Source: a bacterium
Lineage (GTDB): Bacteria > Patescibacteriota > CPR2 > UBA1875 > JAJYID01
DNA: 64,000 nt
Direction of reading: 5' to 3'
Assembly: GCA_021787535.1 (NCBI GenBank)
Contig: JAJYLR010000002.1
Coordinates: 24,556 to 88,555 of the forward strand
This document shows, piece by piece, positions 1 through 64,000 of this stretch. The translations under genes and the position numbers were made by a program. Within the stretch, counting starts at the first letter, position 1; the number at the start of each line of letters is the position of its first letter. Under the pieces are notes generated by a model. It did no database searches, was not told the DNA's origin, and was given only the letters and a program-made list of their open reading frames with translations.

Positions 1-56
1 TCCAATATTTTGAGCTTCGAAAAGACAAATAAAGATTTACTTGGTAAAATAGGAGT

Positions 57-476
57 ATGAATCACAAAGAAAAAGTATCTATCGTTTTATCTTGTATCGA
101 TTATCGGTTTTGGCCTGATGCTCTGCCTCTCCTAGAAAAGAAATTTGGAGAATTTGATTTGATTGAGCTGGCCGGAGGAAGTAAAAATCTGGCTTCGCCT
201 GCAACTGAAGCAGATAAGCAAGCGGTGCTTGAAAGCATTAAAGTCTCAGTCGATCTGCATGGCGCGAACCAGATCATCCTCACAAATCACACAGATTGCG
301 GAGCGTACGGCGGAAGCAGAAAGTTCGCTTCAAAATCAAGCGAGATCATGTTTCACAAGCAAGAATTGGAAAAAAGCGCCAAGGTTATTAAAGATTATTT
401 CCCAAATCTTAATGTCCAAAAAGTCATAATCGATCTGGATGATAAAAACAGAATTCAACTTTTGCAAGTTTCTTAA
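57..476 (+). CDS. beta-class carbonic anhydrase-like protein (short)
   Basis: Zn-ligand motifs C-x-D-x-R (SCIDYRF) and H-x-x-C-G (HTDCGA) typical of beta-CA. Only 139 aa, shorter than canonical beta-CAs. Confidence 0.5.
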   Translation: MNHKEKVSIVLSCIDYRFWPDALPLLEKKFGEFDLIELAGGSKNLASPATEADKQAVLESIKVSVDLHGANQIILTNHTDCGAYGGSRKFASKSSEIMFHKQELEKSAKVIKDYFPNLNVQKVIIDLDDKNRIQLLQVS

Positions 477-533
477 GTTTGCTCTAAATCATTGAAAAAA
501 CGCCGGCTTTTAAGTATAATTACATGGTCATGA

Positions 534-623
534 GGTGAGGTGGCCGAGTGGTTGAAGGCAGCAGTCTTGAAAACTGCCGTGCCGGCAACGGTACCGTGGG
601 TTCGAATCCCACCCTCACCGCCA
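534..623 (+). tRNA. tRNA-Ser (anticodon TGA)
   Basis: GGTGAGG..CCCTCACC acceptor stem, anticodon loop CTTGAAA, long variable arm, T-arm GGTTCGAATCC, encoded CCA end. Confidence 0.85.
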
Positions 624-660
624 TGTACCGTCTGGTACATGGCACCGCCAAATAAATGCT

Positions 661-930
661 ATGAATAAATTTTATTACGTTTATGTTTTGTTGTGTAAAG
701 ATGGAAAATCTTATACAGGTTCGACGAGTAATTTGAAAGCAAGGGTTGAAAAACACAAAAGCGGTCAAGTTTTAGCAACAAAGCATAGGATACCAGTTAA
801 ACTGATATTTTACGAAGCATATTTGAATAAGTATGATGCATTAAGAAGAGAGAAATATCTAAAGTCATCAAAGGGTAAGACAACCCTAAAAACAATGTTA
901 AAAGAGTATTTTGAGCAAAATTTAGTATAA
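661..930 (+). CDS. stand-alone GIY-YIG nuclease domain protein (UPF0213/YhbQ-like)
   Basis: N-terminal YYVYVL..GKSYTGST..L..R..H matches GIY-YIG motifs. 89 aa, no extra DNA-binding domain. Confidence 0.7.
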   Translation: MNKFYYVYVLLCKDGKSYTGSTSNLKARVEKHKSGQVLATKHRIPVKLIFYEAYLNKYDALRREKYLKSSKGKTTLKTMLKEYFEQNLV

Positions 931-939
931 TAAATCCGT

Positions 940-1032
940 GGTGAGGTACCCAAGTGGCTGAAGGGGCGGGTTTGCTAAACCTGTAGGTCGGAGTTTTCCG
1001 GCGCGAGAGTTCGAATCTCTCCCTCACCGCCA
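940..1032 (+). tRNA. tRNA-Ser (anticodon GCT)
   Basis: Same GGTGAGG/CCCTCACC acceptor as the first tRNA, anticodon loop TTGCTAA, long variable arm, T-arm AGTTCGAATCT, encoded CCA. Confidence 0.85.
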
Positions 1033-1092
1033 TAAACTGTCTGGTATAGGCACCGACAAAGTTCAGAAATCATATAAAAGTAGTTAAGCTAA

Positions 1093-1123
1093 ATTGCAAG
1101 GGACGGACCCTTGCAATTTTTTT
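1093..1123 (+). terminator. rho-independent terminator after tRNA pair
   Basis: TTGCAAGGG-acgga-CCCTTGCAA hairpin followed by a T7 run. Confidence 0.7.
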
Positions 1124-1144
1124 GAAAATTGAAACATTAAAAAA

Positions 1145-2824
1145 TTGATTGATCATTGGAAATTGGAAATTGGTCATTTCCTTCGGTTGTGCTATCATTT
1201 AGCCATGGCAGATGATCTTGATATAGTTTCAAAAGCCAAGTTAGTTAATAGAAACTCTCTTGAGCAAAAGATAATGGATGAGGCAAACCGGCTCGATCTG
1301 CCGTATTTTGACTTGCGTGAAACGGCTCTATCCAAAGAAATCCTAGAAAACTTTGATTCGAAGGACTTTTTCGACTATGCGGTTATTCCAATAAAGGAAG
1401 AAAAAGGCACGCTCGTAATCGCTTCGCCAAATCCGAGATCTGATAAAGTAAACCAGTTTAAGAAAAAGTATGCCAAACCATTCCCAAAAATGACGGCGGG
1501 AATGATTTCCAACGAGAGTTTTGAAGATAATAAAGATCTTTTAAAAAGCATTGTCAGAGTTACTCCGCAAGAGGCAGCCGGCGAGATGGACGTTACGGCA
1601 ATGAAAGTTGGTGAAAAATCTTTTGAAGAATTCCAAAAGAATCTCGATCAAGCGCCGATCCAAAACCTTTTAAAAGTAGTGATAGTGGAGGGCTTTGCCC
1701 TAAATGCTTCAGATATTCACATAGAGCCGGCCGATGAGGAGGCAGCAATACGTTTCCGCATGGACGGCGTCTTGCACAAGGCGGGGGAACTCACAAAAGA
1801 AAAATATAAGTATCTCCTCTCGCAGGTGGAGCTCAGATCAGGACTGAAACTCAATGTCAACTATCCGCAAAACGGCCGTTTCAAAGTTAAGTTTGATGAT
1901 AAAAGCGAACTTGCGGTCAGAATCGAGGTTATGCCTTCACTCTACGGCTCTGATATCGTTATTCGTATTTTCAATGTTGAAGCTGATTTTTTGAATATCA
2001 ACGAGCTGGGCATTCGCGACATCCAGCTGCCAATCTTAGAGTCAGCTCTTATCCGCCCCCATGGCATGATCCTGGTTGTCGGACCTACCGGCGCCGGAAA
2101 AACCACGACTATTTACTCTATCTTAAACAAATTGAATGCACCGGAGATCAAACTTATCACTCTGGAAGATCCGATTGAGTATACTCTGCCCGGCGCGACA
2201 CAGTCGCAAATCAATGAGGGCGAGAACTTTGCCGGCCGGCTGAAAGCAGTGCTCCGGGAAGATCCGGACATCATCATGCTCGGCGAAATTCGCGACGCAG
2301 AAACAGCCAAGACGGCCCTGCAAGCAGCTATTACCGGACATCTTCTCATCACAACCTTGCATGCCAATGACGCGGTAACGGCCGTACCGAGAATAATCGG
2401 GCTTGTAGAAGATGCTTCATCCTTTCTTGACGCCGTCAATATTATTATTGCCCAGCGTCTTGTGCGAAAAATTTGCACGCACTGCCGCAAAGAATACAAA
2501 CCCTCAGATAACGAGATGGCGGAGATTAATAAAATCATTGATAATCTGCCCATCGAGCACAAGCCGAAAAAACCGCCTGAATTCTTTCATGGCACGGGCT
2601 GCGACAAATGCACAAACATCGGTTATAAAGGGCGAATCGGCATATACGAACTTTTGCAAGTCTCACCGGATTTTCAAAGAGCGGTGATAGAAAACAGCAC
2701 TCTGCACGAGTTAAAAGAAATTGCCGTGCGTGACGGAATGCTGACCATGGAACAGGACGGCTTCCTAAAAGCCATCGCGGGAACAGTCGATATTGTTGAA
2801 GTACTAAAAGTAATTAAAGAATGA
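1145..2824 (+). CDS. PilB/GspE-family type II secretion / type IV pilus assembly ATPase
   Basis: Walker A VVGPTGAGKTTT, Asp box, His box TTLHAND, tetracysteine zinc motif CTHC..CDKC, N-terminal GspE_N-like region. 559 aa is PilB-sized rather than VirB11-sized. True start may be Met at 1205. Confidence 0.85.
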   Translation: MIDHWKLEIGHFLRLCYHLAMADDLDIVSKAKLVNRNSLEQKIMDEANRLDLPYFDLRETALSKEILENFDSKDFFDYAVIPIKEEKGTLVIASPNPRSDKVNQFKKKYAKPFPKMTAGMISNESFEDNKDLLKSIVRVTPQEAAGEMDVTAMKVGEKSFEEFQKNLDQAPIQNLLKVVIVEGFALNASDIHIEPADEEAAIRFRMDGVLHKAGELTKEKYKYLLSQVELRSGLKLNVNYPQNGRFKVKFDDKSELAVRIEVMPSLYGSDIVIRIFNVEADFLNINELGIRDIQLPILESALIRPHGMILVVGPTGAGKTTTIYSILNKLNAPEIKLITLEDPIEYTLPGATQSQINEGENFAGRLKAVLREDPDIIMLGEIRDAETAKTALQAAITGHLLITTLHANDAVTAVPRIIGLVEDASSFLDAVNIIIAQRLVRKICTHCRKEYKPSDNEMAEINKIIDNLPIEHKPKKPPEFFHGTGCDKCTNIGYKGRIGIYELLQVSPDFQRAVIENSTLHELKEIAVRDGMLTMEQDGFLKAIAGTVDIVEVLKVIKE

Positions 2825-2905
2825 AGAGAATATTGGAGGCGTTAAAAAGGTTGGGTATGAAAAACAAAATTTCTCCAAGCAAGGCGATCCTTCACTTCTA
2901 ACATT

Positions 2906-3601
2906 TTACTTATTTCTCGCCAGTACAAATCCCCAAACCCGTGTCGCGCCCATTTTGCGGATTTCATGAGCACAGGCATCCAGCGTCGCCCCGCTTGTCA
3001 CAAGGTCATCAACAATCATTACCTGAGCTCCGCTTAAATCCATTTTTTTGCCGGCGGCGAAGGATTTTTCTACGTTTTTGAATCTCTCCTTACGGTTCAG
3101 CTGAGTCTGAGGGGTCTTATACTTTGTACGTTTTAAGAGGTTCGGGTAAAACCTCATGCCGGTATGCGCCGCGAGAATCCGAGCCAGCTCTTCGGCTTGG
3201 TTATATCCCCGCCAAGCCAGTCTTTTAGGATTTGAAGGTACGCAAGTTAAAATAGTTTTTTGAGGAAAGTCGTTCAGATAGGGCCAGGCAATATCGGCTA
3301 AATCATCTTTGAGCGCCTTGATAAATTCATATTTATACGTGTGAATGGCAGTTTTGAGCGGTTCTTCATAGTGCGCTGCTACGTAAACACCGGTGAGAGA
3401 ACTTTTACAGCTCGGGCAAACTCTGCCCCGAACAGTGATTTTGTTGCAAAAGGGACAGTTTTGGGTTTTTAAAAAAAGAATCTTCGCCCGGCATTTCTCG
3501 CAGAAAAGGGTATCAAACTTGCCGCAAGACACGCATTTTTTTGGAAACATAATATCGAGCAAAAATTCAGTGATTTTCTCTTTTTTACTTTGATTTTTCA
3601 T
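2906..3601 (-). CDS. comF: ComF family competence protein (PRTase domain)
   Basis: N-terminal Cys-rich zinc finger (CVSCG..CEKC..CPFC..CPSC) plus PRTase motif VMIVDDLVTSGATL. Confidence 0.8.
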   Translation of the reverse strand: MKNQSKKEKITEFLLDIMFPKKCVSCGKFDTLFCEKCRAKILFLKTQNCPFCNKITVRGRVCPSCKSSLTGVYVAAHYEEPLKTAIHTYKYEFIKALKDDLADIAWPYLNDFPQKTILTCVPSNPKRLAWRGYNQAEELARILAAHTGMRFYPNLLKRTKYKTPQTQLNRKERFKNVEKSFAAGKKMDLSGAQVMIVDDLVTSGATLDACAHEIRKMGATRVWGFVLARNK

Positions 3602-3695
3602 TAAAATGCCACTTAAATTTCCTCTTGCATTATTAACAAATTTGAGCTACCATGATAGCAACAAATTATAGGATTTTAAAGCACTAGGAGGGCAT

Positions 3696-4109
3696 ATGAA
3701 AAAAGACAGCACTCTCACGGATGAAGGTTTCTTTGCGGGTGGCGCAGTGCAGGAACAATGGGATAGCGATGACGACGCAGACGGTCAGCTCGCCGTCGAC
3801 GTTTACCAGACAAAGAAAGACGTTGTGGTAAAAGCGCCTGTGGCAGGCGTGGATCCTGAAAATATCGATATCGATGTTACAAACGAGTCGGTAGCAATCC
3901 GGGGTGAGAGATATGATGAAAAAGAAGTAGATCAGGAGGGTTATCATTTTCAGGAATGCTATTGGGGTTCATTTGCCCGCAGCGTCGCTCTACCAGTGGA
4001 ATGTGATGCCGACAAAGCAGACGCTACTTTCAAAAACGGCATTTTAACTATCCGTATGCCAAAGCTGGTAAAGACCAAGACCAAGAAAGTCAAAGTCAAA
4101 GCCGCTTAA
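3696..4109 (+). CDS. Hsp20/alpha-crystallin family small heat-shock protein
   Basis: Alpha-crystallin domain pattern (DVYQTKKDVVVKAPVAGVDPENIDIDV..AIRGER...FKNGILTIRMPK). Confidence 0.7.
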   Translation: MKKDSTLTDEGFFAGGAVQEQWDSDDDADGQLAVDVYQTKKDVVVKAPVAGVDPENIDIDVTNESVAIRGERYDEKEVDQEGYHFQECYWGSFARSVALPVECDADKADATFKNGILTIRMPKLVKTKTKKVKVKAA

Positions 4110-4135
4110 AGGATTGTGACAAAATGAATTCAAAG

Positions 4136-4157
4136 AAGGCCTAGCTGGCCTTTTTTG
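4136..4157 (+). terminator. rho-independent terminator after Hsp20 gene
   Basis: AAGGCC-tagct-GGCCTT hairpin followed by TTTTTT. Confidence 0.6.
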
Positions 4158-4411
4158 TTTACCCATAAAAACCTGAACACCCTCACCTTTGTCATTCCGG
4201 ACTATTCCTTTAAAAAACATAATCAGTTGATCCGGCATCCAGTGTAAAGAATGATTCTGGCCAAGCTCTTCGAGTCTGAGCGATGAGTTCACCTCAGAGT
4301 CGAAAACCGCTCGCCACTAGCGTGGAGTTGGCCGGAATGACAGTGCAGGTGATATTAAATTGAATTTCCGGATTTACGGATAAAAAATTTGGAAAATTTG
4401 GAAAATGGGGG

Positions 4412-4440
4412 TTGACAAATAGTAGACAATTATATAAAAT
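4412..4440 (+). promoter_or_regulatory. sigma70-type promoter with flanking 10-bp inverted repeat
   Basis: TTGACA, 17 nt, TAAAAT (within TATATAAAAT), about 30 nt upstream of ATG 4470. GACAATTAT..ATAATTGTC inverted repeat brackets the -10/TSS. Confidence 0.6.
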
Positions 4441-4469
4441 CACAATGATATAATAATTGTCTTCTAAAC

Positions 4470-5555
4470 ATGGATATAAAAGAGTTAATAATAAAGAGAT
4501 TGAATACTGCGGGTGAGGTTCGGGTTGCTGATATTGTAGATGAAACATCTTTCTCCCGAAAATACATTCACCGTTTTTTTGATGAACTTCAGAAGGAAAA
4601 TAAGATAGCAAAAATTGGCACGACAAAGGCTGCCAGGTATGTATTTTCCAGTCATCAAAAGGTTTTTGAAGCTAAAAAAAATATTATAAAGATAGATCTT
4701 CTTTTAAAAAATAGAGGGCTCAAAGAAGATTTGGTTGAAGATAAAATCAAGGAAGATACGGGTATCTTTATCGGATTATCAAAAGAAGTGAAGGCAGCGG
4801 CAGACTTTGCTTTCTTGGAAATACTTAACAACGCTATTGAGCACTCAAAAAGTGAAAACATTCGCGTCACTATGTCGAGGATGGAAAACAAGCTTATTTT
4901 TGACATTTTTGATTGGGGAGTAGGCGTATTTGCCAGTATTAGAAAAAAGAAGGGGCTCCAAAATGATCTTGAAGCTATCCAAGATCTTTTAAAAGGAAAG
5001 GAAACAACTAACCCGGCAAGACACACGGGGCAAGGAATTTTTTTTACTGCGCGTATCGCTGATAGGTTTATTCTATATAGTTCGAAAAAAAAGCTGATTT
5101 TTGATAATAATATCGATGATGTTTTCTTGAAAGATTCTCCCGCCAGAAAGGGTACAAGGGCTCATTTTGAAGTTGCTCTGGATACAAAGAAGAAATCGGA
5201 AGAAATTTTTAGGCGTTATTCGGATCCTGACTCTTATGAATTCTCAAAAACCGAGGTAATGATCCATCTCTACAAAATGGATATTGGCTACATATCTCGT
5301 TCTCAGGCGAGAAGAGTAACGGCGGGGCTTGAAAAATTTAAATCGGTCGTGTTGGACTTTAGCAGGGTGGATACGATTGGACAAGGTTTTGCCGATGAAG
5401 TTTTTCGCGTATGGCAGAAAAGGAATCCGAAAACAAGGATCTCCTATAAAAATGCTGATGAAAATGTGCAGTTTATGATAGAGCGTGCAAAATCAGATTT
5501 AAAGAATCATTTTGATCGGCACCAAAAAAAACAAAACAAAGATATTGACAAATGA
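4470..5555 (+). CDS. wHTH - GHKL (RsbW/SpoIIAB-like HATPase_c) - STAS-like (DUF4325-type) fusion regulator
   Basis: N-terminal winged-helix-like region. GHKL N-box EILNNAIEHS, G1 DWGVG, G2 GQGIFF. C-terminal about 100 aa STAS-like segment (VVLDFSRVDTIGQGFADEVF). Confidence 0.6.
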   Translation: MDIKELIIKRLNTAGEVRVADIVDETSFSRKYIHRFFDELQKENKIAKIGTTKAARYVFSSHQKVFEAKKNIIKIDLLLKNRGLKEDLVEDKIKEDTGIFIGLSKEVKAAADFAFLEILNNAIEHSKSENIRVTMSRMENKLIFDIFDWGVGVFASIRKKKGLQNDLEAIQDLLKGKETTNPARHTGQGIFFTARIADRFILYSSKKKLIFDNNIDDVFLKDSPARKGTRAHFEVALDTKKKSEEIFRRYSDPDSYEFSKTEVMIHLYKMDIGYISRSQARRVTAGLEKFKSVVLDFSRVDTIGQGFADEVFRVWQKRNPKTRISYKNADENVQFMIERAKSDLKNHFDRHQKKQNKDIDK

Positions 5556-5691
5556 GCTGTTTTATGATATCTTAATATAACCGATTCTCGAAAATCGGAG
5601 CAAGCAAGTTCTTTGAAAATAATTGAGATGTATGTTTCCCTGTTTTTCCGCCTATTGGCGATTCCGATATTCAAACAAAGGAGTGATTTGC

Positions 5692-6483
5692 ATGAAAACG
5701 ACAAAATGGATATTTGCATTAGCAGCACTCGTCATTATCGCAATTTTGGCTGTTACCACCACCGGCTGCGGTAGCGACAACGGCACCGCCCGGGCCGGCA
5801 ACTCACCGACAACCGAAAACAGCAGTGGCCCGAATGGCCAGAACGGCCCCAAGCCCGATAAGATCAGTATGCTGAGCGACAAGTGGAGTAAGGTGACCAC
5901 TGCCAAAGCCGCTCTGGAAAATGCGGTATTTGCGGCTGAAGCGAATGAAACCGGCGGAGACGCTTATTTCAAGGATAGCCAAGCGAGGGAATTCACAAAG
6001 AATGTCGATGACGCGCAAGCAGCATTCGATTCCGCCTTGAAAGAGTATATCCAGCTCGCATCCGGCGTTGATGCGCAAGGGCTTACTGACAGCGGCTTGC
6101 CGACCATTGACGGCGATCATCTGATATTGGACAACGACTTAAAGCCATCTTGGGATGCTGCCGTAGACGCAGACAAGCAGATACAGGTCTTGGCGGGGAC
6201 TATGTGCAAATCAAAATGCTATGCCCTCAGCGATCCAAAGTATCAGAGCCAAGTACAGGACGCTTTGAGCAAGTGGCAAACGGCCGCCAAAAACTACAAC
6301 GAGCAGGCAGCCAAGTTCAAGAGCGACCTTCTGGTTGCCTATAGCTACCCTGTATCGTTGGATGTCTCTTTCAAAATGAGCGCGATTGATGGAATTGATA
6401 AATATGGCGACACTGGATACACAACACCAATGGCATCCATTCGCTATGCGCTGGAGAATAACCAGCCGCTGCCCAGCGGTTAA
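5692..6483 (+). CDS. secreted lipoprotein, unknown function
   Basis: RBS AAGGAG before ATG 5692. Signal peptide plus lipobox-like VTTTGC. Ala/Asp/Gln-rich mature region. The ORF track start 5623 lacks an RBS. Confidence 0.6.
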   Translation: MKTTKWIFALAALVIIAILAVTTTGCGSDNGTARAGNSPTTENSSGPNGQNGPKPDKISMLSDKWSKVTTAKAALENAVFAAEANETGGDAYFKDSQAREFTKNVDDAQAAFDSALKEYIQLASGVDAQGLTDSGLPTIDGDHLILDNDLKPSWDAAVDADKQIQVLAGTMCKSKCYALSDPKYQSQVQDALSKWQTAAKNYNEQAAKFKSDLLVAYSYPVSLDVSFKMSAIDGIDKYGDTGYTTPMASIRYALENNQPLPSG

Positions 6484-6505
6484 GTAACAGCATTACATCT
6501 CAAAA

Positions 6506-6536
6506 AAAGGCCCCATTCCGGGGCCTTTTGTTTTTT
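6506..6536 (+). terminator. rho-independent terminator
   Basis: GGCCCC-attcc-GGGGCC hairpin followed by TTTTGTTTTTT. Confidence 0.75.
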
Positions 6537-6589
6537 CATTTTAGTTTTTATACTTTACAAAAGAAACAGAAAATCATTATAATACGCTT

Positions 6590-7150
6590 ATGAACACTTT
6601 TGGCATGAAGCTTGGCTCATTAACACTTGCTTTTTTGTTTTCAATGTTTGTGGTAATCTGTTTCCCCAGCATTCGGCTTCAAAGTGTTGACGCAGCAACC
6701 CCTCTTTGCAACAACACACAAGATCCTAATTCTCCACCAGGTTGTTCTCAAACACCCGTTTGCCCGTCGGGTAAGTATTATATACCTAGTCAAGATCCCA
6801 AAAAACCTGATGAAGCTTGCGTTCCACCCCCTTGTGATAATCAAAACCCTGATTATGATAATCCAGACTGTGTCAAACAAACTTTTAAATCAGTTTCCGG
6901 CGGATTTGATTTCGGCAATGCCAACAGCTTCAAAGATGTCGGCAAGACCATAATAGACACAGCCGGCGGTATTATTCTGGGAGTCGCAGTTCTCAAAATA
7001 ATTTTCGGCGGCATAATGTATTCAACCGCAGCCGGCAATCCCCAGCGAATAGAAGAAGCAAAGAGTCATATCTACTATGCCCTTATCGGCGTAGCCCTGC
7101 TTGTAGGCATGAATATTTTACTCTTTTTAATCGGAGCCCAAACATACTAG
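6590..7150 (+). CDS. T4SS pilin-like protein (VirB2/TrbC-like), paralog 1, with Cys/Pro-rich N-terminal extension
   Basis: Signal peptide. C-terminal TM - MYSTAAGNPQRIEEAK - TM module shared with the two following ORFs. Confidence 0.55.
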   Translation: MNTFGMKLGSLTLAFLFSMFVVICFPSIRLQSVDAATPLCNNTQDPNSPPGCSQTPVCPSGKYYIPSQDPKKPDEACVPPPCDNQNPDYDNPDCVKQTFKSVSGGFDFGNANSFKDVGKTIIDTAGGIILGVAVLKIIFGGIMYSTAAGNPQRIEEAKSHIYYALIGVALLVGMNILLFLIGAQTY

Positions 7151-7157
7151 CTATCCC

Positions 7158-7517
7158 ATGAAAATGAAAGAGTTAGAAAGATACAAAAAAATATTTTCCA
7201 GAACAACATTTCTTGCCCCTGGGCTTTATGTTCCTAACTTTGGTGGTCCGCTTTTGGGTGGGTGCAATATGAATGATCCAAATACTGGTGATATGCAATG
7301 TATTGTCAACAATATCACAAGTTGGGTCCTTGGACTTGCCGGCCTTGTTATAGTGTTAATGATTGTTATAGCCGGTGTCAGATATATTGTTTCGGCTGGC
7401 AACCCAAATCAAACTGAAGGCGCAAAAAAAACTCTTGTCGGCGCTATAATAGGGCTTATAATAATTATATTGGCAAAGGTTTTGATATCAATCGTCGTGA
7501 AACTTATTACAGGATAA
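7158..7517 (+). CDS. T4SS pilin-like protein (VirB2/TrbC-like), paralog 2
   Basis: TM - RYIVSAGNPNQTEGAKKTL - TM. Same conserved core as neighbours. Confidence 0.6.
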   Translation: MKMKELERYKKIFSRTTFLAPGLYVPNFGGPLLGGCNMNDPNTGDMQCIVNNITSWVLGLAGLVIVLMIVIAGVRYIVSAGNPNQTEGAKKTLVGAIIGLIIIILAKVLISIVVKLITG

Positions 7518-7616
7518 TCTCAGCTTTTAGCAAATTGTTAAATTAATTAAACAAACTAAGTTAGCTCTTTCTCAATTAATGAATACTGAGAAGAGACATA
7601 AAGGAGGTATAAAAAA

Positions 7617-7949
7617 ATGAAAGCAAAAATTACAGCGGCATCGATGGCAATAAGCCAGTTTATTTTAGCTGCTAGTGTGCGAGCGCAATCAAACCCAAAT
7701 CCACTACCGCAACCGCACAGTTCAGATCTAGGGCCAATTCTGCAAAACGTGATAAACTGGATTTTGGGCATAGCCGGTTTGCTGGCAGTGCTTATGCTTG
7801 TTATCGGCGGTATCAGATATGTGATTTCGGCCGGCAATCCGTCACAGACAGAGGGAGCAAAGAAAACCATTATCTACTCACTTGTAGGCATAGTGGTCAT
7901 CATACTCGCCGTTGTCTTGGTCAATACGGTTATAGGCCTGTTTCACTAA
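7617..7949 (+). CDS. T4SS pilin-like protein (VirB2/TrbC-like), paralog 3
   Basis: Strong RBS AAAGGAGG. Signal peptide. TM - RYVISAGNPSQTEGAKKTI - TM. Confidence 0.6.
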   Translation: MKAKITAASMAISQFILAASVRAQSNPNPLPQPHSSDLGPILQNVINWILGIAGLLAVLMLVIGGIRYVISAGNPSQTEGAKKTIIYSLVGIVVIILAVVLVNTVIGLFH

Positions 7950-8001
7950 AATCATCGGTAGAGGATAGAAATACCAAATTGTTCTTGCTCTTTAAACGCT
8001 C

Positions 8002-10017
8002 GTGTTATATATTTTTAATATGAGGGTGAGTTTATCTGAAAAAGCATTTATAAAGAGATTATCAAAAAAACGGACTGCTCAGGTTCTGCTTCCGTTTTTT
8101 TTGTTAGTAATTTTCCTGGGTGTTGCTATAACCCCGCATATTGCTTTTGCTTCCTGGTGGAATCCCATTGACTGGGTACAGGATTTTATCTCCGATTTGC
8201 TTATTGCCTTTTCTACTGCTCTTTATTTTCTAGGTTTTGGTTTAGTGAGGATAGGCGTCGATTTTACTACCTTCTTGATTAGCACGCCTGCCGTTTCTGA
8301 AAAATGGCAGCTGATGCGAAACTTTACGCTGACCATTTTCGGACTCTTCATAATCATTATCGCCGCCATGAATATCCTGAAAGTCAAGATAGAGGAGTGG
8401 GGAGTAAATAAAATGATCCCCAAGCTTGCTCTGGCTGCCTTTGTGGTCATGTTTTCAAAGTATGTCTGCATTACCATAGTGAACTTCTCTAACATTATCT
8501 CAAGTGTCGTGGCATCCTCAATGAACTTTAATCTCTTTCAGCCATTCAGCCAGTTGGGCGACATGTTTGCCAACTTCTGCCAGGACTGTGCCTCTGGACC
8601 AAAATTATATGCAGCTTGGCTCCTTTTATTGGTCTCTGTAATCGGCTTCATTTTTTTAGCTGCTTTATTCCTTATCTTGCTTATAAGGGCCCTGGTTCTG
8701 ATATTGCTGATTGTAGTCTCGCCACTTGCTTTCGCGCTTTATGTCTTACCCTGGACTAACAAGGTCTTCACTAAGTGGTGGGACATGTTCCTGAAGTGGA
8801 CTTTCTTCTATCCGATATGTCTGACAATTCTTGTCATAGGGGTATCTCTGTCTATGGACGCGCATAATACCGGTGGCAATCAGGTAAACAGTATTATGTC
8901 AGGGATTCTAAAATCGGTACCCTTGTTCGGTAACGATGCTGCGACTCAGATGGCTCCAGTCATGGCCCAATTCGCCTTTACTATGATAGCTTTTCTTACT
9001 ATACCTCTGGCAATGATTCTGCCGCTTTCACTTCTAGGGCAGGCAGGTAAAATGATCAACAATGCAATGAAAGGAGCCGGTAAGGCCGCGGGTGGGAAAG
9101 CATATAAGAGCAGTGTCATCCCCGGTGTCAGACGCAGTCCGAAGGCGTTGCTGCAAGCAGGAATGCGCAGAGGACTTCGGCCGTTTGGCTCCCGCGGCCC
9201 GAAACTCGGCTATGGCTATGACAAGATGCGAGATATGAATAGGGAGATGGTGAAAGAGATTAGTAAGACTCCTTTAAGCAAAGAGGAGAGGCGAAACTAC
9301 GCCAGAGGCCTTTTAGGCCGTGGTTCTCCTGCATTTAATAATCTATCAAACGAGAAACAGGCATGGATTAGGGATTTTGAAACAAAAGGCGGGGGCAGGA
9401 ACGAGATGATAGATTACCTTGCAGACAAAGGGGAAATAAATGCCGGGGTTATTGCGAATCCGCAAGTACAGCAGCGCTTGCAACAAACTGGAGACTGGAA
9501 TAAAGCCATAAGAGACGGTAAGCTTTTCCATGTTAATATGCACGATTCCCAAGGTGGAGAACTACAATATTACGGCAATGGAGATCCAATCATGATGCCA
9601 ACTAATCTAAATGAAGAAGGTCTCGGTCCAGTATCTGAAATGATTACCCCCAGCATTAATCAACTTCAGACCACCCAGCTAGCTGGACCGCAAGCCATAA
9701 CAGATGAAAACCTAGGACTTCTTGCCCGCGATCCTACCAAAGCCAAGTTTTTGTCAGATTATCGAGATTCTATTCATGATAGAATTGGAAATGTCCAAGA
9801 TGGTGATGTGCATCAACAAACAGCGGCTCAAATAAACGCTGAACTTCAAAGAAAGGAAAATGTCATCAACAACCTTCTTGGGCAAGCAGCACCGGGCGGA
9901 GGACAGGGACAAGGCGGTCAAGCGCAAGGACAACCTCAAGTGATAGTTCCTCATGTTGGACAAGGAAATCGCGATAACCCCCATCAGGATGATATCCCGC
10001 CAAACAGAAGATTATAA
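8002..10017 (+). CDS. VirB6/TrbL-like polytopic membrane protein with Gly/Gln-rich C-terminal tail
   Basis: At least 6 predicted TM helices, large hydrophilic C-terminal extension ending in GQGQGGQAQGQ low complexity. Position between pilins and VirB3/VirB4. Confidence 0.5.
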   Translation: MLYIFNMRVSLSEKAFIKRLSKKRTAQVLLPFFLLVIFLGVAITPHIAFASWWNPIDWVQDFISDLLIAFSTALYFLGFGLVRIGVDFTTFLISTPAVSEKWQLMRNFTLTIFGLFIIIIAAMNILKVKIEEWGVNKMIPKLALAAFVVMFSKYVCITIVNFSNIISSVVASSMNFNLFQPFSQLGDMFANFCQDCASGPKLYAAWLLLLVSVIGFIFLAALFLILLIRALVLILLIVVSPLAFALYVLPWTNKVFTKWWDMFLKWTFFYPICLTILVIGVSLSMDAHNTGGNQVNSIMSGILKSVPLFGNDAATQMAPVMAQFAFTMIAFLTIPLAMILPLSLLGQAGKMINNAMKGAGKAAGGKAYKSSVIPGVRRSPKALLQAGMRRGLRPFGSRGPKLGYGYDKMRDMNREMVKEISKTPLSKEERRNYARGLLGRGSPAFNNLSNEKQAWIRDFETKGGGRNEMIDYLADKGEINAGVIANPQVQQRLQQTGDWNKAIRDGKLFHVNMHDSQGGELQYYGNGDPIMMPTNLNEEGLGPVSEMITPSINQLQTTQLAGPQAITDENLGLLARDPTKAKFLSDYRDSIHDRIGNVQDGDVHQQTAAQINAELQRKENVINNLLGQAAPGGGQGQGGQAQGQPQVIVPHVGQGNRDNPHQDDIPPNRRL

Positions 10018-10048
10018 ATCTCTCCGGTTAACTATTTAAAATGAAGAC

Positions 10049-10711
10049 ATGCAGTACAAAATACCTCAAGAGTTTAACGTCGAAGACAAGATAATCGGTC
10101 CCTTTACTTTAAAGGGATTCGGTTTCATTTTCGCTGCAGCCGTCGTAGCTTTAGTATGCGTCGTTTCTCTGTCAAAGCATATCGGCTTCATACCTTCCGT
10201 TTTGATTGGCGCACTCTTGGGCTCGGTCTTTATAATCGTCGGATTTATCCCCTTCAACGGCCGGCCGATGTATACCTTCGCATCACCCTTTATAAACTTT
10301 TTGATAAAGCCGAGACAAAGGGTCTGGAGAAGAGAGGTTGAGACGGCTAAAAAACCTCAAACAGCTAATAAACCCGCAGCAACAACCGAAGCAAAACCGG
10401 GTAATACACCGGCAAAAGCAGATGTCTCATCAATTGCAGAAAAGATCGAAGACATCGCTCTCACAGTAGACACCGGCGGAGCATATGCCGGGAGCCAGGC
10501 GGAAACAGCAGGTGATATCCTAGAGAAAGGAAGTCCTACTGTAGAGCAGGCGCTTCAGAAAGCGCAGGCCGAGGCTAGCCGAAAGAAACAGCGGCCAGAA
10601 CCGGCCATATCAGAAATGGCTAGCGTAGATCCGGACAAAAAGTTCGGCTATGAGCGTCCAGATACTTCAAAATATAAAATTGATGAGGAGTTAAAAAAGA
10701 ACAGGCAATGA
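10049..10711 (+). CDS. VirB3/PrgI-like small membrane protein
   Basis: Two N-terminal TM helices immediately upstream of VirB4. Hydrophilic Ala/Lys/Glu-rich C-terminus. Confidence 0.45.
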   Translation: MQYKIPQEFNVEDKIIGPFTLKGFGFIFAAAVVALVCVVSLSKHIGFIPSVLIGALLGSVFIIVGFIPFNGRPMYTFASPFINFLIKPRQRVWRREVETAKKPQTANKPAATTEAKPGNTPAKADVSSIAEKIEDIALTVDTGGAYAGSQAETAGDILEKGSPTVEQALQKAQAEASRKKQRPEPAISEMASVDPDKKFGYERPDTSKYKIDEELKKNRQ

Positions 10712-11457
10712 ATCCTTTTAAGAAAAAACAAACTGGGGCAAACCCGCAGTCATTCGAAAGCACCCAGAAGTACCTGGCCATCGACCAGATTAAAGACGAT
10801 GTTTTGCTAATGAAAGACGGCTCTTTGAGAGGTGTGCTTATGGTTTCCAGCATTAATATGTCTCTGCGCTCGGAACAAGAACAGTCATCAATCATTTATG
10901 CCTATCAAAACGCTTTAAATTCTTTGGATTTTCCTGTACAAATCCTAGTGCAATCAAGAAAAGTTGATCTCACCTCCTACATGGCGATACTGGAAAAAGA
11001 ATATGAGAAGGAGGCGCCCGGACTTTTGAAAGATCAGATTCAAGAATACATTAGCTTCCTGCAGCAGATCTTGGAAAGCGTCAATGTCATGGACAAACGT
11101 TTTTTCGTGACAGTTCCATACTTTCCCAATGTCATTCAGGAAAGCTCAAAAGGCGTACTTTCTATAGTGGGTTTAGGGAAAAAGGCGAACCCCGTCTCCC
11201 AAAGCCAGCGCAACTACAGTATAAACCTTGACCAGTTAAACCAGAGGTTGGATATCGTTACCTCCCTTCTTTCCACTATAGAGCTAAAAGCATCGCGCCT
11301 GCCTACAGAGGCCCTTATAGAGCTTTTTTACGTCTGCTACAATCCTGAAACAGCCGGCCATGAGCATATAAAAAATCTGGACAGCTTTGGGGCAAAGTAC
11401 ATTACAAGGAGAGAATCGCTTGGAGGTAATACGATAGGTGGCGGGTATGCTGGATAA
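10708..11457 (+). CDS. VirB4/TrbE-family ATPase, N-terminal domain fragment (frame 1)
   Basis: Pattern YLAIDQIKDDVLLMKDGSLRGVLMVSSIN..SEQEQ resembles the VirB4 N-terminal region. Overlaps the next ORF by 20 nt in a different frame. Confidence 0.5.
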   Translation: MNPFKKKQTGANPQSFESTQKYLAIDQIKDDVLLMKDGSLRGVLMVSSINMSLRSEQEQSSIIYAYQNALNSLDFPVQILVQSRKVDLTSYMAILEKEYEKEAPGLLKDQIQEYISFLQQILESVNVMDKRFFVTVPYFPNVIQESSKGVLSIVGLGKKANPVSQSQRNYSINLDQLNQRLDIVTSLLSTIELKASRLPTEALIELFYVCYNPETAGHEHIKNLDSFGAKYITRRESLGGNTIGGGYAG

Positions 11458-13240
11458 GTTTCTGAAGAAGAGCCAGCCAACCCAGGAAGAGATCCTTGCC
11501 ACGCAAAAGGTGCAGGCCTTCCAGCGGGGAATAAGCACAATACGCGATCTTATAGCCCCTGCTTCATTTGCAAAAAACTTTAACTATCTGCAGATTGGGG
11601 AAACATATGCCAGAACTCTCTTCGTATATGAATATCCCAGATTTTTGTATTCCGGCTGGATATCTCCCATTATTAATATTGACATTCGACTTGATCTTTC
11701 AATATTTATCTATCCTGAAGATTCCCAGGATGTGGCCAAAAAACTGCGCGCCAAATCCACTCAAGTAGAATCCTCGATCAATATGGAGGCAGATAAAGGG
11801 CTGGCGAGAAATCCCACGCTTGAAGCGACTTATCAGGATATCGAGGAACTGAGAGACAAACTTCTCACCGGACAGTCCAAAATGTTCAAACAGGGTATGT
11901 ATATCACGGTTTACGAAGACTCGCTGGACGAGCTGAACGAATGCACAAAGATTTTGGAAAATATGCTTGGAACAGAAATGGTTTTTACCAAGCATGCTTC
12001 CCTTCAAATGGAGGAGGGTTTTAACTCCACGCTGCCAATGGGGCTGGATCAGCTCATGTACAATCGCAATATGGACACAGAGGCAATCTCCGTATCTTTT
12101 CCTTTTGTTTCATCGACTTTAACCAGTAACGAGGGTATTCTCTACGGAGCCAACAAGTCAAACAACAGTTTAATTATCTTCGACCGCTTTAAGCTGCAAA
12201 ACTACAATTCCGTTGTTCTGGCTTCCTCGGGAGCAGGAAAATCATATACAGTGAAGCTGGAGATATTAAGACAGCTTATGTTTGACGCGGATGTTATAGT
12301 GATTGACCCTGAAAAAGAGTTTGAAACTTTATGCCAAACTGTTGGCGGATCATATATAAATATCCATTTGAATTCAAAGGAGGTCGTAAATCCTTTCGAC
12401 CTACCCCAAAATCTGACCGATTATGATGACCAAAAAGATGCCCTCCGAAGCAATATCATTATTCTGACGGGGCTCCTTAGAGTTATGATGGGCAAACTCA
12501 CAGATGAGGAAAGCAATATCCTGGACAAGGCGCTGGTGGAAACATATGCTTCGAAGGGTATAACAGAAGATCCGTCAACCCATCACCTGACTCCGCCTAT
12601 CATGAGCGATTTAAAGAGTATCTTAGAAAGCATAAACGGAGGCGAGAGTATGGCCCTTCGCCTGGGCAAATTCACGGAAGGGACATTCTCGGGTCTCTTT
12701 AATGATTACACCAACATTTCGCTGGGCAATAGGATGGTCTGCTTTTCTATCCGAGACCTGGAAGAGGATTTGAGGCCGATTGCCATGTATTCCATACTGA
12801 ACTTCATCTGGAATAAGGTTAAAAGCGATAAGAAAAAAAGAATTCTGGTGGTTGATGAGGCCTGGACTATGATGAAATATGAAGACTCGGCCCAATTCCT
12901 TTACGCCATAGCAAAAAGAGGCAGAAAATATTACCTGGGCATGACTACTATCGGCCAGGACATCGGCGACTTTTTAAAGAGCGAGTACGGGAAACCTTTG
13001 ATTTCAAACGCTTCAATGGCTCTGCTTTTGAAGCAGCATCCTTCGCAGGTTGAGCTTATTAAAGAAGTATTCGACCTAACAGATTCTGAGAAAAACTATC
13101 TGCTGCAATGCGGAGTCGGTGAAGGGCTTTTTGTCGCCGGGCTAAACCATGCTCTAATACAAATCATCAGTTCGGAAAAAGAAGACTCAATCGTCACTAC
13201 TAATCCCGAGCAGTTAAAATCAATGCAGGGAGGAGCTTAA
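11438..13240 (+). CDS. VirB4/TrbE/CagE-family T4SS ATPase (C-terminal 600 aa, frame 2)
   Basis: Walker A LASSGAGKSYTVK, Walker B ILVVDEAWTMM, IAPASF..IGETYARTLFV segment typical of the family. Confidence 0.8.
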   Translation: MAGMLDKFLKKSQPTQEEILATQKVQAFQRGISTIRDLIAPASFAKNFNYLQIGETYARTLFVYEYPRFLYSGWISPIINIDIRLDLSIFIYPEDSQDVAKKLRAKSTQVESSINMEADKGLARNPTLEATYQDIEELRDKLLTGQSKMFKQGMYITVYEDSLDELNECTKILENMLGTEMVFTKHASLQMEEGFNSTLPMGLDQLMYNRNMDTEAISVSFPFVSSTLTSNEGILYGANKSNNSLIIFDRFKLQNYNSVVLASSGAGKSYTVKLEILRQLMFDADVIVIDPEKEFETLCQTVGGSYINIHLNSKEVVNPFDLPQNLTDYDDQKDALRSNIIILTGLLRVMMGKLTDEESNILDKALVETYASKGITEDPSTHHLTPPIMSDLKSILESINGGESMALRLGKFTEGTFSGLFNDYTNISLGNRMVCFSIRDLEEDLRPIAMYSILNFIWNKVKSDKKKRILVVDEAWTMMKYEDSAQFLYAIAKRGRKYYLGMTTIGQDIGDFLKSEYGKPLISNASMALLLKQHPSQVELIKEVFDLTDSEKNYLLQCGVGEGLFVAGLNHALIQIISSEKEDSIVTTNPEQLKSMQGGA

Positions 13241-13243
13241 GCA

Positions 13244-15124
13244 ATGGCTGCGGAGCTGCAAGAACCAGAGGAACTGGAAGAAGAGCCCCAAGAAGATGAA
13301 GGGCTTGGCGACACCGTCCGTGATGCGGATCAGGACTTTAAAAATCTAAACAAGTTCAGAAATAAGGGCAAGGGAGGAGAAGGCGCATCAGATGCCGCAA
13401 AGGGTGGAGCAAAAGCTGCCGGAAAAGAAGGAGCTGAACTGGCCGCTGAAGAAGAAGCAGCCCACATAGCCGAAAAAAGGGTGGCAGCTGAGGCAGCGGC
13501 AAGGTTAGGGGCGGAGGCCATCGGCGCGATTTCAACCGGGGTTGGAGTGGTGCTTGCTATTCCCGATCTTGTCCGGCTGGCAAAAAGCAAGTGGGGGAAG
13601 ATAACAATTGGTTCCTGCTGTGTTTGTGCGTGTTTGCCGTTTGCAGGAATATTGTTTGGCGGCATGATCTTGATTGCCGCCATTGGTGGTGGCCAAAGCG
13701 GAGACTCTAACAATCAATGCCCTTATATTCGCAGTGATGGAGAGGTGATCGAAGATTGGAGTTATGAGTTGGTAGATGGTAACAAAGAGAATTATAAAAC
13801 TGCCCTCCAAGATGCTGAAGCAATTACACATGTACCCGCTGCTATTCTGGCAGCTATTGATTATGAAAAGTACGCTAACGGTTATCAAGACGATAGAGAT
13901 AATCCACACAGAAGTCATGAACAAGCATTAATTGAGATAGGCAAAAAGGTACAGGAAACAAATGAATTGAGAGATAAATCGACAGGCAAGCTAGTTCTTG
14001 ATGAGAATGGAAAGCCCATAGATACCGTCTGGACTGATTCGGTTAGCAAAGATAACCCCAATATTGCCACTGGAATAGCTATCTTATCAAACTATCGATG
14101 CCCTGAGGTGGCAGAATCCTTGGCAGATCAAGCTAACCCACCCATAGCCGGGAATCAAAAAAATGAGTTCATAAATGAGTTTTGTTATTCATCCAAAGGG
14201 GGACCGGGTAACAGCACCTATACAGCAATGGACGATGATTGGATCATGCGAGATTTTGTTGACGATTCAGTAGCTGGTGAAATTCAAAAATTAAATCCTG
14301 TGCAGTCGGTTCCTTACTTAGGCACCTTTGTGGGAGGCGTTTTAAAGGGAGTGTCCACAGCTAAACAATTACTTGACTCATTGGCAAACGTGCCGGGAGC
14401 AGTTTGGTCTGCAAAATGCCACATAGGAGTAGGAAATTGCGAAACACCAGAGATTGGCGCGGCTACATGGCTAAAGGTATATCTTGATGGCGATGAACTG
14501 ATAAAGAGCCACACAGTAACAGAAAATGGGAAAAAGAAGACCATTCCAGGATGTCCTATCAAGAAATGGACGGGTGGCAGTAGCAACGGTTCTCCAAGTT
14601 CAGGTAGTCCAGGCCAATGCGTTAACGGCATTGCCCAAGTTCCCGAGTTTTTCCAATTTTCTCCACCCTGGGCATCTATACCTATAGATGAGTCGGGAGA
14701 CAACGTCCGAGCAGGCGGTTGCGGACTCACTTCACTGACAATGGTGTTAAACTGGTATGGCAAAGGTGTTACACCGGCCGATACTATTACTTGGCTGGAT
14801 GCCAATCCCCCTGTTTGCTATTCAGGTGGCTGGACCGGCTGCATGTATCCAAAAGTAGCACAACACTGGGGTATGAATGCCGGATTTAATACCATAGGAT
14901 GGGCAGAGGCAGAACAAAAACTTAGGAACTGCCAACCTGTTATTGTGGCAAATAATAGCGGCAGTTGGGCTTATACATGGCATTTAGTGGTTCTAACAGG
15001 AATTGACAGCAACAACAATGTCCATGTTAACGATCCGTTTCCTCGGGATATGAAAACTGGCCAATACACCGTGCCTCTTGATACAATAAAATCAACCATA
15101 GGAAATATCATCGATGTATACTGA
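13244..15124 (+). CDS. membrane-anchored cell-wall hydrolase with C39-like papain-fold cysteine peptidase domain (VirB1/PrgK functional analogue)
   Basis: Acidic N-terminus, TM helices, C-terminal GGCGLTSLTMVLNWYG (Cys nucleophile) and WHLVVLTGID..VHVNDP (His/Asp). Confidence 0.55.
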   Translation: MAAELQEPEELEEEPQEDEGLGDTVRDADQDFKNLNKFRNKGKGGEGASDAAKGGAKAAGKEGAELAAEEEAAHIAEKRVAAEAAARLGAEAIGAISTGVGVVLAIPDLVRLAKSKWGKITIGSCCVCACLPFAGILFGGMILIAAIGGGQSGDSNNQCPYIRSDGEVIEDWSYELVDGNKENYKTALQDAEAITHVPAAILAAIDYEKYANGYQDDRDNPHRSHEQALIEIGKKVQETNELRDKSTGKLVLDENGKPIDTVWTDSVSKDNPNIATGIAILSNYRCPEVAESLADQANPPIAGNQKNEFINEFCYSSKGGPGNSTYTAMDDDWIMRDFVDDSVAGEIQKLNPVQSVPYLGTFVGGVLKGVSTAKQLLDSLANVPGAVWSAKCHIGVGNCETPEIGAATWLKVYLDGDELIKSHTVTENGKKKTIPGCPIKKWTGGSSNGSPSSGSPGQCVNGIAQVPEFFQFSPPWASIPIDESGDNVRAGGCGLTSLTMVLNWYGKGVTPADTITWLDANPPVCYSGGWTGCMYPKVAQHWGMNAGFNTIGWAEAEQKLRNCQPVIVANNSGSWAYTWHLVVLTGIDSNNNVHVNDPFPRDMKTGQYTVPLDTIKSTIGNIIDVY

Positions 15125-15674
15125 TAGAAAAATTTTGCTTCTCGCCGGCCTGTCTGTTTTTATGATTCTGTTTTTAGTGTTTTCTATCATATTTTCAAGA
15201 GTAAAAAATCTGGAAATAACAACAAGTCCAAGCGGTGCGAGTTATAGCATTCAAGGCGATTCATCGGGTACAACACCTGTAAAACTCCGGCTCTCACCGG
15301 GCAAGCATATAATTAAAATAACAAAGGGTTCCTACAAAACGATCAATGCTAATATAAATATCCCCTTCTGGGGCTTTCAGAAAATACACTATGATTTGGA
15401 ATACAATGGGCCTAAAAAATCCGATACGCAAACCTCTCTCCAAGAAAGAATTGACACGCGTGAAAAATATAATCATGATTTTCCATTCGCAAAGTATCTA
15501 CCCTTTCATGGAAATAACTTTTACATGACGCCGCCCTCCAATGACGGCACGCTTAATATATATTACAGCCCAACCAATGAAGCGCAAGGAAAAGCTGAGG
15601 CCGAGACGTGGCTTCAGCAGCATCAAGTTAATACAGCTAATCTAAAGATCAATTGGCTTCCAGGTGTAGAATAG
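15114..15674 (+). CDS. PEGA domain membrane protein
   Basis: N-terminal TM plus ITTSPSGASYSIQGDSSGTTPVKLRLSPGKHIIKITKGSYK, a PEGA-like beta-sandwich motif. Confidence 0.45.
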   Translation: MYTDRKILLLAGLSVFMILFLVFSIIFSRVKNLEITTSPSGASYSIQGDSSGTTPVKLRLSPGKHIIKITKGSYKTINANINIPFWGFQKIHYDLEYNGPKKSDTQTSLQERIDTREKYNHDFPFAKYLPFHGNNFYMTPPSNDGTLNIYYSPTNEAQGKAEAETWLQQHQVNTANLKINWLPGVE

Positions 15675-15703
15675 TTATAATAAAAATATAAAGGAGAGTC
15701 TCA

Positions 15704-16975
15704 TTGTATTCACCAATTGAAAATAAAAAAGAAAAAGTGGAATTCCTAGTAGCATTTTTTATAACTTTTCTTTTTATTTTTATTCCATTGACAATAACAT
15801 TTGCTGGTAATACAAAAAGGTTTTTCTCTACCCCACCCGGTGCTTTAAATCTGGATCAATGTAATGGACCTTGGGCTGTAACGTTCAGCGATAAAACAGA
15901 TGATCCCAATGTTAAGAGTGACGCTGCAATAGAAAAAAACAAGAGAAAACTCGCTGATGCTATAAACGCCGAGATTGCCAAATTCCCTAAGTCTAAGTTT
16001 TTAAAGACAAACGGCGGACTAGATGATCCGGGTAAAGCTTTTGTTGATGCCAGTATCGAAAATAATATCAACCCTATACTTTTAGTGGCTATGGCTTACA
16101 CCAATTCGGATATGGCGAGTACGACGAATGCGGCCCTGAAATGCGGCAACCCATGGGGCCAGCAGCCCATAACCGGCAAACCAACCTGTCAGACTAATGA
16201 TGGTGGCCAAACCCTTTCATGGTATGAATATAACAAAGATCATCAGTATAATGAGGGCATGATTGGCGATGAGGCAAAGAGAGTTTTTCAAACATATCTG
16301 AACCAGACCGACTGGAACCCGCCACTTATCACTCTGGATGATTTCGTACAAAGATATGACGAGAAAAATCCTTGGAGAGAAATGGGCGTGCCAGATCAAA
16401 GTAAATCAATCGCAGACAACTATAAAACTGTTTACAATGACATATTAACATCAAAGAATGGGAAAGATACCCTTGTGTGCTCTCAGAGTGGAAATGGTGG
16501 GGGGGATTTAGCAAATGCCGACTCCCTGAGCGTCAAAGGCATAGAATGTGTTCTAGATGCAACAGGCCATGGCTACAATCTAAAGCCTTATGCTCAGGAT
16601 TTGTATAAAGCTGCTCATGATTTTCATGTTAACCCCCTTTATTCCCTTGCGCAATTTGATAAGGATAGTTCCCTAGGTACAGCAGGAGCCGGCCTCGACA
16701 ATAAAAATCCAGGAAATATAGGTTGCGACCAAGGATACACCACAGGAGCTGGTGTGCAATACAGCTGTGCTGACTTTGCCGTTTTTAATACCTTTGGTGA
16801 TGGAATGAGGGCTCACAACTGGTTAATCAGAACTGAATATCTAGATCAGGGACTTACCACAATTGAAGCCATTATCAACAAGTATGCCCCTCCTAGTGCA
16901 AATGACACCAACCAATATATTCAAGATGTGAAAGATTTTATGAGTAAATATGGGCCAATGTGTTCCGGCCAATAA
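15704..16975 (+). CDS. membrane-anchored glucosaminidase/muramidase-like peptidoglycan hydrolase (two repeats)
   Basis: N-terminal TM. Two segments with an L-L-h-A-x-A..NS..S pattern (NPILLVAMAYTNSDMAS; NPLYSLAQFDKDSSLG) reminiscent of the FlgJ-type glucosaminidase domain. Confidence 0.4.
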   Translation: MYSPIENKKEKVEFLVAFFITFLFIFIPLTITFAGNTKRFFSTPPGALNLDQCNGPWAVTFSDKTDDPNVKSDAAIEKNKRKLADAINAEIAKFPKSKFLKTNGGLDDPGKAFVDASIENNINPILLVAMAYTNSDMASTTNAALKCGNPWGQQPITGKPTCQTNDGGQTLSWYEYNKDHQYNEGMIGDEAKRVFQTYLNQTDWNPPLITLDDFVQRYDEKNPWREMGVPDQSKSIADNYKTVYNDILTSKNGKDTLVCSQSGNGGGDLANADSLSVKGIECVLDATGHGYNLKPYAQDLYKAAHDFHVNPLYSLAQFDKDSSLGTAGAGLDNKNPGNIGCDQGYTTGAGVQYSCADFAVFNTFGDGMRAHNWLIRTEYLDQGLTTIEAIINKYAPPSANDTNQYIQDVKDFMSKYGPMCSGQ

Positions 16976-16989
16976 GGAGGTAAAACTAA

Positions 16990-17508
16990 ATGAGAGATAA
17001 AAAAATAATTATTTTATTGTTAGTTATAGGAGCTTTTATAATTATATTCTTATTTGCACTCATTTTTTTGCACCCCAAAAGAAACACTCCCCAAAAACCC
17101 AGTAACAGTTCAGCTACCCAACAAAGAAGTCCTGAGGAAATATTTGCAGAGGATTTTGTAAAGAAATTTGTTACATATAGCTACCAAGATACTTCTAACT
17201 ATATACCACAGCTAACCCCATATATAGCGCCGAAATACCTAGCCAATTTTCAAAAAAGATTCAGATTACCTAAAAATATAACACCGGACATAAGGAATAA
17301 TTATAGTAAATATCAGTCAACCATTCAGGTACTAACTTTGGCAAAAAGCGATTCCAGACAAACGATATATGTTGAGTATGTTGCTTCAAAAGTTGATGCC
17401 CCTAATCGCCCCCAAGAATTCAAGGACACAAATGCAGTAACAGTTGTATTAGACAAGATTAATGGCAAATTTTTAATTACCGCTGTAGATTTTTCCACTC
17501 CCCAATAG
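16990..17508 (+). CDS. membrane-anchored protein, unknown (possible VirB8-like)
   Basis: Single N-terminal TM plus about 140 aa extracytoplasmic domain. Last gene of the T4SS-like cluster. Assignment speculative. Confidence 0.3.
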   Translation: MRDKKIIILLLVIGAFIIIFLFALIFLHPKRNTPQKPSNSSATQQRSPEEIFAEDFVKKFVTYSYQDTSNYIPQLTPYIAPKYLANFQKRFRLPKNITPDIRNNYSKYQSTIQVLTLAKSDSRQTIYVEYVASKVDAPNRPQEFKDTNAVTVVLDKINGKFLITAVDFSTPQ

Positions 17509-17829
17509 CGGCTCAATCACAAATACTATTCTCAGTTCTCCACTTTGAAGCTCTATTTGCCGTAGATTAATCTCTTGGGCCCAGGCGCTTGAGGTAACGG
17601 CGACTTTTAATATTCCGTCGCGGAATGAGATTGCTCTTACGTTCCTTTGCCCCTTTTCTCCAAAAACTTCCATAATAGTCCTGTCAAACTCCTCACAAAT
17701 CATAGCAGCATCAACCTGTTTTTTGATGCCAAGCTGGCTGAGGCGCTTGGCAAAAATATCCCCCAAGTTACCGGTACTGGAATTTGGAATAGGAGTATTG
17801 GATTTTGAATTTTGGGGATTGTTTTTCAC
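17473..17829 (-). CDS. dciA: DUF721/DciA-like protein
   Basis: Pattern ..AAMICEEFDRTIMEVFG.. and conserved position downstream of recF. ATGA overlap with recF. Confidence 0.6.
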   Translation of the reverse strand: MKNNPQNSKSNTPIPNSSTGNLGDIFAKRLSQLGIKKQVDAAMICEEFDRTIMEVFGEKGQRNVRAISFRDGILKVAVTSSAWAQEINLRQIELQSGELRIVFVIEPLLGSGKIYSGN

Positions 17830-18941
17830 GATACTTTCTCCGCTTTTCCGCTTTCTATTTTGTAAATTAGGGCGGTTTTTCGCAAACTTTTATCAATATG
17901 GTCCAGGTCGGTTGTGGTCACTATGGTTTGCTGGCTATTAAAAGTCTTGGCTAAATGTCTTCTTCTTAATTCATCGAGCTCGCTAAAAACATCATCGAGA
18001 AGCAAAACCGGCCTTTCTCTTGTCTTTTCCTCTAGAAGCATGGCTTCGGATAGTTTAAGAGCCAAAATAACAGATCTAAGTTCGCCGCGGGAAGCAAAAG
18101 TTTCTGCATTTTTGCCTTGAAGGCGAAATGCAAAACCGTCCCGATGAGGTCCGGCCGTAGTGGCCTTTAGGGCTAGGTCTTTCTCTCGAGATTTAATGAG
18201 GGTTTTGAGCATGATAGCCCAAAAGTCTTCACCTGTTTTACCGTCTTTCCCGCCCCAAACAGCTGGGCTATACTCCAGCATCAAATCTTCTTTACCACCT
18301 GCTACCTTTTTGTAGTCACCGGCAAGGGTTTTATTTAACCCATCCGCGGCTTTGCGCCTTTCGCTGATAATTTTTGAACTATGCTCAGCCAGTTTACCAT
18401 CCCAGATTTCCAGTTCCCCCGCCTTTGCCCGGCCTTCTCCAATTTTACGCAGGAGTGCGTTCCTGTGCTCTAAGACCTTTCTGTAATTAATAAGCTCACG
18501 AGCGTATTCTTTATTTATCTGGGAAATGAAAATGTTGAAATGCCGCCGCCTCTCGGCCGGAAAGCCAAAAAACATATCAGTCTCGTCGGGAGAAAAGAAA
18601 ATGCATTTAAGCCCATCCAGGAGAGCGGAGCTGGCCTTCTTAACGCCGTTTATCTTGACTGTTTTCCTACCGCTGCCGGCATTTGCTTCGTAAATATACT
18701 CTATCTTGATTGGCTTCGCGTTTTCCGACTCCGCCTCAATGCGGAAAAATGTCTCATCCCAAAAAACCATGTCGCACTCTTTCCCCCGAAAAGACTTGCC
18801 TACCGATGTTAGATATATGGCCTCAAGCAAATTAGTCTTCCCTTGGGCGTTTGCACCGACCAAGATAGTATTTTTACCAAGCTTAATGTTAAGCTTCTTA
18901 TACGAACGGAAGTTTTGTAATTTTAGTGAATGAATTTGCAT
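17826..18941 (-). CDS. recF: DNA replication and repair protein RecF
   Basis: N-terminal LKLQNFRSYKK..GANAQGKTNLLEAIY Walker A, signature and D-loop. Position after dnaN. Confidence 0.9.
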   Translation of the reverse strand: MQIHSLKLQNFRSYKKLNIKLGKNTILVGANAQGKTNLLEAIYLTSVGKSFRGKECDMVFWDETFFRIEAESENAKPIKIEYIYEANAGSGRKTVKINGVKKASSALLDGLKCIFFSPDETDMFFGFPAERRRHFNIFISQINKEYARELINYRKVLEHRNALLRKIGEGRAKAGELEIWDGKLAEHSSKIISERRKAADGLNKTLAGDYKKVAGGKEDLMLEYSPAVWGGKDGKTGEDFWAIMLKTLIKSREKDLALKATTAGPHRDGFAFRLQGKNAETFASRGELRSVILALKLSEAMLLEEKTRERPVLLLDDVFSELDELRRRHLAKTFNSQQTIVTTTDLDHIDKSLRKTALIYKIESGKAEKVS

Positions 18942-19034
18942 AAGATTAATTGTTGGAATTGTTAGATCGCTTTACTTGTGGGAATTGTTTAAAAATACAT
19001 TTCCTCATTTCCCACGCCTCCCACAATTTCCATG

Positions 19035-20141
19035 CTAATTTCTTAACGGCATAATGATATAAATATAACCTTTGTCGTTAGGGGTTCTAATTATGCCGGG
19101 GTTTAGTTTCCCGCTTATTTCAAAGCTGACTTCCTTTGCGCTTAAATTATTCAAAACATCTATAATATACTTTCCATTAAAGGAAGCTTCGCCGTCCTTG
19201 CCTTCAACATGCGCCTTAATTTTTGCTTTATTTTGGCCTACTTGGGAGCCCCCGGAATCCACCTCCAAAACTCCCTTGGATTTCATAGACACCTTTATAT
19301 TATTGGCATTTTCTCTGGCAAATAAGCTGGCAATCTTGACGGCAGTCAGAAGCTCCTCCTTTGGAACTATGGTTTTAGTATCTGAACTTTCTGGGATAAT
19401 CTGGCGGTAATTTGGAAACTGCCCTTCAATTAATCTAGAGATAAAGTCCAGCCCGTCTGTCTCAAAGAGAATCTGATTATCAGAGAGGTAGACGCCTACA
19501 TTTAAATCTTCTTTAAACTCTCCTAAAATACGAGCCAGCTCTAAAAGTGTTTTGGCCGGCAATATCAGCTCTTCTTTTTTGGTTTTGCCACTTTTTACAT
19601 TCACAACCTTTTCTGCGAGGCGGTAGCTATCTGTAGCAGCTAAAGTCACTTTAGAACCGTCGACTTTCAAGTACACCCCAGCAAGTACCGGCCTGGAATC
19701 ATCTATCGCTGCGGCAAAAGCTGCCAGTAAAATAGCTTTTCTTAAATCGGAAGATTTTATATCCATAACTTTTCCGGTTTTTATTTCCGGAATTAAAGGA
19801 AATTCATCTGCCGAGATACCTTTTATATTTGATTCATAATTTTCTGATTTGGATATAAGCGTATCCCCATTGAGTTCTAAAGTAATTTTTTCATTGGGAA
19901 GTGAATTTATAAATTCACTAAAAAGCCGAGCCGGAACAGTAATAGCGCCTTCACTATCAACTTTAGCCCCAAGACGATAATTAATTCCTACCTCAAGATT
20001 TGTGGCTGAAAGACACACTCTTCCTTTTTCTGTTTTAATAAGGATATTACCCAACACTTCCAAACTTCCCCGAGTTGAAACTATTCTGCTTATAATATTC
20101 AAACCCTTAGATAGATTTTCTTTAAGTAGGGTGACTTTCAT
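19035..20141 (-). CDS. dnaN: DNA polymerase III beta sliding clamp
   Basis: 368 aa, three-domain clamp pattern, immediately downstream of dnaA. Confidence 0.9.
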   Translation of the reverse strand: MKVTLLKENLSKGLNIISRIVSTRGSLEVLGNILIKTEKGRVCLSATNLEVGINYRLGAKVDSEGAITVPARLFSEFINSLPNEKITLELNGDTLISKSENYESNIKGISADEFPLIPEIKTGKVMDIKSSDLRKAILLAAFAAAIDDSRPVLAGVYLKVDGSKVTLAATDSYRLAEKVVNVKSGKTKKEELILPAKTLLELARILGEFKEDLNVGVYLSDNQILFETDGLDFISRLIEGQFPNYRQIIPESSDTKTIVPKEELLTAVKIASLFARENANNIKVSMKSKGVLEVDSGGSQVGQNKAKIKAHVEGKDGEASFNGKYIIDVLNNLSAKEVSFEISGKLNPGIIRTPNDKGYIYIIMPLRN

Positions 20142-20400
20142 TTTTCCTCACAATCTTATTAATTTTTTTATATAAATTTAGTATTAGTTTTTATAGTGTC
20201 TGTGTAAACTGTTTATAACCCGCTTTTTAAATTTATTTTTTATAATTTTTCCTGTGTTTTTCTTGGGATTTTATAAGCCGTTTTTATGGGGATGAAATGT
20301 AAGGGCTGTTGAAAATATTTTATCTTATCTTCTATTATCCTAAATTTATAATCAACATTTTCACCTTTTTTCCATAGAAAACATCATCTTTTCCACACCC
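20142..20400. promoter_or_regulatory. putative oriC region (dnaA-dnaN intergenic), AT-rich with DnaA-box-like 9-mers
   Basis: 259-bp AT-rich spacer with TTTTCCACA (20389-20397) and TTATCCTAA (20335-20343) variants of TTATCCACA, and a long A/T tract at 20160-20200. Confidence 0.45.
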
Positions 20401-21768
20401 TCAGCCGATATATAATCTCTCCCGGATTAAATTAATATTATGCCTGAGCGGTTCGTCTTTATCCATTTCTTTTTCAATTTTTGAACAAGCATGCATTGCG
20501 GTAGTATGGTCGTTCTTGCCGGCTTCTCTTGAAATCTTTGGATATGAGAGATTTAATTCTTCCCGCATCAGATACATGGCGATTTGGCGCGGCAAAACTA
20601 TCTCTTTATCCCTTTTTTTGCTTATCAGGTCGCTTGCGGGCAGATCAAAAAAGTCGGCCACGCTTGAGAGGATTTTTTTGCCGGTCAGGGCCTTTCTTTT
20701 AGGATTGGCAAGGAGACTGCCTAGTACATTTTGGGCCAAGGCCATATCCGGTTTTTTATTGTTTAGCTCGGCGTAAGCGATAATTCTATTTAAGGCCCCC
20801 TCAAGTTCGCGCACGTTATGCTGAATGTTTCTGGCAATGTAATCATAGATTTCGAGAGGCAACTCATGGCCGCGAAGATAAGCTTTTTTCTGCAAAATAG
20901 CTATTCGCGTTTCAATTTCCGGCGGCTGGATGTCAACCAAAAGCCCCCATTCAAACCGGGATCTAAGGCGCTCTTCCAGTGTTGGGATGGCTTTGGGCGG
21001 ACGGTCTGACGCTAGTACTACTTGTTTGTTTGCCTGGTGCAGGGCGTTAAAGGTATGAAAAAACTCTTCTTGAGTTTGTTCCTTGCCGCCTAAAAACTGA
21101 ATGTCATCGACAATTAAAACATCCACCTTTCTGTATTTGTTTTTAAAAGCATCTGTTTTTTTATCGAATATTGATTTTATAAGTTCGCTTGTAAATTTCT
21201 CGCTTGTGACATATTCTATTTTCTTTTTGGGATTTTTCTTTTTCAGCTCATTGCCAATAGCTTGTATGAGGTGGGTCTTGCCTAGCCCCACTCCGCCGTA
21301 TACAAACAAAGGGTTATAGGAGACACCCGGTTTTTTGGCTACGGATTGGCAGGCGGCCGTGGCCAGCTTGTTTGTTTCGCCGACGACAAAGCTTTCAAAA
21401 ACATATTTAGGGTTTAGATTATAGAGTACCTCGGGTGCGTCTGCAGCCGCGAAATCCAGCAACTCTTCTTTAGCCGTTTCCTTCATTTCCATTTTCAGCT
21501 TGTCAGCCCGCCCAACTTTGTAAGTTATTTTAGAAATAGGGCCAGCTATATGCTCTATGGTGGATTTAATCTCGGTGTTGTACTTATTTTCCAGCCACTC
21601 CTTAGTGAACACATTGGGCACGCTTATCACAACCTCGCCATTTTCCTGGGAAACAATATTCGTTCCCCTAAACCACGTGGTAAAGTTAGCCTTTGATAAG
21701 CTAAGTTCGAGTTCTCCCAGGGCTGCTTGCCACAAACTTTTATTATCCATAAAATATCTCTCCGCCAA
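20401..21768 (-). CDS. dnaA: chromosomal replication initiator DnaA
   Basis: AAA+ Walker A GGVGLGKTHL, sensor motifs, C-terminal DNA-binding helix-turn-helix. Confidence 0.95.
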   Translation of the reverse strand: MAERYFMDNKSLWQAALGELELSLSKANFTTWFRGTNIVSQENGEVVISVPNVFTKEWLENKYNTEIKSTIEHIAGPISKITYKVGRADKLKMEMKETAKEELLDFAAADAPEVLYNLNPKYVFESFVVGETNKLATAACQSVAKKPGVSYNPLFVYGGVGLGKTHLIQAIGNELKKKNPKKKIEYVTSEKFTSELIKSIFDKKTDAFKNKYRKVDVLIVDDIQFLGGKEQTQEEFFHTFNALHQANKQVVLASDRPPKAIPTLEERLRSRFEWGLLVDIQPPEIETRIAILQKKAYLRGHELPLEIYDYIARNIQHNVRELEGALNRIIAYAELNNKKPDMALAQNVLGSLLANPKRKALTGKKILSSVADFFDLPASDLISKKRDKEIVLPRQIAMYLMREELNLSYPKISREAGKNDHTTAMHACSKIEKEMDKDEPLRHNINLIRERLYIG

Positions 21769-22011
21769 ACTTTAAAGCGTTAGAAAAATAATGCCGTACT
21801 CGAAATCTTCGAGCCAGCCGCATCATTTATATTGCCAGTATGCGTTCATCCACCCCGCAGTAAGGGTATTATAGCCAAAAACTGAGTTATACACAAGGGG
21901 AATTTCGCAAAAAGATTTTTCCACATGGTTTTTGCTTGAGAGGCCGCTCCGATTGACCAAAGGATGATTTTACGCTAAACTTATATAACGTAAATAAAAA
22001 AAGGAAAAAGT

Positions 22012-22146
22012 ATGAAAAGAACCTTCCAGCCCAAAAAGGCCAAAAGGAAAAAGAGACACGGTTTTCTAAAGAGAATGTCTGCTGCGTCCGGTCGCAATGT
22101 TTTAAAGAGAAGGCGCGAAAAAGGCAGGAGCCGCCTCGCGGCCTAG
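22012..22146 (+). CDS. rpmH: 50S ribosomal protein L34
   Basis: [44 protein letters not shown], 44 aa. Below the ORF-track length cut-off, found by manual translation. Confidence 0.9.
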
Positions 22147-22154
22147 GGGTTAAT

Positions 22155-22496
22155 ATGCTGCCAAAGGAGAAAAGGCTGGTTAAGAGCCGCGACTTTGATC
22201 GAGTCTATCAAAAAGGCAAAAGGCTTCATTCGAAGTCTTTTAATCTTAGCTACTATTCCAATCGGACGCATGTCACGAGAATAGGAGTCGTCGCCGGCAA
22301 AAAATATTCCAAAAAAGCCGTTGCCAGGAACAAAGCAAAAAGAGTGATCAGGGCGGTAGTGCAAGATGAGTATGGAATGTTAAAAGAGGGCTTAGATGTG
22401 GTAATATTCGTTAAAAATACAGGCGCGGAGCTCGGGACATCTTCTTTTAGGAGAGAATGGGGCGAGATACTTGCAAAAGGAGGGCTCAAAAAATGA
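22155..22496 (+). CDS. rnpA: ribonuclease P protein component
   Basis: Basic 113-aa protein ([18 protein letters not shown]...) directly after rpmH. Confidence 0.85.
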
Positions 22497-22726
22497 GAAA
22501 GCCATTTCTTGCCTTAATACGGCTTTACCAAAAAACTCTCTCGCCGGATCATGGGCCTTTGAGCGCCAAATTTCCGCACGGCTACTGCCGGTTTCAGCCC
22601 ACCTGCAGCCAGTATACCTATGAAGCAATCGAAAAATACGGTATTATAAAAGGCGGACTTATGGGTTCGTGGCGAATTCTGCGCTGCAACCCCTTTTCGA
22701 AAGGGGGAGAGGATCCGGTAAAATGA
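22493..22726 (+). CDS. yidD: membrane protein insertion efficiency factor YidD
   Basis: Conserved LIRLYQ..SP......CR..PTCSQY..EA....G..KG..L...RILRCNP. RBS AAAGGAGGG. ATGA overlap with rnpA stop. Confidence 0.85.
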
Positions 22727-22893
22727 CTAATGCCCAATATCCAATGACCAATAAAATCCCAACTTGAAAATTAATTGACTGAAACATTTATTGGAAATTT
22801 CAATAGAAAAAGTTTAAGACATTTGAATTTAGGATTTATAATTTGTTTCAGATTTCGGATTTAGAGATTAGGATTTAACAACGAAGGAGTTAA

Positions 22894-23676
22894 ATGGGAA
22901 ATATATTTAATACACTTATCACACAACCGCTTTTAAACCTGTCAATATTTCTGTATAGCATTATGCCGGGTTGGGATTTCGGTTTGGCTATCATTGCCAT
23001 CACGGTTGTTATCAGGGCTGTTCTATGGCCGCTTTCGGCCAAGTCGCTGCACAGCCAGAAGGCCCTGAAAGCTTTGCAGCCTGAAATTGATAAAATTAAA
23101 AAGCGAAACAAAAACAATCCCCAGGCGCTGCAAAAAGCCATGACCGAGCTGTATAAAGAAAAGGAAATCAGTCCGTTTTCTTCCTGTTTGCCGACTTTGC
23201 TGCAGTTTCCTATTCTTATCGGGCTCTACTGGGTGTTTGTGAAGTTTAAAGACCCTGCTTTTATCCAAGTTGCAGATACCTCCAAAAGCTTTATTGCCCA
23301 ACTTTATCCCTGGGTAAAAAGCTTCCCAACTGTCAAATCAGTCATTGTGGCCGATGGCTCTCTTCACACAAGTTTTCTCGGCATTGTAAATCTGGCCAAG
23401 CCCAATATCATACTGGCAATTATTGCCGGAGCCGTTCAGTTTTTGCAGACTAAGCTGATGACGCCCAACACGGCGCAAGATCCGACCCAAAAAATGATGG
23501 CCAATATGGTTTATATATTTCCCTTGGTTACTATTTTAATTTCCTTGAGTTTGCCTGCCGCTCTTCCGCTTTATTGGACGGCTTCTACCGGCATCGCCGC
23601 CTACCAGCAATGGCTGATTATGAACAAGGAAGTAACATTGCTTGAACACCTGCGGCTTAAAAAGCCGAAATCCTAA
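22894..23676 (+). CDS. yidC: membrane protein insertase YidC (short form)
   Basis: 260 aa, 5 TM, conserved rnpA-yidD-yidC-jag context. Confidence 0.85.
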   Translation: MGNIFNTLITQPLLNLSIFLYSIMPGWDFGLAIIAITVVIRAVLWPLSAKSLHSQKALKALQPEIDKIKKRNKNNPQALQKAMTELYKEKEISPFSSCLPTLLQFPILIGLYWVFVKFKDPAFIQVADTSKSFIAQLYPWVKSFPTVKSVIVADGSLHTSFLGIVNLAKPNIILAIIAGAVQFLQTKLMTPNTAQDPTQKMMANMVYIFPLVTILISLSLPAALPLYWTASTGIAAYQQWLIMNKEVTLLEHLRLKKPKS

Positions 23677-23812
23677 GCGAGAAATCCCTGCTTTGCCGGC
23701 AGGCAGGCGAGACAATGTCAGAATTCAAATATTTAAAGAAGGCAATGAAATTATGAAATTTAAAATTAAGATATTAGAGCTTGTTAGCATTTAGAAATTA
23801 GAGATTAATACC

Positions 23813-24274
23813 ATGGCAAATATTAGCGTCAGCACAATTAAAAAGGTCAAAGAGCAAGCAGACCGAATGCTCTCCCTGCTTGGGGTTGACGCAAATACAA
23901 ACGTTTCAGCCCAGGAAGGAAGAGTAAAGATTGAAATCGTATCTGCGGATAAAGCCCTTTTAATCGGTTATCGCGGAGAAAACCTGTTTGCCCTTAGATA
24001 TATGATGGCGCTTGTGGCAAGAGAACTGCTTCCGGAAGGCACTTCCCTGGCTGTAGATGTTGGCGGCTACTTAAAAGATAAGGAAAAAAGAATTGAGAAT
24101 ATGGTAGATGTGGCTGCGAAAAAAGCCAAAGAAACAGGGATGGAAGAAATGCTGCCGCCGATGAATGCTTATGAAAGGATGCTAGCCCACCAAAGAGCAT
24201 CAAAAATAACCGGAGTTACCAGTTATTCTGAAGGTGCCGGAAGCGAAAGAAGAATTTTTATAACTAAAGGATGA
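23813..24274 (+). CDS. jag: Jag/KhpB-like RNA-binding protein (KH + R3H)
   Basis: IEIVSADKALLIGYRGENL (KH-like) and C-terminal R3H-like region. Position after yidC. Confidence 0.7.
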   Translation: MANISVSTIKKVKEQADRMLSLLGVDANTNVSAQEGRVKIEIVSADKALLIGYRGENLFALRYMMALVARELLPEGTSLAVDVGGYLKDKEKRIENMVDVAAKKAKETGMEEMLPPMNAYERMLAHQRASKITGVTSYSEGAGSERRIFITKG

Positions 24275-25164
24275 ATCTCCAAATGCAGGGTGTAAAAGTT
24301 AAAAAAGCAATTTTGCCGGTAGCCGGGTTTGGCACCAGATTTTTGCCGGCCACAAAAGCGATGCCGAAGGAAATGCTACCCATAGTTGACAAGCCGGTAA
24401 TCCAGTATTTGGTCGAAGAGGCGGTAAACTCAGGGATAGAGGAAATCATCTTTGTTACAGGGCGAGGGAAACGCGCCATTGAGGATCATTTTGATATTTC
24501 ATACGAGCTGGAAGATACACTGGTCGAAAAGAATAAAAAAGATCTACTTGCCTCGGTCCAGGATATACCGACGCTTGCCAAGTTTTCTTATGTGCGCCAG
24601 TCGCTGCCGCTTGGCGACGGCCATGCCATCTTGCAGGCCGCCCATCTTTTAAATGGCGAGCCGGCCCTTGTAATCTTCGGCGATTGTCTTTATGATAGCG
24701 AAGTCCCGGCCTCCAAACAGCTGATTGACGCATTTGAAAAATACGGCGATTCAATCATAGGGCTCAGTGAAGTGCCAAGAGAGGAAGTAAAAAAATTTGG
24801 CGTCATTGACGGCAAAGAGATCGAAGCCGGTATTTATGACGTTAAGCAGGTAGTTGAAAAACCGGAACCCAAAGATGCACCGACCAATCTGGTGGCTGTC
24901 GGGAAATATATAATTACCAAAGACGTTCTTGATACTTTAGCGGGGATGGAATCCGGCAAATCCGGCGAGATCCGCCTGGCCGATGCTTTTGATATAATGC
25001 TGGCATCCGGTAAATCCATTTATGGCAAGGTGCTGGACGGCGAGTGGCTAGATACAGGAACCAAGCTCAACTTTTTGAAAGCCACTGTCAAAATGGCCTT
25101 AAAGCATGACAAATTGCAAAGTGACTTTAAAAAGTTTTTAAAAGAGGTAACAAAGGAGCAATAA
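24271..25164 (+). CDS. galU: UTP--glucose-1-phosphate uridylyltransferase
   Basis: AILPVAGFGTRFLPATKAMPKEMLPIVDKP nucleotidyltransferase signature. Confidence 0.85.
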   Translation: MNLQMQGVKVKKAILPVAGFGTRFLPATKAMPKEMLPIVDKPVIQYLVEEAVNSGIEEIIFVTGRGKRAIEDHFDISYELEDTLVEKNKKDLLASVQDIPTLAKFSYVRQSLPLGDGHAILQAAHLLNGEPALVIFGDCLYDSEVPASKQLIDAFEKYGDSIIGLSEVPREEVKKFGVIDGKEIEAGIYDVKQVVEKPEPKDAPTNLVAVGKYIITKDVLDTLAGMESGKSGEIRLADAFDIMLASGKSIYGKVLDGEWLDTGTKLNFLKATVKMALKHDKLQSDFKKFLKEVTKEQ

Positions 25165-25919
25165 TGAAAGGAATAATCCTTGCTGGAGGGAAGGCAACTC
25201 GGCTAAGGCCGCTAACCAAAGTCATCACCAAACAGCTCTTGCCAGTTTATAACAAGCCGATGATCTACTACCCCATCGAAACTCTAGTCGGCGCCGGTAT
25301 TAAAGATATTTTAATAATTGTCGCGCCCGAACATGCCGGCAACTTCATGAATATGCTTGGTTCCGGCAGAGACTTTGATGCCAAGTTCAGCTACGAAATC
25401 CAAGATGAACCGCGAGGATTAGCCGATGCTTTCATTGTAGGAGAAAACTTTATTGGCAGTGATGATGTTACTCTTGTCTTGGGTGATAATATTTTTGATT
25501 ATGATTTCACTGATCACATCAAGTCATTTAAAAAAGGAGCCACTATTTACGCCAAAGAGGTGCATGACCCGGAAAGATATGGTGTGGTTGAGTTTGACGA
25601 ACAGATGAATGTCATTTCTATAGAGGAAAAACCGGCAAAGCCAAAGTCCAACTTTGCCGTTGTTGGTTTATATACTTATGATAATCGTGTGATTGAGTAT
25701 GCAAAGGGATTAAACCCTTCTGATAGGGGTGAGATTGAAATCACTGATCTTAACAATGTTTATCTGAAAAAAGGCGAAATGAAAGTAAACATAATTGACG
25801 GTATCTATGAGGACGCAGGAACCTTTGACAGCTTGCTGCGGGCCGGTAATATCATGGCCGAAAAAGCCACCTCTTCTTGTCATTCCCGCGAAGGCGGGAA
25901 ACTGGAGAGTAAAAAATGA
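25164..25919 (+). CDS. rmlA: glucose-1-phosphate thymidylyltransferase-like sugar nucleotidyltransferase
   Basis: MKGIILAGGKATRLRPLT..LLPVYNKPMIYYP signature. 251 aa. Confidence 0.75.
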   Translation: MKGIILAGGKATRLRPLTKVITKQLLPVYNKPMIYYPIETLVGAGIKDILIIVAPEHAGNFMNMLGSGRDFDAKFSYEIQDEPRGLADAFIVGENFIGSDDVTLVLGDNIFDYDFTDHIKSFKKGATIYAKEVHDPERYGVVEFDEQMNVISIEEKPAKPKSNFAVVGLYTYDNRVIEYAKGLNPSDRGEIEITDLNNVYLKKGEMKVNIIDGIYEDAGTFDSLLRAGNIMAEKATSSCHSREGGKLESKK

Positions 25920-26923
25920 AAATACTTGTAACAGGTGGTGCCGGCTTCATTGGCTCTAATTTTATCTATTGGGTTTTAAAAAATAGAGATTGGGAAATCA
26001 TAAATCTAGACAAACTGACATACGCCGGTAATCTAGAAAATCTAAAGGGTATAGAAAACGATCCACGATACAACTTTGTGCAGGGTGATGTCTGTGATTC
26101 GCACACTGTTAATGAACTCATGGCAAAGGTGGACTGTGTAGTACATTTTGCCGCCGAATCTCACGTTGACCGTTCGGTTCTTGAGCCGGCCGTTTTTGTA
26201 GAGACTAATGTGGTTGGCACACAAGTGCTTCTGCAGGCAGCCCTCGAAAATAAAATTAAAAAATTTCATCATGTCTCAACCGATGAAGTCTTTGGCGCGC
26301 TCGAGCTTGATGGCAGCAAAAAGTTTAATGAGGAAACACCCTACAACCCGCACAGCCCTTATTCCGCTTCCAAGGCAGCGTCTGACCACCTAGTCAGAGC
26401 TTACGGCGACACTTTTGGCCTCGAGTATACCATTACTAACTGCTCTAATAACTATGGCCCGTACCAGTTTCCGGAAAAAATCATTCCTCTTTTTGTAACC
26501 AATGCTCAGGAAGATAAATCTTTGCCGATTTACGGCGATGGTAAGGCGGTTCGTGACTATCTATACGTTGATGATCATTGCGAGGCGATTGCTTTGGTTT
26601 TGGAGAATGGCAAGGCAGGGGAAACTTATTGTGTCGGCGGTGACAGTGAGAAAAACGGCATTGAGATGGCCGAAACCATTCTAAAAGCGCTTGGTAAGCC
26701 GAAAAGTCTCATGACATTTGTCAAAGACCGGCCGGGGCATGATCGCAGGTACGCCATAGACCACTCTAAAATCACCAAAGAGCTTGGCTGGAAACCGCGA
26801 GTCACATTTGAGGAAGGAATTGCCAAAACTATTCAGTGGAATCTGGATAATAAAGGATGGGTCGAAAATATCTTAAGCGGCGAATATCAGAAATATTATG
26901 AAAAGCAGTACGGAGCGAGGTAA
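25916..26923 (+). CDS. rmlB: dTDP-glucose 4,6-dehydratase
   Basis: SDR fold [11 protein letters not shown], catalytic YxxxK (YSASKAASD), 335 aa. Confidence 0.85.
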
Positions 26924-27096
26924 TGAACAGCAAGCTTTTAGTTACAGGTGGAGCAGGTTATATCGGCAGCCATGTTATAAGGCAGCTTTTGGATGCCGGT
27001 TATAATGTGAAGGTTTTTGACTCTTTAGAAAACGGACCACACAGAATAAAAACTTTAAAAAGTCTTAAAATGATGTGCCCAACGGGTAGTAATTAA
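26923..27096 (+). pseudogene. truncated UDP-glucose 4-epimerase (GalE) N-terminal remnant
   Basis: First about 37 codons match the GalE N-terminus ([22 protein letters not shown]). The reading frame then diverges and stops after 57 codons, overlapping the convergent - strand gene. Confidence 0.55.
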
Positions 27097-29137
27097 TTTC
27101 AGTATTGTTCACAAGAATAATATTATTCCAATCATAATTTAAAAAACAGAAAACTTCTGGTGAGCTAATCCATCGCTTTTGTCCGTTCTCAAGAACGTAA
27201 ACTGGGGGATCACTCCCTTTCAAAAGGGTTCCATCGGGATAATGCATGTCTGAAGCAGAAGAATAAGAGGATATCTCAGATGGAGAAATTACCACTATAT
27301 TCCTCCAAAAAAACTGAGAATTGAAAATATTCGGATCCCCAATCCATCTTTTTTGACCATTGCTAATTAAATAGACATTTGGATTATCTACTGCTTTCAC
27401 TAAGGTACTATTGGGGTGTAGCGCGGTGTTTGTAACATTTTCACCAGATGGATAGTATGCAACCTCTGCGTCCGAAGTATATACGAGGTTATCCCAGTTG
27501 TATCCAAGACTATTAAAGACATCAGGACTGGTAATCCATCGCTTTTGTCCATTCTCAAGAACGTAAACCTGTTGAGTGCTACCCTTGATTAATGTTCCAT
27601 CTGGGAAATGTAGAGAAGGTCCATCACTATATCCTTTGATTCTGCCCTCTGATACTGTTAAAACTCTTTCTGACTTAAGATTTAACCTGAAAAATTGAGG
27701 ATCTCCAACCCATCTTTTTTGACCATTGCTAATTAAATAGACATTTGGATTATCTGGAGACTTTACAAGAGTTCCATTTGGATTGAATTTGTTATTATAG
27801 TTTAACGAACTTCTTATATCCATTCTTCCAAAACCATATTCAAATGAGAAGTTACCATCAGGGATTTGTAATTTTTCTCCGGAAGATATAATCATGTCCA
27901 TGATTTCATTGTTTGTTGAACTTGGAAACTCAGAAAAAAGCAAACTTGCTTCGCCGGTTACCTCTGGTGCTGCTAACGATGTTCCATCGGCGGTAGCATA
28001 ACTATTTGTAGTATAGGTATTACCTTGCCAAGTAGTTGAAGAAGACAAGATATTAACTCCAGGAGCCATAACATCAAGTTCTGGACCATAGTTTGAACCC
28101 CAACCATAGTTAGCTGTAGTAACCCTCCTATCTTGATTATCTGTAGCACCAACTGCAATTACATCTGAGTAGGCGGCTGGATAATCCACACCCTGAATAT
28201 CATCATTTCCTGCAGCAGCCACTAAAACAACCCCCTTCCCATAAGCATAATTGATTGCATTTTCCAAAATAGTATCGGGTCCTTGTGATTGTAATTCTCC
28301 AAAACTCATATTAATAACCTTTGCACCATTGTCAGCCGCATACTCAAGAGCTAAGGCAACCTTATCGCTGGTACCACTACCATTATTGTCCAGACATCTT
28401 ACCGGCATAATTTTGGCATTCCAATCAATACCAGTAATACCTTTACTGTTGTTGGCATTCGCAGCAATCACTCCAGCTACTAGGGTACCGTGCATATAAG
28501 CAGATCCACCCCCACTTGCCGGAGAAGGATCGTTGTTACCGTCAACAAAATTCCAACCATATTTATCGTCAACATAACCATTATTATCATCATCAACACC
28601 TGATACGCCATTCACTTCTTTGGTATTTTGCCAGATTCGTCCAGTAAATTCTTCATGTATTGGATGCGCACTATCCATACCAACGTTTATCCCCGTATCA
28701 AGTACTGCGACAGTAACAGAGTTACTACCTGTTGCTCCGGTAGCCCATGCTTGGTCTGCCGTTATCTTTGGAATGTTCCACTGGTTTGTATAAAGAGGAT
28801 CATTAATAACTGCTGTAGCATTATAGTGCTTTATAGGCTGCTTATTGTTAATAAGTAAGGGTTCAGTAATAAGGCCCAGAATGCTGACATTTTTTCTGCG
28901 AATCTTATATAGACCAGGTGAAGATTTTAGCTTGAGAGCTTGAACATCATAACCTTCATTTTTTAGAGTTTGTATGTTCTGAGGGGCTATTTTGCCAAAG
29001 AATGTGGTTTGGTAACTACCTGCAAAAGTTTTATCATACAAGAACAAACAAAAAAAGAAAATGCAGAGCAAAATAAGGGTTTTTTTATAATTAAATAATT
29101 TTAAAATCTTTGTTGACATAAACATTATTAATGACAA
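27065..29137 (-). CDS. secreted subtilisin-like (S8) serine peptidase with four C-terminal about 65-aa repeats
   Basis: Catalytic Asp (VAVLDTGI), His ([11 protein letters not shown]), Ser ([11 protein letters not shown]). Signal peptide. C-terminal repeats with core [18 protein letters not shown]. Confidence 0.8.
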
Positions 29138-29173
29138 TAAAAATTTATCATAAAACTATTCTTTTATTCAAGC

Positions 29174-29201
29174 TTGACAATGTGCTCAATCATGCTAGAA
29201 T
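29174..29201 (+). promoter_or_regulatory. sigma70-type promoter in divergent intergenic region
   Basis: TTGACA, 16 nt, TAGAAT about 75 nt upstream of ATG 29278. Confidence 0.5.
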
Positions 29202-29277
29202 GCAAAAGCAAACAAACATAAAATTTATGATAAGTATCATTAGTTTATTTAAATTATTTTCCAAGGGTAAGGGGGTA

Positions 29278-32025
29278 ATGGCGCTTCTACTAACAACTCT
29301 TGGTTTTTTGTTTATTATAGGTCACCCCCAAAAAACATTCGCAGCATTAGATAATAGTAATGTTATTTCAGATAATAGGTTTGTTGCTTCTGGCACAATG
29401 TCGGAGCAGGATATACAGAATTTTTTAAGTTCACATGGAAGCTACTTGGCAACTTATACTGTACCAGCAGCTAGATATGAAACATGGCAAGGTACCAGTT
29501 ATTATGAGAATCCTTGGATAGGACCCATTGGTAATGAAGTTAACGCTACTGGATGGAGTGCTGCTCATGTTATATATCAGGTTTCACAGTGGTATACCAT
29601 AAATCCGCAAGTCTTAATTACTACCCTAGAAAAAGAATCAGGTCTCATCACAACATCTAACCCTAGTTATTATGGGTTAGTACAATGGTCAATGGGATAT
29701 GCGTATACCGAAGGAGGTATTCTGAATGCCTGCGGTACAAGTACAAATTATAACCCGACGGGTTCGTGTGCCGGTTTCGCCATGCAGGTAGATTGGGGTG
29801 GAGGTGCTCTAAAACAATGGATGGTTTGGGCTAATGAACATAACTCAAGTGCAGGTATATATTACACAGGGAATACTGTGTCTATTGACGGGCAATCAAT
29901 ATACCTAGGCAATGGAGCAACTGCTGCTTTATACCGATATACTCCTCATATTCAGACAAGTTTTTACAATATTTTTACCTCCTGGTTTAGTATAGAGAGG
30001 GCAATTGCAGACAATGGAGATCAACGCCAATGGATTGTTGATTATACAACAGGCACGCGACAATATATCCCAAGTGCTAGTGTAATTAATGCTTGGAATT
30101 TAGATACTAATGCACCTTTACAAACAATGAGCGCTACAACATTGGGGTCTTTTCGTGATATGACAGATCCTTTGGGAAACATAATCCGTCCCAGTGGAAC
30201 CCTTACCATCTATTATGTTAATGGTGGTAGAAAGTATCCAATTGCCTCAATTGGGGTTTTTGCAGAGTGGGGTCTTTCCACCCAAGATATCATTGATACC
30301 ACGGCCAATACTGGAAGTTTATCTATAACCACTAATACTGCTACATATTTGGATAGTAATCAACAACAATGGTTAATAGATTTTACGGTAAATACTCGAT
30401 ATTATATTTCTTCAGGCGATATATCTAGCGCTTGGGGTATTAGTGTTGATCCAAATAACCAAAACAATAATGCTCCTACTGTTAGCTTGCCTAATGCTAT
30501 TTTCTCTGGGATTGTACAAGGAGCAAATCTAGGAAGAGTTGTAAGACCTAGTGGCGATGTGGCAATTTATTTTGTTGATAATGGAACCCGCTACCATATT
30601 ATGTCTCCCGAGATGATGTCTGCTTGGGGAATCTCTACAGATTCGGTTCTCAATCTCTCAAAGCAATTAATAGATGTTTCGTTACATCAAGCAGATTTAG
30701 GATATATAGTAAAGGATCCAAATAACACAAATATCTACATGGTTGATGGTTCGAATGGATTAGGCCAAACAATTCTTAGGCAATATGGCAGTCCTGATGT
30801 TCTGGTTGCATGGGAAGGGAATGTGCAAAATATAGCCATTTCAAATACTTTCTTTACAAGCAACATGACTGTTAGTGCTGATCAGATTACCACAACAAAA
30901 ATTGCCTATAATGGTAATGAATATCAAGTTGTTTCGGGACAAAAACTGCCTATGTCAGACACTGTTGCCCACCTTTATCCAGGAGTGGCACAAAATATCT
31001 CTGATGCTACCTTTAATAGACTAGTTCCTAGTGCTCCTGTTGTTCAATTTATAAGAAGCTATGATAGCACCGATGTATATATGATAGATAACCTTAAGAA
31101 ACATAAGGTTTTAAGTCCAGAGATACTTCGAGCATGGGGTATAGGACCTGATCCCATTATTAATATTGTCAATAGTGGCTACCTTAACTTAATCCCTTCC
31201 GATACAGATTTAAATACTTATGAAGCTGATGTAAGTGGCCAGCTTTATCTGATGGATGGTCGCAAGATTACTATTCCAGCAAACTTAGATACTGCATATA
31301 GAACAGTTAATGTTTATAGTCCTAGTACATACCTAATAACCCTTTTAGTTTCCGGTGAAAATGCCTCAAATTTTTTAAAGGGTTTTCAGACTGTGCCTAT
31401 TTATCTCATGGATAACGCTAAACTTCGTCATATCCGTTTCCCAGCTGATCTTGAACTTTTGAATTCAGGAGAAAACATTACCTCTGTTTCCCAATATGTT
31501 CTAAGCCAGTTTTCGGAAGATGCTTTTGTAGGGCATTATGTTACAGATGGGAGCACTAAATACCTAATAGATCATGGCACTAAGTACACTGTAAGCGACT
31601 CATTAGCTTCAGAATGGGGTCTTGGTACACCAGACACTTTAACGAGTGCTACTATCTCTAGATTTACAGGGTCTTCTGCCCTAACTAATCTTTTTAGAGA
31701 TTCGGGGGGCAATATTTATTTAATCAATCAAGGGATAAAAAGGCATATTCTCGGTCCCTCTGTTTTCTCAGCATGGGCCTTTCAAGAAAACCAAGTATTA
31801 AATACCTCAGATGCCTTGATTAATACTGTGCCCACGGGTCAATACCTTGATATATTAGCAAAGACTTCATCATCTCCGGCAATATATAAAATGGAACTAG
31901 GGATAAAAAGGCATATTCTTTCTCCCGAGGTCTTTACGTCCTTAGGATATCAACCGTCTATGGTATCCATAGTATCCTCAGCATTATTGGATAGCTATAA
32001 TGAAGGAAGTCCGATTTCGAATTAA
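29278..32025 (+). CDS. large secreted protein with at least 10 copies of the same about 65-aa repeat as the neighbouring peptidase
   Basis: Signal peptide MALLLTTLGFLFIIGHPQKTFA. Repeated cores IYYVNGGRKYPIAS, IYFVDNGTRYHIMSPEMMSAWGIS, VYMIDNLKKHKVLSPEILRAWGIG, IYKMELGIKRHILSPEVFTSLGY. The ORF-track start 29131 would overlap the divergent gene. Confidence 0.7.
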   Translation: MALLLTTLGFLFIIGHPQKTFAALDNSNVISDNRFVASGTMSEQDIQNFLSSHGSYLATYTVPAARYETWQGTSYYENPWIGPIGNEVNATGWSAAHVIYQVSQWYTINPQVLITTLEKESGLITTSNPSYYGLVQWSMGYAYTEGGILNACGTSTNYNPTGSCAGFAMQVDWGGGALKQWMVWANEHNSSAGIYYTGNTVSIDGQSIYLGNGATAALYRYTPHIQTSFYNIFTSWFSIERAIADNGDQRQWIVDYTTGTRQYIPSASVINAWNLDTNAPLQTMSATTLGSFRDMTDPLGNIIRPSGTLTIYYVNGGRKYPIASIGVFAEWGLSTQDIIDTTANTGSLSITTNTATYLDSNQQQWLIDFTVNTRYYISSGDISSAWGISVDPNNQNNNAPTVSLPNAIFSGIVQGANLGRVVRPSGDVAIYFVDNGTRYHIMSPEMMSAWGISTDSVLNLSKQLIDVSLHQADLGYIVKDPNNTNIYMVDGSNGLGQTILRQYGSPDVLVAWEGNVQNIAISNTFFTSNMTVSADQITTTKIAYNGNEYQVVSGQKLPMSDTVAHLYPGVAQNISDATFNRLVPSAPVVQFIRSYDSTDVYMIDNLKKHKVLSPEILRAWGIGPDPIINIVNSGYLNLIPSDTDLNTYEADVSGQLYLMDGRKITIPANLDTAYRTVNVYSPSTYLITLLVSGENASNFLKGFQTVPIYLMDNAKLRHIRFPADLELLNSGENITSVSQYVLSQFSEDAFVGHYVTDGSTKYLIDHGTKYTVSDSLASEWGLGTPDTLTSATISRFTGSSALTNLFRDSGGNIYLINQGIKRHILGPSVFSAWAFQENQVLNTSDALINTVPTGQYLDILAKTSSSPAIYKMELGIKRHILSPEVFTSLGYQPSMVSIVSSALLDSYNEGSPISN

Positions 32026-32107
32026 CATCAGAATACATATGTCTTGTCAGATTAAGATATAATTGACACTGTTGGCAATTTTTGCTATATTTTAACTTGT
32101 TTTCAAG

Positions 32108-32902
32108 ATGGAAAAAATAAAACAATACAATTACTTTGGATTAACCAGAGAACTGGCTCTTACTGATTTTAAACTTAAATACCAGGGCTCTTTTTTTGGA
32201 TATTTATGGTCCCTAGCTAAGCCTTTAATGCTTTTTGGAGTTCTTTACCTCGTGTTTACTAGATTCTTTAGATTAGGTGGTTCGATACCCCACTATCCCG
32301 TTTACTTATTATTGGGCATAGTTCTTTTTAACTATTTCGTAGAGTCAACATCAGCTTCAATGGGGTCTATAGTAGGTAAAGGTGATCTTATTAGAAAGGT
32401 TTACTTTCCAAGAATTATACTGACGGTTTCTACATCGATCACAGCTCTGATAACTCTATTACTTAATATGATTGTAGTATTTATTTTTATGATATTATCA
32501 AAAACGGTTCCCACTATAGATACACCCTTCTTAGTTCTACTTTTATTGGAACTCTTCGTTTTGGTATCAGGTGTTTCCTTATTTCTTGCCTCACTATTTG
32601 TGCGCTTTAGAGACATTGCTCATATTTGGGAGGTTTGTAATCAAGTACTTTTCTATGCGGTTCCTATAATCTACCCCCTTAGTTTTGTTCCTGGTAGAAT
32701 TGGAAAAATACTATTATTAAATCCCCTTGCTCAAATTATTCAAGATTCGAGATTCGTATTAATTACCCATCAAACAGCTACGGCTGGGTCTATGTTACAT
32801 TTTCCATATGTTTTTATTCCATATACTCTACCCTTCATAGTTTTTGCATTTGGGTATTGGTTTTTTCAAAAATCAGCAGCTAAGTTTGCGGAAGAGGTTT
32901 AA
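32108..32902 (+). CDS. wzm: ABC-2 type polysaccharide/teichoic acid export permease (Wzm/TagG-like)
   Basis: 6 TM ABC-2 architecture directly upstream of the cognate ATPase. Confidence 0.8.
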   Translation: MEKIKQYNYFGLTRELALTDFKLKYQGSFFGYLWSLAKPLMLFGVLYLVFTRFFRLGGSIPHYPVYLLLGIVLFNYFVESTSASMGSIVGKGDLIRKVYFPRIILTVSTSITALITLLLNMIVVFIFMILSKTVPTIDTPFLVLLLLELFVLVSGVSLFLASLFVRFRDIAHIWEVCNQVLFYAVPIIYPLSFVPGRIGKILLLNPLAQIIQDSRFVLITHQTATAGSMLHFPYVFIPYTLPFIVFAFGYWFFQKSAAKFAEEV

Positions 32903-34173
32903 TGAGTGATGTAATACAAAAACTAACCAAAAAGAAAAAAACTTCTAAAAAAGAAGTTGCAATTGAGGTAAAGAATATTTCAAAGACCTTTAAAGTACCC
33001 CATGAAAAACATATGACATTAAAAGCAACAGCATTAAATGTATTGCGAAAAAAACGTTATGAAGAATTTCAAGCTTTAAAGAATATAAATTTTGAGGTTA
33101 AAAAGGGTGAGTTTTTTGGAATTATTGGTAGAAATGGTTGCGGGAAAAGCACTTTGCTAAAGATTATTGCGAGTATTTACATTCCCACCGAAGGACAAAT
33201 AAAAATTAAAGGTAAAATCTCTCCCTTTTTAGAGCTTGGGGTAGGATTTAACCCCGAATTAACCGCTAGAGAAAATGTTTTTTTAGGAGGTTCTATTCTT
33301 GGCTTGTCAAGGAAAGAAATTTTTAAAAAATTTGATGAGATTATTCAATTTGCCGAATTAGAAGAATTTGTTGACATGAAATTTAAAAACTTCTCATCTG
33401 GAATGCAGGTTAGACTTGCATTCTCACTTTCCATTTACGCTCATGCCGAGATTCTTTTGATGGATGAAGTCTTGGCTGTTGGAGATGCAAATTTTCAGGC
33501 CAAGTGCCTAGAAGAATTTAAGAAATATAGGCAACGTGGTAAAACAGTTGTTCTAGTAACGCATGATATTGGAACTGTTAGACAACATTGTGACAGAGCT
33601 GCACTTTTAAGGAATGGTAAGATTGTTAAGATAGGCAAGGCAGAAGACGTGACGACAAAATATATAGCCCAAAATATGTCTGACCAAGAAGCAGCAGAAA
33701 TAAAAACAGATCACGCTAGTAAGTTGAAGCAATTTGGCACAAAGGATATAGTAATTACCTCAACCAAGGTTTTTGATTCAAACAATAAGGAAAGACAGTC
33801 TTTTTTAGCTGGAGATCCTATGACAGTTAAGATTGAATACAAGGCCAAAAAGACAGTAGAAGGACCACATTTTGGTATAGCAATGATTGATACGGGGGGA
33901 AATCTGCTTTGTTCTAGCAATCATTTAAGACATATGCAGATCATTAATAAAATTGAGAAAGGCCAAGTTGGTTATGTGGAATGCAAAATAAAAAGTCTAC
34001 CATTTTTAACAGGCAGTTATTTTATAACAGTCTCAATTTATTCTGATAAGTTTAAAAGTGCTCCTCGTGCCATTCATCACATTGAAAAAGCTAAGAAGAT
34101 TAATATAACAAACAAAAATCAGATTTCTGATGAGGGCATGATATTTTTAAATTGTGATTGGAAAATTTCATGA
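32902..34173 (+). CDS. wzt: polysaccharide ABC exporter ATP-binding protein (Wzt/TagH-like) with about 170-aa C-terminal extension
   Basis: Walker A GRNGCGKST, signature SSGMQVRLAF, Walker B LLMDEVLAVGD. Extra C-terminal beta-rich domain as in Wzt carbohydrate-binding domains. Confidence 0.8.
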   Translation: MSDVIQKLTKKKKTSKKEVAIEVKNISKTFKVPHEKHMTLKATALNVLRKKRYEEFQALKNINFEVKKGEFFGIIGRNGCGKSTLLKIIASIYIPTEGQIKIKGKISPFLELGVGFNPELTARENVFLGGSILGLSRKEIFKKFDEIIQFAELEEFVDMKFKNFSSGMQVRLAFSLSIYAHAEILLMDEVLAVGDANFQAKCLEEFKKYRQRGKTVVLVTHDIGTVRQHCDRAALLRNGKIVKIGKAEDVTTKYIAQNMSDQEAAEIKTDHASKLKQFGTKDIVITSTKVFDSNNKERQSFLAGDPMTVKIEYKAKKTVEGPHFGIAMIDTGGNLLCSSNHLRHMQIINKIEKGQVGYVECKIKSLPFLTGSYFITVSIYSDKFKSAPRAIHHIEKAKKINITNKNQISDEGMIFLNCDWKIS

Positions 34174-35087
34174 ATCTAAACAAAATTAAGCTTAGAAAAC
34201 TTTTATTTACTCAGGACAAAAAGTATACAATCAAGTGGATTAACTATGAGTTTTGCTCATCCTGTAATCTTAGGTGCAAATGGTGCTCACTGGATCATAA
34301 AAAGAAACCTATGTTTATAACAAATGAGATTTTGACATCTAGTCTGGATAATATAATACAAGATGAAGGGTTTGATATTGAGCGGATAGATTTGCATAAT
34401 GCCGGTGAGACATTGCTTCATCCGAAACTATCAGAATTATTAGGTATTCTAGCTAGCAAAAAAAAAGAGTTTAAAAACAAACCAACTATTCATCTCCTGA
34501 CGAATGGAACCTTGTTAAATGAAGAAAAGACGAAAATTATTCTTGCAAGTAATGCCCTTGACGAATTACGAGTTAGTATTGATGGTGGGACTAGACAATA
34601 TTATAACGAGATAAGGATTGGCGCTGATTGGGATAAAGTCAAAGAAAGAATTTCAAACTTTATTACATTCAATAAAAAGAAAATTAAAATTGGTGTTATT
34701 TGCATGGTGCCTCAAGAAAAACCACTGACAACTGACTGGATGGAAAGGGATTTTAAAGAACTTTTTAGTAAAATGGATAGTGTAGACCTTAGACATCCTC
34801 ATAACTGGGATGGGGCTAAAGATTTAAACTTATTTAAAAGTTCTGATTGGAAGGAGGAAAACAAGTTATGTAAATTCCTGTTAAAAAATCTGGTTATTCT
34901 TCCAAATGGAGATGTTACCGTTTGTTGTGCTGACTTGAATTCCAGAGGTGTTGTAGGGAACCTAAGAAACAAAACACTGACTGAGATCTTTTTTTCAGAA
35001 TCGAGATTAAAAATGATTGATTTATATAATAAAGGAAGGAAGTCAGAAATAGAACTTTGCAAAAACTGCACAGGATATTATGAATAG
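34158..35087 (+). CDS. radical SAM enzyme with C-terminal SPASM/twitch Cys cluster
   Basis: CNLRCKWC (CxxxCxxC). C-terminal VTVCCADL...CKNCTGYY auxiliary-cluster cysteines. Confidence 0.7.
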   Translation: MENFMNLNKIKLRKLLFTQDKKYTIKWINYEFCSSCNLRCKWCSLDHKKKPMFITNEILTSSLDNIIQDEGFDIERIDLHNAGETLLHPKLSELLGILASKKKEFKNKPTIHLLTNGTLLNEEKTKIILASNALDELRVSIDGGTRQYYNEIRIGADWDKVKERISNFITFNKKKIKIGVICMVPQEKPLTTDWMERDFKELFSKMDSVDLRHPHNWDGAKDLNLFKSSDWKEENKLCKFLLKNLVILPNGDVTVCCADLNSRGVVGNLRNKTLTEIFFSESRLKMIDLYNKGRKSEIELCKNCTGYYE

Positions 35088-35128
35088 TTTAATAAGTTGT
35101 TGTTGTTCACTAAAAGAGGTTTTCGCAT

Positions 35129-38062
35129 ATGAATGATGAAAAAAAATTATATTTGGAAGAACTACCATTTGATACTTATGGGAGACATGCTCTTATTCGA
35201 GATATTATTAATCTTGATCGTTCTGGCGATAAGATTAAAATACTTGATGTTGGGGGACGATATAATCTTATGACGAAATTTTTCCCAAATGACGAGGTTT
35301 TTTACCTTGATTTGGAGATTAACCCAGGGGATAAAAATGCAGTACAAGGTGATGGTTGCGATATTCCGCTCAAAGACAATAGTTTTGACTATGTTGTATC
35401 CTCTGATGTTTTCGAGCATATAAAACAAAAGGATAGGCAAAGATTTCTAAGGGAGTGCATGAGGGTAGCGAAAAATGGGCTTGTTTTAGCAGCTCCATTT
35501 TATTCAAAAGAAGTTGAGGAGGCGGAGAAAATTGCTAACGAAAGTTACAAAATAATTTTTGGGGGGCAAGACCATAGATGGCTTATTGAACATATAAAAA
35601 ACGGATTGCCAAGGGAAGATGAAGTTAAGAACTTTGTAAAAAGTAATAATTTGTACTCACAGGTATCTAACGTAAATAACCTTGGGTTGTGGGCGCAGTT
35701 AATCACAATCGGCTTTATAGCGATAGACAAAGGATTGATTAGTGAAGAATATAGTCGATTTAATAAATTCTACAATCAAGAGATTTACCCTATAGACAGA
35801 ACAAGGAACTCATATCGTAAAATCTTCCTTATTAAAAGAGAAAATAACTTTAATATGCCAAAAATTACAGAGGAGATTCCATTGGATTTGTACTTAAGAG
35901 CTGTTTCAATGGGCAACAATTTAACATTTGGTGTGATTAGTAAACTGGAGAGTAATGAAAGGGAACTGATTTTGAAAAATCAAGAGATCAGGAAAGAAAT
36001 GAAACAACAACTGGATCAAAAGCACAAAGAGCTAGAAGAAAAAGTGAAAGAGACAGAAGAGATACGGACTTCAACAAGTTGGAAGGTTACAAAGCCAATG
36101 AGAAAAATCAAAGATATAAGTAATAAAGTCTTATTATTAGGTAAAAAATCCATTACTGTGATCAAAGAGGAAGGTGTCTTTGAATTTTTTAAGCGAGTGG
36201 GTAAATACGTAACTCATAGAACAATAGCTAGATTGCATCAACAAAAAACCTTCTCCCATAGTTACCTAGATATCTCCCAATGGTATCAGGGAAATAAGAA
36301 GAAAGTGACTGTAGTCATACCAAGTTATAACGACTACAAATTGCTTAAAAAATGTATTGATAGTATTAACAGGACAGCAGATGAGAGATATGTGGATGTG
36401 ATAATAGTTGATGATGCTAGTACTAAGAATGAACACCAAAGCTTTTTGAAGTCATTAAACCAGAAGAATATTAAAGTAATCTATAACAAGAAAAATAGTG
36501 GTTTCGCCAAAACAGTTAATGTTGGTATGAAGGCAGCAAAAACCGGTGATATTGTTGTTTTAAATAGTGATATAGAAGCAAAGAAATACTGGCTTGAGTC
36601 TCTTCAGTATGCTGCATATTCCTCAAAAGACATAGGAATCGTCGGTGGTAAGCTTCTATATCCTAATAAAACCATTCAATATGCTGGATCATATCGTAAT
36701 CTAGATGCTCCTGAATGGTTTGATCACTATTACCGTTTTAAACCATCATCTTTTCCACCCGCAAATATACCTAACTTTGTACTAGGAATTACAGGGGCTT
36801 GTATGTATATCAAAAGCGAGGTAATTAAAAACATAGGTTATATGGATGAAAAATTTCCAATGGCCTTTGAGGATATGGATTATAGTATACGGGCTTGGAA
36901 TGTGGGATATAAAAGTCTGTATTTCCCTATGGCTACTCTCATTCATCATGAGTCGATTACACGTGGGACAAAACAAGGAGCTCGAGAGAAGGAATCTCTC
37001 AGATATTTCTGGCAAAAATGGGGTGATTGGTTTGACAAAAGAAATGTAAGAAATAGTGAGGGAGTAACAAAGATTATATATGTTATTCAATCTACGGGTG
37101 TTGGTGGAGGAGCGAGGATTATATTTGAACATGTTAATAAACTTAAAGAGCTTGGTTATGATGTAGAACTCTATAATCTCGAAGGAAATCCAAAATGGTT
37201 TAAGCTAGACGTTCCAGTGAAGACGTTTAAGAACTATTCTCAGCTTATAAAAGCATTGGAAAATGAAGAGGCAATTAAAGTTGCCACTTGGTGGGAAACA
37301 GCAGAACCAGTTTGGCTTTCTTCTGTAAGAAAGGGAGTCCCAGTTTATTTCGTCCAAGACATAGAATCGTCTTATTACAAAGATGATGAATATATGCAGA
37401 ACTTTGTGTTATCAAAGTACAGAAAGGAATTCAGATATTTTACTACCTCTGGAGTTAATGAAAAGGCACTTAAGGATATGGGTTTAATACCAGCAGTCAT
37501 TCCTTGTGGCATGGATACCACTATATATAAACCTCTTGAGGTGAAAAGAGAAAAAGATGTGATGCTTTCTGTAGGTCGAAGTCACTACTTGAAGAATCTC
37601 ACTATGACTATGGATGCTTGGAAAGAAATCAAAGATAAACAACCTACATTTTGGATGTTTGGTATAGAACCACAAGTTGCTGATGGAATACAAAATACTA
37701 AATACTATTACAAACCAACAGATGAAGGTGTAAACGAACTTTATAATAAGGCAACTATATTTGTTCAAACTTCAAGACATGAAGGTTTTTGTCTCCCTGT
37801 TCTAGAAGCTATGGCTGCTGGGGCTCCAGTGATATGCACAGATGCACATGGAAATGCAGATTTCTGTGTCGATGGGGAAAATTGTCTGATGATTGAGCAT
37901 GATGATGTAAATAATCTTAAAAGACAGATTAAAAAACTTTTCTCAGATAAGAAACTACAAGAAAAATTGAGGAAATCAGGATATAAAACAGCGCAGCAAT
38001 ATTCCTGGCCAGTTATAATGAAAAAATTAACAAATTTTTTTGATAACATTGCAAATAATTAG
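35129..38062 (+). CDS. three-domain glycan-synthesis protein: class I SAM methyltransferase - coiled coil - GT2 glycosyltransferase - GT1/GT4-like glycosyltransferase
   Basis: MTase motif I ILDVGGRYN and post-I acidic DL. Coiled-coil at about aa 260-310. GT2 VTVVIPSYND..IIVDDAS..DMDY. C-terminal RHEGFCLPVLEAMAAGAPVI (E-x7-E). Confidence 0.7.
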   Translation: MNDEKKLYLEELPFDTYGRHALIRDIINLDRSGDKIKILDVGGRYNLMTKFFPNDEVFYLDLEINPGDKNAVQGDGCDIPLKDNSFDYVVSSDVFEHIKQKDRQRFLRECMRVAKNGLVLAAPFYSKEVEEAEKIANESYKIIFGGQDHRWLIEHIKNGLPREDEVKNFVKSNNLYSQVSNVNNLGLWAQLITIGFIAIDKGLISEEYSRFNKFYNQEIYPIDRTRNSYRKIFLIKRENNFNMPKITEEIPLDLYLRAVSMGNNLTFGVISKLESNERELILKNQEIRKEMKQQLDQKHKELEEKVKETEEIRTSTSWKVTKPMRKIKDISNKVLLLGKKSITVIKEEGVFEFFKRVGKYVTHRTIARLHQQKTFSHSYLDISQWYQGNKKKVTVVIPSYNDYKLLKKCIDSINRTADERYVDVIIVDDASTKNEHQSFLKSLNQKNIKVIYNKKNSGFAKTVNVGMKAAKTGDIVVLNSDIEAKKYWLESLQYAAYSSKDIGIVGGKLLYPNKTIQYAGSYRNLDAPEWFDHYYRFKPSSFPPANIPNFVLGITGACMYIKSEVIKNIGYMDEKFPMAFEDMDYSIRAWNVGYKSLYFPMATLIHHESITRGTKQGAREKESLRYFWQKWGDWFDKRNVRNSEGVTKIIYVIQSTGVGGGARIIFEHVNKLKELGYDVELYNLEGNPKWFKLDVPVKTFKNYSQLIKALENEEAIKVATWWETAEPVWLSSVRKGVPVYFVQDIESSYYKDDEYMQNFVLSKYRKEFRYFTTSGVNEKALKDMGLIPAVIPCGMDTTIYKPLEVKREKDVMLSVGRSHYLKNLTMTMDAWKEIKDKQPTFWMFGIEPQVADGIQNTKYYYKPTDEGVNELYNKATIFVQTSRHEGFCLPVLEAMAAGAPVICTDAHGNADFCVDGENCLMIEHDDVNNLKRQIKKLFSDKKLQEKLRKSGYKTAQQYSWPVIMKKLTNFFDNIANN

Positions 38063-38086
38063 TTTCTTAGTCACGAAAGGAATAGC

Positions 38087-38977
38087 TTGGGAAGATTCTT
38101 ATCGGCTGTTAAATCTCCAAATAAAACTATCAAAATCCTTAAAAAGCGCTATTTGGCTTTAGGTATTGATAGTACTTTAAGGGAACTGGAAAAAATATCT
38201 ACCGAACATAAGTTACAAGAAGGTCCACAAGGATCTAAGGTAAGCATTATTTTACTCACTTTTAATAATCTCAGATATTCAAAATCCTGTATTTATAGTA
38301 TTTTAGACTTTTCTAATTACTCAAATCTCGAGCTGGTCATTATTGATAACGGTTCTTCCGATGAAACGCCGGAATTTTTGAAAAACTTGGATAAAGATTA
38401 CGGAAATGTAAGAGTCATTCTGAATAAAAACAATAGAGGTTTTGCCGGAGCCTGCAATCAGGGTATCAAAAAAGCAACCGGCGAGTATTTTATTTTCCTA
38501 AATAACGATACCATTGTGACGCCGAACTGGATTGAGAGGCTTGTCCAGCCGCTCAAAGACAAAAAGATAGGACTGGTCGGGCCGATCACTAACTTTATGT
38601 GGAACCATCAGGAGATTGATATTTTTTATCGATCGCTTGATACGATGCTCAAAAAATCCAGCCAGGTTACCGGTCAAAACAAAGGTAAGACAAGAGTGGC
38701 ACGCGATGTCGCCTTTTTCTGTGTAGCGGCCCGCAGTGATGTTATAAAGGAGGTTGGAGATTTGGACGAACGTTTCGGTATGGGGATGTTTGAGGATGAT
38801 GATTACTGTCTAAGGGTGCAAAAAGCTGGCTATAAAATAGTTGTTGTCGAGGATGTTTTCGTTCATCATTTTGGACAAATTTCCCTTTTTAGTTTAGGAA
38901 GAGGCAAGTATAATGAGTTACTCGAGGAAAATCGGGAGAAGTTTGAGAAAAAATGGGGCAAGGGACAAAATGACTAA
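38087..38977 (+). CDS. GT2 family glycosyltransferase
   Basis: VSIILLTFNN..ELVIIDNGSSDET..FLNNDT..DDDYC motifs. Confidence 0.75.
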   Translation: MGRFLSAVKSPNKTIKILKKRYLALGIDSTLRELEKISTEHKLQEGPQGSKVSIILLTFNNLRYSKSCIYSILDFSNYSNLELVIIDNGSSDETPEFLKNLDKDYGNVRVILNKNNRGFAGACNQGIKKATGEYFIFLNNDTIVTPNWIERLVQPLKDKKIGLVGPITNFMWNHQEIDIFYRSLDTMLKKSSQVTGQNKGKTRVARDVAFFCVAARSDVIKEVGDLDERFGMGMFEDDDYCLRVQKAGYKIVVVEDVFVHHFGQISLFSLGRGKYNELLEENREKFEKKWGKGQND

Positions 38978-39047
38978 TTAAGAATTTTTAATGTCTAATG
39001 AAGTTCCAATTTATCAATTTAAAAACAATTTATATTAGAACGAAGTT

Positions 39048-40997
39048 ATGATGAAAGAACTAGCAATCACCTTAAGTAAAAAAATCTTTGGTATAAAAGT
39101 GCGAAACTCTATTAAAGTTTTTATTTCCAAGCATCCTTATCTGACCGGCAGAGAAAATTATTTTGAAAAGAAGAAGTACAAAGCCGAACTCCAGAATATT
39201 CTAAAAGAGCACAAAGATGTTAAGGGCATCATTATTTATCCGTCTATTTCCGACTGGAATATGCCGCTTACCCAGCGGTTTAATCATCTGGCCAGAACAT
39301 TTTCAAGGGCGGGTTATCTTTTTTTCTACGGCACCCACAATCTTCGCTATGATAAAGTTAACGGTTTTGAGAAAATTGAAAGAAATCTTTATTTAACGAA
39401 TCAGCTTGAGGCTTTAAGGGATATTAAGGATCAGATTCTCTATCTCACTTGGGCGGCAAATAGTTTCTACACCCGAAGGTACAAAGCAAAGTCGATCATT
39501 TATGACTTTGTGGATGACCTTGAAATGTTTCCCTTGATCGGCAATAAGATTTATAAGTGCCACAACGAACTTCTGGAAAAGGCAACCATTATTCCCGTAA
39601 CGGCCAGCAGGTTGTTTGATAGTATTAAAGATAAGAGACCGGATGCATTTTTGTCTCATAACGCAGTACTCTTTGATGTCTGGCATCTGAGCGACAAAAA
39701 CATAAAACCCGACAAGGAGATGAAAAATCTAGTCGGCAAGAAGCCGCTAATCGGTTACTTCGGGTCATTAATTGAGAGCTGTTTTGACTATAACCTTTTA
39801 AAGTATGCGGCCAAAGCGCGTCCGGAATACGACTTTGCTATCAGCGGACCGCTTGACTTCGATACCTCAAACAGCGTGCATAAATGGAGTGACTACCCAA
39901 ATATCCACTTTATCGGAACAGTTCCCAAATATGAAGATTTGGCTGAGAGGATTCATTTTTTTGACGTTTGTACTGTCCCGTTTGTACTAAATGAGGTTAC
40001 TCAGTCTATATCACCTTTAAAACTTTTCGAGTACATGGCGGCAGGCAAACCTATTGTGACTACCGATATGCGGGAATGCAAAAAGTACAAGAGCGTTCTG
40101 GTTGCCAAGACTAAGGAAGAGTTTGTTAAAAACCTAGACAGGGCTATAAAGCTGAAAGACGACCCGAAGTTTCAGACTTTGGTTTTGAAGGAAGCGAAGG
40201 AAAATACCTGGGAAGTTAGAACCAGGGAAATTATTAAGCAGCTGGAGGCGCAAAAAAAGAGGAGACATTCTATACTGGGAGTCGGAGTAGACCCGCATTC
40301 TTTCAGTGAATCGGTTGAGAAAGCCATGAATGCTGCCAGAGAAAGAAAAGGATTTTTTGTTGTGACGGCAAATGCAGAGATCGTCTCAAAAGGCGCCAAA
40401 GATGAAGCTCTAAACGATATTTTTGCCCAAGCCGATATGGTGACCGCGGACGGTTCGGGGGTGGTGCTGGCCGGTAAAATCCTGGGCAAGCATTTTCCGG
40501 AGAGGGTTGGCGGAGCCGATCTTGCTGAAGCGTTAATTCGAGAAGGTTCTAAAGAAGGTTTGAGTTTTTATTTTCTAGGTGCTACCAAGGATATCTTGGA
40601 CAAGGCAGTTAAAAATATCCGCGCCAAGTATCCGCACGTTAAAATTACCGGTTACAGAGATGGCGGAGTCTGCAGTTTAGACGGGAATTTTGAGAAAAAC
40701 AGCGAAATCATTCAGGAAATTAAAAGTTTAAAGCCCAACTTTATATTTGTGGGTTTGGGTTGCCCTAAACAAGAACGGTGGATTGTGAGGCACAAGGAAG
40801 AACTTGGGGCGGTTTGTATAGGATTGGGAGGAACTTTTCGTTATTGGTCAGGCATCGAAAGAAGAGCTCCGAAGTTTATCCAGAAAATGTATATGGAGGG
40901 GGTTTGGCGTTTGATACAAAACCCTAAAAGGCTTGGCAGATTTCTTGCTTTGCCGAAATTCTTTTATAATGTAATGAAGGAAAGGATTGGCTCATGA
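39048..40997 (+). CDS. bifunctional glycosyltransferase: N-terminal GT1/GT4-like domain fused to C-terminal WecB/TagA/CpsF (GT26) domain
   Basis: N-terminal PLKLFEYMAAGKPIV (E-x7-E). C-terminal ILGVGVD..VVTANAEI..ADMVTADGSGVVLA..FVGLGCPKQE GT26 signature. Confidence 0.7.
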   Translation: MMKELAITLSKKIFGIKVRNSIKVFISKHPYLTGRENYFEKKKYKAELQNILKEHKDVKGIIIYPSISDWNMPLTQRFNHLARTFSRAGYLFFYGTHNLRYDKVNGFEKIERNLYLTNQLEALRDIKDQILYLTWAANSFYTRRYKAKSIIYDFVDDLEMFPLIGNKIYKCHNELLEKATIIPVTASRLFDSIKDKRPDAFLSHNAVLFDVWHLSDKNIKPDKEMKNLVGKKPLIGYFGSLIESCFDYNLLKYAAKARPEYDFAISGPLDFDTSNSVHKWSDYPNIHFIGTVPKYEDLAERIHFFDVCTVPFVLNEVTQSISPLKLFEYMAAGKPIVTTDMRECKKYKSVLVAKTKEEFVKNLDRAIKLKDDPKFQTLVLKEAKENTWEVRTREIIKQLEAQKKRRHSILGVGVDPHSFSESVEKAMNAARERKGFFVVTANAEIVSKGAKDEALNDIFAQADMVTADGSGVVLAGKILGKHFPERVGGADLAEALIREGSKEGLSFYFLGATKDILDKAVKNIRAKYPHVKITGYRDGGVCSLDGNFEKNSEIIQEIKSLKPNFIFVGLGCPKQERWIVRHKEELGAVCIGLGGTFRYWSGIERRAPKFIQKMYMEGVWRLIQNPKRLGRFLALPKFFYNVMKERIGS

Positions 40998-41434
40998 TAC
41001 TAGATAAAGAGGGCAAGATTTTCGGGAAAGTTAATATACTGGACTTTTTAGCGGCTGTTTTTGTGATAGCCGTTTTGGGGTTCATAGGGTTTAAATTTTT
41101 AAAAACGGACTCCAGGGCTAAGTCTGTCGAGCCGATGACGGTGACTGTATATGTAGATAATGTGCAGCCCGATATAGCAAAGAGTATGCAAGGGGTAAAG
41201 CAAGTTTATTTTGGGCGGGGACTAGTGAAAACTCCAGTATCGAATGTCCAGGTTTTGTCCATGCCGGCAGGGTCGGGACGGCCAGACTTCAAAGAGGTGA
41301 GGGTTACATTATCCGGAAGCGGTTACGTTTACTCTGATGGCGCTTATTTTGACGATCAGAGAGTATCGCTTGGCGAAAAGGTTTGGCTCAGGTCTATCTA
41401 TGAACTTGAGACAACCGTAATGAAAATTAACTAA
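40994..41434 (+). CDS. small membrane-anchored protein, unknown
   Basis: Single N-terminal TM, within the glycan operon. Confidence 0.35.
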   Translation: MILDKEGKIFGKVNILDFLAAVFVIAVLGFIGFKFLKTDSRAKSVEPMTVTVYVDNVQPDIAKSMQGVKQVYFGRGLVKTPVSNVQVLSMPAGSGRPDFKEVRVTLSGSGYVYSDGAYFDDQRVSLGEKVWLRSIYELETTVMKIN

Positions 41435-42897
41435 TGAAAGCGAATTTTCAAAATATCTATGCAAGCAGCAGGTTTGCTTCTCTTGCGCGGAAGCTTTCTT
41501 TTTTCTGTGAAAATAGCTTCGTTTTTAAGCAGAGGGAATATTTCAAAAACAGCCGGCTGAGTTGGCCGGAGCTATGGAGAAATAGCAAATTTTTTAGTAC
41601 CTTGTCATCTGGTCTTGATCGGCTAAGACCTCAGATTCAGTCCGGATTTCTTGATAAACTGACACTTCTTCTTTTCTTCATAATATTTCTCTTTACGCCA
41701 TTTAAAAGCTGGCTGAAAAATGCCTACCCTTCAAACCTTTATACATTTTTGGTGCCTGTGGCGCTGGTATTAATCGCCGCTTGGCTTTTAGCCAGAAAGA
41801 GGTCGGAAAAGATGCATTTTACCTTAGCTGACCTTGGAATAATATTTATAGTCTTCAGTATTTTAGTTTCTTCTTTTGCCAGCCTTTTTACTTATGGACA
41901 AGTCAAAAATATATATTATGAAGGGTTTATCTGGCTTTCATACATTGCCGTTTTCTATATCGGCCGGACAATCTTTCAGACAAAAAAACAACTTAAGGTA
42001 TTTCTAGCCTTCAATTTATTTATTGTCTTTGTCGTTTCTCTCATAGGGATCGGCCAGCTGGTTTTAGGCGTCCAGACGCCCCAGTGGATTGAAGGTTTTG
42101 AACTGATAAAAACCAGAATATTTTCAACGCTAGACAATCCGATCATTTTATCCGGGTATTTAAATATCTTTTTCTTTATAGCTCTAGGGATTTTTTTCGG
42201 GTTAAAGCGTCTCAAAAGTAAACTGTTACTCCTGCCGTTATTTGCTGTTATGCTAGTTGCTTTAGTTCTGACTTTTTCGAGGAGCGGCTGGATCGGCTTG
42301 GTGTTGGGTTTGCTCTTTTTCTTCTTCATTTATAAACCCAAATATATTTTGGGTATTATACCGCTTTCCATATTTTCTCTGCTTGTGATCCCAAAAAGTT
42401 ATTTTTATCGTCTTACTGATATCTTCGACAGCCGATATAACGCCATTTCTTCTGTTTCTGGCAGGACATGGACCTTGCATAATGTTTTTCATATACTACC
42501 GCATCACCTTCTTTTTGGAGTTGGGCCGGGGATGTATGGTGGAGAAGTTGCCTTTAAAACGAGTCCATCCATAGTTTACATGGAAGGTATTCAAGGCGGA
42601 GCAGTACCGATGCAAAACACAGATAATCAGTTTCTGCAAATCCTGATAGAGCAGGGTTTGCTTGGTATCTTAGCTTTCATTTTTTTTGCTCTAGCTATCC
42701 TATGCTCAGGGCTCATAGTTTATCAGCACTTGAATGATAGATTGTTAAAAATGCTAGCACTAGGGATTACGACTGCTTTTTTTGCTTTTTTAGTGCAGAG
42801 CGTCTTCACTGACAGCCTGCAGTTTCCTCAAATGGCACTGACTATGTTTGGATTTTTAGGGATATTACTATCTTTGCCAAGAATAAAATTGACTTAG
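41434..42897 (+). CDS. O-antigen ligase/polymerase-family (Wzy_C-like) polytopic membrane protein
   Basis: At least 10 TM helices, periplasmic-loop motif LTFSRSGWIGL characteristic of O-antigen ligase-like proteins. Confidence 0.6.
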   Translation: MKANFQNIYASSRFASLARKLSFFCENSFVFKQREYFKNSRLSWPELWRNSKFFSTLSSGLDRLRPQIQSGFLDKLTLLLFFIIFLFTPFKSWLKNAYPSNLYTFLVPVALVLIAAWLLARKRSEKMHFTLADLGIIFIVFSILVSSFASLFTYGQVKNIYYEGFIWLSYIAVFYIGRTIFQTKKQLKVFLAFNLFIVFVVSLIGIGQLVLGVQTPQWIEGFELIKTRIFSTLDNPIILSGYLNIFFFIALGIFFGLKRLKSKLLLLPLFAVMLVALVLTFSRSGWIGLVLGLLFFFFIYKPKYILGIIPLSIFSLLVIPKSYFYRLTDIFDSRYNAISSVSGRTWTLHNVFHILPHHLLFGVGPGMYGGEVAFKTSPSIVYMEGIQGGAVPMQNTDNQFLQILIEQGLLGILAFIFFALAILCSGLIVYQHLNDRLLKMLALGITTAFFAFLVQSVFTDSLQFPQMALTMFGFLGILLSLPRIKLT

Positions 42898-42945
42898 ATC
42901 TTTCAACTTTTTATACTTAAATTTTAATCATTCAAAAGGAGGATT

Positions 42946-44334
42946 ATGAATAAATTAAAAATTTACCCTGTTATTTTAGCCGGAGGCAGCGGTACTCGGC
43001 TCTGGCCATTTTCTCGGGAGGCGACGCCGAAGCAGCTACTCTCGCTAACAGACGAGAAATCACTTATTGAAAAATCGGTTGCCAGATGCAAATATTTTAC
43101 GAAAGAAAATGTTCGTGTTGTTGCCATAGTGGACTTAGCGGAAAAGATTAGACACCACACTACAAATGACCAAATTATTTATATAGAAGAACCTATGAAA
43201 AGAGGTACGGCCGCAGCGATTGCTCTTGCTGTTCGAGAGATTTATAAAAAAGATCCTACCGGAGTGATAGCTGTTCTGACGGCCGACCATGAACTAGATG
43301 ATCAGAAGCTGGCGGAAGATTTGAAAATGGCAGCCCATGCAGCTTCTAGGGAAAATTCGATTACATTACTCGGCATAAAGCCAACAAGTCCTGAAACTGG
43401 TTATGGCTATATTAAGTTAGGCAAAAAATTGGATGGATTTAAAGATTGCTATGTCTCAGGTGGATTTGTAGAGAAGCCAAATAAGGACACGGCAGAAAAG
43501 TATTTAAGAAATGGTAATTATCTCTGGAATTCCGGTATGTTTGTGGCTACAGCTGAAACATTTGTTCAGGAATTTAAAAGACATTTGCCGCAAACAGCAA
43601 GTTTAATCGCAGCAACAACCAGTGACGTTGATAAAGTATTTGGATCACTGCCAAAAGTGTCGTTTGATGATGGAGTGCTAGAGAAGACAAAAAACATTAC
43701 CGTACTCGAAACTGATATTTACTGGAATGATCTAGGCAGTTGGCAAAGTGTCTATGAACTTCTCCCAAAAGATGAAGGCCATAACTATATTGATAATGGA
43801 TGTATATCTCAAAACAACGACCATACTATGATTTTTAATAAAAAAGATCGGCTTGTGGTAGGTATTGGCCTCAAAAACACCGTGATTGTTGATACTGAGG
43901 ATGCGACTTTGGTCTGTGACATGGATATGACTCAAGAAGTTAAAGAAGTTGTTGAAACGATTAAACAAAGCGGCCGCAAAGAACACCTGGAACATAAGAC
44001 AACTCACAGGCCATGGGGAAGATATACCATTCTTGATGAAGGCGAAGGATTTAAAGTTAAGTTTATACATGTTAAACCCGGAGCAAAATTATCCCTTCAG
44101 TCGCATAAACACAGAAGTGAACATTGGATAGTTGTGAAGGGTGAGGCCAAGATTACGAATGGCGATAAGGTAATCATTCTAAAGCAAAACGAGAGCACCT
44201 TTATCCCGGCAAAATCAAAGCATAGATTAGAAAATGATAATAAATCGGAACTTACGATCGTTGAGGTTCAGAGCGGATCATACTTAGGAGAAGATGATAT
44301 CGTCAGATATGATGATATGTATGAAAGAAAATAG
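42946..44334 (+). CDS. manC: mannose-1-phosphate guanylyltransferase / mannose-6-phosphate isomerase (cupin C-terminus)
   Basis: IYPVILAGGSGTRLWP signature. C-terminal cupin with HxH..E..H. Confidence 0.8.
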   Translation: MNKLKIYPVILAGGSGTRLWPFSREATPKQLLSLTDEKSLIEKSVARCKYFTKENVRVVAIVDLAEKIRHHTTNDQIIYIEEPMKRGTAAAIALAVREIYKKDPTGVIAVLTADHELDDQKLAEDLKMAAHAASRENSITLLGIKPTSPETGYGYIKLGKKLDGFKDCYVSGGFVEKPNKDTAEKYLRNGNYLWNSGMFVATAETFVQEFKRHLPQTASLIAATTSDVDKVFGSLPKVSFDDGVLEKTKNITVLETDIYWNDLGSWQSVYELLPKDEGHNYIDNGCISQNNDHTMIFNKKDRLVVGIGLKNTVIVDTEDATLVCDMDMTQEVKEVVETIKQSGRKEHLEHKTTHRPWGRYTILDEGEGFKVKFIHVKPGAKLSLQSHKHRSEHWIVVKGEAKITNGDKVIILKQNESTFIPAKSKHRLENDNKSELTIVEVQSGSYLGEDDIVRYDDMYERK

Positions 44335-44596
44335 TCATGGAATTTATTTTGGGAAGTTGTACTGGTGATTTGCGACAGCCAAGGATGCCAATACATATCT
44401 TCATACTTATCCTTAACCTTGGATAATTTATATCTGACATGCCTGATAGACTAGCTGTTCGGGGGGTTGGCCCTTGGCCGATTGAAATTTCTTGCTAAAA
44501 ACTGAGATATTCCGCACATTATCGCTGATTAATATATTAATATATAAATATTAGCGTAGTGATTTTTTGAAGATTTCAGTTCAAAATTGGCCAAAA

Positions 44597-44620
44597 ATAG
44601 TGTCAGTAAGCTGACACTAT
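44597..44620. promoter_or_regulatory. perfect 24-bp palindrome ATAGTGTCAG-taag-CTGACACTAT (candidate operator)
   Basis: 10-bp perfect inverted arms about 125 nt upstream of the WecA-like gene. Half-site shared with the palindromes at 52676, 53854 and 53900. Confidence 0.5.
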
Positions 44621-44743
44621 TTGAGGATTGTTTTTAATTAATCTTTGGATACGAAGTAATCAGCCTTCTGGTGAAGCCCTACAAGATTTGCCGGGAAGTT
44701 TGCTGTAGCAAAGCGAGCATAAAAGTAGTATAATAGCTCTCAC

Positions 44744-45751
44744 ATGATAGAAGTTTTGGTTTTTAGTTTAGTGCTTAGCTACCTTCTTTGTATCGCTGTC
44801 AGAAAAGCCCTCATACATTTCAATGTTTTGGCAGCGCCGAGCGAGAGAAAGGTTCATAAGGAAGCTATTCCGGAAGGCGGGGGAATAGCTATTTTTATTA
44901 CGGTTATTTTGACCTCTCTCTTATTTGCGGGCTTTCACAGAGAGTTTCTTGGCTTCTATGTCGGGGCGACTCTCATGTTCATAATGGGGCTTATTGATGA
45001 CGTTTTCGACATTCGAGCCAGGTATAAGCTTCTGGGGCAAATAGCGGCGATCGGACTTGCGATGTATCTAGGGCTCACTATTGAATTTGTCACCGGGCGT
45101 GACAGCGTTGTGCACACTGGTATTTTTTCTATTCCGCTTACATTTCTCTGGCTGCTTGGCATCACCAACGCCATTAACTTAATTGACGGTCTGGACGGCT
45201 TATCCGGAGGAGTAGGATCGATCGTGGCTGTTGTGCTTGGAATAGTGGCTCTGGGGCAAGGCAGAGGAGATGTGGCAACGATTGCCTTCATATTAGCCGC
45301 AGCGACTATAGGATTCTTGCCTCATAATTTTTCTGGAAAGAAAAAAATGTTCATCGGAGATACCGGATCACAGTTTTTAGGATTTTCTCTCGCCGGTTTG
45401 GCTATTCTCGGAGTGACTAAAGTCGCGGCCACCTTTGTTATCTTGGCGCCGGTTATGATTTTAGCAATTCCGATCTTTGACACGGTTTTTGCCATAATCC
45501 GCCGTACTAAAAACGGCCAGAAAATCTTTGTGGCTGATCGAGGGCACCTTCACCACCGTCTGCTCGACCTGGGCTTTACAGAAAAGAAAGCCGTAACCTT
45601 TATCTATTATGTCACTGTACTTCTTGGCTTTGTAGCTATTTTTTCAACTACCTTGAGACCAAAGGACGCTGTGATACTTTTCGTTATCACTGTGGGAATC
45701 ATTGCGGCTCTTTCTTTCATGTTAGCCCGCCAGCATCGGCTGAAAAAATAG
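44744..45751 (+). CDS. MraY/WecA-family polyprenyl-phosphate N-acetylhexosamine-1-phosphate transferase
   Basis: DDVFDIRARYK, NAINLIDGLDGL, multi-TM, 335 aa. Confidence 0.8.
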   Translation: MIEVLVFSLVLSYLLCIAVRKALIHFNVLAAPSERKVHKEAIPEGGGIAIFITVILTSLLFAGFHREFLGFYVGATLMFIMGLIDDVFDIRARYKLLGQIAAIGLAMYLGLTIEFVTGRDSVVHTGIFSIPLTFLWLLGITNAINLIDGLDGLSGGVGSIVAVVLGIVALGQGRGDVATIAFILAAATIGFLPHNFSGKKKMFIGDTGSQFLGFSLAGLAILGVTKVAATFVILAPVMILAIPIFDTVFAIIRRTKNGQKIFVADRGHLHHRLLDLGFTEKKAVTFIYYVTVLLGFVAIFSTTLRPKDAVILFVITVGIIAALSFMLARQHRLKK

Positions 45752-45898
45752 TCTGGAATTCCCTTTAAGTTTGTGCTAATATATTTTTGACGAGGGGTTT
45801 CTGGAAAGAAGCTTTTTTTAAATCCCGCGCACTATTTGCAAAATGCGGGGCAAGCAAAAATTAAGGTTAAGTTTTACATAAGAAAGGAACAAAAAGGA

Positions 45899-47917
45899 AT
45901 GAACAGTTATCTTCTGTTTGCGCTAGGCGCTTCAGCTGCCAGTATTTTATACGGCATATATCTTATCAAATGGATTTTAGGCAAAAGTGATGGAAATGAC
46001 AAAATGAAAGAAATCGCATCCGCGATCCAGGAAGGCGCTAAAGCATATTTAAACAGGCAATACAAAACTATATTCTTAGTAGCGATTTTGGTTTTCGGAG
46101 CTCTCCTTTTTACCTTGGGAGTGAACACGGCTTTCGGCTTTTTAATCGGTGCAGCAGCTTCGGCATTGGCCGGCTATATCGGGATGAATATCTCAGTAAG
46201 AGCTAACGTCAGGACGGCCGAAGCGGCTAAAAAAGGTATGAAAGAAGCGCTTGAAGTAGCGGTAAAAGGCGGTGCCGTCACCGGATTTTTAGTAGTCGGG
46301 CTGGCGCTTCTTGTTATTACCCTCTTCTGGATGGTTACGCATGATGCCAAAGCTCTCGTCGGTCTTGGTTTTGGGGGCTCTTTGATTTCCGTTTTTGCCC
46401 GTCTTGGCGGAGGTATTTATACCAAAGGCGCCGATGTGGGCGCTGATCTCGTCGGCAAGGTTGAGGCCGGCATTCCGGAAGACGATCCTAGAAATCCGGC
46501 TGTTATCGCAGACAATGTCGGCGATAATGTCGGCGATTGCGCCGGGATGGCGGCCGATCTTTTTGAAACTTACGCCGTCACAGCCGTAGCGGCAATCCTA
46601 CTGGGCACGCTTGTATTCGGCGACTTTAAAAATGCGGTTTATTATCCGCTTGTGATTGGCGGAGTTTCCATTGTCGCTTCTGTGATTGGCTCGTTTTTTA
46701 TCAGGATGGGAAACAGCAAAAATATCATGGGCGCGCTCTATAAAGGATTGATAGTCTCTGCCGGCATTTCGGCGATAGCATTTTACTTTGTGACTCAAAA
46801 ACTCATGACAGGAAACGGCCTTTACACTCCTGAGAATCTCTACTTTGCTTCCCTGATCGGCTTAGTCGTAACCGCAGGCATGGTTATTATTACCGAATAC
46901 TTTACTTCCACTAAATACAAGCCGGTTAAGTCAATTGCGAAATCTTCTGAAAGCGGCCATGGCACTAATATTATTACCGGGTTGGCTGTTAGTATGAAGT
47001 CCACTGCTTTGCCGGTTCTTTTAATAGGTGCGGCAATTATTGTTTCCTTTAGTTTAGCCGATATTTACGGGGTGGCCGTAGCGGTCATGAGCATGCTTTC
47101 GATGGCGGGAATTATTATTACAATCGATTCTTACGGTCCTATCACGGATAACGCCGGCGGAATAGCCGAGATGGCCGAACTGCCGGCTAAAGTCAGGGCT
47201 ATCACCGATCCTTTGGATGCAGTAGGAAACACAACCAAGGCGGTGACCAAAGGTTATGCCATCGCTTCTGCGGGACTTGCGGCAATAGTCCTTTTCTCGG
47301 CCTTTACGGAAGAGCTTGCCAAAGCCGGAGGTGTCAAGATCAACTTTACCATTTCTGATCCTTATGTTCTCGTCGGGCTTTTTCTGGGCGGACTTCTGCC
47401 TTATATCTTTGCAGCCCTTTCCATGGAAGCGGTTGGTAAAGCGGCTGGCGCCGTTGTGGCTGAAGTAAGAAGACAGTTTAAAGAAATTAAAGGCATCATG
47501 ACCGGCAAAGCGAAGCCCGAATATGGGAAATGCGTGGATATCGTTACAAAATCAGCCATCAGGCAAATGATTATGCCGGCCCTTTTGCCTGTGCTTGCGC
47601 CTATTGTGATAGTGATTATCGGCAAAGCCCTGGGTGATGAGGTAGCGCCGAAAATGATCGGCGGTTTGCTTGTCGGCTCTATTGTTACCGGAATCTTTGT
47701 GGCCATCAGCATGACTTCAGGCGGAGGCGCTTGGGATAATGCTAAAAAATACATCGAGGACGGGAACTACGGCGGCAAAGGATCGCTGGCCCATCAGGCC
47801 GCCGTGACCGGAGACACGGTAGGAGATCCCTATAAAGATACTGCCGGACCGGCCATCAATCCGATGATCAAGATCTTAAACATTGTTGCGCTGCTGCTTG
47901 TAAGCTTGATGTTCTAA
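45899..47917 (+). CDS. hppA: membrane H+-translocating pyrophosphatase, K+-independent type
   Basis: 16 TM. GNTTKA (Lys at the position diagnostic for K+ independence), DNVGDNVGD motif. Start chosen at Met 45899 (MNSYLLF). Confidence 0.9.
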
Positions 47918-47934
47918 AATCTTATTATCCTTTA

Positions 47935-47962
47935 AAAGGGCCCGCATAAGGGTCCTTTTTTA
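47935..47962 (+). terminator. rho-independent terminator after hppA
   Basis: AAAGGGCCC-gcataa-GGGTCCTTT hairpin followed by a T-run. Confidence 0.65.
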
Positions 47963-48023
47963 GCCAAAGAAAAAACGCTTATTGTTTACTGGGAAGCTTT
48001 TTAAGTGTTATATTAATGAAAGA

Positions 48024-48245
48024 ATGCCTATGCGTATAACAAAAGTGACAGTCGAGAAATTAGATTCGGATTTTGCCGTTTTTCGAGCCGGTGAAATCAG
48101 TTTTGAGGTGCCGAGGGCGCTCTTGCCTGACAACGCAGAAGAGGGCGCTGTGCTTTATTTGGATGTGAAAAGCGATGAAGAAGCCGCGCTTACCCAAGAG
48201 GGCTTGGCGAAAGCAATACTGGGTGAGGTATTAAAGGAAGGTTAG
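48024..48245 (+). CDS. DUF3006-like small protein
   Basis: RITKVTVEKLDSDFAVF..EISFEVPRALLP..EGAVLYLD pattern. Start ambiguous between 47982, 48024 and 48030. Confidence 0.5.
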   Translation: MPMRITKVTVEKLDSDFAVFRAGEISFEVPRALLPDNAEEGAVLYLDVKSDEEAALTQEGLAKAILGEVLKEG

Positions 48246-48248
48246 ATC

Positions 48249-50018
48249 ATGGAGGCGCATAAAACAGTTGCAAAAAAGCAAAACCAAAGCTGGCGTGAAG
48301 ACAAAAGAGTAATGTATGGATACATTGCCTTATTTGTCTTGGCTCTTATCTATGTCGACGCGCTTTTTTATAATTCCGTAAGGTATGAAGATAGAATTTA
48401 TCCCGGGATAAAGATTGCCGGCACAGATGTAGGGGGGGAAACTAGAGAAGAGGCGGCTCGGCGGATTGCTGAAAAAGTAAAATCCTCCAGCAGTGATATT
48501 GTTTTGAAAGGAAGCCACAGTTACACATTTAGCAAGGAAGATTTGGGTGTTGCCTATGATATCCCAAAGACTGTCGATCATGCTTTTAGCATAGGCAGAG
48601 ACAATGATTTAAATCCGATTAAAAAATATCACGAGGATGTGCCCTTGGCGGTGAATCTTGATTCTGATAAAGTCACAGGTGCTCTGATGGATGTTACCCA
48701 AAAAGAGAATCGAGGTGTTGAAGATGCAAGTGTTTTCATGAGAAACGGCAAACTTCAAACCGAGAAAGAACAAATTGGCAAACGTGTTCTTCTAGGAGAA
48801 AATGTCCGGATGATCCAGGACGGACTTAGCGGACTTGATGATAGTTTTAATCTCAAAATCCGCAATATGGATCCTGCTGTTACAGGGGCGGATATTAACT
48901 CGGCGAAAGATCAGATTCAAAACGCCTTGTCGCAAAAGCTTGTTCTTCAAAATGTCGGGGAAAAATATGTTTTAAATGAGAAAGATATCGCCGGTTTTCT
49001 CTCTTTTCAGTCAAGCAGCAGCAGTTCCCTTGCATATGCTACCAATTTCTCGCAAATTTTTCCGAATGTTGTTCAGGCAGTTCGGGTATCATATGACAGA
49101 AAGGCGATCAGGGATTGGGCGGTTAGGTTTTCCGGCCACATAAACCAGGATCCGAAAAATGCAAAGTTGGCTATGAACGAAGGGGGCTTAACCGTTGTCG
49201 CTTCGAGCAAAGATGGGGTGAAAGTTAATGCAGAAGAACTAACCGATCGGATAAAAGACGCTCTGGTTAATCAAAAACAAACTGTCGATGTTCCTGTTGA
49301 TACCATAAAACCTGAGGTCTCAAGCGATAATTTGGATAAGCTGGGCCTGAAAGAACTAGTTTCGACCGGCTGGACTGACTTCTCTGGTTCGCCGGCGAAT
49401 AGAATTCATAATATTCAAGTCGGTGCGGCAAAATTTAATGGAGTTCTTATAAAACCGGGCGAGGATTTCTCGTTTGACGATACTCTGGGTAATGTTGATG
49501 CTTCTACCGGTTATTTGCCGGAGCTGGTGATACTCAAGGATAAAACAGTGCCTGAGTACGGCGGGGGGCTTTGCCAAGTGTCGTCGACTGCTTTTCGGGC
49601 GGCGCTAAATGCGGGTCTGCCTATTTTAGAACGAGCTGCACATGCTTATCCAGTCGGATACTATAAGCCATATGGGGTTGATGCTACTATTTATCTGCCT
49701 TCTCCGGATTTAATCTTCAAAAATGACACGCCGGGATACATTCTCATTCAAACCAGAATTGCCGGCAACAAACTTTATTTTGATTTCTACGGCACCAAAA
49801 AGCCGGGAAGCATCAAATTTGCCGGTGACGAGAACGCTACTCAGGGAGTTTCATCTACAGTAGAAGGTATTACCCCGACTATTACAGAACAAGACGCGCG
49901 TGGCCCCAAATCTTTTACGGCTACCTTTTACAGGTTTATTTATGATACGGCCGGCAATCTGATCAAGAAAAACTATTGGGTTTCCAAGTACGATTCTCCG
50001 GACAAATACCCTCATTAG
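48249..50018 (+). CDS. VanW-family protein with N-terminal TM anchor
   Basis: C-terminal VanW core (FSFDDTLGNVDASTGYLPELVI..EYGGGLCQVSSTAFRAALNAGLPILERAAHAY). Confidence 0.8.
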   Translation: MEAHKTVAKKQNQSWREDKRVMYGYIALFVLALIYVDALFYNSVRYEDRIYPGIKIAGTDVGGETREEAARRIAEKVKSSSSDIVLKGSHSYTFSKEDLGVAYDIPKTVDHAFSIGRDNDLNPIKKYHEDVPLAVNLDSDKVTGALMDVTQKENRGVEDASVFMRNGKLQTEKEQIGKRVLLGENVRMIQDGLSGLDDSFNLKIRNMDPAVTGADINSAKDQIQNALSQKLVLQNVGEKYVLNEKDIAGFLSFQSSSSSSLAYATNFSQIFPNVVQAVRVSYDRKAIRDWAVRFSGHINQDPKNAKLAMNEGGLTVVASSKDGVKVNAEELTDRIKDALVNQKQTVDVPVDTIKPEVSSDNLDKLGLKELVSTGWTDFSGSPANRIHNIQVGAAKFNGVLIKPGEDFSFDDTLGNVDASTGYLPELVILKDKTVPEYGGGLCQVSSTAFRAALNAGLPILERAAHAYPVGYYKPYGVDATIYLPSPDLIFKNDTPGYILIQTRIAGNKLYFDFYGTKKPGSIKFAGDENATQGVSSTVEGITPTITEQDARGPKSFTATFYRFIYDTAGNLIKKNYWVSKYDSPDKYPH

Positions 50019-50122
50019 AAAATTTTCAATTTTCAAGTAACAATTTTCATTGAAATATCAGTCTCCCAAATTCCAAAGCATCAGGATAGTACACTAAACT
50101 GGTTTAGTGTACCAAAAAAGTA

Positions 50123-50306
50123 TTGCAAATGGATGATGGCTAAGATATAATTGCTTTTGTGAAAAGAAGAATGATTCAAACAAAATACTGGTTTACCTTC
50201 AGGGCTTAGCTTTGTAGGTTTCATATTTGTTGAATCAAAAGTAAGAGTCCTGCAAAGCGGGGCTATTTTTAATTCGAAAATAGCCCTTTTGTTGCAGGAT
50301 TTTTTG
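50123..50306 (+). ncRNA. candidate small RNA: sigma70 promoter, about 150-nt ORF-poor transcript, intrinsic terminator
   Basis: TTGCAA, 17 nt, TATAAT at 50123-50151. Terminator hairpin CCTGCAA..GGGCTATTTT/AAAATAGCCC..TTGCAGG at 50249-50298 followed by TTTTTT. Only a 12-codon ORF lies inside. Confidence 0.3.
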
Positions 50307-50343
50307 TACCTTTAAAAACAAGATTTCGGAGGAAACTAGAAGA

Positions 50344-50580
50344 ATGACAATGTTTTGCCAAGGAAAAATCAAGGTTGAATTCGGAAAGAAAGGGGTGAGT
50401 GTTTTGGATGACACAATCAGGAGAATTCTTGAGGCGCGCGTCAGAAATGCTGTTCGAGGGTACTATCATGCGAATGGGAACAAGGATGAAAAAATGAGCG
50501 AGCTGCTAGAATGCTCCAGTGAATTTCTGGCAAAAGGCGGTACTCTTGAAGAGCTGGAAAGTCTTACAAGCGGCAAGTAA
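50344..50580 (+). CDS. small hypothetical protein (78 aa)
   Basis: GGAGG RBS 11 nt upstream. No recognisable motifs. Confidence 0.35.
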   Translation: MTMFCQGKIKVEFGKKGVSVLDDTIRRILEARVRNAVRGYYHANGNKDEKMSELLECSSEFLAKGGTLEELESLTSGK

Positions 50581-50590
50581 AGGGGAATTG

Positions 50591-50800
50591 ATGTTTTATA
50601 TGAAAAGCGATAATGCTCCGATAATCGTTAGTGATTCTTTGACGGTAGAAGACTATGTCCGGCAGTTTCTTCAGTCGAGAAAAGCAGATAAGATAGTCCA
50701 AATGAGGAAACCAGGGCATAGACTGATTGAATTATTTTCAACATATACTGTTGATGAGATTCGCGCTCTTTTCGTCGAAATCGAAAAGGAAGTTTCTTGA
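50591..50800 (+). CDS. small hypothetical protein (about 69 aa)
   Basis: Follows the previous small ORF after a 10-nt gap. No recognisable motifs. Confidence 0.3.
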   Translation: MFYMKSDNAPIIVSDSLTVEDYVRQFLQSRKADKIVQMRKPGHRLIELFSTYTVDEIRALFVEIEKEVS

Positions 50801-50812
50801 GTGAAACGCCAA

Positions 50813-50840
50813 GGGCCGTCCGGTAACTGCCGGACGGCCC
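50813..50840 (+). terminator. GC-rich perfect hairpin (11-bp stem)
   Basis: GGGCCGTCCGG-taactg-CCGGACGGCCC after the small ORF pair. Weak U-tract, so may act as a transcript-stabilising or terminating structure. Confidence 0.45.
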
Positions 50841-50908
50841 AAAATCTTTGGATTGATTTTTTACGCTATTTTCGCTATAATATTCCAGTATTTGCACCTC
50901 AAAAATAA

Positions 50909-50983
50909 TCCCGGGTAGCTCAATGGTAGAGCAGTTGACTGTTAATCAATTGGTTGCCGGTTCGAGTCCGGCCCCGGGAGCCA
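50909..50983 (+). tRNA. tRNA-Asn (anticodon GTT)
   Basis: TCCCGGG/CCCGGGA acceptor, D-loop AGCTCAATGGTAGAGC, anticodon loop CTGTTAA, T-arm GGTTCGAGTCC, encoded CCA. Confidence 0.85.
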
Positions 50984-50987
50984 AGGT

Positions 50988-51008
50988 AACAGCTAATAGC
51001 TGTTTTTG
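50988..51008 (+). terminator. terminator hairpin after tRNA-Asn
   Basis: AACAGCT-aat-AGCTGTT followed by TTTTG. A second A/T-rich stem follows and may also serve the convergent - strand gene. Confidence 0.55.
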
Positions 51009-52612
51009 ATTTTAAACAGCTTTTTTTCTGCCACGATGATCATGCTGGTTACCGGATATTCGACCGGTATAAGCCGATCGTTTGCCATTTCGTAGAGCTG
51101 GACACTTTCTTCAACTCTCTTTTTGACAATCCAGGGATTTCTATAGGTTTTTGATTCCGGACGTACACTTAAACCTGCTTTTTCTAGCGCCTCTACCCAG
51201 TCGCTATATGCCCAGAAGCAGAAAGTTTCATGGGTTTCGCTTTGCCAGTTGTCGGTATAATCTTTTTTTGTCACAAATTCGCACGTGTCCTTTAGCTTTA
51301 TTTTTATTAAATTTTTACCGGATACCTTTACGATTTGGTACTTCATTTTATACCCTTCCCTAGCTCGAAAATCTTTGGAAAACCTTAAAAATCTACCGAA
51401 TGTTGAAAGTCCGTCTAAATATTCTTTGAATTTATTTCTATCTTCAATTTTCTTATCATAATCATTATTTCTGCCATCGGTTGCATTCAAATCCAAATAG
51501 ATTTCCTTTTCTCCGTCTTCGGGCCCTATAACATCGCGATTGATCCAGCGGCCCCCTTCGCTTAGTTCAATAGACCGATTTTTTATAAATTTCAAAAGAT
51601 CTTTCCGTCCGCCGTAAGATTCTATTTCATGAGTGAGAGAGGAGGTAAGGATAGTATCCATGCTATCCGGTTCGAAAACGAGTCCGGTAATGGCATTTTT
51701 TTTCATGAAAAATACATAATCGCTTGCAAAGTCGCCATTATCTTTTCTTTGCTCGCAAATGTCGTAAAGTTTTCTGGTAACCTCTACTCCATAAAAGTCA
51801 GATTCGGAGAGTTTAGGATCCTGGCAGGCCATTTTAATCCAAGAGCCGATTGCGCAGCCGATATCTCCGATCCTTCCCGGTTTAACATATGGTGATGTTT
51901 CAGCATATTTCTGTTCGATGCTATTATCCATTGAGCGAACATAAGTGTTGTAGTCTCTGGTTTCTGTCATGTCGCCATCATCGCCGAGAGTGGTATCGCT
52001 AAAAAGCAGCTGGATCTTATCTCCTAAATTATAATCCTCAAAAATCCTCTTCGAAGAAGAATGAGTTTTATCTTGATGTATCTTATTATTTCGCCAGTTC
52101 CCTCTAGAGTTTGCTATTTCCTCTATAATTTCCCAAGGCAGCAAATCGGCATATTTTTTAAAGTCATGAGATGCGAGTTCTACCGGTAAAATCTTGAAGC
52201 CAAGTTTTTGGTACATTCTAAGCACCGGCGTTGAGCAGGCGATAATCGTATTTTTTGGTGTTAGTTTAAGTTTTCCCTCGCTTTGGTTATTAATTCTCTT
52301 TAAAGTGTACTCTCCGAACCTATCCGTGGTTCCGACGTCATTTATAGCATATACCGTGGTTTTAACTGGAAGTTCTCTGGAAAAATCTTGAATTGCCATT
52401 GCTCTCTGATACAAGGGCAAAGGATTTCTTCTGGTATTTGCATGATTCGCAGAAGTGATGGCAAAGACAATGCCGTCAATTTCCCCTTCTTTTTTAAAGG
52501 ATTTTCCATCGAAATCTTTTTTTGATCCCAGACCATTTTTTGCTAAATCATAAAGATAACCAAACTGAAAATTGGTCAGAAGATGATGCCTGCCGGGGAA
52601 TAGAATATACAT
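50993..52612 (-). CDS. two-domain protein: N-terminal nucleotidyltransferase-like region fused to class I SAM-dependent methyltransferase-like domain
   Basis: Central GRIGDIGCAIGSW (MTase motif I-like) and downstream acidic motif. N-terminal ILFPGRHH..TSANHANTRR loosely resembles HxGH/SxxxxR nucleotidyltransferases. Function unknown. Confidence 0.4.
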   Translation of the reverse strand: MYILFPGRHHLLTNFQFGYLYDLAKNGLGSKKDFDGKSFKKEGEIDGIVFAITSANHANTRRNPLPLYQRAMAIQDFSRELPVKTTVYAINDVGTTDRFGEYTLKRINNQSEGKLKLTPKNTIIACSTPVLRMYQKLGFKILPVELASHDFKKYADLLPWEIIEEIANSRGNWRNNKIHQDKTHSSSKRIFEDYNLGDKIQLLFSDTTLGDDGDMTETRDYNTYVRSMDNSIEQKYAETSPYVKPGRIGDIGCAIGSWIKMACQDPKLSESDFYGVEVTRKLYDICEQRKDNGDFASDYVFFMKKNAITGLVFEPDSMDTILTSSLTHEIESYGGRKDLLKFIKNRSIELSEGGRWINRDVIGPEDGEKEIYLDLNATDGRNNDYDKKIEDRNKFKEYLDGLSTFGRFLRFSKDFRAREGYKMKYQIVKVSGKNLIKIKLKDTCEFVTKKDYTDNWQSETHETFCFWAYSDWVEALEKAGLSVRPESKTYRNPWIVKKRVEESVQLYEMANDRLIPVEYPVTSMIIVAEKKLFKIKNSY

Positions 52613-52675
52613 GATTTCTCCTTTTGTTTAATTCAATTATACATTTGCCTCTCGTGATTAAAAAGATTAATCAAC

Positions 52676-52694
52676 TGTGTTATAATAACACTAT
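52676..52694. promoter_or_regulatory. palindrome TGTGTTATAATAACACTAT in divergent promoter region (candidate operator overlapping a TATAAT)
   Basis: GTGTTAT/ATAACAC perfect inverted arms. Near-identical to the 53900-53920 palindrome. Confidence 0.5.
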
Positions 52695-52708
52695 TAATAG
52701 GAAAACAT

Positions 52709-53101
52709 ATGGAAAGAGAAAGACCAGGAGAAGAAATAAAAGAAGGTGATCAAAAAGATAGCTTACACCAAAGGGTAGAAAAAGTTCTTAAAAAAGCCCG
52801 AGAACACGATAATTTTCAAAGAGAAAATAGAGGCGGAGAACTTCCGGAAATATTTGCAGACATTGATCGGGAAGGATTTGTTAGTTTTGGAGTGATTTCA
52901 CATGGTCTTATGAATAAACAGAGCCAATATGCGAGCAGGTATCTTAATGAAAAATTTTCTGATGAATATCCATATCTTGGAGAAGATATCAGATTGAAGG
53001 GTGATCTTGATGATTATCATGCGTTTAGAATACATAAAGATGATATCGAAGAGTTTGTAGAAAGATATGAAAAATACATGAAAAAAATTGGAGCGATGTA
53101 A
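52709..53101 (+). CDS. small acidic hypothetical protein (130 aa)
   Basis: ORF with TAATG overlap to the downstream NrtR-like gene. No recognisable motifs. Confidence 0.4.
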   Translation: MERERPGEEIKEGDQKDSLHQRVEKVLKKAREHDNFQRENRGGELPEIFADIDREGFVSFGVISHGLMNKQSQYASRYLNEKFSDEYPYLGEDIRLKGDLDDYHAFRIHKDDIEEFVERYEKYMKKIGAM

Positions 53102-53787
53102 TGAGGAGAGAAGAGGACTTTATCCCATCGCCAGTTGCCACCGATGTTGTTATTTTTACAGTCATTGGGAATGAGCTCAATGTACTTTTAGTAAAAAGAG
53201 GAAAGTTTGCGCCTCTCGGCTGGTCCTTGCCTGGCGGATTTGTTGGACAAAGGGAAGATCTGGATGAATCAGCGGTTAAGACCTTGCGGGAGAAAACCGG
53301 TGTCAGAAATGTTTACCTCGAACAGCTATATACATTCGGTGAACCCAAACGAGATCCTCGAGGCAGAGTCATATCGATAGCTTATATGGCACTAGTTGAT
53401 GCTCAAATGGTCAAGCTTGAGAAGGGCAAAGATACAGAAGGCATAAAGTGGCTACCAGTCAAGAAACTGCCTCAACTTACCTTCGACCACAGACAAATTA
53501 TTGATTATGCAAAAAAGCGGCTTATTTGGAAGATGGAATATACCAATGTTGTTTTCTCGCTTTTGCCTACTTATTTTTCACTGACAGAGCTACAGAAGGT
53601 TTATGAGGCAATTCTTGAACGGGATCTGGACAAAAGGAACTTCAGAAGAAAGTTTTTATCTACAGGGCTCATTAAGGAGACGAAGAAGAAAAGCCAAGGT
53701 GCGCATAGACCGGCGACTCTCTATAATTTTGCCGAAAAGCGGCTTGAATATATTACAAATCCTTTTGGCCAATTTCTCAAAAAATAG
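53101..53787 (+). CDS. NrtR-like Nudix-wHTH transcriptional regulator
   Basis: Nudix box GGFVGQREDLDESAVKTLREKTGV. C-terminal about 70-aa winged-helix-like region (FSLTELQKVYEAILERDLDKRNFRRKF), as in the NrtR family. Confidence 0.6.
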   Translation: MRREEDFIPSPVATDVVIFTVIGNELNVLLVKRGKFAPLGWSLPGGFVGQREDLDESAVKTLREKTGVRNVYLEQLYTFGEPKRDPRGRVISIAYMALVDAQMVKLEKGKDTEGIKWLPVKKLPQLTFDHRQIIDYAKKRLIWKMEYTNVVFSLLPTYFSLTELQKVYEAILERDLDKRNFRRKFLSTGLIKETKKKSQGAHRPATLYNFAEKRLEYITNPFGQFLKK

Positions 53788-53826
53788 CTTTCTATAAGTT
53801 AAAAATAAAATTTTTCAAAAAAGTAC

Positions 53827-53854
53827 TTGACAGTGTTTTAAAAGGGAGTATAAT
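53827..53854 (+). promoter_or_regulatory. sigma70-type promoter upstream of PP2C/kinase operon
   Basis: TTGACA, 16 nt, TATAAT. The -10 overlaps the palindrome TAGTGTCACATATACACTA. Confidence 0.6.
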
Positions 53855-53872
53855 AGTGTCACATATACACTA
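53854..53872. promoter_or_regulatory. palindrome TAGTGTCA-cat-ATACACTA (candidate operator at -10/+1)
   Basis: AGTGT/ACACT inverted arms immediately at the -10 of the promoter. Confidence 0.5.
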
Positions 53873-53899
53873 ATAACGTGTGTTTTTAAAAAATAAAAG

Positions 53900-53920
53900 A
53901 TAGTGTTATAAAAACACTAT
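53900..53920. promoter_or_regulatory. palindrome ATAGTGTTATAAAAACACTAT (candidate operator)
   Basis: 8-bp perfect inverted arms. Same half-site family. A third reversed copy ACACTTAGTGT lies at 53933-53943. Confidence 0.5.
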
Positions 53921-54030
53921 TAAATAATCAAAACACTTAGTGTATATGAAACAATTACAAAGGGGCGATCATATCAAACTGATGAGAACTTTGACAAAAG
54001 AATCGCTAAAACCTATAGAAAGGAACCGAA

Positions 54031-54762
54031 ATGGAGCTCTTACGAATAAGGGGAGGTAGAGTCATAGGAAGGCAACATTCTTTGGCAGGCAAGAACAGTC
54101 AGGATGCTTATCAAATCTATGAGCCAGAGATAATAACTTCATTATTCTCAGAGCCCAAAGTGTTTCGAGCGGGTATTCTCTCTGATGGATGCGGAAGTAC
54201 CAAGACCAGTGAGGTTGGGGCAAACCTTATCGTTCAAAAGATAGTAAGCATTCTTTGCGAAAGCAAAGTTGTGAGAATGTGCCGGAGATGGTCTCTGGAG
54301 GAGATTATTGATTACATTGAGGATTCAACATATGAGTTTCTCGATGAACTCTCAAGGGGCTGGCGGCAAATTCCATTTGTCCAAGATAATCTCTTGGCTA
54401 CTATTCTAGGGTTTGTAACTAATGGGAAAAAGCTGGTGATATTCTCAAGCGGTGACGGAACAATATTTCTTGATGATGATGTTCTTGTTATTGATGAGGA
54501 TAACACACCATCCTACTTTGCCTATCGTTTATTCGAGAAGCAAGTCAGTTTTAAGAGGATAGAGGTTGATCTGCAAAAAGTGCAGAGAGTTGCGATAGCA
54601 AGTGACGGCTTTGAACCGGAGCTTATAAATGAGTTCTGGGGCAAAGAACATCCAAATGGGGTTCAACGTCTCTTGAACGTTTATTCAAAGAAAAAGCACT
54701 TTTTGGATGATGCAACCTTAATAACTCTCGAGAAAATTCAGGGGGAAGGAGGTAGAAAATGA
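54031..54762 (+). CDS. PP2C-family Ser/Thr protein phosphatase
   Basis: PP2C motifs GRQHSLAGKNSQDAY, LSDGCGST, IASDGFEP, and a C-terminal Asp (LDDATLITLE). Confidence 0.65.
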   Translation: MELLRIRGGRVIGRQHSLAGKNSQDAYQIYEPEIITSLFSEPKVFRAGILSDGCGSTKTSEVGANLIVQKIVSILCESKVVRMCRRWSLEEIIDYIEDSTYEFLDELSRGWRQIPFVQDNLLATILGFVTNGKKLVIFSSGDGTIFLDDDVLVIDEDNTPSYFAYRLFEKQVSFKRIEVDLQKVQRVAIASDGFEPELINEFWGKEHPNGVQRLLNVYSKKKHFLDDATLITLEKIQGEGGRK

Positions 54763-56606
54763 AAGTCGTAGTCCAGGGGAAGGCGATCAATCTCAATCCG
54801 AAAGACGTACTGGGAACCGGCGGTGAGGCAGTAGTGATCAAGAAAGGCAAAGCGGCATACAAGATATTTCACCAGCCGAGTAGAGAAAAAACACAGAAAC
54901 TCCAATCCCTTCTCAAGAAAAGACTGCTCCTGCCAGATCGGGTACTTGCGCCTCTTAAACTGGTAAAAGCGGCAGGCGGCGGCGGAGTGATTGGATATAT
55001 GATGCCGCTTGCTGATCCGGGAGCAGAACCGCTGGCAAAACTGAGCAATCGGAACTTTAGAAAGACTAGCAGGATCAACATCAAAGACGTTACCGATATC
55101 TTCTTGGACACGTATAGAACAGTTGAAAAACTTCACTCGGCCGGCTTCGTGGTAGGAGACTTAAATGACTTAAATGAGATTTTTCTGGGAGATAAAGTCT
55201 ACTTTATAGATGTAGACAGCTTTCAGTTTGATCGGTTTTCCTGCCAGGTGGCAACAGAGCCATTCTTAAGTCCGACTCTCTATAATAAAGACCTGACCAA
55301 CGGTTTGGTTTTTACTCCGGAGACGGATTGGTACAGTTTCGCTGTTCTGTTATTCCGTTCACTGCTTCTGGTTCATCCTTATGGTGGTGTTCACCCCAAG
55401 ATAAATCAACTGACCGAAAGGGTAAAAAAGAGGGTAACCGCATTTGACAAAGATGTGCGTTATCCGAAATTTGCCCTAAACAGAGAAATACTTTCTGACG
55501 AGCTGCTTGACTACTTCGAGAAGACTTTCGAGAAAGGCCGTATAAGCCAATTCCCAAAGAACATTCTCGAGCAGTACGATGGCATTCTAATCAAATGCTC
55601 TAAGTGCCATGATTATTTCCCTAACAACAGGCGTCAATGTCCGGCATGCAGTACAAAGTCGGCGTTTGTAATAAACCAGAAGATAATCCTCGACTATGAG
55701 ATATCTCTGATTACTGAAACGCTCGGACAGTTTGTCTATTCCAAACTAGTTGGCAATAAGCTTTACGCTATTGCCTACGAAGATGGTATGGCAGTACTGC
55801 ATACATGGAAGAAAGGAGAGAAAACGCAAAAAACAGTCCTTTTTCCAGTAGCTCGGGATCTGGGCTTTGACATCGCCTTCGACAAGTTAATTCTGTCGAG
55901 AAAGGGCTCTAAGCAACTGATAGTTTTAGATGCAAATGATGGTTCGGTATTTACAAAAACCACGACCGATTTGTTCCAAAACTATCCGATAAAAGCCGGT
56001 ACCCATGATTCGCTGTACAGAACAGCCGGCGGTATTCTCCTAAAGTCAGAAATGATGGCAGGGAATCTCGTAAGCAGGACTGTTTCCACCATAGCCGATG
56101 AACAGACCTGGTTTCACGGAGAAACTGTTCAGGGTAAAGAAAAACTAGCAGTGGTTAGCCGGATCTTTGACAAATGGGTCTACCGGGTCTTGGTAGATGG
56201 TGCCAGCTATGAAGCTGATGTTAGGGAGCTCGAAAAAGGCGAGAAGCTAGTGTCTCTAAACGCCCGTTTCGATACAAAGGGCGCTCTTGTTATCCGTGAG
56301 ACAAAAAAGAAGGGTAAAGCATTTGTCCTGCTTGATTATATAAGTGACAATGGCGTTTCTCTCTTCTACAGTCGGGAAACATACAACGACGAAGATCATG
56401 GTAACTTACAGGGTGCAACCTTAGGAAACGGTTCGCTTCTCTTTGCCACGGCAAATGGACTCAAAGGCAAGTCTCTCACGAAGGGCAGCACTTTTGAGTT
56501 CACTGGAACTGATAAGTTCATTCAGGGAAATGAAAAAATCCACGGACTTCAAGGAGGCATTATTGTCGTAAGTGATAATAAGGCATTCCTGATAAGAAAG
56601 AGGTGA
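54759..56606 (+). CDS. Hanks-type Ser/Thr protein kinase with zinc ribbon and about 330-aa beta-rich C-terminal domain
   Basis: Gly-loop LGTGGEAVV, Lys (AYKIF), catalytic loop GFVVGDLNDLNEIF, DFG-equivalent DVDSFQF, APE-like EPFLSP, DxWS (TDWYSF). CxxC..CxxC (CSKCH..CPAC). ATGA overlap with the phosphatase. Confidence 0.7.
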   Translation: MKVVVQGKAINLNPKDVLGTGGEAVVIKKGKAAYKIFHQPSREKTQKLQSLLKKRLLLPDRVLAPLKLVKAAGGGGVIGYMMPLADPGAEPLAKLSNRNFRKTSRINIKDVTDIFLDTYRTVEKLHSAGFVVGDLNDLNEIFLGDKVYFIDVDSFQFDRFSCQVATEPFLSPTLYNKDLTNGLVFTPETDWYSFAVLLFRSLLLVHPYGGVHPKINQLTERVKKRVTAFDKDVRYPKFALNREILSDELLDYFEKTFEKGRISQFPKNILEQYDGILIKCSKCHDYFPNNRRQCPACSTKSAFVINQKIILDYEISLITETLGQFVYSKLVGNKLYAIAYEDGMAVLHTWKKGEKTQKTVLFPVARDLGFDIAFDKLILSRKGSKQLIVLDANDGSVFTKTTTDLFQNYPIKAGTHDSLYRTAGGILLKSEMMAGNLVSRTVSTIADEQTWFHGETVQGKEKLAVVSRIFDKWVYRVLVDGASYEADVRELEKGEKLVSLNARFDTKGALVIRETKKKGKAFVLLDYISDNGVSLFYSRETYNDEDHGNLQGATLGNGSLLFATANGLKGKSLTKGSTFEFTGTDKFIQGNEKIHGLQGGIIVVSDNKAFLIRKR

Positions 56607-56665
56607 GGCAAGGCAAAAAAACTGATAGTCAAGTCCAATTCCTATTTCCAAAAAGGAGGAAAAAA

Positions 56666-57589
56666 ATGAAAGCGCCAGCTTTCTATGATCCTGCTATCAT
56701 TGGATCTCTTGAATTGCCAAAGGTCCAAGAAGCAACGGAAGAAGGCCGCCGGCAGAATGTAGCTCCGGCTGCCGAAGACAAGCAGAAAGTCATCCTGGTA
56801 AATGTAGATTTCCAGGTCGACTTTGTCTTCCCAAACGGCGCCCTTCCGGTAGCAAATGCTCTCGGCGATGTAGAAAGGACAGTTGACTGGGTTTTTAGGA
56901 ACCTGGATCAAGTAACGACCATCGCCTCGAGCATCGACTCGCATATCCCCGTTCAGATCTTCTATTCCACTTGGTGGGTAGATGAGAACGGGAACCCGCC
57001 TGCTCCATATACGATGATCACGCTGAAAGACGTGGAGGACGGCAAGTGGAGGCCTGTCGTTGATCCGGTGTGGACGCGGAAATATCTGACAGAGCTGGAT
57101 AAGGGCGGCAAGAAAACTCTGATGATCTGGCCTTTCCACTGCATGATCGGCACTCCCGGTCAGGCACTGGTGCCGAATCTGATGGAGGCAATTGCCTTCC
57201 ACTCCGCTGCCAGGCGTTCGCAACCGGTATACCTCGTCAAGGGCTCCATCCCTCAGACGGAAAACTACTCCATCGTTGAGCCCGAAGTAAAGTATCCCAA
57301 GCATCCGGCCGGTGACTTAAATACTCCGTTTCTGGACCTTGTGGCCAGACACGACCTGGTTTATGTAGCCGGCGAGGCGAAGAGCCACTGCGTGTTGGAT
57401 ACGATGCATTCCATCGTGAAACACTTTGCCGGTCAGGATGAAATCCTCGGCAAGATCCGTTTTCTGATGGACTGCACATCTTCGGTGGAGCATCCCGATG
57501 TTCCGTTCAATGAAATCGCCAATGCCGAACTCGCCGAAATGGAAAAGCTCGGCGTCCGTTTGGTCAAATCCACCGATCCGATCGGCTAA
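56666..57589 (+). CDS. nicotinamidase-like isochorismatase-family hydrolase (PncA-like, long form)
   Basis: D-x-Q-x-DF (VNVDFQVDF), conserved Lys, Cys nucleophile in AGEAKSHCVLDT. Strong RBS AAAAAGGAGG. Start at Met 56666. Confidence 0.55.
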   Translation: MKAPAFYDPAIIGSLELPKVQEATEEGRRQNVAPAAEDKQKVILVNVDFQVDFVFPNGALPVANALGDVERTVDWVFRNLDQVTTIASSIDSHIPVQIFYSTWWVDENGNPPAPYTMITLKDVEDGKWRPVVDPVWTRKYLTELDKGGKKTLMIWPFHCMIGTPGQALVPNLMEAIAFHSAARRSQPVYLVKGSIPQTENYSIVEPEVKYPKHPAGDLNTPFLDLVARHDLVYVAGEAKSHCVLDTMHSIVKHFAGQDEILGKIRFLMDCTSSVEHPDVPFNEIANAELAEMEKLGVRLVKSTDPIG

Positions 57590-57611
57590 TTTAAAAGGAG
57601 GAGGTGACAAA

Positions 57612-58388
57612 ATGTCTAATATGAACGATGTCAACGATCTCTTCGAAGAGGCGGTTGAGGACGGTCTGGATGAACAAGCGAGCCAGATCATGGTAGCAAA
57701 CCTCGACGCAGTGGCGCTCGCCGGCTGTCAAGGTACAGAGATCGACCTTATCCCTGAGGATGAGGTTACACTAGTCTCTGTCATTCACGATGGCAGCGGT
57801 TCTATGAGCGGCGCGCGCGACGTGGTAGTCCAGAGCTATGAAGGCTTGCTCGACGCCTTAAGAAATTCAAAAAAGGCAGAGAGCATCTTCATTTCTGACT
57901 GGATCTTCAACACTCAGTCGGACTTAGTCCACGACTACTTGCCGGTTGAGCAAGCACCTGATCTCGGTAACAGCTACTTTCCAGGCGGCGGAACAGCTCT
58001 TTATGACACTGTTATGAAGGGCTTAAGCGGTATCGTCGCTTATGGCCAGCAGCTGAGATCAAACGGTGTTCGTACCAAGAACGTAGTTGTTGTCTTTTCT
58101 GATGGTGAAGATAACAGCTCAGGGGTTACGAACACAGAAGTCAAAAAAGTCACGAAGGCCCTTCTCGCTCAAGAGACATTCATCCTTGCCTATGTTGGTT
58201 TCACCACATACGGCATGATGAATGAAGCTGAAGTACAGCGTCTTGCTGGCGAGATCGGTTTCAATGACGTTATCGCGGTTGGCACGAGCCCTTCCGAAAT
58301 CCGGAAGATCTTCCAACAGGTAAGCGATTCTATTATACAAGTTAGCCAGTCGGCTGTTTCGTCCGGCGGATTCTTCGCCGCACCTTAA
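57612..58388 (+). CDS. von Willebrand factor A (vWA) domain protein (TerY-like)
   Basis: MIDAS DGSGSM (DxSxS), later Thr and VVFSDGEDN. Strong RBS AAAAGGAGGAGG. Confidence 0.65.
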   Translation: MSNMNDVNDLFEEAVEDGLDEQASQIMVANLDAVALAGCQGTEIDLIPEDEVTLVSVIHDGSGSMSGARDVVVQSYEGLLDALRNSKKAESIFISDWIFNTQSDLVHDYLPVEQAPDLGNSYFPGGGTALYDTVMKGLSGIVAYGQQLRSNGVRTKNVVVVFSDGEDNSSGVTNTEVKKVTKALLAQETFILAYVGFTTYGMMNEAEVQRLAGEIGFNDVIAVGTSPSEIRKIFQQVSDSIIQVSQSAVSSGGFFAAP

Positions 58389-58452
58389 GCAGCCGGTAAC
58401 TAACCTGTAGCTGTTTCTTTAAAAGAAACAAGGGGAATAATGCTTTAGCAAA

Positions 58453-58521
58453 GCGCCCCGGGCAAACGCCCGGGGTTCCCCTCCCAACATGGTCCGAAAA
58501 GGATCACCAATATGTACCTTG
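58453..58521 (+). promoter_or_regulatory. conserved leader element copy A (hairpin 1 - GGGGTTCCC - hairpin 2 - CCAATATGTACCTTG box)
   Basis: CCCCGGGC-aaac-GCCCGGGG hairpin. GGTCC-gaaaa-GGATC hairpin. Conserved box directly 5' of the RBS of ORF 58561. Confidence 0.45.
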
Positions 58522-58560
58522 GAAACCAACTATAAACTTTCTTGATTAGGAGAGATGAAA

Positions 58561-58698
58561 ATGTCCGGTTCAGATACAAGTATGATAAGGCCTATGACCA
58601 TCCAAGAACGGCTCGCCAGACTGGAAGAAGAAATGGCAAATGTCAGATTGCAAATGGAAAGAGAGAGGAGTGAAGATGATCCGCGCAGAAACACTTAG
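58561..58698 (+). CDS. small protein (45 aa), unknown
   Basis: RBS AGGAGAG 6 nt upstream. Helical RLARLEEEMANVRLQMERER. Not in the ORF track (below the length cut-off). Confidence 0.35.
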   Translation: MSGSDTSMIRPMTIQERLARLEEEMANVRLQMERERSEDDPRRNT

Positions 58699-58960
58699 GA
58701 GAATCATCGAAGATGCCGAGAGAGATATCGCTTCTACCCGTAAGTTTCTCGCCAGACAGAAAGCAGAGCTCAAGATGATCGAAGGCACCTGTCTCCACTC
58801 CTTCACGAAGTTTGTCTACGATCCAATCGTGACAATACCGGAAGCCAAGTGGCAAGGCAAGGGCCTGGTCGCGCCGGATGACATAACCGTTCGTTTCGTC
58901 AAACAGTGTGTTATCTGCGGCATGACCCGGATGGTCGAGACAGAATCGGCTCTCAACTGA
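58676..58960 (+). CDS. small Cys-containing protein (94 aa), unknown
   Basis: RBS GGAG within the upstream ORF end. CLHSF..CVICGM possible zinc-binding pairs. Start taken at Met 58676 (the track ORF 58640 has no RBS). Confidence 0.4.
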   Translation: MIRAETLRRIIEDAERDIASTRKFLARQKAELKMIEGTCLHSFTKFVYDPIVTIPEAKWQGKGLVAPDDITVRFVKQCVICGMTRMVETESALN

Positions 58961-59013
58961 CAGTTGGTCAAAGCTATTCTTTTTAAAAAAGAATGGGATT
59001 AAAGCAATGGCAT

Positions 59014-59082
59014 GCGCCCCGATGGATATCGGGGTTCCCTTCACATTATGGCGCTAAAAAGCGCCGCCAAATATGTACCTTG
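59014..59082 (+). promoter_or_regulatory. conserved leader element copy B
   Basis: CCCCGAT-ggat-ATCGGGG hairpin. GGCGC-taaaaa-GCGCC hairpin. CCAAATATGTACCTTG box. 5' of the RBS of the Nudix gene. Confidence 0.45.
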
Positions 59083-59121
59083 ACAACAGAATAAGCTAAA
59101 ATAAGAACAAAGGAGAGGATT

Positions 59122-59682
59122 GTGAAGATAATTAATGAAGAAACCTTGGCCGAAACGCCGTTTCTAAAGCTTGTCAGACTGGATTGCATAAGTCCTTTAG
59201 GAAGACGCTTGAAGTGGGATGGTACAAGGAGAGAAAACCGAAGAGCAGTCAGTGTAGTTGCCGTTACAAAAGACGAAAAGATAATTCTAGTGCGGCAGCC
59301 TCGTTACTTAATTGGCAGTGAAGTGATCGAATTTCCTGCCGGTCTCCTGGATATTAAGGGAGAAAATATGATCAAGACAGCAAAAAGAGAACTTCTCGAA
59401 GAAACCGGCTATGAGGCGACAGATTTTACCATTCTCCTGGGAGGAGAGGAAGGACTTGTCAATTCTCCCGGTATGACAGACGAAAGATCGTCTCTTGTCG
59501 TATGTAAAAATGCCGTCAAAGCCGCTGAACCGCTGGAAAATGAAGAAACCAAACCCTTCCTGCTTGATTTAAAAGGGGCTTACCAAGAATTGAAAGAGTT
59601 AGCTCAAAGGGAAGAAGTGGCCTTTAAGGTTTTCGGTAACCTGGCCCTAGCGAAAGATTGGTATGAAGGGAGGAGAAAGTGA
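59122..59682 (+). CDS. Nudix hydrolase (ADP-ribose pyrophosphatase-like)
   Basis: Nudix box GLLDIKGENMIKTAKRELLEETGYE. GTG start with RBS AAAGGAGAGG. Confidence 0.7.
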   Translation: MKIINEETLAETPFLKLVRLDCISPLGRRLKWDGTRRENRRAVSVVAVTKDEKIILVRQPRYLIGSEVIEFPAGLLDIKGENMIKTAKRELLEETGYEATDFTILLGGEEGLVNSPGMTDERSSLVVCKNAVKAAEPLENEETKPFLLDLKGAYQELKELAQREEVAFKVFGNLALAKDWYEGRRK

Positions 59683-60479
59683 AGGTATATCTGGCTATCA
59701 AACACGGGGATAAAGCTCAGTATATGGTAAAGAAACTGAGGGCGATATTTCCAAATCTGGGTATAGAAGAAATAAGTACACCCGAAGAAGCTGATAAGAT
59801 ATTCTCTGTCGGCGGAGACGGAACTCTTCTATATAACATTCAGAAATATCTCCACCTTGAGAAACCGCTTATCGGCATTAACGCCGGATCTGTCGGATAC
59901 CTCTGCCGAGCGCATGAAGACAACATGGAAGAAGACTTAAAGGAAGCATTAAACGAAGAGCCGCTAACTTTTTATGCCTTCGATGTAACATCAGAAAAAC
60001 TAGAGGAGGTGGCGATAGCGGAAGTAAGAGTAGAACGGCCCACACTTGATTGTGTCAGGATGAAAATAGTGAATAATGGTGCAACCTTAGCTCATAAACA
60101 TATCGGCGATGGCATCATTATTACAAACTCTCTGGGTTCTACTGGCTATAACGACTCGGCCGGCGGACCAATTCTCGCACTAGATGATAAGCGTGCGGTC
60201 TTAACCCCCATCTGCCCCTACAAAAGAGGAGGGGAAATATACGACTCAATCATAACCTCACAGATCTATGATGATATTGATATAGAAATCATCACAGATC
60301 ATGATGCGCGGCTGGTTCTGGAAAATCGGGGGTTTGTATTGACTGCCGGAGAGCCCGTACACATTACCTATGGCAAGAAAAAGTTCTTTCTTCACACGAA
60401 GAGAAAGGATGAAAGGAGAGAGGAAAATGAAAAAAAATCAGATACAAGCAAAACGCTTAAAACCAAAGCTCGGCTTTGA
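59679..60479 (+). CDS. nadK: NAD+ kinase
   Basis: GGDGTLL and NDSAGGPI motifs. GTG start with RBS GGGAGGAG. Confidence 0.8.
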   Translation: MKVYLAIKHGDKAQYMVKKLRAIFPNLGIEEISTPEEADKIFSVGGDGTLLYNIQKYLHLEKPLIGINAGSVGYLCRAHEDNMEEDLKEALNEEPLTFYAFDVTSEKLEEVAIAEVRVERPTLDCVRMKIVNNGATLAHKHIGDGIIITNSLGSTGYNDSAGGPILALDDKRAVLTPICPYKRGGEIYDSIITSQIYDDIDIEIITDHDARLVLENRGFVLTAGEPVHITYGKKKFFLHTKRKDERREENEKKSDTSKTLKTKARL

Positions 60480-61632
60480 TGATGTGGATGTCTATCTTCC
60501 AAGGGGCATCAAAGCTCTTGAAGCCGAGGGCCAAAACCCGATAGGTTTCTGGCGGCTCTTCCAGAGGCATGAAGGGGCTAGATTTTTTGGCATTCATGAG
60601 TTTATGAGTGCTCTCGCATCTCTGGTTCACAAGGATGATCTGGAAGACATCGTGATTTATGCAGTCCCTGAGGGCTATCAGCTGAAACGCCATGAAACGG
60701 CGGTTACGATGGAAGGTCCTGCCAGAAGTCTTCTGGCAAACGAGACGCTTCTGCATTACCTCTCGACCGGAACGCGTTTCCGCACTCTTGCCGGCGATTT
60801 CCCCTTTGATACCATAGCATCTCCCTGGGTTTTCATGGGTGCAAGGTATCTTTCTCTGGAGGATCTGACAATAGCGACCAGGGCGTTGAGCGAGGAAGGC
60901 ATTGTCTCAACCGTTCCCAGTCTGGCTGACAAAGTGATTGGCACAGAAAGCCATTCTCAGATTGCCATGTGGGGAGCGCTTAGACTGGATAGCGTGGCTG
61001 AAGAAGCCATTCAAAGCATTACGCGTGATCCGGGGACGCAGGCTACGATTCGGGCAACGGTAGCTTTTAACAAAGCAAATCCTGAGGTGCCGCTCTTTGT
61101 TCTGGGTGACTTTGCAGCCAGAAGCATTGGCTGCTTTGAAACATTCAAGGCAACCAAAAAAGCATGTGACCTTCTTGGCATCAAACTGGTTGGCGGCCGG
61201 ATGGATATCTCGAAAGCCGACTTAAACGATGAACCGATTGTGGATGCGGCCTTTGGCGGAAACTCGAAAGAAGATGCCGGCATGAAACTGCATGTAGTCA
61301 AAAAGATCCGTCAAATGTTAGACAAAGACGGCATGAGCGGTTTCAAGCTTGTTGTTTCAAGCGGGATCAAGCTTGAGGATATAGGCAAATACAGAGAAGT
61401 CGGAGCCGATATCATCGGTATCGGCGAACAAGCGGCTTACTACTTAAACCAAGGCCAATGCAACTTCACTTCAGACGCTTCCGGTTTCTTTGAAGGTGAA
61501 CGGCTGGTTCCTTTTGCCAAAGAAGGCCGGGAACTTCGGCGGGTGATGGCATCCGAAGATCTTGTAAATGCAGCCAGAGGCATCAAGATCTCCGATTCAC
61601 TAGTTCGCCATAATCTACGAAATTACGTCTAA
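60427..61632 (+). CDS. pncB: nicotinate phosphoribosyltransferase, archaeal-type (type II PRTase)
   Basis: Segments IVIYAVPEGYQL, TMEGPARSLLANETLLHYLS..RFRTLAG and FKLVVSSGIKLEDIGKYREVGADIIGIGEQ match the short NAPRTase family. Start at Met 60427 with RBS AGGAGAGAGG. Confidence 0.65.
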   Translation: MKKNQIQAKRLKPKLGFDDVDVYLPRGIKALEAEGQNPIGFWRLFQRHEGARFFGIHEFMSALASLVHKDDLEDIVIYAVPEGYQLKRHETAVTMEGPARSLLANETLLHYLSTGTRFRTLAGDFPFDTIASPWVFMGARYLSLEDLTIATRALSEEGIVSTVPSLADKVIGTESHSQIAMWGALRLDSVAEEAIQSITRDPGTQATIRATVAFNKANPEVPLFVLGDFAARSIGCFETFKATKKACDLLGIKLVGGRMDISKADLNDEPIVDAAFGGNSKEDAGMKLHVVKKIRQMLDKDGMSGFKLVVSSGIKLEDIGKYREVGADIIGIGEQAAYYLNQGQCNFTSDASGFFEGERLVPFAKEGRELRRVMASEDLVNAARGIKISDSLVRHNLRNYV

Positions 61633-61692
61633 TTAAAACGGCGGGCGCTTCACATCAAGAAGCGCCCGCTCCAAAACCAAAGGGAGAAGAAA

Positions 61693-62457
61693 ATGAAATT
61701 CGATGTACAAAAGTTCACCGACAAGGCTTGTAATTTCCTACAAAATTACATGCGAGACAATAATCTGAACAAAGTCGTCATCGGCTTGTCCGGCGGCGTT
61801 GATTCGGCCACAGCTCTTGCCCTCGCGGTAAGGGCGCTTGATCCGGACCGGGTAATCGCAGTCACTATGCCAAACGGCGTGCTCGGTTTTAAAGACCGGG
61901 ATGATGCGCGTCTTGCGGCGGAGACCTTCGGCGTAAAGGATTTGAGAGATGTCGATATCTCTCCCGCAGTAGAGACTTTCTGCGAAATGCTATCCTCGGA
62001 TCAACCGAAGTGCGTCGGTAATATTTCGGCCAGATGCCGGATGATCACTCTCTATGACATAGCCCGGCGGGAAGGTGCGATCGTACTTGGTACCGAAAAC
62101 AAGACGGAGCACTTCCTGGGCTACTTCACAAAGGCCGGCGATGAAGTGTCTGATATTGAGCTTATTCGAGACCTTTGGAAGACGCAGGTTCGCGAGCTGG
62201 CTCGTTCTTTGGGTGTTCCCAGGGAGATTATCGAGAAAGCTCCGAGCGCCCGTCTCTGGGAGGGTCAGACCGACGAAGATGAACTCGGCGTCATCTACGA
62301 ACTGGCCGACCAAATCCTGAAGGCATTGGTCGTGGACCAAAAGCAGGATGAAGACCTCGTTCGGGAAGGTTTTCAAACTCAAGATGTCGCCAAAGTCAGG
62401 GAGCTGATGGCGGGTATTGCTTTCAAGCTCCAGGATGTACCTTTCCCGAAAGTGTAA
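61693..62457 (+). CDS. nadE: NH3-dependent NAD+ synthetase
   Basis: PP-loop VIGLSGGVDSA, 254 aa. Confidence 0.85.
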   Translation: MKFDVQKFTDKACNFLQNYMRDNNLNKVVIGLSGGVDSATALALAVRALDPDRVIAVTMPNGVLGFKDRDDARLAAETFGVKDLRDVDISPAVETFCEMLSSDQPKCVGNISARCRMITLYDIARREGAIVLGTENKTEHFLGYFTKAGDEVSDIELIRDLWKTQVRELARSLGVPREIIEKAPSARLWEGQTDEDELGVIYELADQILKALVVDQKQDEDLVREGFQTQDVAKVRELMAGIAFKLQDVPFPKV

Positions 62458-62468
62458 ACAAACAAACC

Positions 62469-62497
62469 GGCCCCGCTATATGCGGGGCCATTTTCTG
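62469..62497 (+). terminator. rho-independent terminator after nadE
   Basis: GGCCCCGC-tatat-GCGGGGCC hairpin followed by ATTTTCTGATTTT. Confidence 0.75.
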
Positions 62498-62557
62498 ATT
62501 TTAAATGGTAAATTCTCTTCTTGAAAAAGTTTTGAATTTAACCTACTCTATTTAAGT

Positions 62558-63223
62558 ATGTTGGGACTTGTTATCGTAAACGGGCTGATAGACAGTTTTA
62601 ACCCCTGCGCCATAGGGATTTTTTTGATTTTCCTTTCGATGCTTTTTATGCTCAAAAAAGACAAAAAGCATATCTTTAAAATCAGCTTGGCCTATATTTT
62701 ATCCATTTACATTCTTTACCTCTTAATCGGTTTGGGTCTTATAAAGGTTATTTTCTTTCTCGGCATTCCCCACCTCATAACTTTTATCGGCGCGGTGATC
62801 ATTGTCTTGGTCGGGGTGCTTTCGATCAAAGATTACTTTTTCCCAAACTCTATGTTTTCAACCAAAATTCCTTACAGCGCCCGCCAGCTGATCTTGAAAT
62901 GGGCATATAAAGCTTCTTGGCCGGCGGCAGCTGTCATGGGGGTCTTAGTCGGCATCTCCGGTTTTCCCTGCGCCGGCGGGATCTATGTGGCAACGCTGGG
63001 TCTGCTTTCACAGAAATCTACCTTTATCCAGGGATTTTTCTACCTCTTGCTTTACAACTTGATGTTCGTGATGCCGCTCATAGTTATTTATGCGGCCACA
63101 GCCAACCAAAAAGTGGCTATGAAAATGCTGGACTGGCAGGAGAGAGAAAAAAACCACATGAAACTGATCATGGGTCTTATCATGACGATATTAGGTGTTA
63201 TAATATTTAAGTGGTATATTTAG
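62558..63223 (+). CDS. ccdA: CcdA/DsbD-family thiol-disulfide transmembrane electron transporter
   Basis: TM1 Cys in SFNPCA, second Cys in GFPCAGGIY, 6 TM. Confidence 0.7.
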   Translation: MLGLVIVNGLIDSFNPCAIGIFLIFLSMLFMLKKDKKHIFKISLAYILSIYILYLLIGLGLIKVIFFLGIPHLITFIGAVIIVLVGVLSIKDYFFPNSMFSTKIPYSARQLILKWAYKASWPAAAVMGVLVGISGFPCAGGIYVATLGLLSQKSTFIQGFFYLLLYNLMFVMPLIVIYAATANQKVAMKMLDWQEREKNHMKLIMGLIMTILGVIIFKWYI

Positions 63224-63312
63224 TTACCAAATTGGTTAGTTGTAAGTTACTAAGTTCAAAGTTATTTTGTTAAAAATTTGTAGATTAGTAAACATTCGTA
63301 ATTGGTCACATA

Positions 63313-63702
63313 ATGAAAAAGTTTGTTCCATATATTATCATAGGGGTTCTGGTCATTGGCTTTATTGGCCTGATTGGCTATGTCAAGATGAGCCAAATAC
63401 CTAATCAGCCCCAGACCAACACCAAAATTTCTGATATAGAGCCATATTTCGACCAGAATGCTACCGTGATGTATTTTTATTCGCCAAACTGCTCTCATTG
63501 TCAGGATGAGAAGTCAGTGCTCACCGATCTTGCAAAACAAGGGTATAGGGTTAAGCCGATGAATATTTTGGACCACCCGGAATACGGCAAGCAGTACAAC
63601 ATTGAAGGCACGCCGACTTTTGTTTCCCAAAAAGACCAGGCGAGAGTTGTCGGTTTCCAAAAAGAAGATGCTCTAAAGTCCTGGCTTGATCAGCACAAGT
63701 AA
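63313..63702 (+). CDS. membrane-anchored thioredoxin-fold protein (CxxC)
   Basis: N-terminal TM. YFYSPNCSHCQ active-site motif. Adjacent to ccdA. Confidence 0.7.
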   Translation: MKKFVPYIIIGVLVIGFIGLIGYVKMSQIPNQPQTNTKISDIEPYFDQNATVMYFYSPNCSHCQDEKSVLTDLAKQGYRVKPMNILDHPEYGKQYNIEGTPTFVSQKDQARVVGFQKEDALKSWLDQHK

Positions 63703-63827
63703 CCTTAGTTAAAAGTTCAAATTTAAAAATTAAAAGTTATTTTGGGAATTGTAAACATTGATAATGATTACAATTTCTTTTGATTTTACAATTTGTTTAA
63801 GATTAAAATTGAAACAAGGAGGATAAA

Positions 63828-64000
63828 ATGGAAAAACTTGAAGCCATCGAACTGCCGTATAAAAAGTTAAAAGGAATTTCGCATGATCAAATTGCCGAGC
63901 ATTTTGAGGTGCTTTATAAGGGTTATGTAGGGAAGGTGAACGCGATACGCAAAGATTTGGAAGATGGTTTTAAAGGAATGCCAAATGCAACATATGACAA
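63828..64000 (+). CDS. partial CDS at the 3' edge of the window, Fe/Mn superoxide dismutase-like N-terminus (tentative)
   Basis: RBS AGGAGG. LPY..L.GIS.DQIAEHFEVLYKGYV..VN loosely matches the SOD N-terminal helix hairpin, but the usual His residues are partly substituted. Truncated by the window end. Confidence 0.3.
   Translation, partial: MEKLEAIELPYKKLKGISHDQIAEHFEVLYKGYVGKVNAIRKDLEDGFKGMPNATYD

What the first reader, a model, noticed from the sequence alone, without database searches (positions are those of the whole stretch)
32108..42897. ABC-transporter-dependent glycan pathway with Wzt C-terminal domain, a methyltransferase-coiled-coil-GT2-GT4 megaenzyme and a radical SAM/SPASM enzyme
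Wzm/Wzt (Wzt carries about 170 extra C-terminal residues, as in O-antigen exporters that recognise a chain-terminating modification) are followed by a 977-aa protein combining a class I SAM methyltransferase, an about 50-residue coiled coil and two glycosyltransferase domains. This layout resembles terminator/ruler/polymerase fusions such as WbdD or WbbB-type proteins that set polysaccharide chain length. A radical SAM enzyme with a SPASM cluster, unusual in such operons, sits between Wzt and the megaenzyme, hinting at an uncommon sugar modification. An O-antigen-ligase-like protein and a WecA-family initiating transferase complete a surface-glycan system, notable in an organism that otherwise looks monoderm-like.
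Basis: partly seen in the sequence, partly recalled or inferred. Interest (0 to 1): 0.55.

Follow-up and report, generated by a model that had tools for sequence, protein, structure and literature searches.

The report
Capped surface-glycan assembly line with radical enzyme
This is a real operon for building, capping, exporting and attaching a surface sugar polymer in a probably single-membrane (CPR-like) bacterium; the layout is well known, but a radical SAM enzyme is wired into the chain-capping step, which I found described nowhere.

Summary

The system is a new member of the known terminator-coupled, ABC-transporter-dependent pathway (WbdD/WbdA, WbbB, K. pneumoniae O7 ORF6, Geobacillus WsaE).

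The unusual part is the radical SAM enzyme:
- It is a BtrN-like "twitch" enzyme with one auxiliary cluster, not a full SPASM enzyme.
- Its strict family is small: 68 representatives among 1.84 billion proteins.
- In several phyla it sits between a CBD-bearing wzt and a homologue of the window's methyltransferase module.
- It is repeatedly fused to methyltransferases, once as rSAM-MT-GT2-GT4-GT2.

A sister locus is 62-81% identical for every gene it shares with the window except the Wzt CBD (30%) and the coiled-coil linker (40%), and it lacks the rSAM. So the CBD and the rSAM were probably swapped in together, which suggests the rSAM helps make the export cap.

The chemistry, the sugars and the final acceptor are not determined. 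The organism is an unnamed MAG.

The parts
24271..26923 (+). GalU-like, RmlA-like and RmlB (dTDP-glucose 4,6-dehydratase) genes; possible precursor supply. No RmlC or RmlD was seen in the window.
   Evidence: NCBIfam: galU 324.6 bits (cut-off 326.8), rmlA 312 bits (cut-off 360.65), dTDP_gluc_dehyt 487.9 bits (cut-off 365.1)
29131..32025 (+). 964-aa secreted or membrane-anchored repeat protein with no Pfam or PDB match. It sits directly upstream of wzm in sister loci too. Its role is unknown; it could be a glycan-binding wall protein or a glycosylation target.
   Evidence: No families; no PDB hit; one hydrophobic segment at 45-67; a 930-aa counterpart in L010 and L173, C-terminus 70% identical
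32063..32091 (+). Promoter-like site (TTGACA-17-TATATT, with TG) just upstream of wzm
   Evidence: Consensus scan, 11 of 12 matches; this is a pattern match only
32108..32902 (+). Wzm, ABC-2 type permease
   Evidence: PF01061 E 3.4e-12
32902..33687 (+). Wzt nucleotide-binding domain (residues 1-262)
   Evidence: ABC_tran E 6e-24; 76% identical to sister locus L173
33688..34173 (+). Wzt C-terminal carbohydrate-binding domain (residues 263-423), of the type found with the rSAM
   Evidence: Wzt_C E 2e-22; Aquifex Wzt 8dku; 30% identical to rSAM-less sister L173 but 43-51% to rSAM-bearing L003 and L008
34170..35087 (+). BtrN-like twitch-domain radical SAM enzyme (CNLRCKWC motif; auxiliary-cluster Cys 234, 252, 297, 300; extra invariant Cys 253)
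35129..35863 (+). Megaenzyme residues 1-245: class I SAM methyltransferase module of a Wzt-linked terminator family
   Evidence: Methyltransf_11 E 4.6e-12; conserved motifs; the module lies directly downstream of Wzt in most of 80 metagenome loci
35882..36298 (+). Megaenzyme residues 252-390: long helix 252-313 (coiled-coil-like over about 268-313), the SWKVTKPMR motif at 317-325, and low-confidence helices up to the GT2 domain
   Evidence: AF2 secondary structure; heptad and charge scan; motif shared with relatives
36299..37048 (+). Megaenzyme GT2 (GT-A) module
   Evidence: PF00535 E 2.6e-21; AF2 model and Foldseek GT-A hits
37049..38062 (+). Megaenzyme GT4 (GT-B) module
   Evidence: PF00534 E 4e-25; top Foldseek hit is the methylmannose-polysaccharide mannosyltransferase 7qsg
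38087..38977 (+). Stand-alone GT2 glycosyltransferase (adaptor or polymerase partner)
   Evidence: PF00535 E 5e-33; conserved in L172 (69%) and L173 (63%)
39048..40997 (+). Fusion of a GT4 (TuaH-like) with a WecG/TagA-family ManNAc-type transferase; makes the adaptor on GlcNAc-PP-lipid
   Evidence: PF03808 E 2e-55; TarA model E 1e-52; TuaH model E 3e-23
40994..41434 (+). DUF4330 protein: N-terminal membrane anchor plus a roughly 100-aa outer domain. Translationally coupled to both neighbours and always found with the Wzy_C gene.
   Evidence: PF14221 E 1e-19; hydrophobic segment 8-39; conserved in L172 and L173
41434..42897 (+). Wzy_C-family polytopic membrane protein (ligase or O-oligosaccharyltransferase candidate), with Asp in place of the usual His in the HN-x-FLQ motif
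   Evidence: PF04932 E 1.2e-19; hydropathy; alignment A4
42946..44334 (+). ManC: bifunctional mannose-1-phosphate guanylyltransferase / mannose-6-phosphate isomerase (supplies GDP-mannose)
   Evidence: TIGR01479 461.8 bits, cut-off 373
44465..44483 (+). Terminator-like hairpin after manC
   Evidence: Pattern scan; a pattern match only
44744..45751 (+). WecA/TagO-like polyprenyl-phosphate GlcNAc-1-phosphate transferase (initiation)
   Evidence: PF00953 E 7e-36; TIGR02380 E 1.6e-43, below its cut-off

Best explanation
The operon from wzm to manC (32108-44334), together with wecA (44744-45751), encodes a terminator-coupled, ABC-transporter-dependent assembly line for a surface glycan.

Steps inferred from family membership:
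1. WecA puts GlcNAc-1-P on a polyprenyl phosphate.
2. The TagA-type domain of the 649-aa fusion adds a ManNAc-type sugar. Its GT4 half and the stand-alone GT2 complete an adaptor.
3. The GT2 and GT4 modules of the 977-aa enzyme polymerise the chain in the cytoplasm. GDP-mannose from ManC is a likely donor.
4. The N-terminal methyltransferase module, held away from the polymerase by a helix of about 45-60 residues, caps the non-reducing end and so limits chain length.
5. The Wzt C-terminal domain reads the cap, and Wzm/Wzt exports only capped chains.
6. Outside the membrane, the Wzy_C protein (with DUF4330) transfers the glycan from the lipid carrier to its final acceptor.

The specific proposal concerns the BtrN-like twitch radical SAM enzyme encoded between wzt and the megaenzyme. 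I propose that it works with the methyltransferase on the terminal sugar, or on that sugar's activated precursor. It would abstract a hydrogen atom and oxidise, epimerise or deoxygenate the sugar. In this lineage the export cap would then be a radical-modified, methylated residue, read by a matching CBD that was acquired together with the rSAM gene.

My estimates:
- Overall pathway type: about 0.85.
- The rSAM acts on the glycan together with the methyltransferase: about 0.6.
- The rSAM product is part of the cap that the CBD reads: about 0.4.
For: Domain content:
- All domains pass curated or strong profile thresholds.
- The genes are tightly packed, with overlapping stop and start codons. 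A promoter-like site precedes wzm and a terminator-like site follows manC.
- The AF2 model gives the order MT, long helix, GT-A, GT-B at pLDDT 88.

The methyltransferase module is a Wzt-linked terminator family:
- In 80 metagenome loci found with the module profile, the usual gene order is Wzm, Wzt, then the MT module, which is either alone with a coiled-coil tail or fused to GT modules.

Coupling of the rSAM to the methyltransferase module:
- The gene order Wzt(CBD), rSAM, MT module recurs in a Wolfebacteria MAG, in a 1.2-Mb contig, and in Deltaproteobacteria. The three genes also cluster in Planctomycetota.
- Fusions occur in several architectures: rSAM-MT-GT2-GT4-GT2 (P0257, 1764 aa), MT-rSAM-GT2 (P0387), MT-rSAM-TPR-MT (P0256), MT-rSAM-MT (P0258), and Methyltransf_24-GT2-MT module-rSAM (L012).
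- All 7 family members of 600 aa or more that were scanned carry a methyltransferase domain.

Co-inheritance of the rSAM with the CBD:
- Against sister locus L173, every gene the two loci share is 62-81% identical, except the Wzt CBD (29.6%) and the linker (40%). L173 has no rSAM, and wecA lies beyond the end of the L173 contig.
- Among 51 Wzt tails, only those from rSAM-bearing loci (L008 at 51%; L003 group at 43%) exceed 40% identity to the window's CBD. All rSAM-less tails are 36% or lower.

Nature of the rSAM enzyme:
- It has a CX3CX2C motif plus 4 aligned auxiliary-cluster Cys, as in the sugar dehydrogenase BtrN (BtrN chemistry from PMC10337720).

Precedents for the general logic: PMC11231755, PMC3482155, PMC2943079.
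Against: - No chemistry was observed. The sugars, linkages, cap and acceptor are all inferred.
- The rSAM is dispensable for the basic system. The closest relatives of the megaenzyme (L010, L011, L173) lack it, and only 4 of 80 MT-module loci have it.
- The CBD association rests on two independent CPR loci. rSAM-bearing loci in Deltaproteobacteria and Planctomycetota have CBDs unlike the window's.
- More distant family members lie in non-glycan contexts: next to an NRPS in Maridesulfovibrio, and as orphans in Bacteroidota.
- One fused homologue (L012) sits beside flagellin genes with no Wzt. The pair may therefore simply modify a sugar rather than make an export signal.
- Motif I of the methyltransferase is atypical (GGRYN in place of GxGxG).
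- Coiled-coil oligomerisation was not tested.
- Helix confidence falls below pLDDT 50 at residues 312-337 and 362-377.
Confidence: 0.7

Rival explanations
1. The rSAM modifies an internal residue of the glycan, or a nucleotide-sugar precursor (for example a product of the nearby RmlA/RmlB genes). It would have no role in chain termination or in recognition by the transporter. Its position next to wzt would only reflect compact glycan operons.
For: - RmlA and RmlB lie upstream with no RmlC or RmlD in the window.
- SDR epimerase/dehydratase genes occur in most rSAM loci.
- The Nitrospirae fusion L012 lies in a flagellin locus without Wzt.
- DesII and BlsE, both nucleotide-sugar radical SAM enzymes, are among the fold matches.
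Against: - The rSAM gene sits specifically between the CBD-bearing wzt and the MT module in several phyla.
- It is fused to methyltransferases rather than to sugar-nucleotide enzymes.
- The only shared segment replaced relative to the sister locus, besides the linker, is the CBD, and the rSAM insertion lies next to it.
Confidence: 0.3
2. The glycan is transferred to protein. The Wzy_C enzyme would be an O-oligosaccharyltransferase (like WsaB, PglL or PilO) that glycosylates an S-layer, pilin or wall protein, possibly the 964-aa secreted repeat protein encoded just upstream. This concerns only the last step and is compatible with the best explanation.
For: - In Geobacillus stearothermophilus the same gene set (Wzm, Wzt, MT-GT-GT WsaE, Wzy_C WsaB) glycosylates the S-layer protein, whose gene adjoins the cluster (PMC2943079).
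- The window shows no outer-membrane or lipid A genes. It has Gram-positive-type T4SS genes (PrgI, T4SS pilin) and other CPR-like content.
- The 964-aa secreted protein is syntenic with wzm in sister loci.
Against: - No glycosylation sites or S-layer domains were identified, and the 964-aa protein has no recognisable family.
- The WecA + TagA adaptor is typical of wall-linked polymers.
- The Wzy_C protein lacks the usual His.
Confidence: 0.35
3. The glycan is a wall-teichoic-acid-like secondary cell wall polymer or a lipoglycan. It would be built on a GlcNAc-ManNAc linkage unit and attached either to peptidoglycan (by an LCP enzyme encoded elsewhere) or to a membrane glycolipid (by the Wzy_C protein).
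For: - A WecA/TagO-like initiator and a TagA/TarA-like domain are present (TarA model E 1e-52).
- The Wzt NBD is close to TagH/TarH and to the mycobacterial galactan exporter.
- Peptidoglycan-related genes flank the locus in the window or in L172 (VanW/PG_binding_4, CHAP, glucosaminidase).
Against: - No LCP gene was found among the ORFs scanned in the 64-kb window.
- The conserved Wzy_C-DUF4330 pair would then have no obvious job in peptidoglycan attachment.
Confidence: 0.3
4. It is an ordinary lipopolysaccharide O-antigen cluster of a diderm bacterium, with the Wzy_C protein acting as WaaL.
For: The gene set (Wzm, Wzt-CBD, terminator, WecA, Wzy_C) is the classical O-antigen set (PMC11231755).
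Against: - No lipid A, core, Lpt or outer-membrane genes appear in the 64 kb.
- The window's content, and the named or sourced relatives (Wolfebacteria, Moranbacteria, groundwater small-filter fractions), point to CPR bacteria.
- The adaptor uses a TagA-type enzyme.
- The Wzy_C protein has Asp where the usual His is expected.
Confidence: 0.05
5. The rSAM is a peptide or protein maturase, as in RiPP systems or anSME, and is unrelated to the glycan.
For: - NCBIfam gives weak hits to many maturases.
- One distant homologue lies next to an NRPS.
Against: - There is no precursor-peptide or sulfatase gene nearby.
- The enzyme has only one auxiliary cluster and no RRE or leader-binding domain within its 305 aa.
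- It shows consistent synteny and fusion with glycan enzymes.
Confidence: 0.05

Closest known systems
Geobacillus stearothermophilus NRS 2004/3a S-layer glycan (slg) cluster: Wzm/Wzt, WsaE, WsaB (PMC2943079)
   Same: - It is from a monoderm host.
- wzm and wzt are followed by a multifunctional enzyme with an N-terminal O-methyltransferase and two GT domains. That enzyme both polymerises and caps.
- Wzt is predicted to bind the methylated end.
- A Wzy_C protein is the predicted transferase.
- The gene cluster has low G+C and overlapping stop and start codons.
- A secreted surface protein gene adjoins the cluster.
   Different: - WsaP (Gal-1-P transferase) initiates there, whereas a WecA + TagA-type adaptor does so here.
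- There is no radical SAM enzyme and no DUF4330 in that cluster.
- Its polymer is a rhamnan built with the full RmlABCD set, whereas here ManC is present and no RmlC or RmlD was seen.
- Direct sequence homology to WsaE was not tested, because no WsaE sequence was available in the tools.
Klebsiella pneumoniae O12 WbbB and O7 ORF6 (terminator, coiled coil and GT modules in one polypeptide; PMC11231755)
   Same: - An N-terminal terminator, a helical spacer and C-terminal polymerase GT modules lie on one protein.
- Export needs a Wzt with a carbohydrate-binding module.
- As that paper describes, some orthologues end after the coiled coil and others carry GT modules. The same split is seen in this MT-module family.
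   Different: - The WbbB terminator is a Kdo transferase (GT99). O7 ORF6 pairs its methyltransferase with a kinase and an internal CBM.
- Here the terminator is a methyltransferase alone, with a separate (elsewhere fused) radical SAM partner.
- The spacer is much shorter.
- The host is not a diderm with LPS.
E. coli O9a / O8 WbdD-WbdA with Wzt-CBD (PMC3482155)
   Same: It shares the functional logic. Methylation (O8) or phospho-methylation (O9a) of the non-reducing end stops polymerisation and creates the signal the Wzt CBD reads. A coiled coil sets chain length. The polymer is a mannan made from GDP-mannose.
   Different: - WbdD is separate from the polymerase, has a kinase domain in O9a, and has a far longer coiled coil.
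- No sequence match to WbdD structures appeared in PDB searches with the 977-aa protein or with the MT-module profile.
- So this enzyme works like WbdD but is not a demonstrated member of its family.
BtrN, the twitch-domain radical SAM 2-deoxy-scyllo-inosamine dehydrogenase (PDB 4m7t; PMC10337720)
   Same: - It is the best sequence-profile match in the PDB (E 1.7e-17) over both the core and the auxiliary-cluster domain, with the four auxiliary Cys aligned.
- It is the top Foldseek hit.
- It is of similar small size and acts on a carbohydrate-like substrate.
   Different: - Identity is only about 18-22%.
- The family has an extra invariant Cys (C253) next to a cluster ligand, where BtrN has Phe.
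- The context is glycan assembly rather than aminoglycoside biosynthesis.
- The reaction is unknown.

Membership tests
Terminator-coupled ABC-transporter-dependent glycan pathway (O8/O9a/O12 type) | Wzm ABC-2 permease plus a Wzt ATPase | tested here: met
   PF01061 E 3.4e-12; ABC_tran E 6e-24; galactan, TagH and Wzt models E 1e-50 to 1e-52
Terminator-coupled ABC-transporter-dependent glycan pathway (O8/O9a/O12 type) | A carbohydrate-binding domain fused to the C-terminus of Wzt | tested here: met
   Wzt_C 80 bits against a 30.4-bit cut-off; aligned to the Aquifex full-length Wzt through residue 402
Terminator-coupled ABC-transporter-dependent glycan pathway (O8/O9a/O12 type) | A terminating enzyme attached to an extended coiled coil | tested here: inconclusive
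   The methyltransferase domain passes Pfam. AF2 gives a helix at 252-313, and the heptad scan is compatible with a coiled coil. No dedicated coiled-coil predictor or oligomer model was run, and the helix is short.
Terminator-coupled ABC-transporter-dependent glycan pathway (O8/O9a/O12 type) | Export depends on the terminal modification, which the CBD binds | not testable with these tools
   Needs binding and export assays. The only indirect support is that the CBD type changes together with the rSAM.
Terminator-coupled ABC-transporter-dependent glycan pathway (O8/O9a/O12 type) | A WecA-type initiating transferase and cytoplasmic polymerase GT modules | tested here: met
   PF00953 E 7e-36; GT2 and GT4 modules
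WbdD family | Sequence homology to the WbdD methyltransferase(-kinase) | tested here: not met
   No WbdD chain appeared among the PDB hits for the 977-aa protein (E up to 0.001) or for the MT-module profile (E up to 1)
Class I SAM-dependent methyltransferase | Rossmann-like fold with a Gly-rich motif I, an acidic residue after strand 2, and motifs II-IV | tested here: met
   Methyltransf_11 and Methyltransf_25 above cut-off; invariant LDVGGR, D61, G74-D75, D87, E96-H97; AF2 alpha/beta domain. Motif I deviates from GxGxG.
Radical SAM superfamily | A CX3CX2C motif binding the SAM-cleaving cluster | tested here: met
   CNLRCKWC is invariant in 39 homologues; PF04055 E 2.4e-13
SPASM subfamily (two auxiliary clusters, 7-Cys motif) | Seven conserved C-terminal Cys for two auxiliary [4Fe-4S] clusters | tested here: not met
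   Only five conserved C-terminal Cys (C234, C252, C253, C297, C300). The Pfam SPASM model still matches because it also covers twitch domains.
Twitch subfamily (BtrN-like, one auxiliary cluster) | Four Cys ligands in the BtrN arrangement | tested here: met
   The profile alignment to BtrN places the family's C...vC(C)...C-x2-C on BtrN's C...pC(F)...C-x2-C; BtrN's Cys4-ligated auxiliary cluster is described in PMC10337720
Wzy_C family (WaaL, PglL, PilO, WsaB) | Wzy_C domain in a polytopic membrane protein with a large outer loop | tested here: met
   PF04932 71 bits against a 31.7-bit cut-off; about 10-12 hydrophobic segments with a loop at about 325-399
Wzy_C family (WaaL, PglL, PilO, WsaB) | The conserved His of the H-N-x-(F/L)-L-Q motif | tested here: not met
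   The window lineage has NTDNQFLQ where distant homologues P0243-P0246 have HSHNLFLQ. That this His is the functionally essential one in WaaL and PglL is my recollection, not something tested here.
Wall teichoic acid-type linkage-unit synthesis (TagO/TagA + LCP) | A GlcNAc-1-P transferase plus a TagA/WecG-family transferase | tested here: met
   PF00953; PF03808 E 2e-55; TarA model 179 bits, below its equivalog cut-off of 350
Wall teichoic acid-type linkage-unit synthesis (TagO/TagA + LCP) | An LCP-family ligase | tested here: not met
   No LytR_cpsA_psr hit in any of the window ORFs scanned (about 50). The rest of the genome was not available.

The most novel reading that the evidence does not exclude
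A small, uncharacterised family of BtrN-like twitch radical SAM enzymes, together with a class I methyltransferase, forms a glycan-capping or end-modifying module that has not been described. Radical chemistry on the terminal sugar, followed or preceded by methylation, would create a new kind of chain-terminating export signal. A dedicated clade of Wzt carbohydrate-binding domains would read that signal. CBD and rSAM would move between loci as one cassette and so generate serotype-like diversity, even in CPR bacteria.
Probability: 0.35. Interest if true: 0.7.

Novelty: new variant of a known kind. Interest (0 to 1): 0.5.

Why it matters
Chain termination and cap-gated export is the quality-control principle of ABC-transporter-dependent polysaccharide synthesis. 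The known caps are methyl, methyl-phosphate and Kdo. A radical SAM enzyme tied to the terminator by synteny across phyla, by repeated gene fusion and by co-replacement with the cap-reading domain would add a new chemical class of cap or end modification. It would also assign a function to an orphan radical SAM family.

The locus also shows O-antigen-like modular diversification in a CPR-like lineage, whose cell surfaces are almost unstudied. The adaptor and ligase genes form a conserved core, while the polymerase, terminator and transporter genes form a swappable block.

The finding gives concrete targets for testing: the 305-aa enzyme, the methyltransferase module and two contrasting CBDs.

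If the rSAM turns out to modify an internal sugar, the locus is an ordinary member of a well-described pathway class.

Tried and rejected
- **Homology of the N-terminal domain to WbdD.** No match in PDB sequence searches.
- **LPS O-antigen of a diderm.** No supporting genes in the window.
- **Naming the organism.** This failed three ways. The genome-contig scan did not return the window's genome. Exact-sequence look-ups gave clusters without names. Homologue names give only Wolfebacteria, Moranbacteria and Actinomycetota neighbours.
- **Fold search of the whole 977-aa model.** GT hits dominated, so it says nothing about the methyltransferase domain.
- **afdb50 fold library.** Unavailable.
- **Literature linking radical SAM enzymes to Wzt or chain terminators.** The searches gave only irrelevant Xanthomonas papers, a Burkholderia hit that was not read, or nothing.
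- **The 964-aa and Wzy_C proteins.** No solved relatives by sequence.
- **Internal repeats of the 964-aa protein.** Self-BLAST found nothing significant.

Full report

Yes. Between 32108 and 45751 the + strand carries a tightly packed gene set, and its products match the expected families.

- Wzm matches ABC2_membrane, E 3.4e-12.
- Wzt (423 aa) matches ABC_tran plus Wzt_C at residues 277-414, E 2e-22.
- A 305-aa protein matches Radical_SAM and SPASM.
- A 977-aa protein matches Methyltransf_11, Glycos_transf_2 and Glycos_transf_1.
- Also present are a GT2, a GT4 + WecG/TagA fusion, DUF4330, Wzy_C, ManC and a WecA-like PF00953 protein.
- Wzt aligns with the solved full-length Aquifex Wzt (8dku/7k2t) at E 5e-67 through residue 402. 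The C-terminal extension is therefore a genuine Wzt carbohydrate-binding domain.
- The rSAM start codon overlaps the wzt stop as ATGA. Several other junctions overlap or are under 70 nt apart.
- The best promoter-like site lies just before wzm, and a terminator-like hairpin follows manC. Both are pattern matches only.
- G+C falls to 0.33-0.35 over 32-38 kb, against 0.40-0.48 in the flanks. Glycan loci typically show this (PMC2943079).

**2. The 977-aa enzyme**

An AlphaFold2 model built on 50 homologues (pLDDT 88, pTM 0.65) gives these parts:

- an alpha/beta domain at 1-240;
- one continuous helix at 252-313;
- less confident helices up to residue 389;
- a GT-A fold at 393-636;
- a GT-B fold at 647-977.

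Residues about 268-313 are highly charged, free of Pro and Gly, and show 3-4-3-4 hydrophobic spacing. A conserved SWKVTKPMR motif follows.

The first 320 residues form a distinct family.

- Sixteen members share invariant LDVGGR, D61, G74-D75, D87, E96-H97, R112, APF-S, W151/E154-H155 and Y229-R230.
- The family matches solved class I methyltransferases only weakly, and does not match WbdD.
- In 80 metagenome loci retrieved with this profile, the usual order is Wzm, Wzt, then the MT module. The module either stands alone with a coiled-coil tail or is fused to GT2/GT4 modules.

This is the distribution described for coiled-coil terminators of ABC-transporter-dependent pathways (PMC11231755). 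Full-length relatives of the window protein are rare: P0002 and P0106 at about 61% identity and P0003 at 56%. The GT2-GT4 pair alone is common in Solirubrobacteraceae at about 48% identity. The top fold match of the GT-B module is a mycobacterial methylmannose-polysaccharide mannosyltransferase. Together with ManC this makes a mannose-containing polymer plausible, but this is inference.

**3. The radical SAM enzyme**

The family alignment (39 sequences, 42-61% identical to the query) keeps several features:

- the CNLRCKWC motif;
- an AGE(T)LLHP motif;
- five C-terminal Cys: C234, C252, C253, C297 and C300.

A family profile finds BtrN as the best solved relative (E 1.7e-17). Both the core and the auxiliary-cluster domain align. 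The family's C...vCC...C-x2-C lies on BtrN's C...pCF...C-x2-C. BtrN is a twitch-domain enzyme with a Cys4-ligated auxiliary cluster, and it oxidises a sugar-like secondary alcohol (PMC10337720). The enzyme is therefore a twitch enzyme rather than a full SPASM enzyme.

The strict family is small. There are 68 representatives at E of 1e-30 or better among 1.84 billion proteins.

**4. What the rSAM is linked to**

Synteny:

- The order Wzt(with Wzt_C), rSAM, then a 333-361-aa protein occurs in a Wolfebacteria MAG (L003/L004), in a 1.2-Mb contig (L008) and in Deltaproteobacteria (L009/L017).
- These downstream proteins are 35-43% identical to residues 1-320 of the window megaenzyme (E 1e-58 to 1e-84) and end in coiled-coil tails.
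- In Planctomycetota the same three genes cluster together, once alongside an MT module-GT4-GT2 megaenzyme (L015, L019, L088).

Fusions:

| Protein | Architecture |
|---|---|
| P0257 (1764 aa) | rSAM-MT-GT2-GT4-GT2-TPR, which is the window's gene order in a single polypeptide |
| P0387 | MT-rSAM-GT2 |
| P0256 | MT-rSAM-TPR-MT |
| P0258 | MT-rSAM-MT |
| P0259 | MT-rSAM-TPR |
| P0268, P0319 | MT-rSAM |
| L012 | Methyltransf_24-GT2-MT module-rSAM |
| L082 | GT2-MT module-rSAM |

All seven family members of 600 aa or more that I scanned carry a methyltransferase domain.

Limits on this link:

- More distant members (about 40-46% identity) lie next to an NRPS (Maridesulfovibrio) or are orphans in Bacteroidota.
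- L012 sits beside flagellin and FliD genes rather than a Wzt.
- Only 4 of 80 MT-module loci contain the rSAM.

**5. Co-inheritance with the cap reader**

Sister locus L173 has the same gene order but no rSAM. Identity to the window is as follows:

| Segment | Identity to window (%) |
|---|---|
| Wzm | 81 |
| Wzt NBD | 76 |
| MT module | 62 |
| GT2 | 73 |
| GT4 | 64 |
| Stand-alone GT2 | 63 |
| GT4-TagA | 71-77 |
| DUF4330 | 62 |
| Wzy_C | 62 |
| ManC | 77 |
| Wzt CBD | 29.6 |
| Coiled-coil linker | 40 |

By contrast, the window's CBD is 43-51% identical to the CBDs of the rSAM-bearing L003 and L008, whose NBDs are only 66% identical to the window's. Among 51 Wzt tails, those two are the only ones above 40%. 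Every rSAM-less tail is 36% or lower.

There are about 40 independent loci, of which 6 carry the rSAM. On that basis the chance that the two nearest CBDs both come from rSAM-bearing loci is roughly 0.02. This is my own rough figure and is not corrected for phylogeny.

The simplest reading is that the 3' half of wzt and the rSAM gene were replaced together. This is expected if the rSAM alters the structure that the CBD must recognise. rSAM-bearing loci outside the CPR have unrelated CBDs, so the link is suggestive rather than established.

**6. The conserved core and the acceptor**

The closest relative found (L172, from the same ENA sample) compares with the window as follows:

- WecA is 91% identical and the H+-PPase 92%.
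- It keeps the stand-alone GT2 (69%), GT4-TagA (87%), DUF4330 (79%), Wzy_C (82%) and WecA.
- It carries a completely different polymerase block: MT-WbsX, WbsX, several GT2s and a WsaF-like GT4.

The locus thus behaves like a serotype-variable glycan locus with a fixed adaptor and ligation core.

The WecA + TagA-type pair predicts a GlcNAc-ManNAc-type adaptor on a polyprenyl carrier. No LCP ligase was found in the window.

The Wzy_C protein has only lineage-specific close relatives. Its lineage has Asp in NTDNQFLQ where distant homologues have HSHNLFLQ.

Which acceptor is used remains open. It could be a protein (as proposed for WsaB; PMC2943079), a lipid or the cell wall.

**7. Host**

- The window contains dnaA-dnaN-recF, yidC-jag, a Gram-positive-type T4SS (T4SS pilin, PrgI, a TraG/VirB4-like ATPase), a PilB-like ATPase, ComFC-like and PEGA proteins, and no outer-membrane genes.
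- Its proteins are in NCBI/ENA on a 122,843-bp MAG contig without names.
- Relatives come from Wolfebacteria and Moranbacteria MAGs and from Hainich groundwater 0.1-0.2 um fractions.
- A CPR/Patescibacteria origin is likely but not proven.

**8. Verdict**

The pathway belongs to a known and widespread class. Its closest known relatives in layout are Geobacillus WsaE/Wzt/WsaB and Klebsiella O12/O7.

The part that departs from known systems is the BtrN-like radical SAM enzyme coupled to the methyltransferase terminator module and co-inherited with the Wzt CBD. I found no literature on this. Its reaction is unknown.

I rate the finding a new variant of a known kind, with interest 0.5.

Noticed in passing
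window 41434-42897 (motif NTDNQFLQ, near residue 395): The Wzy_C protein and all eight close relatives aligned with it (nine sequences in all) have Asp where more distant Wzy_C homologues have the His of the HSHNLFLQ motif. They also carry an insertion (GPGMYGGEVAFK...GIQGGAVP) in the large outer loop. This may signal a different acceptor or mechanism.
   Followed up: partly
L172 1-14634, compared with window 35129-45751: The closest relative keeps the GT2, GT4-TagA, DUF4330, Wzy_C, WecA and H+-PPase genes at 69-92% identity. It replaces the polymerase/terminator block with unrelated genes (MT-WbsX, WbsX, several GT2s, a WsaF-like GT4). This looks like serotype-style cassette exchange in a CPR-like lineage.
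   Followed up: partly
window 29131-32025; L172 11500-13488: A 964-aa secreted repeat protein with no known family is always found just upstream of wzm in this lineage. In L172, a CHAP-domain protein next to the Wzy_C gene shares weak similarity (25%) with its C-terminal part. These could be wall-glycan-binding modules on autolysins, or glycosylation targets.
   Followed up: partly
L012 107-10892: In a Nitrospirae MAG, the closest genome-derived rSAM homologue (57% identical) is fused as Methyltransf_24-GT2-MT module-rSAM. It lies between a 1414-aa TPR-GT2-TPR-GT4 protein and the flagellin and FliD genes, which suggests a flagellin glycosylation island that uses the same MT-rSAM pair.
   Followed up: partly
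L029-L091 (for example L007 6654-8026): A large Bacteroidota clade of the rSAM family (about 40-46% identical, with a roughly 40-residue N-terminal extension) stands alone. My queries detected no glycan genes around it, and in the one locus with gene calls (L007) it lies next to rpmH. Its function may differ from that of the Wzt-linked clade.
   Followed up: partly
window 6590-17508: A Gram-positive-type conjugation or type IV secretion-like cluster is present. It includes a T4SS pilin, PrgI, a TraG/VirB4-like P-loop ATPase, a C39-like peptidase protein, a PEGA-domain protein and a glucosaminidase-like protein, plus several large ORFs with no family (for example 8002-10017).
   Followed up: no
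window 17826-24274: This is a replication-origin neighbourhood: recF, dnaN and dnaA on the minus strand, then yidC and jag (KH/R3H) on the plus strand, with a gap of about 1.1 kb at 21769-22893 that may hold oriC, rpmH or rnpA.
   Followed up: no
window 24271-26923: GalU-like, RmlA-like and RmlB genes are present, but no RmlC or RmlD was seen anywhere in the window. The fate of dTDP-4-keto-6-deoxyglucose in this organism is therefore unclear.
   Followed up: partly
window 53101-53787 and 59122-62457: An NrtR-type Nudix regulator, a second Nudix protein, an NAD kinase, a weak QRPTase-like protein and an NAD synthase lie here. Together they look like an NAD salvage and regulation cluster.
   Followed up: no
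window 50993-52612 (-), 54759-58388 (+): Several sizeable ORFs (539, 615, 328 and 296 aa) have no Pfam match.
   Followed up: no

Follow-up and report, generated by a model that had tools for sequence, protein, structure and literature searches.

The locus

The window (the whole 64,000-nucleotide stretch of bacterial DNA that was analysed) contains a gene for an NrtR-family regulator, which lies between a divergent gene and a long operon rich in genes of NAD metabolism. The genes, and the hairpin at the end of the operon, are as follows.

50993..52612, − strand: divergent 539-aa gene; fusion of an NMNAT-like N-terminal part with a class I SAM methyltransferase fold
52709..53101, + strand: 130-aa gene, cotranscribed with nrtR; its product is a member of no known family
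53101..53787, + strand: nrtR; Nudix-like sensor domain with degenerate Nudix box, and NrtR-type winged helix
54031..54762, + strand: PP2C phosphatase, the operon's first gene (PF13672, 1.6e-12)
54759..56606, + strand: kinase-like protein, its kinase region followed by a CxxC...CxxC zinc ribbon (Pkinase 0.0065; Bud32/LanL kinase models ~1e-5, all sub-threshold)
56666..57589, + strand: 307-aa nicotinamidase-like (cysteine hydrolase) protein (PDB nicotinamidase 2h0r, E = 0.012)
57612..58388, + strand: vWA-like protein (PF00092 0.0011, below cut-off; DGSGSM motif)
59122..59682, + strand: Nudix hydrolase, NudE/ADP-ribose-pyrophosphatase-like (PF00293; NCBIfam NudE model 1e-14)
59679..60479, + strand: NAD kinase (profile matches)
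60427..61632, + strand: nicotinate phosphoribosyltransferase-like (PncB-like) protein (NF005529 1.4e-21, below cut-off; QRPTase_N 5.5e-4)
61693..62457, + strand: NAD synthetase NadE, the operon's last gene (PF02540, 6.9e-69)
62469..62489, + strand: GC-rich terminator-like hairpin at the operon end (terminator scan)

As judged from the protein matches, the content of the operon (PncA-like and PncB-like proteins, NadE, NAD kinase and a Nudix enzyme of ADP-ribose type) is classical for NrtR and matches the pathways described for it (PMC2330246). The 307-aa protein, homologues of which are called nicotinamidase by several sources, is by its sequence likely the pathway's PncA. Small ORFs are also present in the operon. 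Simple consensus scans found no strong terminator or promoter inside 54031-62457; the distal NAD genes could have start sites of their own.

The regulator

The product of 53101-53787 combines an N-terminal Nudix fold (Pfam PF00293, 5e-16, 59.4 bits against a cut-off of 21.1) with a C-terminal winged helix (PF21906, NrtR_WHD, 8.8e-26, 90.3 bits against a cut-off of 27). It matches the NCBIfam model 'ADPR responsive transcriptional repressor NtrR' (NF050029) at 9e-53, with a score of 179.2 bits that falls short of the equivalog cut-off of 400, and its sequence places it in the NrtR family, outside the curated NF050029 equivalog subgroup. Its top relatives in the PDB are BtAraR (6.5e-40) and the S. 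oneidensis protein 3gz5 (2.1e-32), both domains being aligned. The Nudix box reads G46-x5-E52-x7-K60 T61 L62 R63 E64 K65-x-G67, with three of the four RE..EE positions altered.

Three palindromes with a seven-nucleotide spacer

The published NrtR box is a 21-bp palindrome with a GT-N7-AC core, which, for nrtR and NAD genes, overlaps promoter elements or falls between promoter and start codon (PMC2330246). The promoters of the locus and the sites around them are these.

52658..52686, + strand: promoter-like site of the 130-aa/nrtR operon (TTAAAA, 17 nt, TATAAT; TG upstream)
52674..52694: NrtR box 2 (ACTGTGTTATAATAACACTAT), predicted autoregulatory operator; matrix 20.3 bits, −10 hexamer inside the spacer
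53827..53854, + strand: promoter P1 of the long operon (TTGACA, 16 nt, TATAAT; 12/12 consensus matches)
53853..53873: NrtR box 3 (ATAGTGTCACATATACACTAA), predicted; matrix 20.9 bits, ~−8 to +13 of P1
53900..53920: NrtR box 4 (ATAGTGTTATAAAAACACTAT), predicted; matrix 26.0 bits, ~+40 to +60 of P1
53937..53957: weak fifth site (TTAGTGTATATGAAACAATTA), status uncertain; matrix 9.3 bits, inside the chance range

Boxes 2, 3 and 4 (52674-52694, 53853-53873 and 53900-53920) are 21-bp palindromes of the form ATAGTGT-N7-ACACTAT, none of the three lying in a coding region. The comparison with published NrtR boxes that the original prediction called for comes out in their favour: all three have the GT-N7-AC core, and set against the promoter hexamers all three are placed as published boxes are. 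Its statement that two sites overlap TATAAT is also borne out, one hexamer (52681-52686) lying inside the spacer of box 2 and the other (53849-53854) overlapping the first two bases of box 3. Both hexamers of P1 are invariant in relatives.

The window has three exact occurrences of TAGTGT-N(4-12)-ACACTA, where shuffles give an expectation of 0.00, and six of TAGTGT-N7-ACACTA with at most two mismatches, where 1.32 are expected; 0/100 shuffles reached the count of six. When a weight matrix is made solely from the boxes of related loci (L005, L006, L007, L009 and L094), the window's own boxes being left out, the top ranks in the 64 kb go to the three boxes (26.0, 20.9 and 20.3 bits) and the next match scores 9.3; the maximum in random windows (n = 200) has a mean of 11.2 +/- 2.0 and was at highest 17.5. 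Across 1.23 Mb of NrtR loci, the N7 spacing gives 51 matches against 0–5 at each other spacing.

Equivalent boxes are present in matching relative places in six related genomes (L003, L005, L006, L009, L094 and L096), that of box 2 being kept in 6/6 of the relatives' alignments and also in L096. The invariant islands of the intergenic alignments are the −35, the −10 and the half-sites; the spacer varies, and there are no paired changes. Boxes 3 and 4 are 47 bp apart, and a distance of 47–48 bp centre to centre is kept in L003, L005, L009 and L096. Since this amounts to ~4.5 helical turns, in-phase looping is not suggested. Co-occurrence of box and nrtR homologue spans phyla.

Two further observations concern sites of this kind. 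The weak site at 53937-53957, which the original prediction did not include, is kept at the equivalent position in L003 and L096. The half-site of the boxes also turns up beside NrtR homologues of two archaeal groups, DPANN and Asgard, and of CPR bacteria.

Being AT-rich inverted repeats in a setting, intergenic DNA, that commonly holds hairpins, the N7 palindromes might be chance matches or act as RNA hairpins (terminators or attenuators). However, their arms are only 7 bp and AT-rich, around a loop of 7 nt, and box 2, being upstream of the predicted start site, would not be transcribed. The alignments show unchanging half-site columns, no compensating pairs and a variable spacer, the N7 spacing is enriched in NrtR loci and the matrix scores are far above random; because of these alignments, enrichment and scores such an origin is already contradicted, and its probability is minimal.

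Recognition of the palindromes by a different protein, with NrtR binding elsewhere, is also very improbable. The 130-aa product, which has no assigned function and whose C-terminal domain (~75 aa) is widespread, would be an example, as its gene lies in one operon with nrtR both here and in L003. Yet the gene is absent from L005, L006, L009, L094 and L096, all of which keep the boxes, and these have NrtR-specific geometry (PMC2330246) and accompany nrtR homologues in diverse phyla. Family, geometry, matrix scores and conservation point instead to the adjacent Nudix–winged-helix protein as the probable binder of the three N7 boxes. To that extent the original prediction, which named it as the obvious candidate binder, is upheld; it is not upheld for the palindrome that precedes the WecA-like gene, with its N10 spacer and negative score.

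The palindrome upstream of the WecA-like gene

44597..44620: site 1, 10-bp-stem palindrome with N10 spacer; core of an imperfect hairpin, 44580-44637

The four palindromes originally grouped as one family at four promoter regions are all present in the window, but they do not form a single geometric class. Three have a 7-bp spacer. The spacer at 44597-44620 is 10 bp, which departs from the GT-N7-AC core and sets the half-site centres 17 bp apart rather than 14 bp. Nor are there four promoter regions, as boxes 3 and 4 share one promoter and a consensus scan found no match to a promoter-like site at 44597-44620, which is ~110–135 bp upstream of the likely −10 of the wecA-like gene (TATAAT 44729-44734). 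Forced into the N7 register, the site scores −3.7 and −2.4 bits, and the N10 spacing occurs twice in the 1.23 Mb of NrtR loci, which is the background level, against the 51 occurrences of N7. The window's longest inverted repeat, with arms of 27 nt, is centred on it and folds at −20.2 kcal/mol (z = −4.1).

If all four palindromes were NrtR operators, the gene for the WecA-like glycosyltransferase would belong to the regulon. The resemblance behind this idea is close: site 1 carries the box consensus without change in each of its 7-nt half-sites, a bona fide box of L006 (ATAGTGTCAGTATTACACTAA) begins on the left with the same 12 nt (ATAGTGTCAGTA) as site 1, and exact TAGTGT-Nx-ACACTA at a spacing other than N7 is expected ~0.05 times per window by base-composition arithmetic and was seen 0 times in shuffles. 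Set against the resemblance are the spacer of 10 in place of 7, the negative matrix score and the background frequency of N10 in NrtR loci, together with the contacts of the BtAraR dimer, which are two-fold symmetric on a fixed 25 bp stretch (PMC4666351), and a location that precedes the likely −10 by >100 bp and is the middle of a long hairpin. A four-operator regulon is accordingly judged improbable, and 44597-44620 is most likely an unrelated hairpin and no NrtR box. Spacing thus cleanly separates the predicted operators from a look-alike hairpin.

Proposed control by NrtR

The favoured reading, with a probability of roughly 0.85, is that 53101-53787 encodes an NrtR-family repressor which binds the three N7 boxes, represses itself and the long operon, and is released by ADP-ribose or a close derivative, with 44597-44620 outside the system. 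A dimer of NrtR would bind each ATAGTGT-N7-ACACTAT palindrome. On box 2 it would cover the −10 of the promoter for the 130-aa gene and nrtR, and because the box encloses that hexamer NrtR is predicted to repress its own synthesis. Boxes 3 and 4 span the P1 start region and the early transcribed region, and in the repressed state their occupancy would block an operon of ~8.6 kb (54031-62457). As NAD is consumed, ADP-ribose or a close derivative would build up and bind the catalytically degenerate Nudix domain; ligand-bound NrtR would then leave the DNA, allowing the salvage and ADP-ribose-clearing genes to be expressed. For other NrtRs, autorepression and release by ADP-ribose have been demonstrated experimentally (PMC2330246; PMC6800001).

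The divergent 539-aa gene is a possible member of the regulon. Its control from box 2 is uncertain because the box is ~45–65 bp upstream of its likely start site; the box is also upstream of its likely −35.

The effector is not readable from family membership because BtAraR, the closest solved relative, responds to arabinose. That it is ADP-ribose is suggested, by analogy, by the regulon content and by experiments on other NrtRs. The boxes might be NrtR operators and yet respond to NAD, NaAD, nicotinamide riboside or a sugar, or NrtR might be governed by phosphorylation via the PP2C/kinase pair. BtAraR, the best PDB match, is a sugar-sensing family member, M. smegmatis NrtR is additionally regulated by acetylation (PMC6800001), and the controlled operon opens with a phosphatase gene and a kinase gene. 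However, the regulon here pairs NAD salvage genes with an ADP-ribose-type Nudix, a setting for which ADP-ribose has been demonstrated as the effector (PMC2330246), and no sugar-utilisation genes were found near the nrtR locus. Another ligand or a phosphorylation switch is therefore considered unlikely, and release by ADP-ribose or a close derivative is retained in what follows.

A structured RNA and a possible wider circuit

The operon also has two copies of an RNA element ahead of its NAD salvage genes.

58429..58524, + strand: structured RNA element, copy A; not in Rfam
58991..59085, + strand: structured RNA element, copy B, directly before the Nudix gene; not in Rfam

The element is a three-way junction followed by a hairpin and an invariant GUACCUUG tail, and the structure is covariation-supported. 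Rfam gave no match to it at gathering score, and none of relevance to E = 10 in 58380-59130. It may represent a novel class of riboswitch that senses an NAD-related metabolite. More speculatively, the locus may hold an undescribed two-tier NAD-stress circuit, in which ADP-ribose-responsive NrtR gates a TerY-P-like phosphorylation switch in the salvage operon and the two-copy RNA adds control of the salvage genes; this is put forward tentatively. The operator/regulator pair alone is a routine regulon reconstruction of a well-understood NAD-homeostasis switch. It does extend that switch to an uncultivated lineage, for the annotation of which the weight matrix is usable, and it is predicted to place a PP2C/kinase/vWA signalling module under an ADP-ribose-type repressor. 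The covariation-supported RNA ahead of NAD salvage genes is new to Rfam.

Comparison with known systems

The start of the operon recalls the TerY-P triad, which, as PMC10542128 relates it from Anantharaman et al. 2012, comprises vWA, PP2C and a Ser/Thr kinase with a C-terminal zinc ribbon. In 54031-58388 there are a PP2C, a kinase-like protein with zinc ribbon and a vWA-like protein; the PP2C match is sound, those to kinase (0.0065) and vWA (0.0011) do not reach the Pfam cut-offs, and the zinc-ribbon cysteines are visible. PADLOC models gave no match for this module. It differs from TerY-P in having a nicotinamidase-like gene between the kinase and vWA genes, and in being inside an NAD salvage operon with predicted NrtR control and not, as in that secondary account, beside tellurite-resistance or restriction genes.

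NadR, NiaR and NadQ have a like role, repressing NAD synthesis or salvage through palindromic promoter operators (NadR binds TGTTTA-N6-TAAACA with NAD as co-repressor; PMC2330246). They differ in sensor domains and operators, and the 53101-53787 protein is no member of those families, though it has the C-terminal DNA-binding domain of NadQ in common (PDB 7q91, 3.7e-15).

BtAraR of Bacteroides thetaiotaomicron (PDB 5bs6/5dd4; PMC4666351) is the best-scoring solved homologue, aligned over residues 13-213. Its operator is 21-bp and semi-palindromic, with tandem sites before the main operon that in Bacteroides are 3 or 42 nt apart (PMC4666351). It senses L-arabinose and controls arabinose utilisation, whereas the context here is NAD metabolism and the tandem boxes are 47–48 bp apart centre to centre.

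The nearest counterpart is NrtR itself (Rodionov et al. 2008, PMC2330246; S. oneidensis SO1979, Synechocystis Slr1690; and MsNrtR, PMC6800001). The half-site ATAGTGT is lineage-specific, MsNrtR using GTTTTCGA-N7-TCGAAAAC, and the PP2C/kinase/vWA start of the operon was not found among the NrtR-regulated pathways of PMC2330246. Common to both are the degenerate Nudix domain with winged helix, the 21-bp GT-N7-AC operator, its overlap with promoters and autoregulation (predicted here), and a regulon that joins NAD salvage and universal NAD genes with an ADP-ribose hydrolase.

Palindromes of two geometric classes

The four palindromes that the original prediction had treated as a single family are present in the window exactly where they were said to be, but they fall into two geometric classes, three having a 7-bp spacer between the half-sites (N7) and one a 10-bp spacer (N10).

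Palindromes in the window
44597-44620, site 1: ATAGTGTCAGtaagCTGACACTAT, 10-bp spacer
52674-52694, box 2: ACTGTGTTATAATAACACTAT, 7-bp spacer, 21-bp palindrome
53853-53873, box 3: ATAGTGTCACATATACACTAA, 7-bp spacer, 21-bp palindrome
53900-53920, box 4: ATAGTGTTATAAAAACACTAT, 7-bp spacer, 21-bp palindrome

Exact TAGTGT-N(4-12)-ACACTA occurs 3 times in the window versus 0.00 in 100 shuffles, and with N7 and up to two mismatches allowed there are 6 occurrences versus 1.32 expected. A weight matrix was made from the boxes of five relatives with NrtR homologues (L005, L006, L007, L009 and L094), leaving out both the window itself and L003, which is closest to it. When the 64-kb window was scanned with it, the three N7 sites came out on top with 26.0, 20.9 and 20.3 bits, and the next match has 9.3. 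The maxima of 200 first-order-Markov random windows have a mean of 11.2 ± 2.0, the largest being 17.5. All three boxes are intergenic, and matches in coding regions of the window come nowhere near their scores. In each palindrome positions 6-7 are GT and positions 15-16 are AC.

A weak fifth site at 53937-53957 (TTAGTGTATATGAAACAATTA, 9.3 bits) is in the same place in L003 and another relative, L096, and four genomes share an invariant lone GTGT between boxes 3 and 4 (53878-53882); these two may act as auxiliary half-sites or belong to the leader. A hairpin at 50088-50112, downstream of a VanW-like gene, has a perfect 11-bp stem (GTACACTAAAC-tg-GTTTAGTGTAC) with the box hexamers everted (ACACTA-N8-TAGTGT), and what comes after it is an A-run, not a T-run.

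The probable repressor and the predicted promoters

The adjacent Nudix-winged helix gene, at 53101-53787, had been put forward as the source of the binder. Its 228-aa product matches the Pfam families NrtR_WHD (8.8e-26) and NUDIX (5e-16), both passing curated cut-offs, and the NCBIfam model of the ADP-ribose-responsive repressor at 9e-53, which is below the equivalog cut-off. Among solved structures it is closest to BtAraR, an NrtR-family regulator (6.5e-40), and to the Nudix-family protein 3gz5 of S. oneidensis (2.1e-32), and both alignments extend over both domains. In its Nudix signature, G46-x5-E52-x7-KTLREK-x-G67, replacements are seen at three of the four RE..EE positions. A scan of species-representative genomes with the protein returned only relatives of at most 56% identity.

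Two promoter-like sites were called by consensus scan.

Promoter-like sites and the genes that follow
52658-52686: nrtR-operon promoter, TTAAAA-17-TATAAT with TG upstream
52709-53101: 130-aa gene, co-transcribed with nrtR
53101-53787: nrtR
53827-53854 (+): P1, perfect TTGACA-16-TATAAT
54031-62457: long operon, probable extent

With the start sites placed 7 nt after the −10, at about 52693 for the nrtR operon and about 53861 for P1, box 2 would cover roughly −20 to +2 of the former promoter, and boxes 3 and 4 roughly −8 to +13 and +40 to +60 of P1. On these predicted starts, the placement of boxes 2-4 is repressor geometry. Published NrtR sites, which overlap promoter elements or fall between promoter and start codon and so suggest repression, agree with the three N7 sites (PMC2330246), a comparison that had been proposed with the original prediction.

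No convincing plus-strand terminator was found between P1 and a GC-rich hairpin at 62469-62489, and 54031-62457 is therefore probably one unit. Its front encodes a PP2C phosphatase, a zinc-ribbon kinase-like protein, a 307-aa nicotinamidase-like protein, a vWA-like protein and two small ORFs. Its rear encodes a NudE/ADP-ribose-type Nudix hydrolase, NAD kinase, a PncB-like phosphoribosyltransferase and NadE. The relatives L006 and L009 have NAD salvage genes after their NrtR boxes without the PP2C module, which marks the NAD genes as the conserved core of the regulon. In the leader (53946-54059) a small conserved ORF was considered and rejected, its start codon being replaced by GTG-TAA in L003. 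A search of Rfam at a permissive threshold gave nothing relevant in 44335-44745, 53788-54040 or 58380-59130.

The three N7 sites are, as judged from sequence, the operators through which NrtR would control a regulon of NAD salvage. The most likely logic would be that NAD consumption raises ADP-ribose, that ADP-ribose would cause NrtR to leave the DNA, and that the salvage enzymes and ADP-ribose hydrolase would then be made. The proposal that the adjacent protein is the regulon's repressor stands for these three sites on family, geometry, matrix scores and conservation, and does not extend to the WecA-proximal one.

Site 1 is probably not one of the boxes

Read in the N7 register, site 1 has only −3.7 and −2.4 bits. 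Across 1.23 Mb of NrtR-bearing loci, TAGTGT-Nx-ACACTA with up to one mismatch occurs 51 times with N7 and 0-5 times with every other spacing; N10 occurs twice, site 1 counted in. The BtAraR dimer makes symmetric operator contacts across a fixed 25 bp (PMC4666351), so that three extra base pairs would not be expected to be tolerable. Nor is the site at a promoter, as had been thought: there is no promoter-like element there, and the likely −10 of the wecA-like gene is a TATAAT at 44729-44734. That hexamer is itself 10 nt ahead of the ATG (44729-44746). Site 1 behaves as an NrtR box in none of the tests and is to be removed from the operator family.

Both of its 7-nt half-sites are nevertheless the box consensus, which is unlikely by chance (for exact 6-mer pairs at spacings other than N7 we estimate an expectation of about 0.05 per window), and for this reason some interaction with NrtR is still allowed about one chance in ten. 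No inverted repeat in the window is longer than the one centred on site 1, which has 27-nt arms (44580-44606 and 44611-44637) that are 74% complementary and an RNA fold of −20.2 kcal/mol (z = −4.1). The repeat is within a 409-bp intergenic region where there are also AT-rich palindromes, at 44528-44549. The candidacy of site 1 as an intrinsic terminator was rejected: the consensus scan called 44465-44483 instead, and the stem is followed by a broken T-run.

Conservation of the boxes

NrtR homologues of 56-69% identity were found on contigs of other samples, and in L003, L005, L006, L009, L094 and L096 there are boxes at the same relative positions. One is directly upstream of the nrtR operon, except in L094 where nrtR is downstream of the module, and two or three precede the operon or operons further down. 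The distance between the two tandem boxes is 47-48 bp in the window, L003, L005, L009 and L096. In intergenic alignments the −35, the −10 and the half-sites are invariant islands, while the spacers vary.

Five of the 6 aligned loci, and L096 as well, carry TATAAT (TAATAT in L006) in the spacer of the autoregulatory box, which ends in ...ACACTATG. Translation of the first gene would start at the ATG there, and this implies leaderless mRNAs in these relatives. Box 2 of the window differs, since a 15-nt leader follows and then the 130-aa gene. A short distance from TATAAT to ATG is also seen in the window, at the WecA-like gene (10 nt).

Autoregulatory boxes ending in ...ACACTATG
L003: 8719-8741
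L005: 5224-5246
L006: 2419-2441
L007: 9012-9034
L009: 8181-8203
L096: 1866-1888

The same half-site is found near NrtR homologues of 50-56% identity from DPANN and Asgard archaea, CPR, Elusimicrobia and others. In 1.06 Mb there are 33 matches of at least 12/14, versus about 3 expected by our own binomial estimate. In the loci L010-L054, TAGTGT-N7-ACACTA is about 0-1.2 kb from NrtR homologues of 43-56% identity, in DPANN and Asgard archaea, CPR, Elusimicrobia, Acidobacteria and metagenome-assembled gammaproteobacteria (for instance L014 at 7942, L032 at 6456, L046 at 8644 and 8723, and L054 at 8675 and 8754). The half-site is therefore common to a very broad NrtR subfamily, archaea included.

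Neighbouring genes

The divergent gene at 50993-52612 (minus strand) encodes a 539-aa protein and has an extended −10, TGTATAAT, around 52636-52643 on that strand. Box 2 is about 45-65 bp upstream of its likely start site, a distance that does not imply direct repression. Its membership of the regulon was considered and rejected, the only support being its adjacent position in the window, in L003 and in L096, and the box geometry being not repressor-like for its promoter. The protein is of a strongly and widely conserved family, called 'transferase' in several sources, whose members in Bacteroidota, Spirochaetota and other phyla are about 55% identical. In its AlphaFold model (pLDDT 81) the C-terminal half adopts a class I SAM methyltransferase fold, and at the N-terminus the family profile weakly matches the archaeal NMN adenylyltransferase 1f9a (E = 0.006). 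In Chryseolinea soli the homologue is immediately after an ADP-ribosylglycohydrolase gene. The protein may plausibly be tied to the chemistry of NAD or ADP-ribose.

A tRNA-Asn(GTT) gene (50909-50983) is 10 bp off the end of this gene. Upstream of it the gene order is unlike that of L003, and beyond it the nrtR/NAD cluster and DsbD/thioredoxin genes are syntenic; the tRNA region may be an island boundary.

For the 130-aa protein and its distant relatives there is no Pfam, NCBIfam or PADLOC family. Its C-terminal ~75 residues match 353 representative proteins (E ≤ 1e-3), mostly small. None of 10 such proteins scanned has a Pfam family over this domain, one CSD match and one sub-threshold match among them both being outside it.

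A putative signalling block and a structured RNA

The segment 54031-58388 is 84-92% identical in DNA to L003 10934-14493 over the PP2C, kinase and 307-aa genes. For vWA the counterpart is at 14137-14913 of L004, a second contig carrying the NrtR of L003, and the proteins are 95% identical. The flanks, compared between the window and L003, are at 59-72% (nrtR 66%, Nudix 59%, nadE 65%, with the 539-aa gene also in this range). The well-conserved block takes in its promoter and boxes 3 and 4, and the disparity suggests its recent lateral exchange, these boxes included. PADLOC made no defence-system assignment for the PP2C, kinase, vWA, 307-aa and 94-aa proteins, which leaves a defence reading unsupported. 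A metagenome scan with the alignment of the 307-aa protein found nothing.

Within the operon there are two copies of a structured RNA of about 97 nt, and with those of relatives there are 8 copies in 5 genomes.

Copies of the RNA element
Window: 58429-58524, 58991-59085
L003: 15335-15432, 15920-16012
L005: 10523-10616
L094: 11744-11828
L096: 8044-8142, 9047-9141

The L096 copies, which were kept out of model building, were found with E ~1e-17. In the alignment of all 8 copies 95.5% of cells pair and 11 of 23 pairs are changed on both sides; none of 500 shuffles reached these pairing and covariation values, and slid controls had at most 3 such pairs. The fold comprises a three-way junction, then a hairpin and last an invariant single-stranded GUACCUUG tail. 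Rfam 15 has no match to the element, and a metagenome scan with its DNA pattern found nothing. It is always just upstream of NAD-related/salvage or small genes (CTP_transf_like in L096, PRTase-like in L094 and L005, Nudix in the window, L003 and L096), which makes it a candidate cis-regulatory RNA, with a riboswitch or a protein-binding leader as the first possibilities to consider.

Comparison with known systems

The operator itself is of modest interest. What deserves follow-up is the triad-like signalling module embedded in the operon, together with the unannotated RNA. PP2C, zinc-ribbon kinase and vWA constitute the TerY-P triad as described (PMC10542128), and the three proteins of the operon would correspond to it, the kinase and vWA matches being sub-threshold and PADLOC giving no hit. 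For the regulator one published comparison is MsNrtR (PMC6800001). It has a similarly less conserved Nudix motif with undetectable hydrolase activity, and, as an autorepressor released by ADP-ribose, it too has an N7 palindrome like boxes 2-4.

What the first reader, a model, noticed from the sequence alone, without database searches (positions are those of the whole stretch)
50123..50306. Promoter-plus-terminator unit with no ORF: candidate small RNA between vanW and a small-ORF pair
TTGCAA-17-TATAAT at 50123-50151 is followed about 100 nt later by a long GC-containing hairpin (7-bp outer and 10-bp inner stem, 50249-50298) and a T6 run. The only ORF inside is 12 codons (MIQTKYWFTFRA) with a weak RBS. 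The hairpin is perfectly symmetric, so it could also terminate convergent transcription.
Basis: seen in the sequence. Interest (0 to 1): 0.5.

Follow-up and report, generated by a model that had tools for sequence, protein, structure and literature searches.

The report
Conserved attenuator leader before two small genes
The promoter-plus-terminator unit is real, but it is most likely an on/off transcription switch with a tiny leader ORF, controlling two orphan small-protein genes in a narrow group of Patescibacteria, and it matches no catalogued RNA family.

Summary
TTGCAA-17-TATAAT (50123-50151), a hairpin at 50172-50237, a nested terminator hairpin (50243-50299) and a T6 run (50300-50305) are all present. 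The roughly 150-nt RNA folds far better than shuffles (z = -5.9).

The "free-standing sRNA" reading is probably incomplete, for four reasons:
- **Conservation.** Nine distinct variants in related Patescibacteria contigs keep the unit at 85% mean nucleotide identity. That exceeds vanW (70%), ORF1 (65%) and ORF2 (55%).
- **Linkage.** The unit is present or absent together with the two small ORFs, not with vanW.
- **No other promoter.** No other promoter-like site lies between the terminator and ORF1.
- **Alternative pairing.** The 3' strand of hairpin 1 (50209-50218) can pair with the 5' strand of the terminator (50249-50258). This 10-11-bp antiterminator is kept in 9 of 9 variants.

The micro-ORF is really 16 codons. 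It starts at a GTG or ATG always 7 nt after the -10 box. It always stops in the loop just before the antiterminator strand, which is the geometry of a trp-type attenuator.

My best reading is a ribosome-mediated, possibly leaderless, transcription attenuator (confidence about 0.5). Translation of the ORF and the signal it senses are inferred, not shown. There is no Rfam match, and ORF1 and ORF2 are orphans. I class it as a new member of a known kind.

The parts
50123..50151 (+). Sigma-70-type promoter: -35 TTGCAA (50123-50128), 17-nt spacer, -10 TATAAT (50146-50151).
   Evidence: In 9 variants the hexamers (TTGCAA, TTGCAT or TTGTAA, and TATAAT) and the 17-nt spacing are kept while the spacer sequence differs.
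50159..50209 (+). Leader micro-ORF of 16 codons, (M)KRRMIQTKYWFTFRA. It starts at GTG 50159, 7 nt after the -10 box, so the mRNA may be leaderless. There is an internal ATG at 50171 and the stop is TAG 50207-50209. The invariant codons UGG UUU ACY lie at 50189-50197.
   Evidence: In 9 of 9 variants a GTG (6 variants) or ATG (3 variants) lies exactly 7 nt after TATAAT, in frame with the invariant internal ATG. The stop is TAG or TAA at the same place. The only two indels in the ORF (both in L020) are 3 nt long.
50172..50237 (+). Hairpin 1, the anti-antiterminator. The lower stem pairs 50172-50179 with 50230-50237. The apical stem pairs segment 1 (50195-50205) with segment 2 (50209-50219). The loop, 50206-50208, holds the first two bases of the stop codon.
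   Evidence: Fold. 84-91% of cells are paired across 9 variants, with 3 compensatory pairs in the lower stem.
50209..50258 (+). Antiterminator alternative: segment 2, GCUUUGUAGG (50209-50218), pairs with segment 3, CCUGCAAAGC (50249-50258).
   Evidence: 99% of cells are paired in 9 variants against 33-53% when the partner is slid. The duplex is -24.7 kcal/mol against -13.6 +/- 2.8 for shuffles; 0.1% of shuffles reach it. It forms in 9 of 9 nascent RNAs when a ribosome is placed on UGG.
50243..50305 (+). Intrinsic terminator. The outer stem is segments 3 and 4, 50243-50255 with 50292-50304. An inner stem-loop spans 50259-50287. The T6 run is 50300-50305.
   Evidence: The outer stem is 89% paired with 4 compensatory pairs and the inner stem is 98% paired. 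The U-run is 4-6 nt long in all variants.
50306..50312 (+). Invariant GUACCUU directly after the T-run. Its role is unexplained.
   Evidence: Identical in 9 of 9 variants. The region has no significant local fold.
50344..50580 (+). ORF1, 78 aa, with SD GGAGG at 50329-50333. It is an orphan small protein and the first regulated gene.
   Evidence: There are no hits in Pfam, NCBIfam, PHROGs or PADLOC, and only one weak PDB match, to a designed helical-repeat protein, E = 1.7e-4. Only 3 representatives exist among 1.84 billion proteins.
50591..50800 (+). ORF2, 69 aa. It is an orphan small protein and the second regulated gene.
   Evidence: No family hits.
50813..50840 (+). GC-rich hairpin at the 3' end of the cassette, just before the tRNA-Asn promoter (50853-50881).
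   Evidence: It is present in every locus that carries the cassette through its 3' end and absent in L014 and L015.

Best explanation
The unit is a transcription attenuator: a 5' leader that decides whether RNA polymerase reads on into ORF1 and ORF2.

**Layout.** Transcription starts about 7-8 nt after the TATAAT box, at or next to the GUG at 50159. The first roughly 150 nt can adopt two mutually exclusive folds:
- OFF: hairpin 1 (segments 1:2 plus a lower stem) together with the full terminator (segments 3:4 plus the U-run).
- ON: segment 2 pairs with segment 3. This opens the base of the terminator stem next to the U-run.

**Proposed switch.** I propose that the choice is made by a ribosome translating the 16-codon leader ORF.
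- A ribosome that stalls on the invariant Tyr-Trp-Phe-Thr codons (50186-50197) covers segment 1 and frees segment 2. The antiterminator then forms before segment 4 is made, so polymerase reads through.
- A ribosome that reaches the stop codon (50207-50209) covers segment 2, so the terminator forms.
- With no ribosome, hairpin 1 and the terminator form.

**Shown.** The promoter, both hairpins, the terminator, the conserved alternative pairing, linkage to ORF1 and ORF2, and retention of the ORF.

**Inferred.** The transcription start site, translation of the ORF, ribosome coupling, and the signal. The signal could be supply of aromatic aminoacyl-tRNA or a more general slowing of translation.
For: 1. 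The leader is the most conserved DNA in the locus: 85% mean identity against 70% for vanW, 65% for ORF1 and 55% for ORF2.
2. Structure is supported across variants. 88% of cells are paired, there are 7 compensatory pairs, 0 of 500 shuffles reach the covariation score, and slid controls give 43-55%.
3. The antiterminator (segments 2:3) is kept at 99% pairing in 9 variants and is stronger than 99.9% of shuffles. Segments 2 and 3, which must each pair two ways, are almost invariant, while segment 4 varies.
4. Constraint folding behaves as the model predicts. With a ribosome on UGG, 10 of 10 antiterminator base pairs form in 9 of 9 nascent RNAs. With a ribosome on the stop codon, none form. The full RNA without a ribosome gives hairpin 1 plus terminator in 9 of 9.
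5. The cassette of leader, ORF1 and ORF2 is present or absent as a unit between vanW and tRNA-Asn.
6. No promoter-like site lies between the terminator and ORF1.
7. The ORF is retained. The GTG or ATG is fixed 7 nt after the -10 box, the internal ATG is invariant, and the stop (TAG or TAA) is always in the loop before segment 2. Both indels in the ORF are 3 nt. The only change inside the invariant UACUGGUUUAC block is a synonymous TAC to TAT.
8. Only the 5' (coding) side of the internal loop of hairpin 1 is conserved; the 3' side varies in sequence and length.
9. Leaderless-looking genes exist in the same window, for example 6590 (TTTACA-18-TATAAT-6-ATG with no SD).
10. Leaderless leader peptides predicted to act in transcription attenuation have been reported in Deinococcus deserti (PMC4007540).
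Against: - There is no experimental transcript or translation data.
- The Shine-Dalgarno sequence before the internal ATG is weak or absent (GAAAAGAAGA; AAAAUAAAA in L012 and L017).
- A 5'-terminal GUG is a poor leaderless start codon in model bacteria (PMC4007540, discussion).
- The leader has only single Tyr, Trp and Phe codons, not a run. L020 has lost the Tyr codon.
- The downstream genes have no known link to aromatic amino acids.
- Codon-substitution counts do not favour the ORF frame: frame 0 has 5 synonymous and 23 non-synonymous state pairs, and frame 2 has 9 and 20.
- The antiterminator has no double compensatory change, because both strands are nearly invariant.
- All nine variants come from one narrow clade, so the covariation counts are few and phylogenetically dependent.
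- In 4 of 9 variants the nascent RNA already favours the antiterminator without any ribosome, so a ribosome is not strictly required by thermodynamics.
Confidence: 0.5

Rival explanations
1. The unit is a ribosome-independent attenuator. Hairpin 1 would be a small aptamer or protein-binding site, for example for the ORF1 or ORF2 product in autoregulation, or for a metabolite. Occupancy would stabilise segments 1:2 and so favour the terminator; without the ligand the near-isoenergetic 2:3 antiterminator would win.
For: The same three-helix competition applies. In nascent RNA without a ribosome, 1:2 and 2:3 are nearly balanced: 5 variants favour 1:2 and 4 favour 2:3, as in OFF riboswitches. There is an invariant single-stranded block, UACUGGUUUAC. 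The codon statistics give no support for translation, and the SD is weak.
Against: There is no match to any Rfam riboswitch, T-box or leader family. Only one side of the internal loop is conserved, while the opposite strand varies in sequence and length; this is unusual for a ligand pocket. Start and stop codons, the 3-nt indels and the fixed distance from the -10 box to the start codon would all be coincidences. The conserved unpaired A-rich 5' tail has no role in this model.
Confidence: 0.25
2. The unit is a stand-alone trans-acting small RNA of about 147 nt. The downstream ORFs would be expressed only incidentally by leaky read-through.
For: The unit has its own conserved promoter and a strong terminator, and it forms a very stable, conserved two-hairpin RNA. 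Terminated attenuator RNAs can act in trans, as rnTrpL does (PMC6614838).
Against: The RNA is strictly linked to ORF1 and ORF2 and absent where they are absent. ORF1 has no other promoter-like site. The conserved antiterminator complementarity has no purpose in a pure sRNA. Sequence after the terminator, up to the ORF1 SD, is also conserved. No second copy or obvious target was found in the 64-kb window.
Confidence: 0.12
3. The unit is ordinary punctuation. The hairpin would simply be the vanW terminator, the promoter-like site would be a constitutive promoter, and hairpin 1 would have no function.
For: In five variants the vanW stop codon abuts or overlaps the -35 box, so vanW transcripts must run into this terminator.
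Against: Relatives without the cassette have no such terminator after vanW. Identity of 85% across the whole 150 nt, compensatory changes in hairpin 1, and the conserved 2:3 pairing are not expected for a mere terminator.
Confidence: 0.05

Closest known systems
Classical leader-peptide transcription attenuators of amino-acid operons (trpL, pheL, hisL, thrL, ilv and leu leaders; Rfam Trp_leader, His_leader and others)
   Same: A short promoter-proximal ORF is present. There are four segments with mutually exclusive 1:2, 2:3 and 3:4 pairings. The stop codon lies between segments 1 and 2. An intrinsic terminator precedes the first structural gene.
   Different: There is no sequence or covariance-model match. 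The leader has no run of regulatory codons, only one each of Tyr, Trp and Phe. The regulated genes are two orphan small proteins, not biosynthetic enzymes. The host is a Patescibacteria-group organism. The ORF probably starts at or next to the 5' end of the transcript.
Leaderless short ORFs acting as attenuators: predicted leaderless leader peptides in Deinococcus deserti (PMC4007540) and polycysteine leaderless sORFs in mycobacteria (bioRxiv 10.1101/834739)
   Same: An AUG or GUG lies at the distance from the -10 box expected for a 5'-terminal start codon. A tiny sensory ORF is the first cistron of an operon. A paused ribosome remodels the downstream RNA structure.
   Different: The mycobacterial elements unmask a ribosome-binding site, which is translational control, and they are Cys-rich. 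Here the read-out is an intrinsic terminator and the conserved codons are aromatic. The transcription start site here is inferred, not mapped.
Ribosome-stalling attenuators induced by translation inhibitors (erm and cat leaders; bmrCD, vmlR and lmo0919-type leaders; from my own knowledge)
   Same: A short uORF plus terminator/antiterminator competition reports on ribosome speed rather than on a metabolite.
   Different: Those elements precede recognisable resistance genes (methyltransferases, ABC-F proteins, efflux pumps). ORF1 and ORF2 have no such similarity.
Attenuator-derived small RNAs such as rnTrpL of Sinorhizobium meliloti (PMC6614838)
   Same: The prematurely terminated leader is itself a stable, conserved small RNA of about 150 nt that could act in trans.
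   Different: No target or trans activity was examined here.

Membership tests
Leader-peptide (ribosome-mediated) transcription attenuator | An intrinsic terminator lies between the promoter and the first structural gene, and that gene has no other promoter. | tested here: met
   The terminator is at 50243-50305. No promoter-like site lies between 50306 and 50343. The U-run is 4-6 nt long in all 9 variants.
Leader-peptide (ribosome-mediated) transcription attenuator | Mutually exclusive pairings exist: 1:2 (anti-antiterminator), 2:3 (antiterminator) and 3:4 (terminator). | tested here: met
   1:2 is 91% paired, 2:3 is 99% and 3:4 is 89% across 9 variants. The 2:3 duplex is beaten by only 0.1% of shuffles.
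Leader-peptide (ribosome-mediated) transcription attenuator | A short ORF has its stop codon placed so that a terminating ribosome masks segment 2 and a ribosome stalled upstream masks segment 1. | tested here: met
   The stop codon, 50207-50209, overlaps the first base of segment 2. Constraint folding with ribosome footprints gives the expected outcomes in 9 of 9 variants. The footprint size of +14 nt is an assumption.
Leader-peptide (ribosome-mediated) transcription attenuator | The leader ORF is actually translated. | not testable with these tools
   The evidence is indirect only: start and stop codons are retained, the indels are 3 nt, and the distance from the -10 box to the start codon is fixed. 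The codon-substitution pattern is uninformative and the SD is weak.
Leader-peptide (ribosome-mediated) transcription attenuator | The leader has a run of codons for the amino acid whose pathway the operon serves. | tested here: not met
   The leader has single Tyr, Trp and Phe codons only. The Tyr codon is lost in L020. The downstream genes have no assignable function.
Leaderless sORF attenuators | The transcription start coincides with the start codon. | tested here: inconclusive
   A GTG or ATG lies exactly 7 nt after TATAAT in 9 of 9 variants, which is compatible with a 0-1-nt 5' UTR. No TSS data are available.
Any curated Rfam family (riboswitches, T-box, ribosomal-protein leaders, amino-acid leaders, sRNAs) | The score reaches the family's gathering threshold. 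| tested here: not met
   The only window hits at gathering threshold are tRNAs. The best sub-threshold hits in 49950-50450 score no more than 21 bits against thresholds of 39-140.
Trans-acting sRNA | It is an independent transcription unit that acts on targets elsewhere. | not tested
   It is an independent unit in form, but it is always fused upstream of ORF1 and ORF2. No target search was done.

The most novel reading that the evidence does not exclude
The invariant Trp-Phe-Thr core of the 16-residue leader peptide, or the one-sided conserved loop of hairpin 1, could be a new sensor. It might be a ligand-dependent ribosome-arrest peptide or a small new aptamer. Either would let these host-dependent, auxotrophic Patescibacteria switch on a pair of lineage-specific small proteins in response to a host-derived cue. 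That would be a regulatory RNA class with no catalogued relative, together with a new two-protein module.
Probability: 0.15. Interest if true: 0.7.

Novelty: new member of a known kind. Interest (0 to 1): 0.45.

Why it matters
My two literature searches surfaced no described attenuator or riboswitch from Patescibacteria (CPR), a group that cannot be cultured alone. Here a 150-nt leader is the most conserved sequence of its locus. It has the full terminator/antiterminator logic and a probably leaderless sensory micro-ORF.

If it is confirmed, it would show that ribosome-coupled attenuation operates in these reduced genomes. It would also point to two orphan small proteins that the cell regulates tightly. 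In practical terms, it warns annotators: a gene caller has already called a 98-aa "protein" that starts inside this leader (P0002 in L004).

Tried and rejected
- **Rfam.** Neither the gathering-threshold search of the whole window nor a permissive E-value search of 49950-50450 gave a credible family. T-box and riboswitch membership is rejected.
- **Loose hairpin-1 pattern in viral contigs.** It gave 3 chance matches inside coding DNA.
- **Metagenome pattern scan.** It added only one new variant (L008). It also returned a near-duplicate (L009), a duplicate of L004 (L011) and one chance hit (L010).
- **Covariance model R1.** It found no second copy in the 64-kb window or elsewhere in the loci, so there is no regulon evidence.
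- **Codon-position test.** The synonymous versus non-synonymous count did not discriminate between frames.
- **ORF1 and ORF2 function.** Pfam, NCBIfam, PHROGs and PADLOC gave nothing; the only PDB-sequence match below E = 0.01 was a designed helical-repeat protein, which I disregarded. The homologue searches found almost nothing. Single-sequence AlphaFold models were of too low confidence (pLDDT 53 and 67) to justify fold searches, so none were run.
- **Region after the terminator.** A fold of 50296-50360, looking for an SD-sequestering hairpin, gave nothing significant.
- **Convergent-terminator idea.** Rejected, because there is no minus-strand U-tract and no convergent gene.

Full report
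**1. What is in the sequence.**
The interval between the vanW-family gene and the first small ORF is 325 nt. vanW is 48249-50018 and matches PF04294 and PF12229. ORF1 is 50344-50580. The interval holds these features:
- -35 TTGCAA at 50123-50128, a 17-nt spacer, and -10 TATAAT at 50146-50151.
- A nested hairpin at 50243-50299.
- T6 at 50300-50305.

RNA 50155-50310 folds at -53 kcal/mol against -31 +/- 3.7 for dinucleotide shuffles, z = -5.9. The promoter match alone is at chance level. Its reality rests on the comparison with relatives below.

**2. Relatives.**
I collected 13 related loci through VanW homologues and one DNA-pattern scan (genome scan; protein search; contig look-ups; pattern scan). 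They come from unclassified and Patescibacteria-group MAGs and metagenomes. Their VanW proteins are 57-67% identical to the one in the window.

Nine distinct versions of the element exist: window, L001/L003, L002/L016, L004/L009, L008, L012, L017, L020 and L021. In all nine:
- The hexamers (TTGCAA, TTGCAT or TTGTAA, and TATAAT) and the 17-nt spacing are kept while the spacer differs.
- A GTG or ATG follows the -10 box after exactly 7 variable nucleotides.
- The next roughly 150 nt are 85% identical on average. The last 300 nt of vanW are 70% identical, ORF1 65% and ORF2 55%.

The non-coding leader is therefore the most constrained DNA in the locus.

**3. Linkage.**
The order H+-PPase, DUF3006, VanW is shared by most of the loci. 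In L014 and L015, vanW is followed directly by the tRNA-Asn promoter. In L013, L018 and L022, other genes follow it. None of these loci has the RNA.

Wherever the RNA is present, homologues of ORF1 and ORF2 follow it. The one exception is L004, where ORF1 is truncated. A GC-rich hairpin then closes the cassette in every locus whose sequence extends that far. So the RNA belongs to the ORF1-ORF2 cassette, not to vanW.

Only 38 nt separate the T-run from ORF1, and no promoter-like site is scored there. ORF1 and ORF2 can therefore be expressed only by reading through this terminator.

**4. Structure and the alternative pairing.**
On a model-fitted alignment of the nine variants:
- 88% of cells are paired.
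- 7 pairs show compensatory changes: 3 in the lower stem of hairpin 1 and 4 in the outer terminator stem.
- 0 of 500 column shuffles reach the covariation score.
- Slid controls give 43-55%.

The caveats are that the alignment was fitted to the model, there are few sequences, and they come from one clade.

The key finding is a third helix. GCUUUGUAGG (50209-50218) is the 3' strand of the apical stem of hairpin 1. It is complementary to CCUGCAAAGC (50249-50258), the 5' strand of the outer terminator stem. The evidence for this pairing:
- It is kept in 99% of cells across the nine variants, against 33-53% when slid. One-sided changes preserve the pairs: U-A to U-G, U-G to U-A or C-G, and A-U to G-U.
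- In the window the best duplex between hairpin 1 and the 5' half of the terminator is -24.7 kcal/mol. Shuffles give -13.6 +/- 2.8, and 0.1% are as good.
- The two segments that must pair two ways are almost invariant, whereas the 3' half of the terminator drifts. This is the pattern expected of an antiterminator switch.

When the antiterminator forms, only the inner stem-loop remains. That stem-loop is then about 15-20 nt from the U-run. In most variants it is followed by UUUGCC, which is a poor terminator.

**5. The micro-ORF.**
Across the nine variants:
- The first codon is GTG in six and ATG in three.
- The internal ATG is invariant.
- The stop is TAG or TAA at the same position.
- The only two indels, both in L020, are +3 and -3 nt.
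- The only change inside the invariant UACUGGUUUAC block is TAC to TAT, which is synonymous.

The stop codon sits in the apical loop and shares its last base with segment 2.

I modelled a ribosome by blocking everything up to 14 nt beyond the first base of the A-site codon:
- A ribosome on UGG gives the full 10-bp antiterminator in the nascent RNA in 9 of 9 variants.
- A ribosome on the stop codon gives none.
- The complete RNA without a ribosome gives hairpin 1 plus the terminator in 9 of 9.

This is the geometry of trp-type attenuation.

The conserved unpaired A-rich 5' tail fits a coding or initiation constraint on that strand. So does the fact that only the 5' side of the internal loop is conserved.

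The window also holds genes that look leaderless, such as 6590 with TTTACA-18-TATAAT-6-ATG and no SD. Leaderless leader peptides predicted for transcription attenuation, and leaderless sensory sORFs, are documented in Deinococcus deserti (PMC4007540) and in mycobacteria (10.1101/834739).

**6. Weak points.**
- Translation is not shown.
- The SD is weak or absent, and a 5' GUG is a poor leaderless start in model organisms (PMC4007540).
- Synonymous and non-synonymous counts do not single out the ORF frame.
- There is one codon each of Tyr, Trp and Phe, and L020 lacks the Tyr codon.
- ORF1 and ORF2 have no detectable relatives outside this clade and no family, and their models are of low confidence. 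The logic of what is being sensed is therefore open.
- Without a ribosome, the nascent RNA is nearly balanced between 1:2 and 2:3. A ligand- or protein-controlled switch would fit that equally well.
- The invariant GUACCUU after the T-run is unexplained.

**7. Comparison with known systems.**
No Rfam family matches. The element works like classical leader-peptide attenuators. It meets their structural criteria but not the "run of regulatory codons" criterion. It resembles leaderless sORF attenuators in the placement of its start codon, but it uses an intrinsic terminator as its read-out. The terminated product would be a stable RNA of about 147 nt, so a secondary trans role, as for rnTrpL (PMC6614838), remains possible.

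**8. Verdict.**
- **Observation:** confirmed.
- **Interpretation as a stand-alone sRNA:** only partly supported.
- **Most likely identity:** a cis-acting terminator/antiterminator leader of ORF1 and ORF2. I estimate about 0.8 that it is an attenuator of some kind and about 0.5 that it is ribosome-mediated through the micro-ORF.
- **Novelty:** a new, uncatalogued member of a known kind, in a lineage where I am aware of few described regulatory RNAs.
- **Interest:** moderate.

Noticed in passing
window 50089-50112: A perfect 11-bp hairpin, GTACACTAAAC-TG-GTTTAGTGTAC, lies between the vanW stop and the leader promoter. It is followed by an A-run, not a T-run. Similar hairpins occur at the same place in L001, L002/L016, L019 and L021 but not in L004, L008, L012, L017 or L020. 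It is a single copy in the window.
   Followed up: partly
L002 6755-6900; L016 5258-5420 with GIY-YIG ORF 5412-5663; L020 3850-4000; L003 2040-2180: The tRNA-Asn gene downstream of the cassette is interrupted after TCCCGGGTAGC in L002/L016 and after TCCCGGGTAG in L020. The insertion carries a GIY-YIG endonuclease-like ORF. L003 has a GIY-YIG-like remnant between the tRNA promoter and an intact tRNA.
   Followed up: no
L004 1404-2412 compared with L009: The two loci have identical leaders. In L004 the C-terminus of ORF1 is replaced, ORF2 is missing, and a radical-SAM gene follows directly. This looks like a recent rearrangement. L012 also has a radical-SAM/B12-binding gene about 1.6 kb downstream.
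   Followed up: no
L004 1295-1591 (protein P0002): A gene caller annotated a 98-aa protein that starts inside the leader, so its first ~36 residues are translated from the terminator and the untranslated stretch before ORF1. The real ORF1 starts at about 1404. This is a misannotation caused by the element.
   Followed up: yes
window 6590, 44744 and 10049 (+ strand): These long ORFs have an ATG 6-9 nt after a TATAAT or TAAAAT box, with no upstream in-frame start and no Shine-Dalgarno sequence. This suggests the organism uses leaderless mRNAs.
   Followed up: partly
window 50813-50840: A GC-rich 11-bp hairpin, GGGCCGTCCGG...CCGGACGGCCC, lies at the end of ORF2. It is followed by AAAATC rather than a T-run. 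It is conserved in every locus that carries the cassette through its 3' end and absent from loci without the cassette. Whether it acts as a terminator is unclear.
   Followed up: no
window 50306-50312: An invariant GUACCUU follows the terminator T-run directly in 9 of 9 variants, and I have no explanation for it. It could pair with the ORF1 SD or with AGGUA of segment 2, but no significant fold was found.
   Followed up: partly
L012 5241-5585: In L012 the second gene of the cassette encodes a longer protein of 114 aa. It shares only the MFYM N-terminus with the other ORF2 proteins.
   Followed up: no
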